A DNA stretch of 64,000 nucleotides, taken from NCBI GenBank assembly GCA_965209035.1, contig OZ242372.1:544001-608000 (forward strand), in the 5' to 3' direction. Position 1 is the first letter of the stretch. The number at the start of each line of letters is the position of its first letter. The translations under genes were made by a program, and so were the position numbers. Below, one piece after another: positions 1 through 64,000 of this stretch. A model generated the notes under the pieces. That model ran no database searches. It was given only the letters and a program-made list of their open reading frames with translations, and was not told the origin of the DNA. The stretch is from Gammaproteobacteria bacterium. GTDB lineage: Bacteria; Pseudomonadota; Gammaproteobacteria; CBDBNL01; JAAOII01.

Positions 1-151
1 AATCCGAACGACGGACGCGCTGCTGCTGTTGCTGACCGGGCGGGTTGCTTAGATTACACTTGGTGTCTAACGGACGAACGCCGCTCTTGTGTTCCAAATC
101 AACCGACTCGCGCCGTGACAACTTACACTTTGGTCCCAGATATCGCGCCAT
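1..151 (-). CDS. rpsD: 30S ribosomal protein S4, 5' part (runs off window start)
   Basis: Hand translation [32 protein letters not shown]...; ATG overlaps the rpsK stop (TAATG); not in ORF track. Confidence 0.95.
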
Positions 152-552
152 TATGGTCTCCTTCTTTTGGGCGGACGACAACCGTTATGCGGTATGGGCG
201 TCACATCCGATATTTTACTAATATGAACTCCCAGCAAGTTAATTGCCCGGATTGCGGAATCGCGGCCGGGGCCGGGACCCTTGACCCGAACTTCCGCCCG
301 AGAAAATCCCATTTCCATCACTTCTTTAATAACCTTCTCACAAGCCGTTTGTGCGGCAAATGGGGTGCTCTTACGCGCACCGCGAAAACCCGAACCGCCT
401 GCGGTAGCCCAGGCATAGGTATTACCCTGCATATCGGTCACCGTAATAATCGTATTATTAAAGGAAGTATGAATATTGATGATTCCTTCCGTCAATACTT
501 TCTTTTTCTTACTCTTGGCGGATGCCCTTTTTTTTGATTTTTGTTCTGCCAT
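151..552 (-). CDS. rpsK: 30S ribosomal protein S11
   Basis: [37 protein letters not shown]. Confidence 0.98.
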
Positions 553-560
553 TTTTCTGT

Positions 561-917
561 TTATCTCTTAATCAGTTTTACCGGTCCCTTGCGCGTTCGG
601 GCATTGGTTTTCGTTCTCTGGCCTCTGACCGGAAGATGAAACCTGTGCCGCAAACCGCGATAGGCTCCCATGTCTATCAATCGCTTAATACTCATAGAAT
701 TCTGCCGCCTGAGATCTCCTTCGGTCGTATACTTGCGAATCTCAGTGCGCAGTTTACCCAAAGTATCTTCACTTAAGGTCTTCAAACGCACGGACGGACT
801 AACACCGCATGCCTCACAAACCTTAAATGCGGTGGTCTTGCCGATCCCGTAAATGTGGGTCAGCGAAATCACCGTATGCTTGTTATCGGGAATATTGACC
901 CCCGCTATCCGTGCCAT
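561..917 (-). CDS. rpsM: 30S ribosomal protein S13
   Basis: [10 protein letters not shown]...[24 protein letters not shown]. Confidence 0.98.
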
Positions 918-924
918 CCGCCGA

Positions 925-1041
925 CTATCCTTGTCTTTGCTTTAATCTCGGCTGACGCTTACAGATCACCCGCAACACTCTTTTGCGACGCACTATTTTA
1001 CAGTCGCGATTAATTTTTTTGATACTTGAACGAACTTTCAT
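925..1041 (-). CDS. rpmJ: 50S ribosomal protein L36
   Basis: Hand translation [38 protein letters not shown] (38 aa), canonical position between secY and rpsM. Confidence 0.95.
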
Positions 1042-1042
1042 A

Positions 1043-2371
1043 TTATCTGGCTACTCTGCCTCTGGTTCTGTTCAATCCCGCCTTTTTTAGAACCGAACTA
1101 TATTGACTTGACATTAAATGAGATTGAATCTGAGAAATAAAATCCATAACCACCACCACAACGATTAGGATAGATGTGCCCGCAAAGAAAAAGGGAATAT
1201 TCATACCGACAAGGATCATTTGTGGCAAAAGAGAAACGGCCGTAATATACAAACTGCCAAACACCGTCAAACGGGTTAAAACATTGTCAATATAATCCGC
1301 CGTATGAGTGCCGGGACGAATACCCGGGATCAGGGCGCCGGATCTCTGCAAGTTGTTTGCAACATCACGCGGATTGAATACCAATGCCGTATAAAAGAAA
1401 CAAAAGAAGATCACCGCTGCGGCAAAAATAAAATTGTAAAGCGGTTGGCCGGGTGCCAACAAAAGCGAGATGTCTTGCAACCAACCCAACCCGTCTCCTC
1501 CCTGGCCCACCCATTGCCCCAGAGTGGCGGGAAACAAAAGAAGACTGGAAGCAAAAATCGGAGGAATGACACCCGCCACATTCACCTTAAGCGGTAAATG
1601 AGAATACTGGCGCGCATAGATCCCGCCCTGGGTCATACGATTTGCATAGTTTATCGTAATGCGTCTCTGCCCTCTTTCAATAAAGATGACAAACATCACA
1701 GTCAAAAAGACAAAAATCACAAACCCCAACCCGATCAGAATACTAATATCACCCTGACGCATCAGGTCCGCCGATTGCCCCACCAACGAAGGAATTCCGG
1801 ACACAATACTCGCGAAAATAAGCAAGGAGATGCCGTTACCGATCCCTCTTTCATTAATCTGTTCTCCCAGCCACATTAAAAACACCGAACCCGCAACAAA
1901 ACTGATGGTAGATATCAGGTAAAAAGAAACATTCGGGTCAATGGCGATCTCCTGATTTGCCAAGGCCGCCGCAATGCCAAACCCCTGAACCGTGGAAATG
2001 CCCACCGTGAGATAACGCGTATACTGATTGATTTTTCGCCTCCCGCTCTCCCCTTCTTTGCGCAGTTGCTCCAAAGTCGGCACAACCGCCGACATCAACT
2101 GCATAATAATGGCAGCGGAAATATAGGGCATAATACCCAGGGCAAAAATACTCATCCGTTCAAGTGCCCCGCCCGAGAACACATTGAACAAACTCAGAAT
2201 CGTTCCCTGATTATAGTTAAAAATCTCCGCCAACCGAATCGGGTTAATCCCCGGCAACGGAATGTGAGCCCCCATGCGATAGACGACCAGAACTCCGAAA
2301 ACGAACAACAGGCGACGGAACAATTCGCCCATTGACGATTGCATCGGCTGATTTCTTTTATTTGTCGCCAT
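1043..2371 (-). CDS. secY: Preprotein translocase subunit SecY
   Basis: [37 protein letters not shown]; multiple TM segments. Confidence 0.98.
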
Positions 2372-3086
2372 CTTCTTTCTTGGAATTCATGATGTCAGTA
2401 GTGTCGGTAGCATCGGGTTTCACCTCTGCTTCCGGGGATTCGGATACTTTCGGGGCTGCCCCTTCTGTCTTAACATCCGCGGCAACATCTTCTCCGGTCG
2501 TCTTTTTCTTTGCCACAACTTCTGTCTTACCCGCCGGCTTGGCGGCCTGCTCAGTTGCCGCGGTTTTCTTTGCGGGAGATGCGGCATCCGCAGAGTGCTC
2601 TTTCCTTTTCTTTTTTTCCTTTACATCCGCAGCCGTACCGGTAAGAAGGATCTTGCCCTTTTGGGAAACGATCGCCGCACTCGCACCTTTGGTAACCTTG
2701 ATGTTCACATCGTCCAACACCACACTTTTGGTAAGTTCCCCCGAAAGAAAAATTCTGACACGCTTGATGTTCTTGCGCACGATACCGGCATCCTTAAGTG
2801 CTTGCAGATTCACGGTATCTTTTTCCAACAGATTCAACTCGCCCAGACGCACCGAAGCATCGGTGGACGCTGTCGGCGAAGTAAATCCGAATTTCGGCAA
2901 CCTTCTTTGCAACGGCATTTGACCGCCTTCAAACCCTTTCATAGAAGTGGACACCCCGGAACGGCTTTTTTGTCCCTTGTGTCCTCTGCCGCAGGTCTTG
3001 CCCTTACCGCTGCCAATCCCTCTGCCAACACGCATTCTCTTCTTGCGGGAGCCTTCGGCGGGTACTATCGTATTCAAAAATAACAT
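2358..3086 (-). CDS. rplO: 50S ribosomal protein L15 with ~95 aa C-terminal extension
   Basis: [43 protein letters not shown]; Ala/Lys/Glu-rich tail. Confidence 0.97.
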
Positions 3087-3268
3087 TACTCGCAGACCTT
3101 CACCATATAATTCACCTTCGCGATCATCCCGCGCACCGACGGTGTATCCTCCACTTCCGTTTCTTGCCCTATCTTACTTAGACCCAAACCATAAACACAC
3201 TTCTTGTGTTTTGGCAAGCGACCTATCAGACTTTTCACCAACTTAACCTTAACGACAGGTTTCTTCAT
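3086..3268 (-). CDS. rpmD: 50S ribosomal protein L30
   Basis: [19 protein letters not shown]...[12 protein letters not shown]. Confidence 0.97.
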
Positions 3269-3288
3269 TATTTATTTATCCCTTTTAC

Positions 3289-3813
3289 TTATTGCTGCTT
3301 ATCCGCCTGCGGGGGTTTTTCCCGATGCTTTCTGCCGTGGCGTTTGCGATAAACATCCCGGGGCGAAAGCATCTCCCGCAATCCCTTGAATGTCGCATGA
3401 ACAATGTTAACCGGATTGGTTGAACCATAACTCTTTGCCAGAACATTACGAACTCCCGCCAATTCAAGAACAGCCCGCATGGCACCGCCGGCAATCAAAC
3501 CGGTTCCCTCTGCGGCAGGTTGCATATAAACCCGGGACGCGCCGTGTCTCGCTTTGATGGGATACTGCAGTGTGGCACCTTTGGGCGCTATCTTCACTTC
3601 TATCATATTGCGTCTGGCCGCGTCCAAAGACTTCTGCATCGCAACCGGCACCTCGCGCGCCTTGCCACGCCCAAACCCCACCTTGCCGTTGCCGTCGCCG
3701 ACTACAGTGAGCGCACTAAATCGCAGGATACGACCGCCCTTCACCACCTTGGTGACGCGACGAATATCTACCTGTTTTTCTTGCAGAGCCGAAGACTCTT
3801 CAAATGATGCCAT
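3289..3813 (-). CDS. rpsE: 30S ribosomal protein S5
   Basis: [35 protein letters not shown]; GSTNPVN. Confidence 0.98.
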
Positions 3814-3943
3814 GATTTTCTTTACTTTACTTTTCTTTGTTAATTAATGTTAATGGTGAGCTGCCGAAATAGGGCAAAATGAACACATTTCGTTTTCTAT
3901 TATAGGGTACACAAGAATCCAAATTCCCAATAAGTCTTATCTG

Positions 3944-4297
3944 TTAAAACTTCAATCCGTTTTCGCGGGCAGATTCGGCAAGTGCCTTAACACAACCGTG
4001 ATACTTAAAACCCGAACGGTCAAATCCCACCGTCTCTATCTTTTTCTTGATCGTTCGCACCGCTATCAAACTGCCCACTATTTTGGCGCCTTCCAGACCT
4101 TTATGCGTTTTTTTGGCACGCAGCTCTTTTTCCACGGTAGAAGCGGATGCCAAAATCTTGCCGCCATCCGCGGTGATCACCTGAGCATAAATGTGCTTAC
4201 CGGAGCGAAACACACTCAAACGCGGCAACTTGCATTCACGCAACAACATCCGGCCGCGCTTCGCCCGTCTGAGTCGGTTATTTTTTTTGATACTCAT
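3944..4297 (-). CDS. rplR: 50S ribosomal protein L18
   Basis: [34 protein letters not shown]. Confidence 0.97.
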
Positions 4298-4302
4298 CGG
4301 AA

Positions 4303-4842
4303 TTATTTCTTCTTCTTGGCTTCTTTCAAAATAATCTCTTCGTCCGCATATCGGACACCCTTGCCTTTGTAAGGATCCGGCCGTCTCAGGCTGCGTATTT
4401 CCGCCGCAATCTGCCCCACCCGTTGCTTATCGATACCGGACACTGTGAGTTTGGTCTGATCCTCCGGTTTTGCCTGCACATCCGCGGGCATCTTGTATAT
4501 GATAGGGTTTGAATAACCCAGCGATAATTTAAGGTCTTTCCCTTGCTGTTCCACCCGATAACCGACCCCGCGCAGTTCCAAATTCTTGGAAAAGCCATCG
4601 GTCACCCCGACAAACATATTTTGCGTTAATCTGTGCAGTGTTCCCGCCATGGCACGCGACTGTTTGTTCTCGCTATCCGTGGGAACGAAAAACAGAGCAT
4701 CTTCTTCCTGCCGACATGTCACCAACGGATGCATTCTTAAAGATGCCTCGCCTTTGGATCCTTTTACACGAAGTTGATTTTCTTTCAAACTCCATTCCAC
4801 GGACTGCGGAATCTTTACGGGAATTTTAGCAAATCTTGTCAT
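4303..4842 (-). CDS. rplF: 50S ribosomal protein L6
   Basis: [18 protein letters not shown]. Confidence 0.97.
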
Positions 4843-4851
4843 TTGGAATAT

Positions 4852-5247
4852 TTAGAATACGGAGCACAAAAGTTCGCCGCCGACTTTCAGTTTACGCGCT
4901 TCTTGACCGGTGATCACTCCGCCGGAAGTGGACAGAATACATACCCCAAGCCCCGAACGAATCTGCGGGATTTCGTCAAACTTGCAATAGGAGCGCAATC
5001 CGGGACGACTAATGCGTTTAATTTCGGCGATGACCGGCTTATCTTTGTAATACTTCAGCCCGATCTTCAATACCGGAAAGCGTTCATCACGCATCACCTC
5101 ATAACTCTTGATATAGCCCTCGTCTTGTAAAATTTTTGCCACGCTCTCCTTAAGACCGGAGGACGGCATTTCCACCCAAGATTTACGCACCATCAGAGAA
5201 TTTCTGATGCGTGTCAGCATATCGCTCAAAGGATCTTGCATACTCAT
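4852..5247 (-). CDS. rpsH: 30S ribosomal protein S8 (start corrected to MSMQDP)
   Basis: MSMQDPLSDMLTRIRN, RISRPGLR, GGELLC. Confidence 0.97.
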   Translation of the reverse strand: MSMQDPLSDMLTRIRNSLMVRKSWVEMPSSGLKESVAKILQDEGYIKSYEVMRDERFPVLKIGLKYYKDKPVIAEIKRISRPGLRSYCKFDEIPQIRSGLGVCILSTSGGVITGQEARKLKVGGELLCSVF

Positions 5248-5251
5248 TTTT

Positions 5252-5557
5252 CTACCAACTTGCTTTTTTGATACCGGGTATCTCGCCGCGCATTGCCAGC
5301 TCACGCAACTTGTTGCGTCCCAGACCAAACTTTCTATAAACTCCCCGCGGTCGCCCGGTGAGATAACAACGCAGACGCAACCGCACCTTGCTGGAATTGC
5401 GCGGTAATTGTTGCAGTTTCAACTGCGCGTCCCAACGCTCCTTCTCATCAAGTTTCGGATCTATCACAAGTGCCTTAAGTTCCTTGCGCTTGGCGGCATA
5501 AAATTCCACCAACCGTTGTCTCTTGTGTTCGCGCGCGATAACAGATTTCTTTGCCAT
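5252..5557 (-). CDS. rpsN: 30S ribosomal protein S14 (long, 101 aa form)
   Basis: LPRNSS..R...[37 protein letters not shown]. Confidence 0.98.
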
Positions 5558-5568
5558 AATTTGTAATT

Positions 5569-6108
5569 TTAAGAACGAAACGGAAATCCCAAAGATTTCA
5601 ATAACATTAAACTTTCCTCGTCATTGCCTCCCGTAGTCGTCACCGTAATATCCAGCCCCCGTAACTTGTCTATTTTCTCATAATTGATTTCCGGGAAAAC
5701 AATCTGCTCCGTAATGCCCATGGAAAAATCTCCGTGACCATTAAAAGCCTTCGGATTAAGCCCGCGAAAGTCACGCACCCGCGGCAAATCAATATAAACC
5801 AACTTATCCAAAAAGTGCCACATCCGCTTTTTACGCAGGGTCACCTTGCAACCAATCGGCCAACCCGCCCGAATCTTAAACCCGGCGATAGACTTACGGG
5901 CTTTGGTCACCGCCGGCTTCTGCCCGCTGATCAAACGCAAGTCATCCATGGCCTTATCAAGGACGGACTTATCCGCAACCGCCTCGCCAACTCCCATGTT
6001 CAAGACCACCTTTTCTACGCGTGGCACGCGCATCGGGCTCTTAAAAGAATAATGCTTCATCATCTGCGGCACAGATTCCTTTTTATATTTCTCCAGTAAA
6101 AGCGACAT
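5569..6108 (-). CDS. rplE: 50S ribosomal protein L5
   Basis: [38 protein letters not shown]. Confidence 0.98.
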
Positions 6109-6113
6109 CTTTG

Positions 6114-7058
6114 TTATGATACCTTAATTTTATGTAACTCGTTTTTAATTCTATCTTTGGTGACGGCGACCGCATCCTTGTTCTCGTCTATGAGAATGCA
6201 TTTGCGCTGATGACTGAGGGCCGCGATGCCCGCGGTGCCACTGCCGGCAAAAAAATCCAACACCTTATCACCCGGGTTGGAATGAATCCGAACAATTCTG
6301 TCCAAAATCGCAAGCGGTTTCTGTGTCGGATAGTCCGTCCGCTCCTTGCCGTTGGTTGGCACAATGGTTTGCCACCAAACATCCGTGGGTGTCTTACCCT
6401 GTTCGGCTTTTTTCTCACCCACCAGACCGGGTGCCATGTAAGGGATACGGTCCATCGCCGCATAATTGAAAGTATACTTCTCTTTGTCTTTCGCATACCA
6501 AAGAATATTGTCGTGCTTGGTCGACCATTTTGTCCGGGATCTCGCGCCAAAATCATACACCCAGATGATTTCGTTAACAAAATTATCTCTGCCAAAAATA
6601 CGATCCAGCAGAACCTTGCAGTAATGCGCCTCGCGATAATCAATATGCAAAAAGAAACTGCCGTCATCCGCCAACAGACGATGTGCCTGTTGCAAGCGCG
6701 GCTCCATAAATGCAATGAAATCGTCAAACTTATCTCCGTAAGAGAGAGCGGACAAATGTTCTGTCTTGTACGACTTACCGCCAAAACCAAGGCGCTTGCC
6801 GTTCGGGTCCGCCTCTGTCTTAATTCTCTTGTATGTTTGCGCTTTTTGCGTATTAAACGGCGGGTCTATGTAAATCAGGTTTGCCACACCGTCCGGCAGC
6901 AGCGGCAATATGTCCAGGTTATCACCGCAGAACAACTCACAATCCGGATGAGAAACCTCAACCCGAAATTTGTCTGTGTTGGTCTCGGGCATGTCCGCAC
7001 GGAACGAAACCTTGCGAGCCGCCCCGTTTTGGTCGGGCAGGTTGGTCATCTCGGTCAT
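6114..7058 (-). CDS. Site-specific DNA methyltransferase, N6-adenine/N4-cytosine, beta class (start uncertain; ORF open to 7130)
   Basis: Motif IV IYIDPPF precedes motif X/I YPTQKP...[10 protein letters not shown] (beta order); GDNL near N-terminus. Confidence 0.93.
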
Positions 7059-7077
7059 TATTTCGGCTGTTTGCAAC

Positions 7078-7386
7078 TTACAACTCCTTATTGCTTGATT
7101 TAAAAAACCTGACCTTCTTGCCCTTGTCATCTTTTTTATAAGAAATCTTTTCCACCTTATTGGTCTCCGGATTCACCGGCACCACGTTGGATATATGCAA
7201 TGACAGATGTTTGGTGATAATTCCGCCGGGCTTGTTCGCATTGGGATTCCCGCGCTGATGTTTCTTGTAAGCATTCAGACTGCGAAGCATCACCCTGTCG
7301 CCAATAATTTTTTCAACCACATCGGTCTTCTTCTTATCCTTGCCGGTAAGAATCATGACCCTGTCATTGCGTTTAATTCTTCTCAT
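7078..7386 (-). CDS. rplX: 50S ribosomal protein L24
   Basis: IKRNDRVMILTGKDK, GGII...LHISNV; follows rplN. Confidence 0.95.
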   Translation of the reverse strand: MRRIKRNDRVMILTGKDKKKTDVVEKIIGDRVMLRSLNAYKKHQRGNPNANKPGGIITKHLSLHISNVVPVNPETNKVEKISYKKDDKGKKVRFFKSSNKEL

Positions 7387-7400
7387 CTTGCTATAAACTT

Positions 7401-7769
7401 CTAAAGAACTTCCGGTGCCAGTGAAACGATACGCATAAAATTGCTGACCCTCAGTTCGCGCGTCACCGGACCAAAGATACGCGTACCAATCGGGGCACGC
7501 TGCTGATTAAGCAGAACGCAAGCATTATCGTCAAAACTAATCAAAGCCCCGTCCGAGCGTCGCACTCCCTTCTTGGTTCTGACGACCACCGCAAAAAAGA
7601 CCTCTCCTTTCTTAACGCGTCCGCGCGGAATGGCATCTTTAACAGTCACCTTAATAACATCGCCGACGGAAGCATACCTTCTTTTGGAACCGCCCAGCAC
7701 CTTGATGCAGAGAACTCTGCGGGCACCGCTGTTGTCCGCCACATTGATCATTGTCTCGGTTTGAATCAT
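7401..7769 (-). CDS. rplN: 50S ribosomal protein L14
   Basis: [22 protein letters not shown]...[13 protein letters not shown]...LAPEVL. Confidence 0.98.
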
Positions 7770-7771
7770 CG

Positions 7772-8023
7772 TTACTTTTCGTTAATATGAACAATCTCAA
7801 AAAACTTTGTTTTGGCAATCGGCCTGGTCTCGCCGATGCTCACTCGATCGCCCGTCTTGGCTTTGTTTTCCGGGTCATGAGCATGAATCTTTGTGGAGCG
7901 TTTAATGTACTTCCCATAAAGAGGATGCTTAACCTTTCGGGTAATTGAAACAGTCACGGTCTTATCCATCTTGTCACTCACCACTACGCCCGTAAGGACT
8001 CTTCTATTCGGTTTGTCTGTCAT
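7772..8023 (-). CDS. rpsQ: 30S ribosomal protein S17
   Basis: [14 protein letters not shown]...[13 protein letters not shown]...ETRPIAKTK. Confidence 0.98.
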
Positions 8024-8034
8024 TATTTACTTGT

Positions 8035-8298
8035 CTATTTATTCGTATTCCCTTTTTCCTTGGCGGATATCTTTTCGTTCCCCTTTCGCAGATTCTCCGT
8101 CATCAAGGTTTTAATGCGGGCAATCTCACGCCGATTCACCTTCAAAAGATGAGTCTGCGACAGTCTCCCGGTCTTGTGTTGCATCCTGTAACGAAACAAT
8201 TCCTCGCACCGTTCCAATAAAAGGTTGGGCAGTTCTTCCGGTTGCTTTTGACGGAAGTCGCGTATCACCTTGCGGGTAATTTTCTTTTCCTTAGCCAT
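8035..8298 (-). CDS. rpmC: 50S ribosomal protein L29 (start corrected to MAKEKK)
   Basis: [32 protein letters not shown]. Confidence 0.93.
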
Positions 8299-8710
8299 AA
8301 AAATCGCTTCTCTTAACAAATACGGTAGATACCGGCAGTTTACTTGCCGCCAATCGCATCGCTTCCCGTGCCAGTGGCTCCGGCACGCCGTCCATCTCAT
8401 AAAGCATGGTCCCGGGTTTCACCGGGGCCACCCAGTATTCCACGGCACCCTTGCCCTTTCCTTGACGCACCTCAAGCGGTTTTTGCGTAATCGGCTTGTC
8501 CGGAAAAATCCGAATCCAAATCTGGCCGCCGCGCTTGACATGTCTGGTCATTGCACGCCGCGCCGCTTCTATCTGCCGGGAAGTAATTCGCTGATGAGCG
8601 GTTGCACGCAATCCGTATTCACCAAAGGATACTTGATTACCGCGACAAGCCAGGCCTCTGTTGCGTCCCTTCTGCTGCTTACGATACTTGGTTTGTTTTG
8701 GCTGTCTCAT
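8291..8710 (-). CDS. rplP: 50S ribosomal protein L16
   Basis: [44 protein letters not shown]. Confidence 0.98.
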
Positions 8711-9489
8711 CTCCCTCTTGGCGGTTTAGTGCCGCCGCCCGGTCCTCGTTCTCTTGGCGGTTTGCCACCGCCGCCCGGTCCTCGTTTTAATTTTTTCTTG
8801 CCCGACCGACGCAGTCCCCGCTTCTGTGCGGCATCCTCATCTTCGGCATAACTCTTGGCAAAATCCATAATCTCGGAACGAAAAATCCAAACCTTCACTC
8901 CCAGAATCCCGTATGTTGTCTTGGCTTCAATCATCGCATAATCAATATCCGCACGCAGGGTATGCAGCGGTACACGCCCCTCTTTGTAACTTTCCGAGCG
9001 CGCAATATCCGCCCCCGCCAAACGTCCGCTCACTGCCACCTTTATTCCCAAAGCACCCGCCTCCATAGTGGAACTTACCGCCCGCTTCATCGCCCGCCGA
9101 AACATCACCCGTTTTTCCAATTGGCGCGCTATGCCTTCCGCCACCAACCGACTTGCCAACTCCGGCTTATGAATTTCTTGAATATCTATGTAAACATCCA
9201 TACCCAGACAACGCGAAGCAATTTTGTTGAGGGCATCAATCTCCGCTCCTTTTTTACCTATGACGATACCGGGTGAGGCGGTGCGAATGATCACCTGCGC
9301 ATTGTTTGCCATTCTTTCAATACGAATCTCGCTCACAGACGCTCTTTCAAATCTTGCCATCAACTCGCCCCGCAGCTTAATATCCGCCAGAAGATTGCTG
9401 GTGTACTTGCTTTTTTCCGCATACCAAATAGCCGAATGCCGTTTGGTAATTCCCAAACGCATGCCAATCGGATGAACTTTCTGACCCAT
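8707..9489 (-). CDS. rpsC: 30S ribosomal protein S3
   Basis: [36 protein letters not shown]. Confidence 0.98.
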
Positions 9490-9494
9490 AATGA

Positions 9495-9833
9495 TTAGCC
9501 GCTCAATTCAATTGTAATGTGACTGGATCGTTTGATGATCCTGTCCGCCCGTCCTCGCGCGCGCGGCTTCATTCGCTTCAAAACACCCGCCTTATCCACC
9601 GATATCTTGCTCAACACAAAATTTTCCGGGTTCTCGCCAAGATTATTTTCCAAGTTGGCAAGAGCGGACTTAAGCGTTTTATCCAAGTAGGTCGCCGCCT
9701 TACTGTTGTTAAACATCAAAATGTTCAACGCCTGAGACACCTTTTTGCCGCGAATTAATTTGGCAAGAGGTCTCACCTTTGCGGGCGATATCCGAGCACT
9801 CTTATAAACAGATCGTATTGAAGCCATGATCAC
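9495..9833 (-). CDS. rplV: 50S ribosomal protein L22
   Basis: [30 protein letters not shown]. Confidence 0.97.
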
Positions 9834-10105
9834 TTCTGTGTTTTTCTGTCACCGGAATGTCCCTTAAAAGTGCGAGTAGGTGCAAACTCGCCCAACTTGT
9901 GTCCGACCATGTTTTCGTTAATAATGACAGGTATGTGTGCCCGCCCGTTATGAACGGCAATCGTCAAACCCACCATGTCCGGGAAAACAGTGGTTCGGCG
10001 CGACCAGGTCTTAATTGGCTTCTTATCTTTGGTTTCCACCGCCTTTTGAATCTTATTTAAGAGAGCACCGTCAATGAAAGGAGGTTTTTTAAGAGAACGC
10101 GACAT
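9830..10105 (-). CDS. rpsS: 30S ribosomal protein S19
   Basis: [25 protein letters not shown]. Confidence 0.98.
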
Positions 10106-10110
10106 AATGA

Positions 10111-10950
10111 TTATCTCTTCTTCCCTTGCTGTCTCTTACGCACAATGAAAACATCCGTATTTTTTCTGTGACGCGTTTTATATCCTTTGGTCTTTACTCC
10201 CCAAGGGGTTACCGGATGGCGGCCACCCGATGTCTTGCCTTCGCCGCCGCCGTGAGGATGATCCACAGGATTCATCGCAACACCGCGCACCGTCGGTCTA
10301 ATTCCGCGGTGACGACTTGCCCCCGCTTTGCCAAGGGCTATCAGCCCGTGTTCTTCATTGCCAACCTCACCGACCGTCGCACGACAATCCAACAAAATTT
10401 TTCGCATCTCACCGGAGCGCAGCCTCATAGTGGCATAATTGCCTTCCTTGGCAACCAATTGCACCGAAGTACCCGCACTGCGCGCCAACTGGGCCCCCTT
10501 CTGCGGCTTGAGTTCCACACAATGCATCACAGTCCCCAAAGGCACCGAACGAAGCGGCATGGCGTTACCGGGTTTGATCGGGACATCCTTCTTACCCGAA
10601 AGAATTGAAGAATCCACATCAACCTTTTGCGGGGCAAGAATATAGCGTCTCTCTCCGTCCGCATACTTAATCAGAGCGATGTGGGCACTGCGATTGGGAT
10701 CATATTCCAGTCTCTCCACTATGCCGGGAACTCCGTCCTTATCGCGCTTAAAGTCTATGATCCTGTATCTGCGTTTTGCACCGCCCCCCTGGTGTCGCAC
10801 CGTGATTCTCCCCTGATTATTGCGACCAGACTTCGCATTCAAAGGTGCGGTCAAAGGTGCATGGGGCTTGCCTTTGAATAAAAACGAATAGTCCGCCTTA
10901 ATTCTGTGGCGATGGCCGGGCGATGTGGGTTTTAACTTAATAGTTGGCAT
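10111..10950 (-). CDS. rplB: 50S ribosomal protein L2
   Basis: [35 protein letters not shown]. Confidence 0.99.
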
Positions 10951-10961
10951 CTTGTATCCTC

Positions 10962-11276
10962 TTATGCCCCTTCCACAAAGAAATCTATGCGTTCCCCTTT
11001 TGCCAAGGAGACATAAGCCTTCTTATAACCGGAGCGCACCCCCGCGCGACCGGTGCGAATGTTACGCACCTTTTCCGGCTTGAGATTCACAATTCGCACC
11101 GCGGTAACCTTCACATCAAACAGTTTCTGCACCGTATCCTTAACCATTTGCTTGGTCGCTTGCGGCAACACACGAAAAACATACTGCCCGTACTTGCTAT
11201 TGAGATCATTGCTCTTCTCGGACACATGGGGAGCAAGAATCACCTTATACATAAATTCTTCTTTTGTCGTGGTCAT
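10962..11276 (-). CDS. rplW: 50S ribosomal protein L23
   Basis: [16 protein letters not shown]. Confidence 0.96.
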
Positions 11277-11881
11277 ACCAATCTCTTCTCCAATTCTTTG
11301 CAGGCATCTACGGTAAAAATGAGTTTATTGGCACCCAGCAAAAATTCCGGGGTGATGCGGGTCGATTCCGTCACATGCACATTGGGCAAATTGCGGGAAG
11401 CAAGATGCAGTTCTTCGCTTATTTTGCTCACCACTATGGAAGAGTGCAAGGCATCATACTGACCGAGAATTTTAATCAAAGTTTTTGTTTTCTTGTCGGC
11501 GACATTGATATCACTGACCACTCGCACTCTGTCACCGCGCACCAGATCCGAAAGAATGCAACACATGGCTCCTTTATACATCTTGCGATTAACTCGCTGT
11601 TTGTAAGAACGCGGAACAGCCGCAAAAGCAACTCCGCCACCGCGCCGAATGGGGTCCTTGCCCGCACCCACACGAGCGCGACCTGTTCCCTTTTGACGCC
11701 AAAGTTTCTTTGTGCTGCCGACAACCTGACCGCGTGTCTTCTGCGCCTTACTTCCTTGACGCTTGCCGGCAAAAGAAGCCACAAGAACTTGATGCGCAAG
11801 AGTCGGGTTGCTGTCTCTTTTAAACACCTTATCGTCAAGACTTACCTTTTTCTTGTCGCCGTCCAATAATTCCACTTGCAT
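11273..11881 (-). CDS. rplD: 50S ribosomal protein L4 (start corrected to MQVELL)
   Basis: RQGSKAQKTR..V.GSTKKLWRQKGTGRAR.G. Confidence 0.97.
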   Translation of the reverse strand: MQVELLDGDKKKVSLDDKVFKRDSNPTLAHQVLVASFAGKRQGSKAQKTRGQVVGSTKKLWRQKGTGRARVGAGKDPIRRGGGVAFAAVPRSYKQRVNRKMYKGAMCCILSDLVRGDRVRVVSDINVADKKTKTLIKILGQYDALHSSIVVSKISEELHLASRNLPNVHVTESTRITPEFLLGANKLIFTVDACKELEKRLV

Positions 11882-11906
11882 TGTTGTTATCCCCTGTTGT
11901 TTTCTG

Positions 11907-12953
11907 TTATTTCTTGTTTTTATCTTTACCGGCATCCTGCTCATCGGATTCTTTCGGCTTCTCCGCCTGTTGTTGCTCTTCACTCGTTTCGGCATTACTG
12001 TCGCTCTTTGCCGCCGCATCAGGTTTTGCCTCCGTTTCAGGCTTCGCTTCCGGCTTCTTGCCATCCGTCATTGCCGCATCCTCGGTCTTTGCCTCCGTAT
12101 CGGGTTTTGCTTCCGCCTCGGGCTTCCCGTCATCTGCCGCATCCTCGGTCTTTGCCGCCGTATCGGGTTTTGCTTCCGCCTCGGGCTTCCCGTCATCTGC
12201 CGTTGCCGCATCCTCGGTCTTTGCCGCAGCATCGGCCGCTTCCTGTTCTTTAAGTTGTCGTTGCTCTTCTCTCTCGCGCATCAATTTTTCCGTTTTTTCT
12301 CGTTCCGGCGGGCTCTCCTTAACGGAAGGACGCACAACCACCCAGCCACCGCGCGAACCCGGAACCGCTCCTTTAATTAAAATAAGACGATTTTCTTCGT
12401 CTATGTCCGCCACTTCCAACCGCATGGTTGTAACTCGTTCCGCCCCGTAATGTCCCGCCATCTTTTTGCCCTTAAAAACTCTGCCGGGGAACTGACACTG
12501 GCCGGTGGATCCCAGATGCCGGTGGGACAAAGAATTGCCGTGTGTGGCATCCTGCATTGCAAAGTTCCACCGCTTAACAGCACCGGCAAAGCCACGCCCT
12601 TTGGATATACCCGTCAAATCCACTTTCTGCCCTGTCACAAAATGCCCCACCGTGACCTCCGTACCCAAGGCAACATCCGCATCCGCACGAATACGAAACT
12701 CCGCCAACTTGTGTCCAAAAGGAACGCCCGCCTTCTTGTAATGACCGCCCAGAGCCTTGCTTGTTCTTTGTGCCTTTCGGGTGCCTGCCGCCAACTGCAC
12801 CGCATCATAGCCGTCTGTTTTCTTCGTCTTCAACTGACAAACACGATTGGTATCCGCATAGATCACCGTAACGGGAACAGATGCCCCTTGTTCGTTAAAA
12901 ATACGAGACATGCCGAGTTTAACCCCCAATAATCCGACAGAACTGTCCATCAT
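11907..12953 (-). CDS. rplC: 50S ribosomal protein L3 with ~135 aa acidic repetitive C-terminal extension
   Basis: [45 protein letters not shown]; tail of [18 protein letters not shown] repeats. Confidence 0.97.
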
Positions 12954-13846
12954 TTGTCCGCTTTACCCGGTTTGGCTTCGTCGCCGACAGCTTTTCCCGG
13001 CTTTTTCGCGGCCGGCTTCTTGTCTGCCACTGCAGCAGGTGGCTTCTCACTTACCGCAGCATCGGATGACTTCTCGTCTGCCACCGCATCGGATGGCTTC
13101 TTACCCGCCTCGGCATCGGCTGGCTTCTTGCCTGCCTCGGCATCGGATGGCTTCTTGCCTGCCTCGGCATCGGATGACTTCTTGTCTGCCACTGCAGCAG
13201 GTGGCTTCTCACTTACCGCAGCATCGGATGGCTTCTTGCCGGCCACCGCAGCATCAGATGGCTTCTTGTCTGCCACTGCAGCAGGTGGCTTCTCACTTAC
13301 CGCAGCATCGGATGGCTTCTTGTCTGCCACCGCATCGGATAGCTTCTCGCCAACCGCAGCATCAGATGGCTTCTTGCCGGCTGCCGTCTCCGCCGTTGTT
13401 TTCTTTATTCTTGTTATCTTTGCCGATCCGGTCAATGCGTCGTTCTTCCGTCGAATCGCTTGTTTGGTTTTTACTTTCTTTGCCGCCTTCTTAACACTCG
13501 CCGTTCTGCGGGCAATCGTCTCAGGATCCGGAAAACTGATGTCCACCTCAACGCCCGCCGCCAAATCCAATTCCTTAAGTGCTTCCAGCGTCTTATCCGT
13601 CGGCGAAACGATTTCCAGCATCCGCTTATAGGTTCTAATTTCGTATTGATCCCGGGCATCCTTATCCACATGCGAAGAAATAAGAAGAGTAAAACGCTCC
13701 TTACGAACAGGCAAAGGAATAGGTCCTCTGATCTCGGCTTGGGTTCTTTTTGCCGCCCCCACGATTTCCCGGGCGGAGCTATCCAACAACCTATGATCAA
13801 AGGCTTTCAAGTTAATGCGTATTGTTTGCGAATTTTCCGGCATCAA
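12950..13846 (-). CDS. rpsJ: 30S ribosomal protein S10/NusE with ~190 aa repetitive C-terminal extension
   Basis: [43 protein letters not shown], then KKPSDAAV-type repeats. Confidence 0.96.
12990..13390 (-). repeat. Coding tandem repeat, ~30 nt unit (e.g. GKKPSDAEA / DKKPSDAAV), roughly 13 copies
   Basis: Recurring gcatcggatggcttcttg on + strand. Confidence 0.9.
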
Positions 13847-14160
13847 TAATAATTATTCCTATCTAATTTTTGTGTTTTATTCAAAACTTAATCACTTATT
13901 TACTCAACTTATAAAATATTCAAAAAATCTAAAAAATCAAAATACAATCCAACCCAACCCTAATAACGGAAATCCGGGGAGTCAAAAAGACATCCTTCAT
14001 CACTTTATTTAACTTTGAAATCAAAGTAAACAAAGTAAAAAAAATCTCTACGGATAACTTGTTCTCTTACCCATAGAACCATCACAACCAGCCTTCAAAA
14101 AAGTAAAGGGCTGTCTATTTGTCTATTTATTGTATAGCTAAATCCGCGATTACGCCTGTT

Positions 14161-16254
14161 CTAAGAGGCTTTTTTTGTAATTTCTTCCATTATACTATGC
14201 GGAACTTCCATATACTTGGCAAATTCCATGGAATAACTTGCTCTGCCTTGAGTGGCGGAGCGCAAATCCGTCGCATAACCAAACATTTCCGCCAACGGAA
14301 CCTGTGCCCGAATAATCTTGCCGGCGGGTGATTCTTCCATCGCTTGCACCATTCCGCGCCGACGATTCAAGTCACCGACCACATCTCCCATGTAATCTTC
14401 CGGCGTCACCACCTCTACCTGCATCACCGGTTCCAACAAACCGGGCGATGCCTTCCGCACGGCTTCTCGGATAGCGGTGGAACCCGCTATCTTAAACGCC
14501 ACCTCGCTGGAATCCACATCGTGATAAGACCCCTCATACAATTCAACCCGCACACCCAAAACAGGATAGCCGGCAACCACACCGTTATTCAACTGCTCCT
14601 TAATGCCCTTGTCAACCGCGGGGATGAACTCTCTCGGGATCATTCCGCCGACAATCTTGTTAACAAATTCATAGCCATCTTCAGGCGAGGTCGGCTCTAC
14701 CCGAATCACCACATGACCATATTGGCCGCGTCCGCCCGACTGCTTAATATACTTGCCTTCCACCTTGTCCAAAGCATTGCGAATGAATTCGCGATAAGCC
14801 ACCTGCGGTCTGCCCACATTGGCTTCCACTTTAAATTCGCGCCGCATCCTGTCCACCAGAATCTCCAAATGCAGTTCTCCCATGCCGGAAATAATCGTCT
14901 GACCGGACTCATCATCCACATGCACCCGAAAAGAAGGGTCTTCCAGTGCCAACTTACCCAAGGCAACACTCATCTTCTCCTGGGCATCCTTGGACTTCGG
15001 TTCCACCGCCACGGAAATGACCGGCTCCGGAAACTCCATCTTCTCCAAAATAATCTGCTTATCGATGGCACACAAAGTATCGCCGGTCGTCACATCTTTC
15101 AAGCCGATCGCGGCGGCAATATCCCCCGCTCGCACCTCTTTCACCTCCTGGCGATTATTGGAATGCATCTGCAACAAACGCCCGATGCGCTCTTTCTTAC
15201 TCTTCGTGGAATTGAACACACTGTCACCGCTCTTCAAAACCCCGGAATAAACACGGAAAAAAGTCAGAGTGCCAACAAACGGGTCTGTCGCTATCTTAAA
15301 TGACAGGGCGGAAAAAGGCGCATCGTCATTGCCGGCACGCGTCGCTTCTTTGTCATGCACATCCACCCCCTTAACATCCGGCACCTCGTTGGGCGCGGGC
15401 AGGTAATCCAAAACACCGTCCAACACAGCCTGCACGCCCTTGTTCTTAAAAGCCGAACCGCAGAAAGCGACTACAATTTCTCCCGCCACGGTGCGCTTCT
15501 TCAAACCTCTTTTAATATCGTTCACATCCAACGCCCCGCCTTCCAAATACTTATTCATCAGTTCCTCGTCCGCTTCCGCAGCCGCCTCGATGAGTTGCGA
15601 GCGATAGTCTTCCGCCAGATCGCGCAGATCCCCCGGAATCTCTTCCTCGCGAAAACTGGCACCCTGAGTGGCATCATCCCAGTAGATCGCCTTCTGTCGC
15701 ACCAGATCCACGATGCCCTTAAATTTTTCCTCGCTGCCAATCGCCAACTGCACCGGCACAGGTTTTGCCCCCAATCTGTCTTTAATCTGTTGCACCACAC
15801 GCAAAAAATCCGCCCCCGCCCGATCCATCTTGTTGACAAAGACGATGCGAGGAACATTGTATCTGGTGGCCTGCCGCCAAACCGTCTCCGACTGAGGTTC
15901 CACCCCGGAAGTTGCACAGAACACCACAACCACCCCGTCCAACACCCGCAAAGAGCGTTCCACTTCAATGGTAAAATCCACATGACCCGGCGTGTCTATG
16001 ATATTAATTCTGTGTTTTTCGCGCTTGCCGTCCATCCCTTGCCAAAAGCAGGTAGTTGCAGCCGAGGTGATGGTAATGCCGCGTTCCTGTTCCTGTTCCA
16101 TCCAATCCATAACGGCGGCACCGTCATGCACCTCGCCCATCTTGTGCGAAATACCCGTATAAAAAAGAATACGCTCGGTAGTCGTAGTCTTACCCGCATC
16201 CACATGTGCGGCAATGCCGATGTTTCGGTAAAGTTTTATGGGAGTTTGGCGCAT
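14161..16254 (-). CDS. fusA: Elongation factor G
   Basis: [45 protein letters not shown]. Confidence 0.99.
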
Positions 16255-16360
16255 CTATGAGTTGTTATGAGTTGTTATGAATCGCTATAAATTGTTATGA
16301 ATTGTCCGCCCTGTGTTTAAAAATGCGTCTAAAAATGTGTCTAAAAATGTGTCTAAAAAT
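16255..16360. repeat. Intergenic short imperfect tandem repeats (10-mer tatgagttgt-like x5; 12-mer aaaaatgtgtct x3)
   Basis: Directly visible between rpsG and fusA. Confidence 0.8.
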
Positions 16361-16373
16361 AAAACGACAATCG

Positions 16374-16844
16374 TCAGAATCTGAGATGCGAAAAGGCACG
16401 GCTGGCTTCCGCCATCTTATGCACATCTTGTTTTTTCTTGATAGCAGCTCCGCGCTCATCCAAAACATCCAAGAATTCGGACGCCAGAGACTTATCCATC
16501 TCCTGATTCTTGCGTCCGCGCGCCGCCTGAATGAGCCAACGCATCGCCAGGGTCGTCCGCCGTGCGGAACGAATTTCTACAGGCACAGAATAGGTGGCAC
16601 CGCCGACACGCCGCGACTTAACTTCCACCACAGGTCGCAGATCGTCTATGACCCGGGTGAACAAATCCAACGGCTTCATTTTCTTTTTCTTGGTGGCCCT
16701 CTCCAAAGCATCATAAACAATCCTTTCCGCCACAGACTTCTTGCCGTTCCACATGATCATATTAATGAAGCGTGCCAACTCCACGCTTTCATATTGCGGA
16801 TCCGGGACTATAGCACGTTTTTCCGCAGGCTTACGACGGGACAT
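16374..16844 (-). CDS. rpsG: 30S ribosomal protein S7
   Basis: GKKSVAERIVY, EVKSRRVGGATY.VP, HKMAEA.RAFSH. Confidence 0.98.
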   Translation of the reverse strand: MSRRKPAEKRAIVPDPQYESVELARFINMIMWNGKKSVAERIVYDALERATKKKKMKPLDLFTRVIDDLRPVVEVKSRRVGGATYSVPVEIRSARRTTLAMRWLIQAARGRKNQEMDKSLASEFLDVLDERGAAIKKKQDVHKMAEASRAFSHLRF

Positions 16845-16867
16845 AATAAGATAAAAAAACTAAGTAA

Positions 16868-17245
16868 CTAAGCGGCTTTGCCTTTCTTGGTGCCGTATTT
16901 GGAACGCCCCTGCTTGCGGTCACTGACCCCGGCCGTATCCAAACTACCCCGAATCGTATGATAACGCACCCCGGGCAAATCCTTAACACGACCACCGCGA
17001 ATCAAAACCACCGAATGCTCCTGCAAGTTATGTCCTTCACCTCCTATATAGGAAGTGACCTCCTGCCCGTTCGTCAGGCGCACCCGACAAACCTTACGCA
17101 ACGCGGAATTGGGCTTCTTTGGCGTGGTAGTATAAACACGCAAACAGACACCCCGCTTCTGCGGACATTGCTGCAATGCCGGAACATTGCTTTTAACCGG
17201 CTTATCCTTGCGCGGCGAACGCGTCAATTGATTAATCGTAACCAT
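16868..17245 (-). CDS. rpsL: 30S ribosomal protein S12
   Basis: [34 protein letters not shown]. Confidence 0.99.
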
Positions 17246-17402
17246 AATGACTATTTTATAGAAAGAAAAATAGCGAAAAGTAGCAAAATCACCGAAATTC
17301 TGTGTTTATCGCAGGTTTTCCAAAGATTCCCCGAAACTCACTCCCTTCAAAAGTCCGCACAAGATACAATATGAATATGTTCCAAAAATTCACAATGTCC
17401 AA

Positions 17403-18554
17403 ATGAGCCTCAAATGCGGTCTAGTCGGTCTGCCCAATGTGGGAAAATCCAGCCTGTTCAACGCCCTCACCAATTCGCATGTGAGCGCGGAAAACTTTGC
17501 CTTCTGCACCATAGACCCGCACATGGGCATTGTGGAGGTCCCGGACGAGCGGCTGGCACAACTGGCATCCGTTGTCAAACCGCAACGCATCGTCCCCGCA
17601 ACCATTGAGTTCACGGATATTGCCGGACTGGTGCAAGGTGCCTCCAAAGGCGAAGGTCTCGGCAACCAATTCCTCGCCCATGTCCGCGAAACGGACGCCA
17701 TCGCGCACTTGTTACGCTGCTTCAAAAACGAAGCGGTCACACATGTTCACAACAAAACAGACCCCTGGCATGATCTTCAAATCATCAATACCGAACTCTG
17801 CATAGCGGACCTGACAACCGCCGAAAACTCACTGCAAAAACACGAACGCAAGATAAAAAGCGGTGACAAAGAAGCCATCGCGCTCACCGCCCTCCTCAAA
17901 AATAAAGTCCTGCCCGTATTGAGCGAAGGGAAATTCTTGCGAGAAGCAACATTCACCAAAGAAGAAAAAGAAACCCTAAAATCCTTCGGCTTTCTCACAA
18001 TGAAGCCCACCATTTATGTGCTAAATATCAGCGACGAACCCGCACAAAATATCAACACAGACGCCATAGAAGATCTGGCACGCAAAGAAGGAAGTCAAAC
18101 CATAAAACTCAACATCAAATTGGAAGCCGAACTCAGCGAACTGGGACCGGAAGATCGTGCCGAATTCCTTGCCGTAAGCGGGGAAAACAGGGACGAAGAC
18201 AAAGACACAGACACATCCGATGCCAATAGCGGCGAAAAGACTCCCACAGAAGATGCCCTGGGCGGTTTCATCCGCTGTTGCTATGCGCTGCTCAACCTGC
18301 ACACCTTTTTCACAGCCGGCCCCAAAGAACTGCGCGCTTGGACCATCCCCCGCGGGACCACCGCCCTGGCCGCGGCCGGCAAGATCCACAACGACTTTAT
18401 CAAACACTTCATCCGCGCCGAAGTCATCGCCTTTGACCGCTACATAGAATGCGGCGGCGAACAACCCGCCAAAGCCAAAGGGCATCTCCGCCTGGAAGGC
18501 AAAGATTATGTTGTGGCAGACGGAGATCTGGTTTACTTCCGGACGAGTGCGTGA
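17403..18554 (+). CDS. ychF: Redox-regulated ribosome-binding ATPase YchF
   Basis: GLVGLPNVGKSSLFNALT, DIAGLV.GASKGEGLGNQFL, FFTAGPKE.RAW, RLEGKDYVV.DGD. Confidence 0.97.
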   Translation: MSLKCGLVGLPNVGKSSLFNALTNSHVSAENFAFCTIDPHMGIVEVPDERLAQLASVVKPQRIVPATIEFTDIAGLVQGASKGEGLGNQFLAHVRETDAIAHLLRCFKNEAVTHVHNKTDPWHDLQIINTELCIADLTTAENSLQKHERKIKSGDKEAIALTALLKNKVLPVLSEGKFLREATFTKEEKETLKSFGFLTMKPTIYVLNISDEPAQNINTDAIEDLARKEGSQTIKLNIKLEAELSELGPEDRAEFLAVSGENRDEDKDTDTSDANSGEKTPTEDALGGFIRCCYALLNLHTFFTAGPKELRAWTIPRGTTALAAAGKIHNDFIKHFIRAEVIAFDRYIECGGEQPAKAKGHLRLEGKDYVVADGDLVYFRTSA

Positions 18555-18782
18555 TTTTTTTATGAAATTCGAAGTTTGTATCGCCCAAACATAAAGAGTA
18601 AAAAATGATACTAATTTTTATACGGCAGGACGCAGTGAATATCCGACTTCTGTTCTCACCCACTCGAAAAAATGCCATGTATAAAAAACAATAATTCCGA
18701 ACCCAATAATGTTCTCTCACATTACTTCATACCGGATATTTAAGTTCATTGCATTTTACAAACAGTTCAATTACAACCCAAA

Positions 18783-19072
18783 CAAACCCGCTTTGTTCCA
18801 TCACCGGCACTAAGTGCAAAAGAACGAGGGCTGATAGGGTATAAAAACTCCCCTCAATCCCTTATAAAACAAGGATTTTTTAAAAAGTTTCCGAAGTCAA
18901 GGGCAAGGTGGTCGCGGGACTACGCCTTAATGAATGCCCGAACAATCCGGCGTTATGAATGTCCCCCTCGGCTCATTTCTTCTAACGACCACCCTTCTTC
19001 TTTTGTCAGCATCTTATAACTTGACTTCGGAAAGAATTTTTTAGATTTTTAAAAACTCTTGTATTTATAAGG
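18783..19072. mobile_element. Cluster of non-coding IS-end/MITE-like repeats
   Basis: 18783-18901 resembles 22570-22681 (both end aagtttcc(g/t)aagtcaag); inverted copy at 19020-19072; tctaacgaccacccttcttcttttgtcagcatcttataa identical at 18981 and 22688. Confidence 0.6.
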
Positions 19073-19141
19073 CGCATGATCTCATAAAGGTTCCGGACTC
19101 TGAGTTCGGCATTGTGCGTCATCAGATCAAGGAGCCGGCGG

Positions 19142-19215
19142 TGTATGATCCCACCCAGTTTCGGACTTTTGTTGTTTTTGTAAAAACCGGATCGGCGAGA
19201 GTTATTTGTGAGCAT
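19142..19215 (-). mobile_element. IS481-like right-end remnant
   Basis: tgtatgatcccacc...ggatcggcgagagtt; same end at 22380 and 31690; partial copy near 19450-19490. Confidence 0.6.
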
Positions 19216-19718
19216 CGCGGGGATCTGCTAAATGATATCAACGCATCCCTCTCATTTCAACTCCGCGGGGCAGCCGCACCCGCATAGTGCAACTGTGTCG
19301 CAAGCGAGAGTGCCGCGACAGATTTTGAACAACAGGCCGCCGCCCGCACCGCGGAGACCGGAGTAGTCGGCAGTCCGGCTTACTCGCCTTATATTTTTAT
19401 TCTTGCGGCACTTGAACCCGGCACCCTCCTGTTTGCGGGTTCCTTAATAGACGGACTTATTTTTGCAAAAACCGGATCAGCGAGAGTTGTTAAGGGAAAA
19501 ACGCGTATCAGCCAGCATAAAAGATCCGGGTGCCTGCCCATAGATTTCGAATAATAATAGATGAGCGGCAGAGACTAAGAATAAGTGGAAAGTTGGAAGT
19601 TGGGCCGGCAGTCGTCTTATTTGTCGTGCTCTGCCCCGCCCTGCCTCGTCCTGTCCCGCCCCGATCTGCCGGTCCGTTCCGGGGCTTCCCTCTTGCCGGC
19701 CTCTCTTACCGGCCCCTC

Positions 19719-22121
19719 TTACCGGTCTTGCGCCGAGAGGCCGCCCGGCAGGCAATTCAGAGCCGGGTATTGTGTGCTGTTGCCCAGATTCCAGACGCGG
19801 ACGAAGGGGGCGGGCTCCTCGGTGGTGCTTTCCGCACCGGTGTTCGGGTTGCACCAAGCATTGCCCCAGTCGGCATAGATGCTCCCGGCAAACTCGGTCG
19901 GCGATTGCAAGGCTGTCGTGTTATGACCCTCGCCCAAATTACCGTCACTCATAGACTGCATGGTGGTTTGATTGTCCCAATAGGTGGCAATGACATTGGT
20001 CTCAGGATTGGTGTTGCCGATCAATCCGCCGACAGTACCCTCACCTGAAACAAGCCCGGGGGCGGCATAAGAATAATTAATTTGAGCTTTTTCCCCATAC
20101 CCAACCAGGCCGCCAGCAGCACCATAAGTCTCGCCGCCGCTCCCGGAAACAATTCCGCCGAGCACATAGGCATAGCGAATATCCGCATTCCTACCAAACC
20201 CAACCAGGCCGCCAACATGAACAAGCCCGGAAACATTTCCGCCGGACACGGACGCATAGCGAATATCCGCATTCTCACCATGCCCAACCAGGCCGCCAGC
20301 AAAATCCCCGGAAACATCCACACCGGACACGAACGCATAGCGAATATCCGCATTTAGACCATTCCCAGCCAGGCCGCCAGCTCTATTCTCGAAAGCATTC
20401 CCGGCAACACTTCCGCCGGACACGGACGCATTGCGAATATCCGCATTCTCACCATACCCAACCAGGCCGCCCACACCCACATTAGTGGCATTGCCTCTGA
20501 CATCCGCATTCCGGAGATGCAGATTTTGGATATCGCCGGTTAAGGCACCAAACAACCCCACTCCATAGGCAGTATTGTTCGCAGAGATGAACAGATCGGC
20601 AATACGATAACCGCCGCCGTCAAAGATTCCGGTATAAGAGGTGCAAACATTCACAACGGAACAAGAGCCGATCGGCTGCCAACCGCTGCCGGTCGTCCAA
20701 ACAACTTGATTGCCACTGCCCGCGGCATAGGAATCCGCATCGCTAAAATTCAACGAGCGAGTTAATTCATAACCCACACAGCCGCCGTCATCGTCATCCG
20801 GGCAACCCATAGAACCCACAGAGGTGATCTCGGGGATAGGGCCATCATCCGCCCCATCGCCGTTCAGATCATCGCGCAGCCGCGCCAAGTCATCCAAAGT
20901 GTGGATCTCGATCAAGCCATTATTATCGTCATCCACATCCTCTGTCAAGGTAGTATTCACATCGGTCCTGCAGCCGGCAGATAATCTGTCCGGTGCTCCG
21001 TCTCCATCCGTGTCGGCGCTCGCACAGGCATCCGTCACAAACGCATCGCCCGGATCCGCCACGCCATCATTGTCATCGTCCGAATCTTCATCTGTGTCGC
21101 GACAGCCGTCACGGTCATGGTCCGCGGACGCATTGGAAGTCCAGCCGGTAACACCGGTCGGGCAAAGATCTGTTATATCCTCCACACCGTCATTGTCATC
21201 ATCTTCATCACAGGCATCACCGCCGTCATCCGCATTGTCCGTGTTGGCTTGGTCCGCATTGGCAACCAACGGACAATTATCGTTATCATCATCCCTATCG
21301 TCATTGTCATCGTCCGAATCTTCATCTGTGTCGCGACAGCCGTCATCGTCATGGTCCGCGGACGCATTGGAAGTCCAGCCGGTAACACCGGTCGGACAAG
21401 TATCGGCCGTATCCGCCACGCCATCATTGTCATCGTCATCATCACAGGCATCACCGCCGTCATCCGCATTGTCCGTGTTGGCTTGGTCCGCATTGGCAAC
21501 CAGCGGACAATTATCGATATTATTATCCTCACCGTCATCGTCAATATCTGTGCCTACACCCGCTCCCGCTCCCGTTGTACTTGACACAGGAGGTGAGGCC
21601 ACGATAATGCCGCTCTCATAACGCACCGCAATCGTGATGTGATAGGTGATGTTATTGATTAAGCCCGTAATGTTGTAGATGACCCGAGCACGCGGCGCAA
21701 CATCCGCCATGGCAGAATTAAGTTCTTTTGTGCCGCCATCGCTTGCATTGTCACGGCGTGTGCTAATAACGAACCCGGTGATATTCATCCGGTTCGGATT
21801 AGTCCAACCCACGAGAATATAATCCTCACCGGCCAGAGTCTGCATATTGAAAACAGCCGGGAAATTCTGAGGAACGGGATCGCCGCCGCCGATGCTGCTG
21901 CTGATGCTGCTGCTGCCACAACCTGTCAGGACCAAACCGAACATACCCGCCAGCAGCACACCGTAAAAACGAGCCGGTATGTGCATCCGTCGTGCCCTAC
22001 TGGGTTCGGGAAAAGCCTTAAAGACATTAAAGGTATTAAGGAGACGCACAGATACCGCGCCTCTTTGTTTGCGGCACATTGCTTTCGCCGACCGCACAGG
22101 AAAAAAGTGCAACTGATTCAC
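19719..22121 (-). CDS. Large surface lipoprotein: FN3-like domain, thrombospondin type 3 Ca-binding repeats, GLUG/beta-helix region
   Basis: Lipobox LVLTG|C; [26 protein letters not shown] repeats; GGLVG repeats; [10 protein letters not shown]. Confidence 0.85.
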
Positions 22122-22379
22122 TACTTCCTATCATTATTAATTGGAATAATGTACCTTATTATTACATTAAATGAGAGTTGAGGAGTAAAATATGAGCATA
22201 AATGCCGGTAAATACAAGAAAAAAGAGGGTTATTTTCTGTTCGCGACCTTCAGAATGGAAGTTTTGGCAGATCCCCAGGCTGTTTGCAATGGCTCTTGAG
22301 GCAAATGGCAAATTTTTTGAAGTGCATAGGTTGTCAAGAGTATAATTCCCTTATTTAATTTTCAAAATCATGTGTATTC

Positions 22380-22726
22380 TGTATGATCCCACCTATTTTC
22401 GGACTTTTTTTGTTTTTGTAAAAACCGGATCGGCGAGAGTTGTTTGTGAGCATAATGGGGACGTCCGAGATGATACCAAGCCAGCCATGCGATGAACTTG
22501 GCATTGAATGCCGGCATATCCTTGGGGGACAGCAGTGCATTCTACAGGCCGTTCAACTAAAACCCAAACAACCCGCTCTGTTGGATCACAAACACTAAGT
22601 GCAAGCCAGGGCTGGCAGGGTATAAAAACGGCTCGCAAACCCTTATAAAATCAAGGTTTTTAATAAGTTTCCTAAGTCAAGATTTTTTCTAACGACCACC
22701 CTTCTTCTTTTGTCAGCATCTTATAA
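22380..22726. mobile_element. IS481-like right end plus MITE-like repeats
   Basis: Minus strand reads FNAKFIAWLAWYH..RPHYAHKQLSP-like transposase C-terminus; shares blocks with 18783-19019. Confidence 0.65.
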
Positions 22727-22826
22727 TATATTCTTGTAACCGGTGCTGCACCGACTATTTGAATTCGTGTGAACATAAAGCACCGGCTACTTGAATTTAG
22801 ATAAAAAAACATTAATAGTATTACAT

Positions 22827-25175
22827 ATGCCTAACATTACTCGCGAACAAAAAGAAAAATATCTGAAGCAATTATCCGCGGAGGAATTTAAGGCAAAGGT
22901 GATTCGTCCGCTTTTTGAAAAAATGGGCTACGGCAGCGGTAAAAACATTGACAGAAGTTCGCAAGATTCCGCGAGTGTTTTATTTATAGACAAGGACAGA
23001 TTGGAGGATATCAGAATTATTCGAGTGATCCCGCATCTCAAGAACATCAATATGGTCAAGACAAGCAAAGAAGAAGTGGAATCTCTAATTCAAACTGTTC
23101 GCTCCGCTTGGCAAGAAAACCTTCGTTTGGAAAATAGCAACAAGAAAGTTCACTGCGATGATATTATTATTTGTTCCACGGGAAAAATTAATGATAAGGC
23201 GGAAAACTATATCAAAAAACAGACAAGCGGTAAAGAACCGAGATTATTCGATTTACAGCGTCTGATCGGCTTAGTGGATAATCATTGCGAGGAGATATGG
23301 AAAAAAGTATCACCGGATGTCATTTTATATTACAACTTCTTGCGGGGTAACATTGAGCAAGACCTCAAAGATCCTTTGGCAACATCCGTGGATAACGAGC
23401 ATTATATTCATCTTAATCTCGGCAGACACATAGCCAAACCTAAAAAGATTGACGGGGAAATAAAACGAGTCCCCGAGTACACGAGTATTGAAGAAACGGA
23501 ACTTCTCCGGCAGAAACATCCAAAATGTATCATTCGCGGCGACGCTGGGATGGGTAAAAGCACTATTTTGCGGCGGTTGGTCTATCAGATTACTCAATAT
23601 TCTCTTCAGGATGAGGGGATGAAACCGATTTTGTTGCTGCCTCAAGATGTGGAAGTATTTGCCGATGCCGATGCGGATACTTTTGTTAAGAAGTGCGATG
23701 CTCATTTCAAAAAATGTATGAATCAACCCGAACAAGTATTCAGTCAGTCCGACTTTGAGCAAGGCAAGGTAGTTCTTTTAGCAGATGCTCTGGATGAAAT
23801 TGCGGATGACCGGCAAGAAAAATTTATAAAACTCCTCAATGAACTGTCTAAAAGATATCCAAAGGTCAAGATCATTTGCACATCAAGACCGGGACAACGC
23901 GAGAAAAAAATGGTTCGCGATGAAGGATATGTGCGGTATGATGTCTCTCATATCAGTTGGCGTCAGGCTCAAAAATTGCTTTCTATTATGAAAAAAGAAG
24001 GGGACCTCCCCCGGTCTATTGCTTCGGAAGTTCTGCGTCGGATCAACTCCATCCATGGCTTGGATCTCACGCCGCTTCTTGTTAAGGTTTTTGCGGCAAC
24101 TTTGACATACTCGCGTCAGGATATACCCGCAAACATTACCGAGTTGTTTAGCAAGTATACCGAACTGATGCTTGGCAGGTGGGATCAAGACAAGGGGTTT
24201 GAGCAGCAATATGAGGCAAACTTAAAGATTTTCCTAATGAAAAAATTGGCGGGATGGATGCATGACAACCGGGTCAGTCACATATCGGAATACAATTTCA
24301 AAAATATCATTGAAGAGGAGATGAAGTCGCGCGGCTACGAAATTAAAATAGAAGAGATTTGCACCGAAATGTTGGAACGATCCGGGCTATTGAAGCGGCG
24401 CGGCGATGCGATACTTTTTACACATCATTTGTTACAAGAATTTTTTGCCGGGATTGGTATATCGGACTTAGACAAAGATGAGATATTCAAAAAATTTGGC
24501 AACCGCTGGTGGACGCGCCCTTTGATGTTTTATTTCGGCAATCGACCGGACGCCATACACAGGCTGGAACAAGCACAAGAAAAAGTATCAACGCGTAAAA
24601 AGTTGGATCCCTATGAAGTTTCCTTGGCGATAGGATTATCATTACAAGCATGCTATCTTTCCGAAGTTTCTACAAGACTGGATATATGGAAAACATTGAT
24701 AAACAACATTGCTATGATCAGCACGCCCCAAGACAAATCTAAAGTTCTATTTCCTCTTTTTGATTCTATGTTCCCTTATGCTGTTTTGCGCGAAGCCGTC
24801 CCTTTGTCTGTCTTAAAAGATCCTTGGAATCAAGAGGAGCTAACCGAATGGTCAAAAACTGCGGATGAGGGTAAGTTTTGCTGGTTTCTCATCGCCTTGA
24901 TGGAAACCGGTTGTTTTGAGAAAGCACACCAACTCATTAAAAAAACAAAGAAATGGAAAAATTCGTTTTATCCGTTTATTTTGTATTGGCATTCCGGGTT
25001 TCTTATGAGGGTATCTGCAATCTCACCGGAACAAAAGAAAACGGTCAATTTAATACGCACCGAATTGGATAAAAGAAATGGTGTGGAATTAATGGAGTTT
25101 CGACGGGAAATTGTAAGAGAGATTGACACCTATTTTTCTTCACCCGATAAAAGCCTGAAAAATGATTCCAAATGA
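22827..25175 (+). CDS. NACHT/STAND NTPase with N-terminal degenerate restriction-endonuclease-like domain (alternative TTG start 22791)
   Basis: Walker A IRGDAGMGKST, Walker B VVLLADALDE, sensor ICTSR, TPLL, F.H..LQEFFA winged-helix motif. Confidence 0.85.
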   Translation: MPNITREQKEKYLKQLSAEEFKAKVIRPLFEKMGYGSGKNIDRSSQDSASVLFIDKDRLEDIRIIRVIPHLKNINMVKTSKEEVESLIQTVRSAWQENLRLENSNKKVHCDDIIICSTGKINDKAENYIKKQTSGKEPRLFDLQRLIGLVDNHCEEIWKKVSPDVILYYNFLRGNIEQDLKDPLATSVDNEHYIHLNLGRHIAKPKKIDGEIKRVPEYTSIEETELLRQKHPKCIIRGDAGMGKSTILRRLVYQITQYSLQDEGMKPILLLPQDVEVFADADADTFVKKCDAHFKKCMNQPEQVFSQSDFEQGKVVLLADALDEIADDRQEKFIKLLNELSKRYPKVKIICTSRPGQREKKMVRDEGYVRYDVSHISWRQAQKLLSIMKKEGDLPRSIASEVLRRINSIHGLDLTPLLVKVFAATLTYSRQDIPANITELFSKYTELMLGRWDQDKGFEQQYEANLKIFLMKKLAGWMHDNRVSHISEYNFKNIIEEEMKSRGYEIKIEEICTEMLERSGLLKRRGDAILFTHHLLQEFFAGIGISDLDKDEIFKKFGNRWWTRPLMFYFGNRPDAIHRLEQAQEKVSTRKKLDPYEVSLAIGLSLQACYLSEVSTRLDIWKTLINNIAMISTPQDKSKVLFPLFDSMFPYAVLREAVPLSVLKDPWNQEELTEWSKTADEGKFCWFLIALMETGCFEKAHQLIKKTKKWKNSFYPFILYWHSGFLMRVSAISPEQKKTVNLIRTELDKRNGVELMEFRREIVREIDTYFSSPDKSLKNDSK

Positions 25176-26403
25176 ATTAAAACAACTCGTCGAAAACGGT
25201 GAGAATTCCAAAGTTGAATTTAAAGACGATCAAGTAAACGGTGAGAATTTGGCACGTGCGATGGTCGCTTTTTTAAATTCCAACGGCGGGCGGATATTCT
25301 TAGGTGTTGAGGATAATGGCAACATCAAAGGTATGGTTATCACAAATAAGGCAATGGAAGAGAAAGTGATGAGTTGGGCTCACAATTTAATTCAACCGCA
25401 GTTCACCCCGAACTGGGAGACGGTGATGATGGGCAATGGCAAACGAGTAGCGATTATTGAGTTACCAAGCCAGGCACCGGACAAACCCTATAAAGCAAGG
25501 GTAGGCAAGGTATGGAAAATTTTCACAAGAAAGGGAAGTCAAATAAGAGAAGCATCCCGAGAAGAAGAAGCCCGCCTTTATTATGCTTCACCGATTGGCC
25601 ATCGTTATGAGACCAAACCTATTGTCGGCAGAAACCTAAAAGACCTGAGCATGGATAGGATAGAAACCTATTTTCGTAAGAGAGGCATTCCAAAATACCT
25701 GCCCCTCCAAAACAATACCAAACAATGGGAGTCCCTGCTAATGAATACCGACTATGCGGTAGAATTTAACCGGCAAGTAACTCCGAATGTGACGGGGATG
25801 CTATTATTTGGTGTGTCTCCATACCAGTTTATGAAGCAATCCGGTATGAGAATAGTTGCGTTCTCGAAGACGGAGAAAGATTATGATTACGAAGGAGATG
25901 ATTTTCGCAGTGCCCTGATACCCGTCCAAAAAGAAGACGGCGAGATCATAGAGCCGGGATTATTTGAGTTGGCATTGCAATTTATTAACCGATTTGTCCG
26001 GCGAAACCGCCTAAACAAAAAAACAGGAAGACGCGTAGAAGAAACAGATTATCCGGTAGAAGTGATTCGCGAAGTTTTGGCAAACGCAATCGTACATCGC
26101 GAGTATGCCCTTGTGCAACAAGAAATTCAAGTTCATATTTACTCCGATAGAATGGAAGTGATTTCACCGGGAGGACTGCCGGACGGCGTCACCGAAGAAA
26201 AGATAAGAAATGGTGTTACCGCAGCGCGTAACCCCACACTGCGAGATGCTATGAGCGCATTTGGATATGTCGATAAAATTGGTATGGGTATTCCCACAAA
26301 AATTATCAAGGGAATGCAAGAACATAACGGGACCGAACCCGAAATCATTCCCAAAGAGGACCTTTTTACTGTGCGTTTATTTAATCGGCATTCAGCCCGC
26401 TAA
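25162..26403 (+). CDS. Schlafen/AlbA_2 domain fused to HATPase-like (RecG C-terminal-like) domain
   Basis: GENSKVEFK, AFLNSNGGRIFLGVED; YPVEVIREVLANAIVHREY, SPGGLP, RNP, GYVDKIGMG. Confidence 0.88.
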   Translation: MIPNELKQLVENGENSKVEFKDDQVNGENLARAMVAFLNSNGGRIFLGVEDNGNIKGMVITNKAMEEKVMSWAHNLIQPQFTPNWETVMMGNGKRVAIIELPSQAPDKPYKARVGKVWKIFTRKGSQIREASREEEARLYYASPIGHRYETKPIVGRNLKDLSMDRIETYFRKRGIPKYLPLQNNTKQWESLLMNTDYAVEFNRQVTPNVTGMLLFGVSPYQFMKQSGMRIVAFSKTEKDYDYEGDDFRSALIPVQKEDGEIIEPGLFELALQFINRFVRRNRLNKKTGRRVEETDYPVEVIREVLANAIVHREYALVQQEIQVHIYSDRMEVISPGGLPDGVTEEKIRNGVTAARNPTLRDAMSAFGYVDKIGMGIPTKIIKGMQEHNGTEPEIIPKEDLFTVRLFNRHSAR

Positions 26404-26485
26404 CACAACACTTGTTTTCAAATATTTATGCTCCGTTTTAAGTTTTTAAGCACTCCGGGTGTTGCACCGGAAGGTTAAATTCACC

Positions 26486-26513
26486 TTCCTTGAATTTTAC
26501 AAAATTCAAGGAA
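26486..26513. terminator. Perfect 13 bp inverted repeat between convergent genes (terminator or protein-binding site)
   Basis: ttccttgaatttt-ac-aaaattcaaggaa. Confidence 0.45.
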
Positions 26514-26583
26514 ACATTTCACGGTGTTGCACTAATTACTTGAGTTCACAGTTCATTAATTCTGGCATTAATTACATCATTCT

Positions 26584-27789
26584 TTACTGCCAGCCGATTA
26601 AAGGATAATCCAATTTCTTGGCAAACGCAGAAAGATACTTTAACTTGAGTCCGGTTAAATCATAAATGTCCCGTGCCATAATGAAGCCACTTTGATAGGC
26701 ATCCAACACGCAGCGCGAAAAATATGTGCCACAGTGCTTAATAGCGGTATTTTCAGGCACAGTGATACCACCCGGCTGCTTATTATCAAACGGTCCGGGG
26801 GTATATTTATCAAGTAACTCCTCTAACTTATTTTGATCAATGAAGTGATTCTGCCGCGCTTGGACCGCCAGCATCTGACGACTCACTTTAATTTCATTTG
26901 CTATTTCTTCAATTTGTGTTCCTGCATCCTCTTGCCGCAACCATACCCGACCCAACCAATCGCTTGGAGCAATCACTTCGGCCGCCACCCTGTTACACCA
27001 TCGCTCTTTTTGCCGAACCTCCTTATCCGCAATATCTTCGTAATACTGACTGCGAAAATTGATAACCGACACAGCGGTATCGCCCAACAACAAATGTGCC
27101 AATTCATGCATCAATGTAAAAATAGAGCGAGCACTTCTAAGCTTCCTCCCCGGATTAAGTAAAATCACAGGGGCTATTTCATCCGGAATTGCAAGCCCGT
27201 CATATTCCTCGGAAGTAATCTTATAACTTTTGTGTGTGTCATTTGTTAGCACCGGAATACCTCTCTTCTCAACGGCATCACGCCACAGATCAAAAGCATC
27301 TTCAACACTGCCACAACCCCGCACAGTTTCAACTGTTACACCCAACCACTCCCGGATCCTAAACGCCGACTCAGCCGGCGTAAGAGTCATATCGGCAGCA
27401 AACGGCTGGGCAAAATTCTTTTGGCCGGTTTCTCGTAAATAGTCTCTTAACCAACGCTGCCGCATGCGTGCCTCTCTGATAGCAAAACGCAAATTGGGTA
27501 AATAAGGTTTTTTCTGTTCATCACGCCTAAAATCAAGCGGCAATTCATCCGGCAGTTCCGCGGGCAATTCTTTCAAACAAAAAAGAATATAAAACACACG
27601 ATACTTCGTGGCAAGTTTTTTTGCTTCAGTTAAAGTGGGTCGCTCCTTCCCGCTTTCCCAAGAGCGAATTTTTTCCGCAGCATCCTTCACTCCGGACAAC
27701 GACACATCTTCCGGCCGCCCATAACCCACTCTTTCCCGTATCCCCTTCAAAGTAGAAGGAACGACAGGAAGTATCACCCTGGCAGACAC
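26584..27789 (-). CDS. XRE-HTH + ImmA/IrrE family metallopeptidase
   Basis: WESGKERPTLTEAKKLA; DFR; FTLMHELAHLLL; ERWCNRVAAE. Confidence 0.9.
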   Translation of the reverse strand: MSARVILPVVPSTLKGIRERVGYGRPEDVSLSGVKDAAEKIRSWESGKERPTLTEAKKLATKYRVFYILFCLKELPAELPDELPLDFRRDEQKKPYLPNLRFAIREARMRQRWLRDYLRETGQKNFAQPFAADMTLTPAESAFRIREWLGVTVETVRGCGSVEDAFDLWRDAVEKRGIPVLTNDTHKSYKITSEEYDGLAIPDEIAPVILLNPGRKLRSARSIFTLMHELAHLLLGDTAVSVINFRSQYYEDIADKEVRQKERWCNRVAAEVIAPSDWLGRVWLRQEDAGTQIEEIANEIKVSRQMLAVQARQNHFIDQNKLEELLDKYTPGPFDNKQPGGITVPENTAIKHCGTYFSRCVLDAYQSGFIMARDIYDLTGLKLKYLSAFAKKLDYPLIGWQ

Positions 27790-27862
27790 AGAATATTACC
27801 TATACCGGCACTCGATAAAATCTTATTTTTACTTGGAAAAAATAAGATGCGTTTATCTGTTC

Positions 27863-28228
27863 TTACTCTGCTGCCGGCTTATCCGACCAAACGGCATATT
27901 CGTTGCCGTTCGGGTCGCAGAAGTGAAACCGCCGACCGCCCGGGAACGAAAAGACCGGCTTGACAATCTCGCCGCCGGCTTTCACAACCTTTGCTTCGGT
28001 GCATTCCAGATCCTCGCTGTAAAACACCACCAAAGCGGCGCCTTGATCGGCATCGGAGCATTTGTCATCGCGATAAAACCCACCGTCCAGCACTCCGTCC
28101 GAAAACGCCAGGTAGTCTTCACCATAAGCGGTGAAGGACCAGCCGAACACCTCGTCAAAAAACTTTTGCGCTAACTTCAAGTCCTTGGCGGGGAATTCCA
28201 CATAGTTAATTTTTTCGTGTTTGTTCAT
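27863..28228 (-). CDS. VOC/glyoxalase family protein
   Basis: INYVEFPAKDL, FGWSF..YG, FPGGRRFHFCDPNGNEYAVWS. Confidence 0.93.
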   Translation of the reverse strand: MNKHEKINYVEFPAKDLKLAQKFFDEVFGWSFTAYGEDYLAFSDGVLDGGFYRDDKCSDADQGAALVVFYSEDLECTEAKVVKAGGEIVKPVFSFPGGRRFHFCDPNGNEYAVWSDKPAAE

Positions 28229-28369
28229 ACTGTTATTTTACTCCCAATCGGCTCGTTTGAATTCCAATTAGCCCGGTTCGCCTCGCTTCTGTTCCCCCTG
28301 CTACTCCTGTTGTCCGCCGCGCACATCAAAGAACTGCCAATCAAAACCGCCCCCGAACCGCTTCTCGCT

Positions 28370-28470
28370 TCGCACACAATCTGCCTTACATACGGAATGT
28401 TGCCCGCCAGGGATGCACTTCTATCGAAACAAGCGACATACATACCGGAACGGTTTCCAATGCCCACATT
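28370..28470 (-). pseudogene. Degenerate copy of the GIY-YIG N-terminus of the upstream gene
   Basis: NVGIGNRSGMYVACFDRSASLAGNIPYVRQ vs NYGIENRSGIYVVCFDGSAPLAGNVLYVGQ (30480-30580). Confidence 0.75.
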
Positions 28471-30634
28471 ATTTGTCCTTAAAGGACGAAGACCGGCGGC
28501 TACCGTCCCGCGACGGTCTTGCCGAACCGGAGCCAGCATCTCTTTCCCTATCACTACCCTTAAAAGATGAAGACCGGCGGCTACCGTCCCGCGACGGTCT
28601 TGCCGAACCGGAGCCATAACCTCTATCTCTACCTCCAAACGACGAAGACCTACTGCCACCTTCCCGCGGCGGTCTCGCTGAACCGGAACCATAACCTCTG
28701 TCACTGCCCTTAAAGGACGAAGACCGACTGCCACCTTCCCGCGGCGGTCTCGCCGAACCGGAGCCATAACCCCTATCACTACCTTTAAAGGACGAAGACC
28801 TGCGGGCACCATCCCGCGGCGGTCTTGCCGAACCAGAACCAGCATCTCTGTCCCTGTCTCTGTCACCACCTCTAAATGACGAAAACCGACCGCCACCATC
28901 TCGCGGCGGTCTCGCCGAACCGGAGCCATAACCCCTATCACTCCCTTTAAAGGACGAAGACCGGCGAGCACCGTCCCGCGGTGGTCGCGCCGAACCGGAG
29001 CCATAACCCCTATCACTACCCTTAAAGGACGAAAACCGACCGCCACCTTCCCGCGACGGTCTTGCCGAACCAGAACCAGCATCTCTGTCCCTGTCTCTGT
29101 CGCCGCCCCTAAATGACGAAAACCGACCGCCACCGTCCCGCGACGGTCTTGCCGAACCGGAGCCATAACCCCTATCACTACCCTTAAAGGACGAAAACCG
29201 ACCGCCACCTTCCCGCGGTGGTCTCGCCGAATCGGAACCCGAACCATAATCTCTATCTCTAAACGACGAATACCTACTGCCACCTTCCCGCGGAGGTCGC
29301 GCCGAACCGGAACCATAACCCCTATCACTACCTTTAAAGGACGAAGACCTACTGCCACCTTCCCGCGGAGGTCTCGCCGAACCGGAACCATAATCCCTGT
29401 CTCTATCACCACCCCTAAATGATGAAGACCTACTGCCACCATCTCGCGGAGGTCTTGCCGAACCGGAACCAGCATCTCTGTCCCTGTCTCTATCACCACC
29501 CCTAAACGACGAATACCTACTGCCACCTTCCCGTGGCGGTCTCGCCGAACCAGAACCATAATCCCTGTCTCTATCACCACCCCTAAATGATGAAGACCTA
29601 CTGCCACCATCCCGCGGAGGTCGCGCCGAACCGGAACCATAACCCCTATCACTACCTTTAAAGGACGAAGACCTACTGCCACCTTCCCGTGGCGGTCTTG
29701 CCGAACCAGAACCATAATCCCTGTCTCTATCACCACCCCTAAATGACGAAGACCTACTGCCACCATCTCGCGGAGGTCTCGCCGAACCGGAACCGGAGCC
29801 ATAACCCCTATCACTACCTTTAAAGGACGAAGACCGACGGCCACCGTCCCGCGGCGGTCTTGCCGAACCGGAACCGGAGCCATAACCCCTATCTCTACCT
29901 TTAAAGGACGAAGACCCCCGGCTACTATCCCGCGGCGGTCGCGCCGAACCGGAACCGGAACCATAATCCCTATCTCTGTCACCACCCTTAAACGATGAAG
30001 ACCCGCTGCTACCGTCCTCCGGCTGTTTGACGGAGCCGGATCCATCACCACTATCCTCAAATGACGAATACCGGCGGCTACCGTCCTCCGGCTGTTGGAA
30101 CGATGAATATCTGCGGCTACCGTCTTCCGGCTGCCGGAATGTTGAATACCTACGGCCACCGCCCTGCGAACTGAAAGATTGTTTACCCATCGGTTCGTCC
30201 GGATTCTCTTGCCCGTCACGCCCAAAGGACCGGCGGCTATCGCCCCCTCGCTGTTGGACCGAGCCGAACTCATCATCCCCAAACAATGAGGACCGGCGGC
30301 TATCGCCCCCCGGACCGGAAGATTGTTTATTAAGAAGCGGACGAAATTTTTGAGTTAGAAGTTTTTCCGTTTCGTCTCTCGTGTTATCGTCATCTTCATA
30401 AATAATCCAAATGGAATAGGACCCTTTACACTGCCTCAACATTCCATCGCTTTCGTGTTCTTCCAAACGAACAAGAACATCAACAGATTGCCCCACATAC
30501 AGAACATTGCCTGCCAGTGGCGCACTTCCATCGAAACAAACGACATAAATACCGGAACGGTTTTCAATGCCATAATTCTTTGCTCCCAATCTATAAGGAC
30601 CTTGGGGGGAGGGTATATCGTATATTTGCATCAT
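28469..30634 (-). CDS. GIY-YIG nuclease-like domain fused to ~600 aa Arg/Gly/Ser/Asp low-complexity repeat tail (start corrected to MMQIYD)
   Basis: SGIYVV...VLYVGQS.DV..RLEEH...ETEKLL..FRPLLN; 19 GSARP repeat units. Confidence 0.8.
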   Translation of the reverse strand: MMQIYDIPSPQGPYRLGAKNYGIENRSGIYVVCFDGSAPLAGNVLYVGQSVDVLVRLEEHESDGMLRQCKGSYSIWIIYEDDDNTRDETEKLLTQKFRPLLNKQSSGPGGDSRRSSLFGDDEFGSVQQRGGDSRRSFGRDGQENPDEPMGKQSFSSQGGGRRYSTFRQPEDGSRRYSSFQQPEDGSRRYSSFEDSGDGSGSVKQPEDGSSGSSSFKGGDRDRDYGSGSGSARPPRDSSRGSSSFKGRDRGYGSGSGSARPPRDGGRRSSSFKGSDRGYGSGSGSARPPRDGGSRSSSFRGGDRDRDYGSGSARPPREGGSRSSSFKGSDRGYGSGSARPPRDGGSRSSSFRGGDRDRDYGSGSARPPREGGSRYSSFRGGDRDRDRDAGSGSARPPRDGGSRSSSFRGGDRDRDYGSGSARPPREGGSRSSSFKGSDRGYGSGSARPPREGGSRYSSFRDRDYGSGSDSARPPREGGGRFSSFKGSDRGYGSGSARPSRDGGGRFSSFRGGDRDRDRDAGSGSARPSREGGGRFSSFKGSDRGYGSGSARPPRDGARRSSSFKGSDRGYGSGSARPPRDGGGRFSSFRGGDRDRDRDAGSGSARPPRDGARRSSSFKGSDRGYGSGSARPPREGGSRSSSFKGSDRGYGSGSARPPREGGSRSSSFGGRDRGYGSGSARPSRDGSRRSSSFKGSDRERDAGSGSARPSRDGSRRSSSFKDK
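28480..29990 (-). repeat. Coding tandem repeat, 19 units of ~23-29 codons, GSGSARPPR(D/E)GG(S/G)R(S/F/Y)SSF(K/R)G(S/G)DR(GY/DRDY/DRDRDA)
   Basis: Counted SARP motifs in translation; gccgaacc(g/a)ga recurs on + strand. Confidence 0.95.
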
Positions 30635-30727
30635 TAAATATGTATATTGATTTTTAATAAAAGTTCGGCACCGGTCGGGAAAGGATTCAGAGAAAGAGAA
30701 CACTCCCGCCAACCCGTCCCGATTTTG

Positions 30728-31071
30728 CCTCTCGCCACAAAACGGTATAAAGATAGCATAAAGGCGGCACAAAACGGCATCAATGGCTTCCGCATTGCCG
30801 GTGCCATACCATCTCTCTTCACCCGGTCATTGTCATAATAAACACAGATATTCGGCACACGAGATGCCCCCCCGTTGCGTTTCCAACTGCCTTCACGACC
30901 ACAAGCATGCAAACGATCCGCGCGTGTCCCGGCTTGGCCTGCATCCGCAACTTGTGTTGCTTCGTCATCACAGGCACTACAGACAATACAGGCACCCGGG
31001 TAATTCCCGGTGGCATGACTATCCTTTGAAACAGGTTCTCCAAAAGAATTGCCTAATGAATTGCGTAGCAT
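30728..31071 (-). pseudogene. Decayed paralog of the small GIY-YIG-like protein at 46767-47072
   Basis: SFGEPVSKDS..GNYPGA...VADAGQAGTRADRL...REGSWKRNG..NICVYY vs SFEGPFQKDS..GNQPGV...VVDVGQSETLADRL...REDCWKQNG..NIYVYY; terminal PFCGER lies in another frame. Confidence 0.75.
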
Positions 31072-31289
31072 TTGTTTATCGTCTTCAAACATATTGATAT
31101 CTTTATCCCATCTTGGTCCCATCCCGCCAAATTTGGGGCTTGTTCTATTGAGAACTAAAGCGGAGGGAATAATGTGTGAACATAACGGGGATACTAAAAT
31201 TATACCGCAGAAGCCAGTCAACAAATGCGGATTTGAGCGCAAGAATACTCTTAAACAAAAGATGTCGCACAACAGTCAAAGAATTCCCC

Positions 31290-31460
31290 CCAAGGCACTT
31301 AGGCACTTATTAAGAAGCGCGATTCCGCCTTCCACAACAACCCGATAACAATGCCAGCCGAACTCACCGCCGTTACAGACGAGTTGTTTTTGTTCGGGTG
31401 AGAACCCCCCGCAATTCTGAACGCAGGTAAATAGCCGGGCTGCGCCGGCGGAACCGCCAG
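31290..31460 (-). mobile_element. Highly decayed IS481-like integrase-core fragment
   Basis: AARLFTCVQN...NGGEF..H..RVV parallels ARLFTVRQN...DNGSEFAKDFHRVV at 31950-32100. Confidence 0.5.
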
Positions 31461-31578
31461 AGGTATCGGCAGCAGCCGGCGATATGCAAGAAAACAAGCC
31501 CATACCGACATGCAAACAGATACGCCGACCACGGATAATGCGGGCGACCCTATCAAGCCTTAATCACTTTGCTTTATT

Positions 31579-31671
31579 AAAATTAAAAAAATGCCGAGCA
31601 TCCGGGAGGGAAACATAATGAATCAAAATACCCCCCCCAAACGCCCGGCAAAATCATTACAACACCCGGCT
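31579..31671. repeat. ~90 bp dispersed repeat (MITE/IS end-like), copy 1
   Basis: aaaaaaatgccgagcatccg..agggaaac...ccaaacgcccggcaaaatcattacaacacccggct, also at 36518-36605. Confidence 0.8.
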
Positions 31672-31689
31672 GACTGGATATGTATAGTC

Positions 31690-32110
31690 TGTATGCTCCC
31701 ACCCATTCCCGGACTTTTTTTGTTTTTGCAAAAATTGGATCGGCGAGAGTTGTTTGTGGGCATAATGAGGGCACTCGCGATGATACCAAGCCAACCATGC
31801 GATGAGTTTGGCTTGAATGCCGGCAGATCCTTAAACAGGAGATGCCGCATAGGACAACCGAACTATTCCCCCAAGGTTATTTTTTAAGGAGCGCAATTAA
31901 ACCGTTCGCAGTGTGCATTCATTTGCGATTTCTCCAAAAAACAACATAGCATAGGCATACCAGTGTCTGCTGCCGTTTGCGGTCACGACCCGGTGAAAGT
32001 CTTTGGCGAACTCACTGCCATTGTCGGGGAGGGCTTTTTCGATCCGAGTGCCGAGTATGTTTTGCCTAACGGTAAAGAGCCGGGCGGAACGGGCCGCAGC
32101 GGCCAAACGA
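31690..32110 (-). mobile_element. IS481-family transposase remnant (frameshifted C-terminal half and right end)
   Basis: DNGSEFAKDF (rve core); LLFKDLPAF/AKLIAWLAWYHRECPHYAHKQLSPIQFL...GWEHT; 5'-TGT terminus. Confidence 0.75.
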
Positions 32111-32154
32111 GATCTCAGTCTGCTTCTTGCTTTTGCTTGCCCGCTGCTGAAAGT

Positions 32155-34758
32155 CTACTGCCGTCGCTGCTGCTCTTCCACGCTGACAGGAAGACAGTTC
32201 AAAACGGGATACTGGTCTGCGTCGCCGAGATCCCAGACGCTTAAGAATCCGGCAGGTTGGATCGCCTCTTCTATTACTTCGCCCGTGTCCGGATCACACC
32301 GGATGTTACCCCAGTCGGCATAGATGCCTGTGAAAGTGCTCGGGTTTTGCAGCAGGGCGGTGGTCTGACCCTCGCCCAAATCGCCGGCACTGGCTGACTG
32401 CCGGGTGGTTTGATTATCCCAATAGGAAGCATTGACGGTGGTTACCATGTTGACATTGCCGAGCAAACCGCCGGCATTAATACCGAAACTTGAAACAAGT
32501 CCGCCGGCGGCATAAGAATAACGAATATTAGAATTCTGACCATCCCCAACCAACCCGCCAACAACATTAACTCCGGTAACACTTCCGCCGGATACATACG
32601 CATAGCGAATATCAAAATTGCGAGCAAATCCAATCAGTCCGCCAACATTACTAGATCCGATAGCAGATCCGCCTAAGCGTTTTACTCTCCCGGAAACATT
32701 CACGCCGGACGCATAAGCATAACGAATATCAGACTCAACACTAAACACGGAATTAGACTCGGAACTAGGCCAACCGCCGACTAGTCCGCCAATATTAAAT
32801 CCGATTCCGGTTCCAAAAACACTTCCGTCGGACACATACGCATAGCGAATATCAATATACCGGCCATTCCCAACCAGTCCGCCAACATCATGCTCGCCGA
32901 CAACACTTCCGTCGGACACATACGCATAGCGAATATCCATATTCTGACCATTCCCAACCAGTCCGCCAATACTAAAATCCCCGCCGGAAACATCTACGCC
33001 GGTTGAATGAGCATAGCGAATAACAGCACCCCGACCATCCCCAACCAATCCGCCGACGACGTCGGCATCCGGACTCATCACACTGCTACTCGTAACCGAC
33101 AAATTCTCATAACGGGCATTCCTGCCATAGCCTACCAGTGTGCCCACAGCATTGTCACCGCCACTGACACTTGCATTCAAGAGATGCAGATTTTGGATAT
33201 CACCGGTTAATGCAGCGAATAAGCCCACTCCATTGACGGTATCATCCGCAGCAATGAACAGACCGGCAAGAGTATAGCCGCCGCCGTCAAAGATTCCCGT
33301 ATAAGAGGTGCAAACATCTGCATCAGAACAGGAGCCAATCGGCAGCCAGCCGCTGCCGGCACGATCTGTCCAGTCGTCCATATTACCGCTGCTACCGCTA
33401 CCCGTGACATAGGAAGCCACATCGCTAAAATTGAGTGAGCGGGCAAGTTCATAACCCGAGCAGCCGACAGTATCCGGGCAACCCACAGAGCCCACAGAAG
33501 TTATCTCGTCAACATTGCCGTCATCCTCACCATCGCCGTTCAGATCATCGCGCAGCCGCGCCAAGTCATCCAAAGTGCGAATTTCTATGAGGCGATTATT
33601 ATTGTCATCCACATCCTCATCGTTATCCCGACAACCGTCACCGTCATTGTCCGTCCCCGCCAAAGAAGTCCAGCCAACCATACCGGTCGGGCAAGCATCC
33701 GCAATATCATCCACACCATCATTATCATTGTCATCATCACAGACATCGCCGAGTGCATCCTGATCATTATTGGACTGCCCCGGATTATTGATAAACTGGC
33801 AGTTATCCGCCGCCGTGGTCGCGTTTGCCACATCCGGCAAACCATCATTGTCATCATCCGGATCACAGGCATCGCCTAACCCATCCGTATCATTATCATC
33901 TTGCCCCGGATTATCCGTGAATTGGCAGTTATCCGCCGCCGTCGTCGCGTCTGCCACATCCGGCAAACCATCATTGTCATCATCCGGATCACAAACATCG
34001 CCTAACCTATCCGTATCATTATCATCCTGCCCCGGATTCCTAACTAGCGGACAATTATCTTCCATATTCGACAAACCATCAATATCAATGTCCCCATCCA
34101 AGCCTATGCCTTGATCCGCCCCGGTTGTGCCGGACACAGGAGATGACATCGCGGTATCGCCGTCCTTATAGAGTACCGTAATCGTGATCCGGTAAGCGGT
34201 GTTATTGGTTAGATCCATAATGTTGTAGATGACCCGAGCAAGCGGCGCAACATCCGCCATGGTAGAATTAAGTTCCGTTGTGTCGCCTTCACTCGTATCG
34301 TCATCAACATTGTGCCGGGTAATATTAAACCCGGTGATGTTCATCTGATCCGGATTGGTCCAACCGACAAAAATATGATCCTCGCCAACCAGAGTCTGGA
34401 TATTGGAAACAGCCCGGGTGTTTTGGCCATTGTCAGTGCCGCCACTGCTACCGCCGCCGCTACCGCCGCCACAACCGGCCAGGGCCAAACCGAACATACC
34501 CGCCAGCAGCACACCATAAAAGCGAGCCGGCTTATCCGGCTGACGGCAAGCATTAGAGGCCGCTGTAGCGGCAATGTAACGGTGGTGTGTGTGGGGGGGG
34601 GTAAGCATTAGAGACCGCCGTAGCGACAATGTAACCCGCCCGCCAAACGACATCATAGTATTTGGCATATTATTAAGGCCCCGCACGAATGCCGGGCATG
34701 ACAGCCAGCCGCGTATTGCTTTCGCCGACCGAACAGGAAAAAAGTATAACTTATTCAT
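32155..34758 (-). CDS. Large surface lipoprotein: FN3-like domain, thrombospondin type 3 repeats, GLUG region (paralog of 19719-22121)
   Basis: Lipobox LALAG|C; DNC...NPGQDDNDTD..GD.CDPDDDNDG repeats; GGLVG repeats; shared C-terminus VWDLG...QYPVLNCLP. Confidence 0.85.
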   Translation of the reverse strand: MNKLYFFPVRSAKAIRGWLSCPAFVRGLNNMPNTMMSFGGRVTLSLRRSLMLTPPHTHHRYIAATAASNACRQPDKPARFYGVLLAGMFGLALAGCGGGSGGGSSGGTDNGQNTRAVSNIQTLVGEDHIFVGWTNPDQMNITGFNITRHNVDDDTSEGDTTELNSTMADVAPLARVIYNIMDLTNNTAYRITITVLYKDGDTAMSSPVSGTTGADQGIGLDGDIDIDGLSNMEDNCPLVRNPGQDDNDTDRLGDVCDPDDDNDGLPDVADATTAADNCQFTDNPGQDDNDTDGLGDACDPDDDNDGLPDVANATTAADNCQFINNPGQSNNDQDALGDVCDDDNDNDGVDDIADACPTGMVGWTSLAGTDNDGDGCRDNDEDVDDNNNRLIEIRTLDDLARLRDDLNGDGEDDGNVDEITSVGSVGCPDTVGCSGYELARSLNFSDVASYVTGSGSSGNMDDWTDRAGSGWLPIGSCSDADVCTSYTGIFDGGGYTLAGLFIAADDTVNGVGLFAALTGDIQNLHLLNASVSGGDNAVGTLVGYGRNARYENLSVTSSSVMSPDADVVGGLVGDGRGAVIRYAHSTGVDVSGGDFSIGGLVGNGQNMDIRYAYVSDGSVVGEHDVGGLVGNGRYIDIRYAYVSDGSVFGTGIGFNIGGLVGGWPSSESNSVFSVESDIRYAYASGVNVSGRVKRLGGSAIGSSNVGGLIGFARNFDIRYAYVSGGSVTGVNVVGGLVGDGQNSNIRYSYAAGGLVSSFGINAGGLLGNVNMVTTVNASYWDNQTTRQSASAGDLGEGQTTALLQNPSTFTGIYADWGNIRCDPDTGEVIEEAIQPAGFLSVWDLGDADQYPVLNCLPVSVEEQQRRQ

Positions 34759-35285
34759 TGTGTTGTTATCGTGTTGTTATCCGTATTAATTATTCATTTA
34801 ACTTTTATGCGGATGGAATGATTCCATACCCTGCCTTAATTATAACACCTATTTCCCAAATATGTCTGTGGCGGATCACCTCGTCCGCCAGAACCTCAAA
34901 CCGCCGAGAACCGCCGGCTATTTAATGTGAGGATGCACAATGCCCAACTCAGCGTCCGGAACCTTTATGAGACTATGCACATCCACATCCCGGCAAGGTT
35001 TTAGAATCGGCGTTTGAGAGAATTCGCCCCAAGCCCCGGAAAATTCCGAAAACTAAAGTCCTGCCGGGAGACCTCTCAAGGTGCCGGGAAAGACACCGGG
35101 AAAGACACCGGGAAAAGTACCGCGCAAGAAACCGACAAGCAAGTTGCGCTACGCGGAAATAGAAATGAAACACGGAATGCGACTCCGTTCTATTGGTCAC
35201 GCCTGCGCGGGTGAAACAAAATTGCAAGAACACCCCCCCTTACCAAACAAGTAAGTATTAAAATATAAATAAAAAATATATTATT

Positions 35286-36497
35286 ATGTCTGTCCGCGTT
35301 ATTGCCCCGGTTATTCCTACTGCCTTAATTCAAATAAGAGAGATGGCCGGCTACGACAGCCCGGAAAAAATTCATCCCGGGCGGGAAAAAGAAACAGAAA
35401 AACTGCGCGCATGGGAAGCGGGAAAGACAAAGCCGACTTTAAATCAAGCCAAGCAACTTGCCAAAAAATATCGGATATCGCATCTTCTGTTTTATTCCAA
35501 GGATTTACCCGATACTTTTCAAACAAAATTACCGCCGGACTTCAGGCGATATAAAAGGCGGCAGCCCTATTCGCCCAATTTACGCTTTGCCGTCAGAGAA
35601 GTGTTCTATCGCCAAGAGTGGTTGAAAGATTATTTAAGAGACACAGAACAACAAAACTTTTCCCCGCCGCAGTCCGTCCAAATTAGCGATAACCCGCGGA
35701 CCCTTGCCACCAAAATCCGAAAATGGTTGGGTATCACAATGAACACCCAACAGCGTTGTCGCAAGACTGAAGATGCCTTTGATTTGTGGCGAAGTGCCAT
35801 TGAAAAACAAGGAGTCACAGTATTCACCAATAATACGCATCGCTACTACAAAATTAACCCCGGCGAATACGACGGACTGGCTATCTCGGACAACCTCGCC
35901 CCGCTCATATTACTTAATCCGGGGCCCAACTTAAAAAATAGCCGCTCTATTTTCACACTGATACATGAACTGGCACATTTGCTCTTAGGCGAAGGCGCAT
36001 TATCTCTTATCAATTTCCGCAGTCAAAACAATATCAATAACACGGATGCACGCGAACTGCAAATAGAATCTTGGTGCAATAAAGTGGCAGGCGAAGTCCT
36101 TGCCCCGAATGAATGGCTAACACAAAATTGGTCCGCCACCGAACCCAGCCGACAACAAATTGAGACACTCGCCGACAGCATAAAAGTCAGTCGACAAATG
36201 CTTGCCGTGCAAGTTAAAAATAATCATTTGATCGGCCAACAAAAACTGGAACAATTGCTCACCGAATACGAAGGGCAATTTCACTTGTCCCGCCAAAATA
36301 AACGCAGTTTTGGCATAACTCGTCCTGCCCCCGCAACCATCAAAAGATGCGGAAGTTACTTTTCCCGATGCGTTTTGGATGCCTATCAAAAAAACAGCAT
36401 AGCCGCCACTGATATTTATGACCTAACGGATCTTAAGTTGAAATATCTTAAAGAATTCGCTCACAAAATAGACTTTCCCTTGCATCGTTGGCGATGA
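35286..36497 (+). CDS. XRE-HTH + ImmA/IrrE family metallopeptidase (paralog of 26584-27789)
   Basis: WEAGKTKPTLNQAKQLA; FTLIHELAHLLL; ESWCNKVAGE. Confidence 0.9.
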   Translation: MSVRVIAPVIPTALIQIREMAGYDSPEKIHPGREKETEKLRAWEAGKTKPTLNQAKQLAKKYRISHLLFYSKDLPDTFQTKLPPDFRRYKRRQPYSPNLRFAVREVFYRQEWLKDYLRDTEQQNFSPPQSVQISDNPRTLATKIRKWLGITMNTQQRCRKTEDAFDLWRSAIEKQGVTVFTNNTHRYYKINPGEYDGLAISDNLAPLILLNPGPNLKNSRSIFTLIHELAHLLLGEGALSLINFRSQNNINNTDARELQIESWCNKVAGEVLAPNEWLTQNWSATEPSRQQIETLADSIKVSRQMLAVQVKNNHLIGQQKLEQLLTEYEGQFHLSRQNKRSFGITRPAPATIKRCGSYFSRCVLDAYQKNSIAATDIYDLTDLKLKYLKEFAHKIDFPLHRWR

Positions 36498-36517
36498 CAG
36501 TATTTTTATTTGATACA

Positions 36518-36605
36518 AAATAAAAAAATGCCGAGCATCCGAGAGGGAAACAAAATGAATAACAACCCGCCCAAACGCCCGGCAAAATCATTACAACACC
36601 CGGCT
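36518..36605. repeat. ~90 bp dispersed repeat, copy 2
   Basis: Matches 31579-31671. Confidence 0.8.
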
Positions 36606-36870
36606 AACGGGATCTTAACAATTAACGCCTCTCGTTCGTTGTTATGTTATATGTTAGTTAGTTATTTAAAAGACAAGTTCCCAAACTTTGCCGACAAGCA
36701 TCAAGCCCCCGGAACGCACACTGCGAAACCGAAAAAACCGGAGATGCCAAAAAAGCTAAAAAGGCAGCCCATGCCGTGAAGACCTCAAAAACTTCGAAGA
36801 CCACGAAGACCGCGAAGATCCCAAAAACACCCCCGCCCAAAACTTCATCCAATCGCAAGCAACCGCCCAT

Positions 36871-37632
36871 TCAATCCCCCCGACAGGTCAGAGCGAGTTC
36901 CCGAATGCGTTGTTCGCGCGCACGCCAATCCGGCAGGTGGCCGGCAAGCATCCTATAAAACTCACGCCCGTGATTCCGATGACGCAAATGGCACAACTCA
37001 TGCACCAACACATATTCAATACAACTCACCGGCCCCTTAATCAGTTGCATGTTCAGCGACATATTCCCCTTCACCGACAAACTACCCCAACGGCTCGTCA
37101 TATCCTTCACACGCATCACAGGTCGCTCATAGCCCAAACCCACAAAGCGCGGCCAGACCCCATCATAAAGTTTGCCGAACACCTCCCACGCCTGTGCCAG
37201 ATACCATGCCTTCAACACAATACGCATCCCGGCGGGACTCATATCCGGCCCCCGCAAAAACAACCAATCATGCCGAAGTTCCACCCCATAGTCGGCGGCG
37301 ACTTCGGTCCGCAAACGGTATTGCCGTCCCAGGTACAAATGCGTCTCACCCTCGGCATAGGCACGCGGCGGCATCGCAATCGGCAAAAGACGAAACTGTT
37401 GTTGCTTCTTAAGAATCCATCGCTCCCGCTTGGCAAGAAGTTCCCGCAACCGAGCCGCCGATGTGCCAACCGGCGCACGCATCCCAACCCGCCCATCAGG
37501 CCGCACCGAAATCTCCACAGACAGCCGGCGCAGCGAATACACAATCGCCACATCCGTTTCCTTACCGCCCAACGACACACGCACAGAATCCGTGCCTGTG
37601 TTTTTATGCGTGATGCTTGTCCCTGTCTTCAT
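36871..37632 (-). CDS. M48/SprT-like zinc metallopeptidase (YgjP/DUF45 family), typical last gene of type I RM loci
   Basis: GETHLYLG, MTSRWGS, YVLVHELCHLRHRNHGREFY, PDW. Confidence 0.92.
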   Translation of the reverse strand: MKTGTSITHKNTGTDSVRVSLGGKETDVAIVYSLRRLSVEISVRPDGRVGMRAPVGTSAARLRELLAKRERWILKKQQQFRLLPIAMPPRAYAEGETHLYLGRQYRLRTEVAADYGVELRHDWLFLRGPDMSPAGMRIVLKAWYLAQAWEVFGKLYDGVWPRFVGLGYERPVMRVKDMTSRWGSLSVKGNMSLNMQLIKGPVSCIEYVLVHELCHLRHRNHGREFYRMLAGHLPDWRAREQRIRELALTCRGD

Positions 37633-38033
37633 TATTCAATCATTTAACTAACTGCCTAACCGCCTAATCGCCCAGCCGCCAAACCGCCCGACTTCCCTGC
37701 ACAGTCACCGCCCGGCAAACTATTGAAGCGGGGACAAAAGATCCTCGGCATCAATCGGGACTTCCCGCACAGCCATCGCCCGGCACAAAGAATTGGCAAT
37801 GACAGCACCGGTTCTCTCTTGCCGGTTCTCTTGCATCTCAACAGCCAAAGTGAGCACTTGGGTTTGATGACGAGTTCCCCGAACATCCGGCTCCGTCCCT
37901 TCAACTTGCTTTTGCATCGCTGTCTTTGTGATAGGGGCCCTCAAAAAGATAACTCAGAATTTTTATTCTGCTCATAAAAGTTAAAGTAATTTATGAGATA
38001 TCCCGGTAACCACTTTAGAAATGAACCGAATTA

Positions 38034-40331
38034 TTAATTGCCTAACTTCTTATGTGTTTCTTGAAATTTTTGTTCTATGTCGTCAACGAGTGTCTTGATA
38101 TTTGTCATAGTCTCGGCACTTAATTTGACAGAGCTACCCTCCCGGCATTTTCTTAGGAATAGTAACGCAAGTAATACTTTATTGTTCTCTTTTTTCTTTG
38201 AGGAATCGGAATCATTTTTGTTCCGGTCTTCCGGCAAAACATACTTTCTAAAATCATCCGGTGTAAACATATCTTCAATGGAACCGCTAATAGGCAAATC
38301 CATTATAAATTCTTCCATACCTTCCCAATTCTTCGTAAGATTTCTTTTCCCGCTCTGTCCACCCGGATCATTATCAAAGAGATACGCCACCCTTGCTCCC
38401 CAACCCAGGAGTATGGTCCCCACTATCGGCATGTTTCCCGCACCGCCACCGGCAATAAAATTGACAGCATCTTTCTTATTATCCTTTTTTAATAGTATTT
38501 GAAAAGCTTGTAAGTAATAAGCATCCGAGGGACCTTCCACAACAACATTGTTTTGTTTATCCACACCAGATATTCCCAAACTCATATCCAAGCCGATTGC
38601 CGTTAAGATGGGTGTCAGTGTCTCTTTGTCCGCCTTGGGGGCGGCATGCACCTGATTTGTTATTGTAGTCCCTTCGTTTTCAGTTTTATGCACTAGCCTA
38701 ATGCGATCTAATTTATTCGCTTGCAAAAGATAGGGGGAATGCGTTGAAAATATTATCTGTCTTTTTTTACTAACACTTTCTAATTTCTTTAATATATCTT
38801 TTTGAGCCTTCGCATGCAAGAACATACCGGGTTCATCAATCAGAATGATATTTGGAACCGTATCCTCCGAGCGCTCAGTCATCTTAATATAATTCGCATG
38901 CAGGAATAAACCGGGTTCATCAAACAGAATGATATTTGGAACCGTATCCTCCGAGCGGGCAGTCACTTTAATATAAAAAGCAAGATGCCACTGCTTTCCC
39001 TTACTTCTTATACTTGGCGAGAAAAACTCTCCGTGTTCTTTTATCCAAAAATGCAACATAGGATTTTCCCAACTAACATGCAACTTAGCTTCATCTTGTT
39101 TCCAAAATTCTTGGTAGCCCTTGTTTAGAGTTAGATTTATCTCATCTCTATGTGTTTCTTTTGCCGCCGAATCACTACCCGTTATAGTCTTTATATCCAA
39201 ATCACTAATAGAAGACAAATCCTTAATCCATTCATTCTTCTCTAACTGATCAAACGGAATCTTATCCGGCAATATATCTTCAAAGGATTTAAAAAGTATG
39301 AAATTAGGGGCACGTGCATACAACTTCTTCAAAAATTTGTTCTTAAAAAAATATAAAAAGACGCCGTGAATATAATAAGTTTTTTTATACTCTTCTATTT
39401 CTTCAGGTAAGGAAGAAAATTTCTTTTTACTATCCTCCGTAAGACTTTCAATGTGAGAATGCATACTTTTAATGAACTCATCAGTTTGTGCGAGCATATC
39501 ATTATAACTATCTATACTAAACCGAGTTCTTTTCACTTCTCTTAATGAATCTATTTCCTCTTCTGTTAAGATTTCTGGTAAGTCTTCTATTTTCTCTATC
39601 GTGTAAGCTATTCCCTTTGTTATATCTTCCGACCAGACTCCCATTTCCGCTTCCATCAATTTTATTTCATCCTTTGTCAAGGATCCTATTTTCTCTTCTA
39701 TCAGTTTTATTTCCCTCTTGTTTAAAGTTCTTGTTTTCTTTTTGATTGATATTATTTTGCCCGCTGTTAAATCTTCTATGTGGTTACTGACATCTATAAG
39801 AATTTTTTCTGTATCCTTTATACTTTTTATAATTTCTCGGATCTCAGAGAACTGAGAGAGTATCCCATTCATAAGCGGACGCTCATTAGAAAATATTTTT
39901 ACAAATTCAAATTCATGTTCATCCGTTGTGCTTTCAGAATTTGTGATCTTATCTATAATGCTATTCATAAGTCTTGCTTCTTCATCCGTAACACCCCAAA
40001 GATCAATGCCATATATACCTCCATCATTTACAGCCCCCGGCTTAATGACACCCATAGAATATTTTATTTCATCTAATATATAATCCGCATCATATTCCTC
40101 CAAGATGAAAGTCACAGATATCTCAGGTTTTGCCCCCTTATTATTCCCGACTACCGGTTAAGCTTCTTTTCTTATCTCTTTCTCGTCATTAAAATCTTCC
40201 AAAGCCTCAAGAATAGAGGTTTTACCGGATTCATTCTTACCGGCAAGAATGGTAACAAAATCATCCATATAACAGTCACCGCTGTCAATAATGGACTTGT
40301 AATTTTTAATTCTAAATTTTTTTATACGCAT
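38034..40331 (-). pseudogene. OLD-family-like ABC ATPase + TOPRIM nuclease interrupted by in-frame TAA at 40158-40160
   Basis: Hand translation MRIKKFRIKNYKSI...ILAGKNESGKTSILEAL...KEA*PVV is in frame with the ORF; RSKG, DEPG.FLH, STHSPY, VVEGPSD, LFDND. Confidence 0.85.
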
Positions 40332-40409
40332 TTCATTTTTTAATATATCCTTTAAATTTTAATATTGGCGGTTCTATCTAAAACAAAACAGAAACTCATC
40401 TTTGGTAAA

Positions 40410-43400
40410 TCAATTGGGGTTTTCCGCGACAAGTTCTATAACATCCAACATCAGGTCATCAATTTTCTTAAGCAACTCCTCCGATATCTGTTCTCCTTTC
40501 CAAACCTCCTTCACAAAATATTCAAGAATCTCTTTCTGCATCTTGTTTTGAATATCCCTGCTACCGGCAAAGCCAATCCGATTATGTTTACTTGCGATAG
40601 ATCTGATTCTCATCGCAACCTCGGACATTAATCCTTCATTGTTATTCAGTTTCTTGCCAACACGCTCTGCAATAATATGGTAATAGGGCATCACCTCTTT
40701 ATAGTTTCCCGCCTTCTCAAGTGCAGCCGGGACATGCAAATATTTTCTATTTTCTATATCTTTGACCATCCGGCAAGTATGGTTAAAATCTCCCGGGGTA
40801 AACAACTCACCATGTTGATACCGGTGAATCGTCTCGTCCACCATTTTCGAAAACTTGTCATACAAGATAGGATCCTCATGGCGTTTTGCCCGAATAGTAC
40901 TTACCGCTTGATTCAACAGAATCTCCGCCCGCGACTTCGGACTCCGCCCCGCATATTTACCTTCCCCCGCTATCACCTTATTGATATCTACTTCGCCACC
41001 AACAAGAACACGCGGTATTTTCGTTTCCCCGTCCCCCTCATCGACTAACTCCGACCTACCCGCTATATCGGTATTCTTGCTCTCAATATCTCTCGCAGGT
41101 TCTCCCCGGTTTACCTCTTGCAGATACATAGCATTGCCATCCGCCACCACATCGCTTGCCCGAACATAGCGATGCAAAATCCCGCGAATATTTGCCTCCA
41201 GTGCCTTATCAACCGCCGAGGTATCAAATCGTTCATGTGCAAAACGCCGCACCCTGTCATAAAACTCCAACGCTTTTTTACATTCCTTCCTGATAGCATC
41301 ATGCTTCTCATCTCCAAAATAGCCAATCGGCAAAACAATATCAACCAAGCGCGCCAACTCCGCATAGGCCTTATAAAATTCCTGTCGCCTCTCCTCATTA
41401 GCGAGGGATGTTTCATAGGCTTCTTGGTCGTCTTTCTTGATGCCACTAAACAGCGAATTCAATTTTTCCAAAGCAGCCGGAATTTTTTCTATCTGATCTT
41501 CCGCCGAATGAACGATCCCTTCCAGATCCTGCTCCTCATACCCCTTCAGTTCGTCATACATACTCAAAGACTGTTGCAAGTTACCTAACAATCCCAAATA
41601 ATCCACTATGCGACCGTTTAGTTTACGCTCATAAACTCGATTCACTCGTGCAATCGCTTGCAGTAATGCATGATCTGTCAAGTGTTTACAAAGATAAAGC
41701 ACCTTATTAAGCGGCGCATCAAAGCCGGTGAGAAGTTTATCCACAACTATTAAAAGACGCGTTTTGCCATCCTTCTGTTTGAAATCCTCAATAAACTTTT
41801 TGTCATAATTGCTCTCACCACCCTCTTGGTCCACCATTCTCGTAAAACCTGCGAACAGTTGTTTTTCCTCATCTGTGAATTCAGTATGGCTTTCATGTTC
41901 CCCCACCGTGGAAATGATCACCTTTGCATTCAATCTCTCTGTTTCAGCAACCTTCGCATCCAATGCATCCAATATTTGCTTAAACCGCAAAGCGGAAATT
42001 TTCTTTGGCAACACCAACTGCCCCTTAAACGGCGGGTCCATTGACCCCGTAAAGTCTTTAACAAGATTTTCCGCAATACAACGCTGCACATCCGGCGCAC
42101 TGATAATCTCCGTAACACTGGCGTAGCGTGCTTTAAGTCTCTCACTTTTTTCCGGTGCCATCCCTTCCGTTTCTCTGTCCACATTCGCATCCATCTGTTG
42201 CTTATCCTTATTATGAATATTTACCTTTCTGCCCTCGTAATACAAAGGAACAATCACCTCATCATTCAAAGCCTCCCGCATCCGATACACCGGTTCAATG
42301 AAGGGGCCGAAACGCACCATTGTATTCTTCTCTTTTTTCAACAAGGGCGTGCCGGTGAACGCAATATAGCAAGCATTCGGTAAGAACTCAGCCATCGATG
42401 CCGTCAATTCACTGTATTGAGTGCGATGCCCTTCATCCACAAAAACAAAAATATCTTTGGAAGGATTACGATATTGGGTTCCCTTTCTCGCTTTGTCAAA
42501 CTTATGCACCAAAGTAGTAATAACCTGCTCGCCCCCCTTTATGAGTTGCATTAAATTACGGGCACTGGTTGCTTGCACCGGCTCCAGCCCGCAAGATTTA
42601 AATGTCCCCTTAATCTGTTTATCCAAATCCTTCCTATCCGTCACCATCACAATACGCGCATTACGCATCTCCTTATCCTTTTTCAAGTGGTGTGCCAACA
42701 TCACCATCGTCAGCGATTTACCGGAACCCTGCGTATGCCAAACCACACCGCCGCGTCTCCGTCCGTATTCATCTCGTTCACTCACACGCACCAAAGCATT
42801 CCGCACCAACTCATATTGATGGGTGCGCGCCACCTTCTTTTCCAACCTACCCTGCTTTTCCTCAAACACAATAAACCGATGCACAAGTTCCAACAACCGA
42901 GCCGGCCGACACAGCTCCCACAATGTCCAATCCGCCGTCTTGTTGTTTGCATCCATCCGTTCAAAATAAGAACGCTGATTCTCAAAAGGATCTTGAAACA
43001 ACAGATCTTTTTCCTCTTTGGTTAGCCTTTTTTCCCCTATGTTGTTAAAGTCCCGGTCTTTGGCAGAGTCGCCCTTCCATTTACACCAAAATCCCTTCTC
43101 GCTTCCCACCGTTGCATACTTCACAAGATGATCCGCAATACATATCAAAATCTGCGCATAGTAAAACAATTGCGGAATCTCCTCGGGCTTTTGATAGTTT
43201 TGTAACTGTTGAATTCCGTTATCCAAATCGCCATGCTTATTCTTACATTCCAACACCACAAAAGGCATCCCATTTACAAACAACACAATATCCGGTCGGC
43301 GGGTGCCTCTGCCCGCCTCTGCTCTGTGAGTTGGCAAAGAATATTCCGCCGTAGCATGAAAAGCATTCTTTTCCCAATTCCGCCAATCAATAAAACGAAC

Positions 43401-43787
43401 ATTCTGACTCTGCGGTTGAACCCCCGCCGGTCGCGTAACGGAAGTCCCCAACAACAACAGATCCGTAACCGCCTGATTAACCGCCAACACATTCCCGCCC
43501 CGCTTCTCGGCAATGGTGCCTCGCAGTTTTTCAATCGCCCGGTTCACATCCTCTTTGGTGCATCCTTTTTTAGGATCCGTACCAACATCATTAATAAGAT
43601 ACAACTGCTCCAATAAGATATCTTCCAGCACCACCCCGCCGGCTATCTGCTCCCTCTTTTTATTCGCATCAGCCGGAGGCAGATAGGCATAACCCATTTT
43701 CATCAGTGCCCGCAGAGCCGGGATCTGGACGCGTTCTTGTTCGGTGAACTTGGGTCTGGTAATGGAGGCCGCTTGTTTATCCATCAT
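40410..43787 (-). CDS. hsdR: Type I restriction enzyme R subunit
   Basis: RPDIVLFVNGMPFVVLECK, WHTQGSGKS, DEGHR, FTGTP, LLTGFDAP, QAIARVNR. Confidence 0.96.
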   Translation of the reverse strand: MMDKQAASITRPKFTEQERVQIPALRALMKMGYAYLPPADANKKREQIAGGVVLEDILLEQLYLINDVGTDPKKGCTKEDVNRAIEKLRGTIAEKRGGNVLAVNQAVTDLLLLGTSVTRPAGVQPQSQNVRFIDWRNWEKNAFHATAEYSLPTHRAEAGRGTRRPDIVLFVNGMPFVVLECKNKHGDLDNGIQQLQNYQKPEEIPQLFYYAQILICIADHLVKYATVGSEKGFWCKWKGDSAKDRDFNNIGEKRLTKEEKDLLFQDPFENQRSYFERMDANNKTADWTLWELCRPARLLELVHRFIVFEEKQGRLEKKVARTHQYELVRNALVRVSERDEYGRRRGGVVWHTQGSGKSLTMVMLAHHLKKDKEMRNARIVMVTDRKDLDKQIKGTFKSCGLEPVQATSARNLMQLIKGGEQVITTLVHKFDKARKGTQYRNPSKDIFVFVDEGHRTQYSELTASMAEFLPNACYIAFTGTPLLKKEKNTMVRFGPFIEPVYRMREALNDEVIVPLYYEGRKVNIHNKDKQQMDANVDRETEGMAPEKSERLKARYASVTEIISAPDVQRCIAENLVKDFTGSMDPPFKGQLVLPKKISALRFKQILDALDAKVAETERLNAKVIISTVGEHESHTEFTDEEKQLFAGFTRMVDQEGGESNYDKKFIEDFKQKDGKTRLLIVVDKLLTGFDAPLNKVLYLCKHLTDHALLQAIARVNRVYERKLNGRIVDYLGLLGNLQQSLSMYDELKGYEEQDLEGIVHSAEDQIEKIPAALEKLNSLFSGIKKDDQEAYETSLANEERRQEFYKAYAELARLVDIVLPIGYFGDEKHDAIRKECKKALEFYDRVRRFAHERFDTSAVDKALEANIRGILHRYVRASDVVADGNAMYLQEVNRGEPARDIESKNTDIAGRSELVDEGDGETKIPRVLVGGEVDINKVIAGEGKYAGRSPKSRAEILLNQAVSTIRAKRHEDPILYDKFSKMVDETIHRYQHGELFTPGDFNHTCRMVKDIENRKYLHVPAALEKAGNYKEVMPYYHIIAERVGKKLNNNEGLMSEVAMRIRSIASKHNRIGFAGSRDIQNKMQKEILEYFVKEVWKGEQISEELLKKIDDLMLDVIELVAENPN

Positions 43788-45448
43788 TATTTTTGTACTT
43801 TGTCTTGACTATTCTCATCATCTGACTCGATAAACATTACCTTAACATCCACTCCTTTTGTCTTCAAATTTGTTAAGGTCTTTTTAATTGATATTTGAGA
43901 GAAAAACGGTAAGTCCGTCAATTTTTTTCTCTGCTTTATTCCTTTCTTAAAAATAATCAAGTAATACACCTCGCACTTACTGGGACCGATATCTATTTCC
44001 GAAGATTTCATATTTTCTTCTTTCAATAAATCTTTAATAAATTCTAACTTTAAAAACTTGTCCCTTGATTCTTTAACTTGGGATAATAAATCATACGCAT
44101 TTTCTCCCTGAAAAAATAAGTGACTTAACCCATCCGAAGCTCTATATATTTTAATATGATAAAACCTATGTCTTTTTTCATCTAACATAGAGTAAACATC
44201 GCAAGGTTCAACTTGAGAAAGGTTTTCTGGAGCAATATTCTTTTTATCTAAACATCTACTTTTGTCTAAATAATTAGTAGCTAAATCTTCATTATAGGCA
44301 TTCTCGTTTTCGTGAGAATATTTGGGTTCCTTATCTCTTGGAATGATCCAATCACCCTTATCTAAGAATTCTTGTAATTTTTTTATATAAGATTCTTCTA
44401 CTTTATACCAGTCCCCGTTATACAAATAATATCGTTCATCCTCATATCGGACATCAAAAATAAAGCATTTACGAAATTTTAATTCCTTACCTATTTCATT
44501 GTCATCATTATCTACCCAGCACATACTGCTCTTATCTAATAAAATATCGTTATCCATTTCTTCCAACTGATCTCCAAAATACGCGTAGTAATTTTCCATA
44601 CTTAAATCGTTATAAGGCGATGAATATTTTTTCTTTGACCTTTTAAATCGTGTTTTTAAGTTCCGCCAATGATTATCCCATAGATCAGGAAAGTTCAGAT
44701 CCACTTGTTCATCGCGGCTTTTAACTGCCCTCACCAACAAATCATTTAGTTTAGAAATTGTTTGCCTATCCTTCTCTTTGACGAAGTTGTGCATAAAAGG
44801 AAATTTTTTCTTATATGTTTCATCCCGGTATAGGTCCAACAATTTAGAACATAAGTCATTAAGTTCTTTGGGACTGTATTTTGTTTGCATATGTAAACTA
44901 TCGGAACCGGCAGGATGTTGAAAATACTTTTTATACTTATCTTGAACATAACCAACCAAAGAATTAAAAACTTCTTGCTCTTCTTCCAAGTCAAAAAAAG
45001 CAAGGTTATTTGATCGCAATAGTTTGGTTGTACGCTGTATTCGCTGACCGGGAGAATGAGTCGATGCCATTCTTAATTTTTGTTCATCCACCGCATTTAA
45101 AGTGACTCTCAACCCAAAATCATTTTCATAAGAATCATTATTCAACTTATGAAAAGCATGTCCATGCGAAAACACAAAATATCTGTCATTTGATTTCCAA
45201 AAGATCAAAGCACCCGACATGACTCTTCTTGATTCTTCTTTGTCCTCATTAATGTTGCCCTTGTCAATTTTCCAGTAAGCAACCCACCAAGGATCAAGAA
45301 TAGATTTATCTTGAATATATATTTCAGTTCCCTCATACGGATGAGATGTATTAACTCTTTCCATCTCATGATCTTCAATTAATGAGTTCTCCGGTTCAAA
45401 TCCCAATTTCAAAAGATAAATTGAAAAACCACTGCTTTTTTTCTCCAT
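43787..45448 (-). CDS. DUF6119/TIGR04141-like sporadically distributed protein
   Basis: SIYLLK, ENDFGLRVTLN, Y.L..GDWY.V, E..YN, LDKK, EPCDVY, HIK, LSHLF.QG, LPFFSQISI. Confidence 0.75.
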   Translation of the reverse strand: MEKKSSGFSIYLLKLGFEPENSLIEDHEMERVNTSHPYEGTEIYIQDKSILDPWWVAYWKIDKGNINEDKEESRRVMSGALIFWKSNDRYFVFSHGHAFHKLNNDSYENDFGLRVTLNAVDEQKLRMASTHSPGQRIQRTTKLLRSNNLAFFDLEEEQEVFNSLVGYVQDKYKKYFQHPAGSDSLHMQTKYSPKELNDLCSKLLDLYRDETYKKKFPFMHNFVKEKDRQTISKLNDLLVRAVKSRDEQVDLNFPDLWDNHWRNLKTRFKRSKKKYSSPYNDLSMENYYAYFGDQLEEMDNDILLDKSSMCWVDNDDNEIGKELKFRKCFIFDVRYEDERYYLYNGDWYKVEESYIKKLQEFLDKGDWIIPRDKEPKYSHENENAYNEDLATNYLDKSRCLDKKNIAPENLSQVEPCDVYSMLDEKRHRFYHIKIYRASDGLSHLFFQGENAYDLLSQVKESRDKFLKLEFIKDLLKEENMKSSEIDIGPSKCEVYYLIIFKKGIKQRKKLTDLPFFSQISIKKTLTNLKTKGVDVKVMFIESDDENSQDKVQK

Positions 45449-45460
45449 TGTTATTTCCTC

Positions 45461-46684
45461 TTAACCTTCCTTCACGACCACTTGCCATTTTCCCGTTAAT
45501 AGTTTCTCCATAAGGGATTTCTTTTGCAAGTGGTATTTATCTTTAATTTTTCTAAGTAGTTCTATTTCTTTCTTACATTTATTTAATCCTTGCACTATCT
45601 CATTTTGCTCTATTACAGAGGGTATAAACATCTCAATAGAGCCAAGATCAGAAAACCGTAATACTTGCCGAACGCTGCCTTGAGTGCTATTTCTTATCCG
45701 CATACGTGCTTCATGCGAAGATAGCCAATGCAAAAAGAAATCGGAAACTACTTTTGTTTCATCCACAGAAAAAATAACATACATAGGACTAACAATACCT
45801 CGATCCCAATTATCTAATCGAGCAATAGATCCTACATTTATTCTTGCAGGATTGTAGCTGTACTGTCCCCTGCACACCATCTTATAATTGGTCAGATTTA
45901 TGCTTGCCACCCGCCGTAAAAATTGCTCTTGTGCCAGGACAAATCCGTTTTTATTTGTTACACTTAATACTCTATCCACCTGATTGTCTTTATTACGAAT
46001 AGAAATCTCGGTCAGAGCATCTTGTAGTTTTATCTTTTTTCTCTTAGGCGAGCCAGTGCCAGTTACCAACTTTTGCACAAGGTACTTGAAATATTTTTCC
46101 TTCGCTTCTATTAACTTCTCAGTCTTTTGAATGGCTTGATCCCAGGTGGATAGGATGGCAACTATTTTCTTTTGGTCCGATAGTGGTGGAAAAATTAACA
46201 CAACTTTTTTAATGTCTTTGGCATACAAGTGAACGATGGTTATACCTTGTGCGTATATTGCAATTTCTTTCTTTTTTATGTGTGTAAGATAGAATGCCAA
46301 AAAAACAGGGTCATACTCAATTAAGTTTTTAGACCTAATAATATTTACATCTGCTCCCAATAACACATCATCTTCCAATAAGGCGGTAGCATTCGCCAAA
46401 TCTAATGCAATAGTTGTGGTTGAGCCGGGCAATAAAACATCCCCCGTTTTGGAAGAAATACCCTTTTTGAGATTGGTATGACTCTGCACTGTTGAAATAA
46501 CCTCAGAATACTTCGTATACAATTCACCGTAAAGAATACATTTATACTTACCCTCTTTATCGAGATGAGATTTTAATAATGTATTTCCGCGAAACACCTC
46601 TGCCACATCACCTACCGCTGCTTTTTTCCACTTTGATTGTAATTTAACTTTTTCCATTTTATTGGCCTTATCTTTTTTACTCAT
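45461..46684 (-). CDS. hsdS: Type I restriction-modification specificity subunit (two TRDs)
   Basis: PPLSDQKKIVAILSTWDQAI, PSVIEQNEI, QKKSLMEKLLTGK. Confidence 0.94.
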   Translation of the reverse strand: MSKKDKANKMEKVKLQSKWKKAAVGDVAEVFRGNTLLKSHLDKEGKYKCILYGELYTKYSEVISTVQSHTNLKKGISSKTGDVLLPGSTTTIALDLANATALLEDDVLLGADVNIIRSKNLIEYDPVFLAFYLTHIKKKEIAIYAQGITIVHLYAKDIKKVVLIFPPLSDQKKIVAILSTWDQAIQKTEKLIEAKEKYFKYLVQKLVTGTGSPKRKKIKLQDALTEISIRNKDNQVDRVLSVTNKNGFVLAQEQFLRRVASINLTNYKMVCRGQYSYNPARINVGSIARLDNWDRGIVSPMYVIFSVDETKVVSDFFLHWLSSHEARMRIRNSTQGSVRQVLRFSDLGSIEMFIPSVIEQNEIVQGLNKCKKEIELLRKIKDKYHLQKKSLMEKLLTGKWQVVVKEG

Positions 46685-46766
46685 ATTTCAATTGCAATAA
46701 ACCATTTTTTCTAAATCATAAAAGGATGCGGAGGAAGCGAATGCTCCCGCCGAATCCTTTTCGGTT

Positions 46767-47072
46767 TTATCTTTCACCACAAGATGGCTTGAATACAGTC
46801 CGAGTTGATTGTTCCACAATATCTCTGTCCGCTTTGGAATCAACATAGTAGACATAGATATTATCCTCATTAGAGGACCAGCCATTTTGTTTCCAACAAT
46901 CTTCACGATCGTGATCGCTCAAACGATCTGCGAGTGTTTCAGATTGACCAACATCTACAACTTTCGTACCTGCATTGTCATAGACAACATAGACACCCGG
47001 CTGATTTCCAATAGCACCACTATCCTTTTGAAAGGGTCCCTCAAAAGAATAGCCTAATATATTTTTTGTCAT
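46767..47072 (-). CDS. Small divergent GIY-YIG-like protein
   Basis: FEGP, GVYVV, VDVGQS, RLSDHDR, E...R....P.CG. Confidence 0.65.
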   Translation of the reverse strand: MTKNILGYSFEGPFQKDSGAIGNQPGVYVVYDNAGTKVVDVGQSETLADRLSDHDREDCWKQNGWSSNEDNIYVYYVDSKADRDIVEQSTRTVFKPSCGER

Positions 47073-47196
47073 AATGATTATTATTAATGATTTGTTAATA
47101 TAGGTTCGGCATAGGTCAAAGTCAAACATTGCCCATACCTATTATTCAAAGAAGTTCCCCTCTCCAAATTCGTTTTACTTTTCCGTAAGAGTACTT

Positions 47197-48762
47197 TCAT
47201 TTCTTCGCCGAGTTTTGTTTCTCAAGTTCTACCAGATGCTCTTTCATTTCGGCACGGACGGTTGTCAGTTGCGTTTCCAATTCTTCTATCTCCAGTTGCA
47301 ACTTATGCGGATCCTGCACTTCATCTTCTTTGTATGTATCCACATAGCGCGGGATGTTTAAGTTATAGTCATTAACCTCTATATCCTTCGGGCTGGCAAG
47401 GTAAGCATAGCCGGGAACACTTTTTCTCTTTTTACGGGTTTCAAGAATCTTGCCAATATGCTCGTCTGCGATACTGTTTTGGTTCTTCCCGGCATCAAAA
47501 TCACGCGAGGCATCTATAAACAAAACATCTTTACGATCCGCATTAACACCGCCGGGTTGGCGCGACTTGTCAAATACAAGAATCGTCACAGGAATACCGG
47601 TACTTTGAAACAGGTTTGACGGCAAGCCAACGACAGTATCCAGCAGATTGTCCTCTATGACACTGCGGCGAATTCGCCCTTCCGATGCCCCGCGAAACAG
47701 AACACCATGCGGGACAATAACCGCCACTCGCCCTTTTTGCGGAGTGGCGGCCGCTATCATATGGGATAAAAACGCCCAGTCCCCTCTGCCATCTGATGGC
47801 ACTCCTCGGTGAAAGCGACCATACCTGTCATCTTCTACCTGGCCGGCACCCCAATTTTTTAACGAAAACGGCGGGTTGGCAACAATGACCTCAAACTTTA
47901 ACAAGTCGTCTCCGTCTTTTAACTGAGGGTCCGTAAGAGCATTGCATTTCTCCAGCCGGGCATCGTTTGTGTTTGGTAAGGCACTGAGCAGAAAGTTCAT
48001 GCGTGCCATAGCCCAAGTATTGTTATTGATTTCCATACCGGCAAGTCTGTAATTTTTTGTGCCGAATTGTTTGTATAACACGCGGGCCGCCTCCAGCAGC
48101 AAGGAGCCGGAACCACATGCCGGGTCGCAAATTTTGTCACCTGCAACCGGCGCGGCAAGGCGGGCTACCAGTTCTGATATCTTGTGCGGGGTGTAAAATT
48201 CGCCCGCCTTCTTACCGGCATCCGAAGCAAAACGCTCTATAAGGTAAATGTAAGAATTGCCAATAATATCATCGGAGATTTCGTCCTTGCCAAAATCGGG
48301 TAAACGGTTAAATCCTTCCAAAAGTTTTCTCAGCCGGCTGTTGCGATCGCGGGTTTCGCCCAAGTTTTCGTCGCTATTGAAATTCACATTACTAAAAATA
48401 CCTTCAAACTTGTCGCTGTTTGCCGTTTCTATCTTGCGAAGTTTTTTGTTGATTTGGTCACCGATATCGTCGTCGTTTCTGGCTTCATACAAAGAATGGA
48501 AATCACACTCTTCCGGTATGCGCCAATCTTCCAATTCCAACATCCTGGCGACAACTCCGGGTTTATCTCCGTGTTCGCTTTGAATCGTTTTTTTGTGCTT
48601 GGCGAATACATCCGAAATATATTTCCAAAACAAGGTGACCAGGATGTAGTCCTTGTATTGAGTCGGATCCATAGGACCGCGAAAAGTATCGCATGCCGAC
48701 CAAACAATGCGATTGATGTCGGCGGAGGCGATTGTTTTTTTCTCTTGATTTTTATTGTTCAT
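47197..48762 (-). CDS. hsdM: Type I restriction-modification methyltransferase (m6A, NPPF)
   Basis: WSACDTFRG, AGEFYTP, DPACGSGSLL, VANPPFS, PHGVLFRG, YNLNIPRY. Confidence 0.97.
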   Translation of the reverse strand: MNNKNQEKKTIASADINRIVWSACDTFRGPMDPTQYKDYILVTLFWKYISDVFAKHKKTIQSEHGDKPGVVARMLELEDWRIPEECDFHSLYEARNDDDIGDQINKKLRKIETANSDKFEGIFSNVNFNSDENLGETRDRNSRLRKLLEGFNRLPDFGKDEISDDIIGNSYIYLIERFASDAGKKAGEFYTPHKISELVARLAAPVAGDKICDPACGSGSLLLEAARVLYKQFGTKNYRLAGMEINNNTWAMARMNFLLSALPNTNDARLEKCNALTDPQLKDGDDLLKFEVIVANPPFSLKNWGAGQVEDDRYGRFHRGVPSDGRGDWAFLSHMIAAATPQKGRVAVIVPHGVLFRGASEGRIRRSVIEDNLLDTVVGLPSNLFQSTGIPVTILVFDKSRQPGGVNADRKDVLFIDASRDFDAGKNQNSIADEHIGKILETRKKRKSVPGYAYLASPKDIEVNDYNLNIPRYVDTYKEDEVQDPHKLQLEIEELETQLTTVRAEMKEHLVELEKQNSAKK

Positions 48763-48774
48763 GATTTAATAGTT

Positions 48775-49590
48775 TTATTTCTGTTCCTCTAAATAATAAT
48801 CGTGTCGGACAAAGTTCATTAACTTGCCTTGAATATACTCTTCCCGCTTGGCCGTCAATTGTTTGGTCAGTTGTTTTTGTTTGATAAGCAATTTATTGAT
48901 TGCCCCGATATCGCGTTGCCTTCTAATTGAAGGAATAAGAACGCGCATCTTGCCCAATATTTTCAAAGTGACTTGTCGCAATAAAGTTCCTTCCGAATGT
49001 CTTATCAGAAATCTTTGCACCAAGGGACTGTTAATGAACCAATGAAGGTAATGCGGAATTAAAGATTCCATATCTCTAATGCGAATTCTGACAAGTGGCA
49101 GTGCAAATACGGTGTCTTCGGGAACATCGCCGCCGACCAAAACAGCCCGGTAGTTATTGCCTCTGGTTTTTAGCAGGATATCCCCCGAACGCAGTGCGTA
49201 GTTTTTTAAGATGTCTTGGCGACGCTTCCGCTTTTCTTCGGGTGTGTAAGTATCCCATTTGTGTTGAACAATGGTTCTTCTCGCCGTAGAACTATGTCGG
49301 TTGATGTTTCTGCCATATTCCAAATAATCTTTCTCACCCCCGCGATCGGACAAATAGCGGACACGATGCAGCATAATTTCCCCGATCCTTTTCATATCTA
49401 TCGTGTCGTCTGTTGTGATATCTCGCATGAGTATCGTCCGCATATAGTCACCCGGCAATGGTGAACCCTCCTGTCGAAAACCTGCTCTAACAACACCGGG
49501 ATATAACGACAACCCGCCCTTGATCTCAGCGACCTTCCCCAAAAAATCTTCCGAGAGTGCTTCTGTGCTACCAGTATCTATTTGTAACAT
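48775..49590 (-). CDS. Single-TRD (half) HsdS-like subunit (start uncertain; ORF open to 49713)
   Basis: LGKVAEIKGG, LRSGDILLKTRG, PHYLHWFINS...EGT, IPSIRRQ..I followed by coiled coil. Confidence 0.75.
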   Translation of the reverse strand: MLQIDTGSTEALSEDFLGKVAEIKGGLSLYPGVVRAGFRQEGSPLPGDYMRTILMRDITTDDTIDMKRIGEIMLHRVRYLSDRGGEKDYLEYGRNINRHSSTARRTIVQHKWDTYTPEEKRKRRQDILKNYALRSGDILLKTRGNNYRAVLVGGDVPEDTVFALPLVRIRIRDMESLIPHYLHWFINSPLVQRFLIRHSEGTLLRQVTLKILGKMRVLIPSIRRQRDIGAINKLLIKQKQLTKQLTAKREEYIQGKLMNFVRHDYYLEEQK

Positions 49591-49774
49591 ACTCTTATTA
49601 TAGTTAAGAAAATATAAATTATAACGATTTTCTTTACTTTTATACACTTTTATAAAAATAAAGTCATTACTATTATAATCTAAAAGCATCTTCTTTGTTC
49701 GCCTCTTCTGCAATTAAACTGAGAACAATAATCTCTCTGCTATAAAATACACTAATTACTATCAATCACTACAA

Positions 49775-50920
49775 ATGAACGAAACTAAATCTCCCGATTG
49801 GGGGCCATTGCGGTCAAAGGCAGAAAAACTTCCCGCCTTGCCGGTATCGGAGCGGCAACCGCCCACTTTGATAGAGGTTACCGGCTATCAGGCCAAGGAG
49901 AATTTTTGTAGCAATATACTGGCATTCTTTTTTCAAACCGATGCGGAGCATGATATGGGCGACCTGGTGGTGTCTTCCCTGCTCGAGGCGGTCTCGGCAA
50001 AAGGTGACGGCACAGATATTGCAACCGATGACATCAAGGTTAACAATGTTGCAAGAGAATATCTCACAGATGACGGCAAACGCATAGACCTGTTAATTGA
50101 AACGCGCCGACATATCATCGGCATAGAAAACAAAATATACGCCTGGGCTTATAACGATTTTGAGGAATACGAAAAAACTATAAAAGATCTTGCCGCCAAT
50201 GATTTTGGCAGTGCTGCCAAACGACAGCCAGTTTGTGTTTTACTCAGCCCTTATGAGCAGAAAAAACACAAAAGTTTTATTCCGATTACCTATGATGATT
50301 TTTTTGAAAGAATTGAGAAGAAACTGGGCAAGTATGCTACGGCTGCGAATCCGGAATATCTACAATTTTTATTACACTTTATAAGAACAATACAAAATAT
50401 CACTATGAACGATAAAAAAAACAGCCAATTTAAAGAGGAAATGAAAGCGGTTCTCGAGAAAAAAGAGAACACCAAAGAAATCACAGATTTTTTTGAGAAA
50501 TGCACAAGGTATAAAGGGATGTTGGATCAAAGTCTCTTGAGCACAGAACATCTAAAACACTTCGAGGAGAAGCAGCCGAACATCATTAACACTTGGATCC
50601 ATCGAAAGCAGACTCTTGTTATAGATTGTAATTATGATAAACAGAGCCCTACTCTTGCCATAGACATATGGACTTGTTTTCCCGATCATGCGGATATGGC
50701 TATATTCTTCAGAAAGAATAATTGGGAGGAAAGGTTAAGGTCTTTTCTCAACAATTATGCGTTGGATAAAAAATTTGAGATGGATGAAAACATCGGCAGG
50801 TTTCGGATAAAGGAACCCATCCCCATCAATGAAATAACTGACGAGAACAATGCTTTGGGCGACCTGATAAAAGCCCTTTTCAAAGAACACGAAACAAAAG
50901 CGAAGCAGGCAAACGAATGA
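49775..50920 (+). CDS. PD-(D/E)XK nuclease family protein, array copy 1
   Basis: EN..SNILAFFF, REY, RIDLLI, IGIENKIYA. Confidence 0.85.
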   Translation: MNETKSPDWGPLRSKAEKLPALPVSERQPPTLIEVTGYQAKENFCSNILAFFFQTDAEHDMGDLVVSSLLEAVSAKGDGTDIATDDIKVNNVAREYLTDDGKRIDLLIETRRHIIGIENKIYAWAYNDFEEYEKTIKDLAANDFGSAAKRQPVCVLLSPYEQKKHKSFIPITYDDFFERIEKKLGKYATAANPEYLQFLLHFIRTIQNITMNDKKNSQFKEEMKAVLEKKENTKEITDFFEKCTRYKGMLDQSLLSTEHLKHFEEKQPNIINTWIHRKQTLVIDCNYDKQSPTLAIDIWTCFPDHADMAIFFRKNNWEERLRSFLNNYALDKKFEMDENIGRFRIKEPIPINEITDENNALGDLIKALFKEHETKAKQANE

Positions 50921-50977
50921 CCTTTGGTTTGGTGCAATTCAAATATTCTGTTTCGCTATAAGTTATAAATCAAAATT

Positions 50978-52156
50978 ATGGACGAAATTCTAATTGCCAG
51001 ATGGACGGAATTGCTACGGAAGGCGGAAGCCGAAGGGATTCTTTCTTTGGGGACAGTGGAACAACCACCGACTTTTATAGAGATCACCCGCCACCAGAGA
51101 AAAGAGAATTTTTGTAGCAATATATTAGCATTCTTTTTTAAAACAGGCGCCCAACATCATCTCGGTGATCTGTTGGTATCTTCTTTGCTTGAAGTATATA
51201 AAGAAAAAAGCCCGGATGATAATTTTGCGACCGAGGGCATAGAAGTTGTCAATGTTAGCAGAGAGTACAGCACGGATGAAAGAAAACGCATAGACCTGCT
51301 GATAAAAACCAGAAGACATGTCATCGGCATAGAGAACAAAATATATGCCGATGCCTATAACAACGATTTTAAGAATTATGAGAAAACTATAAGAGAGGTT
51401 GCCTCAAACTATTTGGATGATTCTTCCAAACTAAAACCTGTTTATGTGATACTTAGCCTTAATAAGCAAGAACAACATGAAAATTTTATTCCGATTACTT
51501 ACGATGAATTTTTTAAAAAAATTGAAAAGAACTTGGGTAAGTATGTGATGGATGCAAATCCAAAATACCTACCTTTTTTATTAGACTTTATAAAGACAAT
51601 ACAAAATCTAACTATGAACAACGAACTTAATCAAGAAATACAAGAATTTCTACAAAAAGAAAAAGACAATGTGGAAAAAATAGAACAACTTACCGATGCC
51701 ATTCAAAAGTATAAGGAGCATCTCAGGGAACGACTGATAGGAGATAAAAAATTATTAGAACATTTCAATAAAAAATCTGACATCATCGGTGCAGATTGGA
51801 AGAACGGCACAGGAGGTAAGAAAAAATATATTTACATCGGTTTTAAGGAAAGGATTGATCAAGACCACACACACTTTGGGATAGATCTTTTTCATTGCTT
51901 ACCTGCTAGCGTAACTATTGATGTATTTCTCCACAAAAAAGATTGGTCTTTGGAACATTCGGAATGGACAAAGAAACTCTTGCGTGATTCTTCTCTGGAA
52001 AAAGAATTTAAAGTGTCAGAAAAGGACGAAAATAAATTCCGAATAAAAGAATCAATTCCTATGGATAAAATAACAAATGAGGACAATGTTCTCGACAGGT
52101 TGATAAAAGCTATTCTCAAAGAATACGAAACAAAAGCGAAACAGGCCGGCGAATGA
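50978..52156 (+). CDS. PD-(D/E)XK nuclease family protein, array copy 2
   Basis: Same motifs: REY..RIDLLI..IGIENKIYA. Confidence 0.85.
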   Translation: MDEILIARWTELLRKAEAEGILSLGTVEQPPTFIEITRHQRKENFCSNILAFFFKTGAQHHLGDLLVSSLLEVYKEKSPDDNFATEGIEVVNVSREYSTDERKRIDLLIKTRRHVIGIENKIYADAYNNDFKNYEKTIREVASNYLDDSSKLKPVYVILSLNKQEQHENFIPITYDEFFKKIEKNLGKYVMDANPKYLPFLLDFIKTIQNLTMNNELNQEIQEFLQKEKDNVEKIEQLTDAIQKYKEHLRERLIGDKKLLEHFNKKSDIIGADWKNGTGGKKKYIYIGFKERIDQDHTHFGIDLFHCLPASVTIDVFLHKKDWSLEHSEWTKKLLRDSSLEKEFKVSEKDENKFRIKESIPMDKITNEDNVLDRLIKAILKEYETKAKQAGE

Positions 52157-52216
52157 CATTCGGTTTGGTGCAATTCAAATATTCTGTTTCGCTATAAGTT
52201 ATAGATAAAAGAAATA

Positions 52217-53380
52217 ATGAACGAAATTCTAATTGCCAGATGGGCGGAATTGCTGCGGAAGGCGGAGGCCGAAGGGATTCTTTCTTTGGAGACAGTGGAA
52301 CAGTCACCAACTTTTATAGAGATCACCCACCACCAGAGAAAAGAGAATTTTTGTAGCAATATATTAGCATTCTTTTTTAAAACAGGCGCCCAACATCATC
52401 TCGGTGATCTGTTGATATCTTCTTTGCTTGAAGTATATAAAGAAAAAAGCCCGGATGATAATTTTGCGACCGAGGGCATAGAAGTTGTCAATGTTAGCAG
52501 AGAGTACAGCACGGATGAAAGAAAACGCATAGACCTACTGATAAAAACGAGAAGACATGTCATCGGCATAGAGAACAAAATATATGCCGATGCTTATAAC
52601 AACGATTTTAAGAATTATGAGAAAACTATAAAAGAGGTTGCCTCAAACTATTTGGATGATTCTTCCAAACTAAAACCTGTTTATGTGATACTTAGCCTTA
52701 ATAAGCAAGAACAACATGAAAATTTTATTCCGATTACTTACGATGAATTTTTTAAAAAAATTGAAAAGAACTTAGGCAAGTATGTGATGGATGCAAATCC
52801 AAAATACTTTCCATTTTTATTAGACTTTATAAAGACAATACAAAATTTAACTACAGACAATAAATTTATTCAAGAAATGCAAGACTTTCTACAAAAAGAA
52901 AAAAATAATGCGAAAAAAGCACAAAATTTTATTGATGTACTTCAAGAGTATAAAGAGCACCTCAGAGAACGACTTATAAGTGATAAAAACTTAAAATACT
53001 TCAACGATAAATCTGATATCATCAATGCCTCCCTATGGGGTACTGTCCCCCGTAAACGGAATAAGAGAAAATACATTTATATAGATTTTGAGGAAAAGTT
53101 TGATCAAAGCCGCCCTACTTTTGCCATAGACCTCTTGGATTGTTTACCGGACAATGTAATTATTGATGTGTTTTTTCGCGAAGAAAAAAGAGGGCCAGGA
53201 TATCCGGAACGGACGAAAAATCTCTTGCACAAATTTTCTCTTTTGGAAGAATTTAAAATACCGGAACATGATAATAATAAATTCCGAATAAAAGAATCAA
53301 TTCCTATGGATGAAATAACAAATGAGGACAATGTTCTCGGCAAGTTAATAAACGCCCTTCTCAAAGAATACGGAGAATAA
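52217..53380 (+). CDS. PD-(D/E)XK nuclease family protein, array copy 3
   Basis: N-terminal ~210 aa nearly identical to copy 2; divergent middle. Confidence 0.85.
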   Translation: MNEILIARWAELLRKAEAEGILSLETVEQSPTFIEITHHQRKENFCSNILAFFFKTGAQHHLGDLLISSLLEVYKEKSPDDNFATEGIEVVNVSREYSTDERKRIDLLIKTRRHVIGIENKIYADAYNNDFKNYEKTIKEVASNYLDDSSKLKPVYVILSLNKQEQHENFIPITYDEFFKKIEKNLGKYVMDANPKYFPFLLDFIKTIQNLTTDNKFIQEMQDFLQKEKNNAKKAQNFIDVLQEYKEHLRERLISDKNLKYFNDKSDIINASLWGTVPRKRNKRKYIYIDFEEKFDQSRPTFAIDLLDCLPDNVIIDVFFREEKRGPGYPERTKNLLHKFSLLEEFKIPEHDNNKFRIKESIPMDEITNEDNVLGKLINALLKEYGE

Positions 53381-53431
53381 TAATAGTCCGGATAATTAAA
53401 ATTTAGAAAGAAAAACGCGCAGATCGGTTAA

Positions 53432-54043
53432 TTAAAAAAATTGAAAAGAACCTTGGCAAGTATGCCTCAGACGCACACCCGGAATATCTACAATTTTTAT
53501 TATGCTTTATAAAGAATAAGGACAATACAAAGCCTGACTATGGACAATAAACTTAAAGAAACAATGAAGACATTCCTTCAACAAGAAGGTAATACAGAAA
53601 AATCACAACTTCTTTTTGAGAAATGCAAAAGGTATGAAGAATATCTCATTGAAAATCTTACGAAAGAAGAAAATTTAAACTACTTTCGGAATAAGTCAAA
53701 TGATATTATTAAGATTGATGTCAGTAAATGGCAGGGAAATATCGGGATACATTGCAAGCCGAACAAAGGTATTATTCTTCCCACTTTTGTAATAGATATT
53801 ATGGGCACCTTTTTTCCATATCATGCCCGGATCATCCAAATATATTCCAAGGGAAAAAATAACCCGATTGGTTGGATCCCAAATTTCTTGCATAGGCAAG
53901 AGAAAAGATTATCCAAAAAGTTTAAGTACCAGGATCATAATAAATGTTTTTGGGCAACCGAGCCAATTCCCATTAATAAAATAACACACAAAGACGAACT
54001 ACCAACCAAGTTGATTAAAGCCTTTATCGCAGAATACGAATAA
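53432..54043 (+). pseudogene. Orphan C-terminal cassette of the PD-(D/E)XK array (ORF 53540-54043 plus upstream homology stub)
   Basis: Stub KKIEKNLGKYASDAHPEYLQFLL matches copies 1-3; ORF ends EPIPINKIT...KLIKAFIAEYE. Confidence 0.8.
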
Positions 54044-54218
54044 AAGAAATAACCCGGATAATCAAACTTGGAGTGAATAGTAAACAGACTCCAACAGTCC
54101 TCCTTTTCAGACCCCACCTCGCAATAACGACAAACAGCAGTTTGTCTTGCTTTGGCGTTTAACCGTTTCGTGTATTAAAGGACGAAGCGGTTCGATTTTG
54201 TTTTTGTTTGTCCGGTTC

Positions 54219-54707
54219 TTAACTCTTGCCGCCGTCTTTTAAGGACACGGTCAAGCTGGCGGCATATTCGGCAAAGCCGAGTGTGTCTATCAGGTTTAAC
54301 TGGACATCCAGCCAATCCAGGTGCTTCTCTTCGTCGGCAAGAATATGCTCCAACATACGAGCGGTGATGAAATCACTCACCTTGTGGGCGGCGGTGATGC
54401 CTTCTTTATAGGAAGCGATTGCCGCGGTTTCCATCTTGCGTTGTTCCGCCAGGATTTCTTGCGGCTGTTGCACAAAATTGACCCCGCCCGGCAGGGACAT
54501 TTCGGGTTTCCCGTCCAGGAACAGGATTCTGTCCATTAGGGTTTGGGCGTGGTGCATCTCGTCGATGGCTTGACGCTTGATTTCCTCCGCCAGGCGAACA
54601 TATCCTGTGTGGTGCAGGACACGGGCATGGAGCATATAACTGTGCGTTGCGCCCAGTTCTTCGGAGAGAAGTTTGTTAAGGGTTTTGGTGAGTAAGTTGT
54701 TTTGCAT
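54219..54707 (-). CDS. bfr: Bacterioferritin
   Basis: Ferroxidase/heme residues: EL.A..Y.LH, IDEMHHA, RILFLDG, ILADEEKHLDWL. Confidence 0.93.
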   Translation of the reverse strand: MQNNLLTKTLNKLLSEELGATHSYMLHARVLHHTGYVRLAEEIKRQAIDEMHHAQTLMDRILFLDGKPEMSLPGGVNFVQQPQEILAEQRKMETAAIASYKEGITAAHKVSDFITARMLEHILADEEKHLDWLDVQLNLIDTLGFAEYAASLTVSLKDGGKS

Positions 54708-55357
54708 GATGATTTGACCTCTATATAGTTGATATGTAATTGATATGTAACTTATGTGTAATTGATAAATGATTTTAGTAATTGCAACATCTTATAGTTA
54801 AATTATAACTCGAATCGCCCGGATGTTTGCACGGATCTGTAAGGTTTGGAAATGCCGAACAGCGGGATGTTAAACAGTCAAACAGCCCCATAGCCCGGCA
54901 GCCGCCGGATACCGGTCGCCCCTTGAGATTGAGATGCTTTATTCGCTTTGTTCGCCTTGCTTCGCCGAACCTCCCCTCCCCCGCCGATACTTTGTTCGCC
55001 TTGCTTCGCCGAGCCTCCTCCATCCGCCATCCGATTGCCCGTCCGCCACTCCCCTGCCGTGCCCCCGCCCGTCTCCTGCTGGAGTGGGCACTCGCCGGCA
55101 AAAAACCGACGCAGGACCGGTACAGAGCCGGTAAAAAAACCGGCACAGGACCTGCAAAGAGCAGCCACAGAATCGCCACAACGCAAAATCACAAAAAATA
55201 CCCGCCGCACATATTGAAAGTGGGTTTGCGAATACTTATAATAAGAAGGGTATGCTAAATCTTTTGGCGGAGGTTTCCCGTCTCTCGTTGTTTTCTTAAC
55301 CGAGGATTCGGCATATTATCTTTTTATATTTGTTTTATATTTAATTTGTGAGGACCT

Positions 55358-56401
55358 ATGGAAGTGTTATCTGAATATTTGATCTTTTTACTAAAACTTG
55401 TAACCGTGATTGGCGGTTTTATGTTTGTCGTTATTTTTATTGCGAGTGTCGCCCGATCACGCAGTCGGTTTGGCAAGTCGCGCGAACCGGAACTTGAGGT
55501 GTCTAATCTCAATGATATGTTCGATCGGGTGTCTCTGCCGATTAAGTATCAACTGCTCTCTTCGAAAGAGCGCAAAGCCGAGAGCAAGCGCAGACAAAAG
55601 GAGCATAAGAAGAAACAAAAAAAGGTGACGGAGAAAAAGAAGATTGCCTATGTCATCGGGTTCACCGGTGATATACAAGCGTCTCAGGTGGACGATTTGG
55701 CGGTGACGATTTCTTCGCTAATCAATGTGGCAAAGGCGGGACAGGAGGTGATTTTGAAACTGGAAAGTGCCGGCGGCTTTGTGCATACCTATGGCTTGGC
55801 GGCGGCGCAGTTGTTGCGGTTGAAGGAGCATAAATTGAAACTGACGGTCTGCGTGGATCGGGTGGCCGCCAGCGGCGGCTATATGATGGCCGCGATGGGG
55901 GACAAAATCTGTGCGGCTCCTTTTGCCGTGGTGGGTTCTATCGGGGTGATCGGGCAGTTGCCGAACATTCACGAGTTTCTGCGGGAGCGGAATATAGACA
56001 TAGAACAGCATACGGCCGGCGAGTATAAACGCACTTTGACGATGCTGGGAAAAAATACTCCCAAAGGACGCAAGAAGTTTGTGGATGATCTGAACAGGGT
56101 GCATGAACTCTTTAAGAATCTCATTAAGAAATATCGGCCCGATTTGCCCTTAAAAAAGGTGGCGACCGGTGAGGTTTGGTTTGGCGAGGAGGCCTTGAAG
56201 TTAAATCTCGTGGACGAGGTGCTCACCAGTGACGCCTATCTTTTGAAGCAAACCGAAAAGGCGACGCTTTATGAAGTCAAGGTGAAAAAGAAAAAGCATC
56301 TGGCGAGTCGTTTGGGAGAGATGAGCGAGAGCATCGCCGACAGAATGATTAATCTGCTATTAACCAAGGCGACCAAGTTGCGTTTGTTCCCCAACGCGTG
56401 A
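55358..56401 (+). CDS. sohB: Protease SohB (S49)
   Basis: N-terminal TM; LESAGGFVHTYGLAAAQL, VDRVAASGGYMMA, TAGEYKRTLT, ATGEVW. Confidence 0.95.
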   Translation: MEVLSEYLIFLLKLVTVIGGFMFVVIFIASVARSRSRFGKSREPELEVSNLNDMFDRVSLPIKYQLLSSKERKAESKRRQKEHKKKQKKVTEKKKIAYVIGFTGDIQASQVDDLAVTISSLINVAKAGQEVILKLESAGGFVHTYGLAAAQLLRLKEHKLKLTVCVDRVAASGGYMMAAMGDKICAAPFAVVGSIGVIGQLPNIHEFLRERNIDIEQHTAGEYKRTLTMLGKNTPKGRKKFVDDLNRVHELFKNLIKKYRPDLPLKKVATGEVWFGEEALKLNLVDEVLTSDAYLLKQTEKATLYEVKVKKKKHLASRLGEMSESIADRMINLLLTKATKLRLFPNA

Positions 56402-56570
56402 TGCTGACGATAGCACATATATAACAGAAGCGAAGCATAAAAGATAAAAGCGAAGCGACACAGATCCCGCACATATATACACACTTCCATAAATGGCAAA
56501 GGCAAAGCGGCAATATAATCAATAACGGAAAGACGCCAGCGGCATTGTGCCCGGCTTGGTCGCAATACGA

Positions 56571-57506
56571 ATGAAAGCAAACCAACAAAAAATCACAGAC
56601 CTACCCGATATCACCCAGGACAGTGTGGCATCCGAACCGGGCAGACTGAACTGGGTGGGGATGGAGCATATTGTCCTTCCTTTGAAGATTGAGGACTCCG
56701 TTCTCGGCATTCAACCAACCACCGGTAAGATTAATTGCTATGTGGATCTGCAGGATCCGAAGGCGCGTGGCATTCATATGTCGCGGATATATATCCTTCT
56801 AACGGAATCGAGTGAGAAAGAGATACTGACTTACCCCACTTTGCAAGAACTGACCGAGCGGATGATCCGCAAGCAGGATAACATCAGTTCGGCAACCAAA
56901 ATCGGGATTACATTTGACTTGTTTGTTCGCAAAAAATCATTGCTAAGCGACAATTCCGGCTGGTCCTGTTATCCGATACGGATTTGGATGCTAAATCGTC
57001 GCGGGAAAGTGTCTTGCCAGTTGGATATGCAGTTTATCTATTCTTCCACTTGCCCCTGCTCGGCGGCATTGGCGCGCCAACTGATTAGTCGCAAGTTTGC
57101 CGAACGCTTTCAAGAAACATCGACGCTGTCTGTGGAGGAAGGACAACAATGGTTGCAAGAGGCGGAAAAGGAAATCGCCACCCCGCACAGCCAAAGAAGT
57201 ATCGCCAAGATTAGTTTAATGATTGAGCCGTGCGAGGCATTCCCTCTTTGGGAACTGATTCGGAAGGCGGAAGAATCTTTGAAGACAGCAGTGCAGTTAG
57301 TTGTGAAGCGGGAGGACGAGCAGCAGTTTGCCCGTCTGAACGGGGAAAATTTAATGTTTTGCGAGGATGCCGCCCGCTCTTTGCGGAATGCGTTTGCCGA
57401 TTATACGGAGCGCGGTTTTTACATCAATGTCCGTCATTTGGAAAGTTTGCATCCGCACGATGCGGCGGCAATTGTGCGAAACGGACATTTAATTTCGCAC
57501 AGTTAA
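56571..57506 (+). CDS. folE2: GTP cyclohydrolase FolE2 (type IB)
   Basis: LPDI, WVGM, GIHMSR, YSSTCPCSAALARQL, ATPHSQRS, VKREDEQ.FA.LNG.NLMFCEDAAR, HLESLHPHDA. Confidence 0.95.
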   Translation: MKANQQKITDLPDITQDSVASEPGRLNWVGMEHIVLPLKIEDSVLGIQPTTGKINCYVDLQDPKARGIHMSRIYILLTESSEKEILTYPTLQELTERMIRKQDNISSATKIGITFDLFVRKKSLLSDNSGWSCYPIRIWMLNRRGKVSCQLDMQFIYSSTCPCSAALARQLISRKFAERFQETSTLSVEEGQQWLQEAEKEIATPHSQRSIAKISLMIEPCEAFPLWELIRKAEESLKTAVQLVVKREDEQQFARLNGENLMFCEDAARSLRNAFADYTERGFYINVRHLESLHPHDAAAIVRNGHLISHS

Positions 57507-57516
57507 GCACCGGGTT

Positions 57517-58299
57517 TTAGAACTCGTTACGCCACAGACGCAGGGCGGCAAACACCTCCACCGGATCGGATAACTTCAGATCCCGCAGTTCTTCCATCTT
57601 CTCGCGGACATCCGAGCGGTCGGCACGCAAGAAGGGATTGGTTGCCAATTCTTCCGCCAGGGTGATCGGGGCGGCGATGCCGTTATGTTCCGAGAGACGT
57701 TTTTGGGTTTCTTCCAATCGCTGTTTCAAGGCATCGTTATTCGGCTCTATCCGACTGGCAAACGCCAGGTTGGCGGTCGTGTATTCGTGTCCCCAGTATA
57801 GCAAGGTTTCCGGCGGCAACTGAGCGCACTTTTGCAAGGTTGCGTGCATTTGCTCCGCGGTCCCTTCAAACACTCTGCCGCAGCCGCAACCAAAGAGGAC
57901 ATCACCGCAAAAGAAATGTTTCTTATCGGCGATAAAACCAATATGGTCCAAAGTATGGCCGGGCAGCGAAAGCACCTCAAAATGAATACCCGCTCTGTCA
58001 AACGCATCACCTTCGGTGAAGGCCTGGGTGATGCTTTCAATCTTCTCGTTTTCGGGCCCCAGCACCGGGCAGTGATACTCGGCAATAATATCTTCAATCC
58101 CCGCCGTATGGTCGCCGTGATGATGGGTGATAAGAATGCTGTCCGGCCGCAGGTTGTTCTTTTGCAGATACTCCAATATGGGGCGACTCTTGCCGGGGTC
58201 AACCACCACCACATTCTTGTCGTCCGCCGAAGAGGCCAACAGCCAGAAGATGTTGGCGCCGCTCTCCTCTCTGTCTTTAATACCGATTACATTTGTCAT
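57517..58299 (-). CDS. gloB: Hydroxyacylglutathione hydrolase (glyoxalase II)
   Basis: THHHGDHTAG, PGHTLDH, FCGD.LFGCGCGRVFEG, HEYT, E.ATNPFLR. Confidence 0.94.
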   Translation of the reverse strand: MTNVIGIKDREESGANIFWLLASSADDKNVVVVDPGKSRPILEYLQKNNLRPDSILITHHHGDHTAGIEDIIAEYHCPVLGPENEKIESITQAFTEGDAFDRAGIHFEVLSLPGHTLDHIGFIADKKHFFCGDVLFGCGCGRVFEGTAEQMHATLQKCAQLPPETLLYWGHEYTTANLAFASRIEPNNDALKQRLEETQKRLSEHNGIAAPITLAEELATNPFLRADRSDVREKMEELRDLKLSDPVEVFAALRLWRNEF

Positions 58300-58455
58300 T
58301 TCATTTGCTTTTATGTTTTTGTATATTTTTTATGTGTGTGTTTATTATACTCTATCCGTGAGTGGCATCCAAAATTTGTCGGGGTACTTCGGAAGTTTTT
58401 TCAATTCTCAGTTAAAACCTTGGCAAGATTTTGCCAAACTTGTGTCAAAGCCTTA

Positions 58456-59569
58456 TCAAACCTCCGCCCAACTTTTATCAAATTTTGTCTCATCTAAAAA
58501 GTGCAAGGATAATTTGGGGGATGCCTTGCTTTTAATCATATTCTCAATTAAGTATAGCCCTGCCGTATTCGGGTTCGGGTTTTGCCCTGCCGGGTCCGCC
58601 ATAGCGGCGAGACGCGGAAAGTCGTAACAGCGGGACACCCGATAAGTCTTGCGCAAAGGAGCAAAGTAATCCGCATCATTGGGTTTCCAGAGATTGGAAG
58701 CCACATAGATATCCGTACCGGGCGGGAATTTTTTGACAAGTTGCCGACACAGATCTTCGCCGGACAGAAAGTGCTTCAAAACAGGATAATACTTCGGGTT
58801 CCATTTTGCAATCATTCGCTCGGCATCGGCTTTGTCAAACTTTCTGTGATCGTCCCAAGGCAGCCGGCAACTCAAAAAGTGGTAGTGTCCGAGTTTGGCA
58901 ATCGTTTCACGGGCAATAGTTACGAGAGGCGCGGCTGTTTGTAAATACAATTCCGTCCGGCGATAAAAGTCGCAAAAGAGCGGTTTGGTTTTGATTTGGT
59001 ATGTTACCCGATCCGGCGGGTGCAAGTAGCGAACAATCAGAGGATGCTGTTTGTTTTGTTGGGCGGTGATCTCTTGTGTTTGAGGAACAAAATATGGCTG
59101 AAACGAGCCCGCCTTCGCCGGGAAATCTCGCATCGGGATGTAATCCAACTTTTTTCTTGCCGACTCGTTCTCGGTCAGATGGGATACCGGGAAAGAATAA
59201 TTCCACCAGTCTTCCCGAACCGGTCCGGCGGCATTCGTGACCGCATAGGATGCCGACAGATCATAATAGTCGCTAACGGAAGGATTGTCAGCCTTGCCAA
59301 AGTTGTGGACGGGGTCCGGTTCCAACGGAAAAACCACCGCAGTGCGGCCGAGATAAAGAGCCTCTTTAAGCAGGCATTCCTCCCGAGAACCGCATGTGGT
59401 CCGCCAAGATTTCGGGACTTGGGCCGCGGCTCAAACTCCCGCCGAGATCGTAACGAAGTTTCCGCAGAGTATCTTTGACAAACAGACTCGGTTTGCCGCG
59501 GCGCAGTTGGCGCAGTGCCTCTCGCCAGGGCGGGACAAAAGATGCATAACAAAGATAGCCGTTAGTCAT
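58456..59569 (-). pseudogene. O-fucosyltransferase-like (GT-B) protein, apparent frameshift near 59390
   Basis: MTNGYLCY...LADHMRFS / ECLLKEALYLGRTAVVFP..DP.HN in the adjacent frame; later HFLSCR..DD, IYVASN, YLIENMI. Confidence 0.5.
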
Positions 59570-59574
59570 TGATC

Positions 59575-59730
59575 CGATAGTTTTGATAGTTGCGATAGTT
59601 CCGATAGTTTCAATGCCTTTTCCGGCATCCGCGTACTCGCGAACAAGCCACATCCAAAACGCATCCCAAACGCATGCAAGGTGCATCCAAGCCGCATGCA
59701 AGATACCCCCAAGATGCATCCAAGGCGCCG
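59575..59730. repeat. Intergenic imperfect tandem repeats (9-mer gatagttnn x4; 11-mer catccaaggnn-like x7)
   Basis: Directly visible. Confidence 0.8.
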
Positions 59731-59744
59731 GGAATATTAATAGA

Positions 59745-61274
59745 TTATGCCGATGCCCAATTCTTACTGCGTTCCACCGCCGCGTGCCATCGTTCCATCA
59801 GGGCGTCTCGCTCGGCGGCCGGCTGTCGCGGGCTGTAGGTCTTCTCGGTCCCGCCGAGGGCGGATAGCTCTTCGGTATCCTTCCACAGACCGCATGCCAA
59901 CCCCGCCAAATAGGCGGCACCCAGCGCGGTGGTTTCCTTGATGCGGGGGATCTGAACCGGCAAGCCGAGAAGGTCGGCCTGGATTTGCATCAATAGCGCA
60001 CTTGCCGTGGCGCCGCCGTCGGCACGCATGACAGTAATTTCCGTATCATCCGTATCGTCCGTATCGTCCGTATCGTCCGTATGATAGCCCCGCCGCATCG
60101 CGTCAACCAGATCCACGGATTGAAAGGCGATGCTCTCCAAAACGGCTCGTGCCAGATGTCCGGCGGTGGTGCCGCGGGTGATCCCGATCATCATCCCTCT
60201 TGCATTCGGATCCCAATGGGGCGCACCCAAACCGACAAAAGCCGGCACAAAATAAACGCCGCCGTTGTCTTTGGCGGCAAGTGTGTTAATTTCTTCGGCG
60301 GTTTTGATAAGACCCAGACCGTCACGCAGCCACTGAATGGCGGAGCCTGCCACAAAAACGCTCCCTTCCAGAGCATACACGGGCTTCTCGCCGGGCAACT
60401 GCCAGGCAATCGTTGTCAGCAGGTTGTGCGCGCTCAGTGCCGGCCGATGGCCCGTGTTCATCAGTGTGAAACAGCCAGTGCCGTAAGTGTTTTTGACCAT
60501 CCCCTCTTCAAAACAGGTTTGACCGAAGAGGGCCGCGTGTTGGTCGCCGGCAATACCGGCAATCGGCACGGAGGTTGCCCCAAACAGACCTGATTTTGTT
60601 TTGCCGCAAACACCGGAGGAAGCAACAACCTGCGGTAGGATGCCGGCTGGAATGTCAAACAACTCCAGCAGTTCTTCGTCCCATTTAAGCGTGTGAATAT
60701 TAAATAACAGGGTGCGCGCCGCATTGCCGATATCGGTGATATGTTCGCCGCCGGTGAGTTTGTAAATTAGCCAGGTATCTATGGTGCCGGCCGCCAGCCT
60801 GCCTTGTTTGGCAAGAGTGCGGGCATCGCGCACATTGTCAAGCAACCACTTCAATTTTGAGGCGGAGAAGTAAGGATCCGGTAACAGCCCGGTCTTTGCG
60901 GTAATCATCTCTTTTTGGCTCGCAAGACGGCGCATCAGATCCGAAGTGCGTTTGTCCTGCCAAACCAATGCCCGAGCCAAAGGTTCGCCGCTCTTTTTGT
61001 CCCAGATGGCAATGGTTTCGCGCTGATTGGTGATGCCGATGCCGGCGACATCTTGCATGCCCAATCCGGCGTCTTTTAATGCGGCCGCCACCGCGGCACA
61101 TTGGCTGTCCCATATCTCGTTGAGGTCGTGCTCCACCAGACCCGGAGCGGGGAAGTATTGGGGAAACTCCAACTGCCCCTGTCCCGCGCAGTTCGCTTTG
61201 CGGTCAAACAGCATTGCGCGGCTACTTGTTGTTCCCTGGTCCAACGCCAGGATGTGTTTGGGATTCGTTGCCAT
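59745..61274 (-). CDS. glpK: Glycerol kinase
   Basis: [58 protein letters not shown]. Confidence 0.97.
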
Positions 61275-61357
61275 AAATGAATTGTCGTTTGTGAATTGCG
61301 GGTTGGTCGTGTTGGTCCGGTTGGTTGCCCCCGTGACGACAACCGAATACCTGTGTG

Positions 61358-62638
61358 TTACAAGCCCAGAAGTTCCAGTCCGGGGTATTCCAAAAATTCT
61401 TTAATGGCTACCAGAAACTGCACCGCCGTTTTGCCGTCTATCATACGGTGGTCATACGAAAGTGCCAGATACATCATCGGCAGAATTTGCACTTCTCCGT
61501 CTTTGGCAACGGGGCGTTCCTGGATCTTGTGCATGCCGAGGATAGCTGTCTGTGGGGGATTGATAATCGGCGTGGACATCAGCGAGCCAAAAACACCGCC
61601 GTTGGAAATCGTAAAGGTCCCGCCTTGCAGTTCGTCCAGGGACAATTTTGCGTTTTTGGCTTTTTCGCCGAATTCGGCAATCTGTTTTTCCACGGCTGCC
61701 AGGTCCATCACATGGGCATCGCGTAAAACCGGCACCACTAGGCCGCGGGGGGAAGACACGGCAATGCCAATGTCGTTGTAATTGTGATAGACAATCTCTT
61801 CGCCTTCTATGTAGGCATTCACTTCCGGAAACCGCCGCAGCCCATATACGCAGGCACGCACGAAGAACGACATAAACCCGAGCCGGGCGCCGTGCTTGCT
61901 TTCAAACTCTTTTTTATGCGCGGCCCGCAGCTCCATTACGGGACGCATATTAACCTCGTTGAAAGTGGTCAGCATTGCGGCCGTCTGTTGGGATTGCACC
62001 AATCGCTTGGCGATGCTTGCGCGCAGGCGACTCATCGGCACTCGCTCTTGTTTGCGCTCGGCCGAGACTGTCTCGGCAGAGGCACCCAAACTTGCGACAA
62101 GATCCTGTTTGGTCACCGGGCGGTTGCCGACCTTGACGGAAGAGATATCCATACCGGTTTCCCGGGCAAGACGGCGCGCCGCGGGTCCGCTTTTTACCGG
62201 TGCTTTTTCCCGCCCCGCATCAGAGGCATCGGAAGTAGAAGCAGCGGCAGCGGCAGGTGCCGGTGCGGCCGGCTCGCTGTTGGTCTTTTTCTGTGTCGGT
62301 GATGTTGTTTCCTTAACTTCTCTAGCTTCTTTAGTTTCTTTAGCTTCCGAGGACTCTTTGGATTCTTTGGTTTCCCCGGCTTCTTTGCTTTCTTTTGCCC
62401 CCTTGCCGGCCTCGTAAGAGCCTATCACCTGATTAGCGGTGACCGTCTCGCCTTCTTTTATTTTGATTTCCGTAAGAACTCCGGCGGACGGGGCCGGCAC
62501 TTCCATAACAACCTTGTCCGTTTCTATTTCCACCAGAAGTTCGTCCCGGGCAAAACTTTCGCCCTTGCTCTTGCGCCAGGAAAGAACCTGCCCCTGCTCG
62601 ATGGATTCAGGGAAAGCGGGAACCTTAATATCCGGCAT
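61358..62638 (-). CDS. sucB: 2-oxoglutarate dehydrogenase E2 (dihydrolipoamide succinyltransferase)
   Basis: EIETDKV lipoyl site, [28 protein letters not shown]. Confidence 0.97.
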
Positions 62639-62640
62639 AG

Positions 62641-64000
62641 TTATTCGGTAAAAGCAGCCTCCACCAACTGCATCTGCTGTTTGTGGTGCAAACTGTTATA
62701 ACCGGTTGCCGGCGAAGAGGATGCCTCTCTGCCCGCATATTGCAGTTCGGCATTTGGCACATAATCGCGCACGGCAATTTCCAGGTGATGCTTGCTGCTA
62801 TACCATGCCCCCTGGTTTTTTGGTTCTTCCTGACACCAAACAATCTTATCCACATTCTTAAACGGTCTCAGCACCGCCTTCAATTCTTCGTGCGGGAAGG
62901 GATAAACTTGTTCAATGCGAACCACCTCGGCATCCGGGAAGTTATCTTCCCGCTTCTTTTGAATCAGTTCGTAGTAAACCTTGCCGCTACAAAGAACCAC
63001 CCGGCGAACATCCTTGCGGTTTTTTGTTCGCTCGCAACCGATGACCGGCTTAAAACCTCCCCGTGTCAATTCCTCCAAGTCGGACGCCGCTTCTTCCTTG
63101 CGCAGAAGACTCTTCGGCATCATCACCACCAACGGCTTGCGCAAGGGGCGAACCACCTGACGCCGCAACATATGAAACACCTGGGCGGCGGTGGACGGGA
63201 CACAGACCTGCATATTCATACCGGCACAGAGTTGTAAGAACCGTTCCAGCCGAGCCGAAGAATGTTCCGGTCCCTGGCCTTCGTATCCGTGTGGCAACAA
63301 AAGAACCAGACCGCAAAGTCGCATCCATTTGGACTCGCCGCTGGACAAAAACTGGTCTATCACCACCTGGGCGCCGTTGGCAAAATCGCCAAACTGTGCC
63401 TCCCAAACAACCAAGCCATCCGGTCTGGTTGTCGCATAGCCGTATTCAAACGCCATCGCCGCCTCTTCGGAAAGATAGGAGTCAAAAATCTGAAAGTTTC
63501 CCTGCTTCTTGGAAATATAACCCAGATTGCAATAGCCATCTCCGGTATCCTGCTCGTGAAGGACAGCGTGCCTGTGCGAGAAGGTCCCGCGCCGACTGTC
63601 CTGCCCGCTGATACGCACCGGAAAACCGGCATCCACCAGCGTGCCATAAGCCAGCAATTCGGCATAGCCCCAATCTATCTTTCTTTTACCCGCGCGCATT
63701 TCCTTCCGGTTTCCCAGAACCTTGCGAACCGTCCGATGCAGGTTCCAATCTTTGGGGGCAGTCTCCAACTTTTTGCCAATGCGGTTAAGCACGGCGGCAT
63801 CAACGCCCGTATCAAATTGGTTCTCCCATTTGTGTCCCAGATAAGGATCCCAATCCACGAACATATTTTTATTCGGCGCCTTGGTCAAACTCATCAACGA
63901 AATCTCGTTGTTGTCCAATTTCTCCCGGTAAGATTCTTTTTCCATTTCCGCATCCTCTTCGCTTATCACAGACTCTGCGATCAACTTGTCGGCGTAAATT
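62641..64000 (-). CDS. sucA: 2-oxoglutarate dehydrogenase E1, 3' part (5' end outside window)
   Basis: [57 protein letters not shown]. Confidence 0.97.

Follow-up and report, generated by a model that had tools for sequence, protein, structure and literature searches.

Results

A long GIY-YIG open reading frame lies in a variable island

The window analyzed here is a stretch of 64,000 nucleotides from a gammaproteobacterium (positions 544,001 to 608,000 of contig OZ242372.1, assembly GCA_965209035.1). Between ychF and sppA it carries a variable island, in which an open reading frame (ORF) of the minus strand encodes a GIY-YIG-type domain followed by a very long repetitive tail. The features that we discuss are given below in window coordinates, with the basis of each assignment in parentheses.

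18600..55300, no strand assigned: variable island of about 37 kb between ychF and sppA (domain and defence scans)
26584..28228, minus strand: two downstream genes on the same strand as the tailed gene (Pfam; terminator scan)
28382..28478, minus strand: 3′ copy of a direct repeat, the remnant of a second GIY-YIG gene (DNA alignment and frame)
28469..30634, minus strand: complete tailed GIY-YIG ORF (ORF list and stop-free translation)
28472..29944, minus strand: regular array of 19 units of 25/27/29 aa (Tandem Repeats Finder, unit table, codon-position and pN/pS tests)
29945..30319, minus strand: proximal degenerate tail, residues 106–230, with about 6 irregular G-x-R-R-x-S-S-F units (translation)
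30320..30634, minus strand: GIY-YIG-type N-domain, residues 1–105 (Pfam, family profiles, conserved positions)
30489..30586, minus strand: 5′ copy of the 98-bp direct repeat, N-domain codons ~16–49 (local DNA alignment)
30637..31071, minus strand: ORF4, a 145-aa par3-type GIY-YIG paralogue directly upstream of the tailed gene (identity, BLASTP, alignment)
31690..32096, no strand assigned: partial insertion sequence of a multicopy type, lying upstream of ORF4 (blastn against the genome)
46770..47072, minus strand: par3, an intact stand-alone paralogue of 101 aa (30% identity to the N-domain)

The island contains genes for a Mrr-NACHT STAND protein, a Schlafen/AlbA_2 protein, an OLD nuclease, two HTH/IrrE proteins and YgjP, together with three PDDEXK_4 genes and a type I restriction-modification (R-M) system with DUF6119. 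The ychF–sppA gap is 36.8 kb long in this genome; in two others from its family it measures 5.6 and 12.7 kb. Such a variable setting rich in defence genes bears out the defence island proposed in the initial annotation.

The tailed ORF comprises 721 codons plus a stop and is free of internal stops; the stop-to-stop frame around it spans 785 codons. The earliest possible start in this frame is a TTG at 30772, and the ATG at 30634 lines up with Met1 of the 101-aa paralogues. No Shine-Dalgarno-like sequence was seen before this ATG, and a promoter scan of 27700–32300 returned 0 sites. Terminator-like sites within the array correspond to the repeat unit itself, and none was detected between the tailed gene and the same-strand genes downstream, which encode, according to Pfam, a glyoxalase-fold protein (27863–28228) and an HTH + IrrE/M78 peptidase protein (26584–27789). 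An Rfam scan of 26000–36000 gave a single miRNA match, at chance level. By exact look-up in a collection of 15 billion proteins, the tailed protein was absent under the four ATG starts of its frame; overall, 0 of 7 ATG-start versions were present (four of the GIY-YIG frame, two of an alternative frame, and ORF4).

The N-terminal domain is related to the GIY-YIG domain of UvrC

All GIY-YIG signature positions listed in the initial annotation are present in the translation, namely G28-I29-Y30, Y46-V47-G48, R56, H60, E90 and N102. An alignment of 99 family sequences shows no variation at Y30, G48, R56 and H60, and conservation of at least 90% at G28, V47, S50, E90 and P99. Against Pfam PF01541 (cut-off 22.6 bits), the N-domain alone scored 20.6 bits (E 5.6e-4) and the full-length protein 15.1 bits. 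Four of five metagenomic relatives exceed the cut-off (23.2–32.3 bits), as does a relative from a Nostoc plasmid (27.3 bits).

Family profiles gave stronger matches. The solved UvrC GIY-YIG domain 1yd6 was matched over its full length by a 10-sequence profile (E 1.3e-6) and by a 99-sequence profile (E 4.5e-6), and the conserved positions of the N-domain align to those of UvrC. Weaker matches of the 99-sequence profile were GRXS16 2lwf (E 7e-4), a chain that we take to be a GIY-YIG domain, and T4 endonuclease II 2wsh (E 8e-3); I-TevI 1mk0 was also matched, weakly, by the family profiles. The family profile detects the UvrC of this genome and UvrC-sized frames across the class. For the tailed protein, NCBIfam returned only sub-threshold UvrC/Cho/intron-endonuclease hints; PADLOC assigned it to 0 families among its models of known and candidate defence genes, and PHROGs held no match for the N-domain or ORF4.

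With the single N-domain sequence as query, no solved structure was matched below E 0.5, and the single-sequence AlphaFold model had a pLDDT of 38.4, unusable as a structure. A single-sequence HMMER search of 1.84 billion representatives gave five matches, which were judged spurious because all are repeat-rich surface or Tudor/PKD-type proteins. The profile matches and the conserved positions support GIY-YIG homology with an intact catalytic set, and we assign residues 1–105, as a minimal domain, to the ‘YVGQS’ subtype; relatives of this subtype are small stand-alone or phage-encoded nucleases.

The tail is a translated repeat array under purifying selection

Residues 106–721 form a tail of 616 aa rich in S, G, R and D (S 23%, G 22%, R 18.5%, D 10%, P 6.5%, F 5%, Y 3%), with a pI of 11.2 and a net charge of +51. 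It contains 4 aliphatic and 51 aromatic residues, the latter spaced mostly by 7 and 18 residues in alternation. This is the low-complexity, charged, aromatic-spaced and hydrophobic-poor make-up of phase-separating basic disordered tails.

The units of the regular array follow the pattern ARPPR[DE]GGxRxSSF[KR]G...GSGS. Tandem Repeats Finder reported a period of 75 nt with 18.7 copies and 76% matches (score 1200) and, at a higher order, periods of 162 and 237 nt over 28477–29957 (score 1348). Anchoring on ARP delimits 19 units, of which nine have 25 aa, six have 27 and three have 29; the last one is truncated at 17. In DNA they measure 75, 81 or 87 nt, and 51 nt for the last, all multiples of 3. 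The 19 repeats with regularly spaced F/Y described in the initial annotation are hence as reported, and so are the whole-codon length changes. The label “RGG/RS-type” fares less well: the low complexity rich in R, G, S and D is real, but RGG triplets number only 7 and do not form an RGG box. The tail is better described by RP[PS]R[DE]G (18 occurrences), R-x-S-S-F (20), GSGS (20) and RD/RE.

Variable columns of the units fall at codon positions 1, 2 and 3 in 9, 8 and 22 of 29 cases (Fisher p = 7e-5). For 54 pairs of units of the same length, pN/pS is 0.29 (pS 0.33) in the coding frame and rises to 1.33 and 1.58 when the frame is shifted, in agreement with the many synonymous differences noted in the initial annotation. 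From the low in-frame pN/pS and the codon-position bias, the units are therefore old, have been kept open and have remained similar at the protein level. An alternative-frame ORF of 685 aa (28225..30282), also open through the array, was rejected as coding because of its pN/pS of 1.33. These data demonstrate that the tail is translated sequence under purifying selection in the GIY-YIG frame.

Windows with at least 60% R/S/G/D number 522 in this frame versus 40 in the next-ranking frame of the whole genome, and no other stretch like the tail was found in the genome; other weak matches were rejected as a GLUG surface protein and short non-genes. Residues 106–721 belong to no family in Pfam, NCBIfam or PADLOC, and no solved chain matches the tail.

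The tailed gene lies within a small GIY-YIG cluster

ORF4 is 44% identical to the intact paralogue (E 6e-18; BLASTP E 3e-24). Its conserved positions are altered (GIY Tyr to Cys, Ser to Ala, His to Cys, Glu to Pro), and the encoded protein appears to be catalytically dead or decayed. The stop of ORF4 (TAA) and the start of the tailed gene (ATG) overlap as TAATG at 30636–30632. On the other side, the two copies of the 98-bp direct repeat are 80% identical with one 1-nt gap in a local DNA alignment. The 3′ copy shows 64% amino acid identity to residues 16–51 of the N-domain, in another frame, and the stop codon of the tailed ORF falls inside it. Hence the tailed gene occupies the centre of a small GIY-YIG cluster, with a dead paralogue upstream and a remnant downstream. 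A further member, par3, is located within the type I R-M operon, where hsdS and hsdM lie on either side of it. Neither the cluster nor par3 had been noticed in the initial annotation.

The insertion sequence represented upstream of ORF4 has 27 copies of more than 350 bp in the genome (blastn). An ORF in this region (31897–32106) contains a PDNGSEF motif, which is presumably typical of rve transposases. The four immediate flanks of par3 and the tailed gene hit only themselves in the genome, a search beside the tailed gene revealed no inverted repeats, and the 2.24-Mb genome has no copy elsewhere.

The association of domain and tail was found nowhere else

The N-domain belongs to a small family of GIY-YIG-like proteins of about 100 aa, for which we collected 260 matches, mostly without a Pfam domain. 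A tailed member was found neither among these 260 (the search covered lengths of 45–203 aa) nor in the genomes of relatives (0 of 60), and none of the small-family matches in 400 genomes of the class has a long frame. A match from the scan of genome contigs, L004, proved to be unrelated, a PD40 beta-propeller protein. Searching with the tail gave two motif-level matches only, namely P0011, which is a metagenomic IF-2, and P0012, a radical-SAM protein; BLASTP produced no alignment to P0011, the better of the two. In our literature searches, no paper combined GIY-YIG with bacterial, low-complexity and disordered regions all together, and none of the papers listed for condensates and nucleases mentions “anti-phage”. 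Among the searches made, a GIY-YIG domain with this tail is found nowhere else, in line with the initial annotation, which did not recognize the architecture.

In three of four loci examined, small-family members neighbour SMODS + SLATT, HsdM or SocA/IS1595. A distant YVGQ-type relative (31% identity) lies on a viral contig beside DNA polymerase, exonuclease and helicase genes, and 50,697 phage records contained no match. For each of three close paralogues, the source is given as a metagenome contig of 10,576 bp, probably one and the same contig. In a quick tree, the N-domain falls with 12 YVGQ-type rows, phage-type sequences included, split from 87 par3-type rows with an SH-aLRT of 96.

Reads support the array

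All 30 bins are covered by reads in three sequencing runs. The array shows no differing letters or indels in these runs except two minor variants in one of them. In run X1, unique unitigs inside the array have a depth of 22–24.4, and the single-copy flanks 19.1–26.5. Support for the tailed gene comes from one sample only, and no RNA run is among the listed runs carrying the locus. One other sample has the flanks (7 reads on 28100–28663 and 30544–30900); there, no reads of at least 90% likeness fell on the 1.9 kb between, at low depth and with about 12% of the run read. We take the tailed gene to be a real, lineage-restricted protein-coding gene.

Discussion

Among known systems, UvrC (1yd6, 1ycz) is the closest by profile homology, which extends over the whole domain and aligns GxY, YxG, R, E and P-x-x-N. 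The tailed protein differs from it in having His where UvrC has Tyr, and in carrying a 616-aa disordered tail instead of the UvrBC-interaction, RNase H-like and HhH domains.

SsnA of Neisseria meningitidis (Ssn, cd10448) is described as a 94-aa single-domain GIY-YIG protein acting as a site-specific ssDNA nuclease, an example of a minimal domain of about 100 aa that can act without an added one (PMC11893778). The 101-aa par3 and most of the 260 family matches are likewise single-domain proteins of that size. The tailed protein, at 721 aa, lies outside the single-domain range of ~90–150 aa, whereas par3 fits it. Unlike in Ssn systems, no SRM/NTS-type dispersed repeats flank par3 or the tailed gene, since their flanks are unique in the genome.

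In I-TevI-type homing endonucleases, as here, an N-terminal catalytic domain precedes a C-terminal extension thought to hold the substrate; the weak profile match to 1mk0 and the family relative in a phage replication module go in the same direction. The I-TevI extension consists of a linker plus a zinc finger and a helix-turn-helix. That of the tailed protein, in contrast, is a low-complexity repeat without recognizable fold or domain, and its gene resides in a chromosomal island and not, as for I-TevI/Seg-type enzymes, in a phage, intron or intein.

For the tail, the nearest functional parallels are the disordered tails of bacterial RhlE/RhlB helicases, reported to bind RNA and phase-separate (PMC11260450, PMC13462270). 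Like the tailed protein, RhlE1, RhlE2 and type II RhlB combine a nucleic-acid enzyme with a basic, disordered segment of low complexity. Here, however, the partner is a nuclease, and compared with the helicase tails as presented in those articles the tail is much longer, strictly periodic and without sequence homology. In P0011, the motif RP[PSA]R[DE] with a nearby aromatic recurs 21 times in a disordered region; in P0012 it recurs 10 times with a period of 26–27 aa, versus 25–29 here. The resemblance is at the motif level only, the host proteins are different ones, and both lack the RxSSF and GSGS parts.

GIY-YIG domains are described as typically modular, with separate DNA-binding parts (PMC1564403, PMC11893778). 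We favour, with about an even chance of being right, a lineage-specific nuclease in which a polycationic disordered tail replaces the missing nucleic-acid-binding module. The 616-residue, intrinsically disordered +51 tail would most likely fill the role of this added module and would have grown by in-frame expansion of a coding minisatellite of 75–87 nt. From its composition, it is expected to bind RNA, ssDNA or dsDNA multivalently and without sequence specificity, which would concentrate the putative nuclease activity on its substrate; where the tail accumulates densely, its evenly spaced Arg and Phe/Tyr may cause it to condense together with nucleic acid. Because the gene lies in an island of defence genes, the likeliest role would be attack on invading nucleic acid, or else a selfish role of the same kind.

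It is possible, if rather unlikely, that the tailed gene is instead an evolutionary by-product, i.e. that a duplicated GIY-YIG cluster is decaying and that a minisatellite expanded in one copy after stop loss, with no selected function; the long protein may still be made at a low level. The dead ORF4 and the 98-bp remnant raise the odds that the whole cluster is decaying, and flanking copies that are dead or fragmentary, along with the insertion sequence fragment upstream, make the locus partly graveyard-like. ORF4 lacks four conserved catalytic positions, and the remnant supplies the stop codon of the tailed ORF by an accident of frame. The tail is a singleton with no tailed relative found, neither Shine-Dalgarno nor promoter-like signal was seen, the gene is absent from the protein collection under ATG starts, and its middle 1.9 kb was not recovered at ≥90% in the other flank-carrying sample. 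Under neutral decay, however, the frame should already be broken, whereas 1.85 kb of diverged repeats have accumulated without a stop or frameshift, at a pN/pS of 0.29 for a pS of 0.33 versus 1.3–1.6 in the other frames. In addition, the catalytic set of the tailed gene is intact, unlike that of the neighbouring ORF4.

That the gene belongs to a selfish family of homing-type free-standing endonucleases, spreading by cutting and copying themselves into new sites, with the basic tail as a crude DNA-binding domain, we consider improbable. Four copies or remnants within 19 kb of one island, one of them wedged between hsdS and hsdM, would fit such a family. So would the three close paralogues each reported on a 10,576-bp contig, the YVGQ-type relative beside replication genes of a viral contig, another member adjoining an IS1595 transposase, and the grouping of the N-domain with YVGQ-type rows, phage-type ones included (SH-aLRT 96). 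A structured DNA-binding domain, intron or intein is nevertheless lacking, the sequences flanking the copies recur nowhere else in the genome, no copy occurs elsewhere in its 2.24 Mb, and nothing was found in 50,697 phage records.

A more specific immune role is distinctly improbable, in which the tail would co-condense with phage nucleic acid for degradation by the GIY-YIG domain, ORF4, dead and coupled through TAATG, acting as a regulatory or inhibitory partner. If true, such a condensate nuclease would give prokaryotic defence its first effector based on a phase-separating disordered domain.

The host-directed mimic raised in the initial annotation, an SR/RGG-like eukaryote-type protein delivered into a eukaryotic host, is very improbable: composition only speaks for it (rich in R/S/G/D, with RxSSF and RD repeats), whereas VirB4 (T4SS), VipB (T6SS sheath) and FHIPEP (T3SS/flagellar export) were not found in this 92.7% complete genome, the tail has no match among solved chains, its nearest motif parallels are bacterial (IF-2 and radical-SAM proteins), and the gene sits amid defence genes. 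Equally remote is an assembly artefact affecting the length or frame of the array, for although no single contig or read of the runs examined spans it and all carriers come from one sample, the 30 bins are covered in three runs with an array near-free of differences (two minor variants in one run), its internal unitig depth equals that of the single-copy flanks, and its units are different enough to be placed (76–79% matches).

The tailed protein thus appears to be a one-off among the searches made. As a nuclease with a disordered tail, the reading that we prefer, it would capture its substrate through a long disordered polycation and not through a folded DNA-binding domain, a different solution to the same need. 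If active, it would offer a compact natural model of how a disordered multivalent tail alters the reach, processivity or toxicity of a nuclease, and could be a first link between condensate-type behaviour and phage defence. If inactive, the locus would still be a clear example of selection keeping a coding minisatellite in frame within a decaying cluster. The analysis also uncovers a widespread, unannotated family of GIY-YIG-like proteins of about 100 aa, whose members recur beside defence and mobile genes.

Architecture of the tailed gene

The tailed gene, read from the ORF list and its translation, is a single open frame encoding an N-terminal domain (N-domain, residues 1-105) and a tail.

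30634..28469, minus strand: tailed ORF, 721 codons without interruption

The N-domain is compact and of everyday composition (pI 4.9). The 616 residues of the tail (S 23%, G 22%, R 18.5%, D 10%, P 6.5%, F 5%, Y 3%) have a pI of 11.2 and a net charge of +51, with 51 aromatic and only 4 aliphatic residues. Tandem Repeats Finder detected an array with a period of 75 nt (18.7 copies, score 1200) and higher-order periods of 162 and 237 nt. When anchored at ARP, the array resolves into 19 units, each 25, 27 or 29 residues long except for the truncated last one; ahead of them, residues 106-230 contain the G-x-R-R-x-S-S-F core of these units about six more times in looser form. The initial annotation had described this ORF, its N-domain and its 19-repeat R/G/S/D-rich tail correctly. 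One caveat concerns its RGG/RS-type label: only 7 RGG triplets are present, and RP[PS]R[DE]G (18 copies), RxSSF (20), GSGS (20) and RD/RE dipeptides describe the tail better.

Selection on the repeat units

The units measure 75, 81 or 87 nt, all multiples of three, so that the whole-codon length variation claimed earlier is borne out. With the 19 units aligned by codon, 9, 8 and 22 of 29 columns were variable at codon positions 1, 2 and 3, respectively (Fisher p = 7e-5). Nei-Gojobori comparison of 54 same-length unit pairs gave pS 0.325, pN 0.093 and pN/pS 0.29 in the GIY-YIG frame, while the ratios in the two shifted frames were 1.33 and 1.58 (same-length pairs). The many synonymous differences previously noticed between repeats are evident both in the pS value and at third positions. 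Another frame, ORF 28225..30282, also stays open across the array; it was rejected, since by the shifted-frame ratios it is open only through composition. With one third of synonymous sites differing and protein-level similarity kept, the units are old. The tail probably is, or long was, translated and selected, and the pN/pS pattern among units is the strongest argument for this.

Assembly support and uniqueness

One sample, probably the source, contributed three runs, and these covered all 30 bins with identical sequence. Unique unitigs internal to the array had a depth of 22-24, compared with 19-26 for the single-copy flanks, and this equality disfavours collapse or inflation of the array. 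No sequence record spanning the whole array was found. Given the matching depth and the identity of the three runs, an assembly artefact is highly improbable. A fourth run (X4), taken from a different sample that bears the same species label, gave 7 reads on 28100-28663 and 30544-30900 (90-95% alike, 3 of them fitting only partly) and none at >=90% likeness on the 1.9 kb between these ends, at low depth and with about 12% of the run read. In the X4 population the middle of the gene is thus either absent or less than 90% alike. The empty central 1.9 kb is a weak sign that the tail is not conserved.

Searched with the N-domain, 60 other genomes from the family, order and class gave no match. No other stretch like the tail was found elsewhere in the genome, and the tail matched no solved chain. 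The tail query matched just two proteins, a metagenomic IF-2 (P0011) and a metagenomic radical-SAM protein (P0012), whose disordered regions contain 21 and 10 RP[PSA]R[DE] repeats, respectively, with a period of 26-27 aa in P0012. BLASTP of the tail against IF-2 gave no alignment, so the likeness is at motif level only. Both proteins carry long tandem RPPR[DE]GG repeats with W or Y nearby (21 and 10 copies), which hints at a repeat type that recurs in disordered regions of bacterial proteins. No GIY-YIG domain joined to a periodic polycationic tail of 600 aa turned up in the databases or literature searched, in line with the earlier remark that the architecture was not recognised.

The N-domain and the small GIY-YIG family

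The N-domain alone scored 20.6 bits against Pfam PF01541 (E 5.6e-4; cut-off 22.6 bits), and a single-sequence search of 1.84 billion representatives yielded no real relative. Pattern searches in metagenome contigs gave five distant relatives with 30-43% identity, four of which exceed the Pfam cut-off; on a Nostoc plasmid, a gene with a GIY-YIG nuclease annotation is 35% identical. A 10-sequence profile matched 1yd6, the solved UvrC GIY-YIG domain, over the whole domain (E 1.3e-6), and T4 endonuclease II, I-TevI and Eco29kI more weakly. A 99-sequence profile agreed with it against solved structures and also matched the genome's own UvrC, as well as UvrC-sized frames in 213 of 400 class genomes (E <= 1e-6), a tally that takes in three unpublished genomes (G044, G145 and G311). 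Y30, G48, R56 and H60 are invariant in the 99-sequence alignment, conservation reaches 90% or more at G28, V47, S50, E90 and P99, and N102 corresponds to the P-x-x-N asparagine of YVGQ-type relatives and UvrC. A single-sequence structure model was unusable (pLDDT 38). The profile matches and conserved positions support the assignment of the N-domain to the GIY-YIG superfamily with its catalytic set intact, as the initial annotation had proposed.

A profile search of a 5.8-billion-cluster collection, covering lengths of 45-203 aa, yielded 2523 candidates, of which at least 260 were family proteins at E <= 1e-3. The majority have 100-103 aa, no Pfam domain and the common pattern FEGPY...SGVYV...DVGES...R..HDR.DCW...IEQEIR..PPCGER. 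In a quick tree with many unresolved forks, 87 par3-type rows were split from 12 YVGQ-type rows (SH-aLRT 96), and the N-domain grouped among the latter. Besides the present genome, small stand-alone members occurred in only four of 400 class genomes. Their neighbours were SMODS and SLATT_4 in one, HsdM in another, SocA/Panacea and an IS1595 transposase in a third, and a LytTR regulator and a radical-SAM enzyme in the fourth. A viral contig in IMG/VR carries one YVGQ-type relative, placed between genes for a phage peptidase, a DNA polymerase, an exonuclease and a helicase. From these neighbours and the viral contig, the small GIY-YIG family is thus part of the mobile/defence gene pool.

A cluster of copies in a variable island

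The genome holds four family copies or remnants, all within the 64-kb window: the tailed gene, ORF4, the 98-bp remnant and par3. They are listed here with the repeat and insertion-sequence features around them:

30634..28469, minus strand: tailed gene, copy 1 of 4
31071..30637, minus strand: ORF4, par3-type copy adjoining the tailed gene on its upstream side (44% identity to par3, E 6e-18)
28478-28382, minus strand: 3' copy of a 98-bp direct repeat directly after the array, stump of a second GIY-YIG gene
30489-30586, minus strand: 5' copy of this repeat, codons ~16-49 of the N-domain (80% DNA identity)
47072..46770, minus strand: par3, intact 101-aa gene between hsdS and hsdM
about 31690-32096: fragment of a multicopy insertion sequence upstream of ORF4 (the genome has 27 copies exceeding 350 bp, many of them nearly identical)
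about 19142-19215, 22378-22523 and 36521-36605: other fragments of the same insertion sequence in the island

The TAA of ORF4 and the ATG of the tailed gene share one A (TAATG). ORF4 bears its own 43-residue C-terminal extension; C, A, C and P stand in place of its GIY tyrosine, conserved Ser, His and Glu, respectively, and by these substitutions it is predicted to be catalytically dead. The 98-bp copies (64% identical as protein, the 3' copy in another frame) bracket the region from mid N-domain to array end, and the stop codon of the tailed ORF falls inside the 3' copy; recombination between them would delete the tail. Par3 belongs to the family of at least 260 mostly unannotated proteins of ~100 aa, in which HDR.DCW and PPCGER motifs are conserved. 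An hsdM gene also adjoins a family member in another genome (L019). ORF4, the 98-bp remnant and the insertion-sequence fragment together make the locus a small cluster of duplicated GIY-YIG genes at different states of decay, in which the tailed gene is the only copy of its subtype with an intact catalytic set.

The tailed gene lies within a 36.8-kb stretch between ychF and sppA. In two other members of the family 5.6 and 12.7 kb separate ychF from sppA, and in a third genome they lie far from each other; none of five relatives yielded the glyoxalase gene that follows the tailed gene. Besides two HTH/IrrE peptidases and YgjP, the stretch encodes Mrr-NACHT STAND, Schlafen/AlbA_2-HATPase_c_4 and OLD-family proteins, a type I R-M operon with DUF6119 and three PDDEXK_4 proteins. 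Features of the island and window are:

22791-26403, plus strand: Mrr_cat + NACHT/STAND NTPase (794 aa), overlapping Schlafen AlbA_2 + HATPase_c_4 (413 aa) by 14 bases
43787-45448, minus strand: DUF6119 gene between hsdR and hsdS of the type I R-M operon
38034-40115, minus strand: OLD-family AAA+TOPRIM nuclease just downstream of the DUF6119/R-M genes
49775-53380, plus strand: three tandem PDDEXK_4 paralogues of 381-392 aa each, low GC (34-37%)
19719-22121 and 32155-34758, minus strand: two paralogous fn3 + TSP_3 + GLUG surface proteins flanking the central part of the island
6114-7130, minus strand: N6_N4 DNA methyltransferase ORF (338 aa) amid ribosomal-protein genes (SecY, L2, L3)

The Schlafen-type protein matched PADLOC pAgo-associated models (E 1e-16 to 1e-18), the tailed gene matched no PADLOC model, and a 2495-aa relative of the surface proteins is encoded elsewhere in the genome (C1:203739-211223). 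Given the variable gap and the STAND, Schlafen, OLD and R-M genes, "defence island" is a fair label for this setting.

Possible functions of the tailed protein

According to published work, a GIY-YIG domain as a rule relies on a further module to bind DNA (PMC1564403; PMC11893778), yet the 94-aa single-domain member SsnA is a specific ssDNA nuclease (PMC11893778). Disordered extensions of the bacterial helicases RhlE and RhlB are reported to raise RNA binding and drive phase separation (PMC11260450; PMC13462270). By analogy, and with about even confidence, we propose that the tail would be a non-specific, multivalent nucleic-acid-binding appendage whose binding would hold the minimal GIY-YIG nuclease on its substrate; condensation of the protein with nucleic acid may also occur.

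The main rival, rather unlikely, is a by-product origin, in which a minisatellite expanded within a cluster of genes in decay and so gave rise to the long ORF. In its favour, the neighbouring GIY-YIG copies are dead, no ribosome-binding signal precedes the ATG, a scan of 27700-32300 found no promoter-like site, and the gene is a singleton among the searches made; the pN/pS between units and the intact catalytic set of the N-domain argue against such an origin. The clustering of copies in the window and the YVGQ-type phage relative would fit a selfish homing-type role, which we consider improbable; the tailed protein, having no folded binding domain, is not a classical homing endonuclease. The host-directed mimic envisaged initially has only composition in its favour and is very unlikely, as no T3SS, T4SS or T6SS marker was found in the 92.7%-complete genome.

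By its length (721 aa) and the absence of SRM-type flanking repeats, the tailed gene is not Ssn-type, and its product is not one of the known defence proteins. The putative tethered nuclease is an unusual fusion, known from one assembly, and is easily testable.
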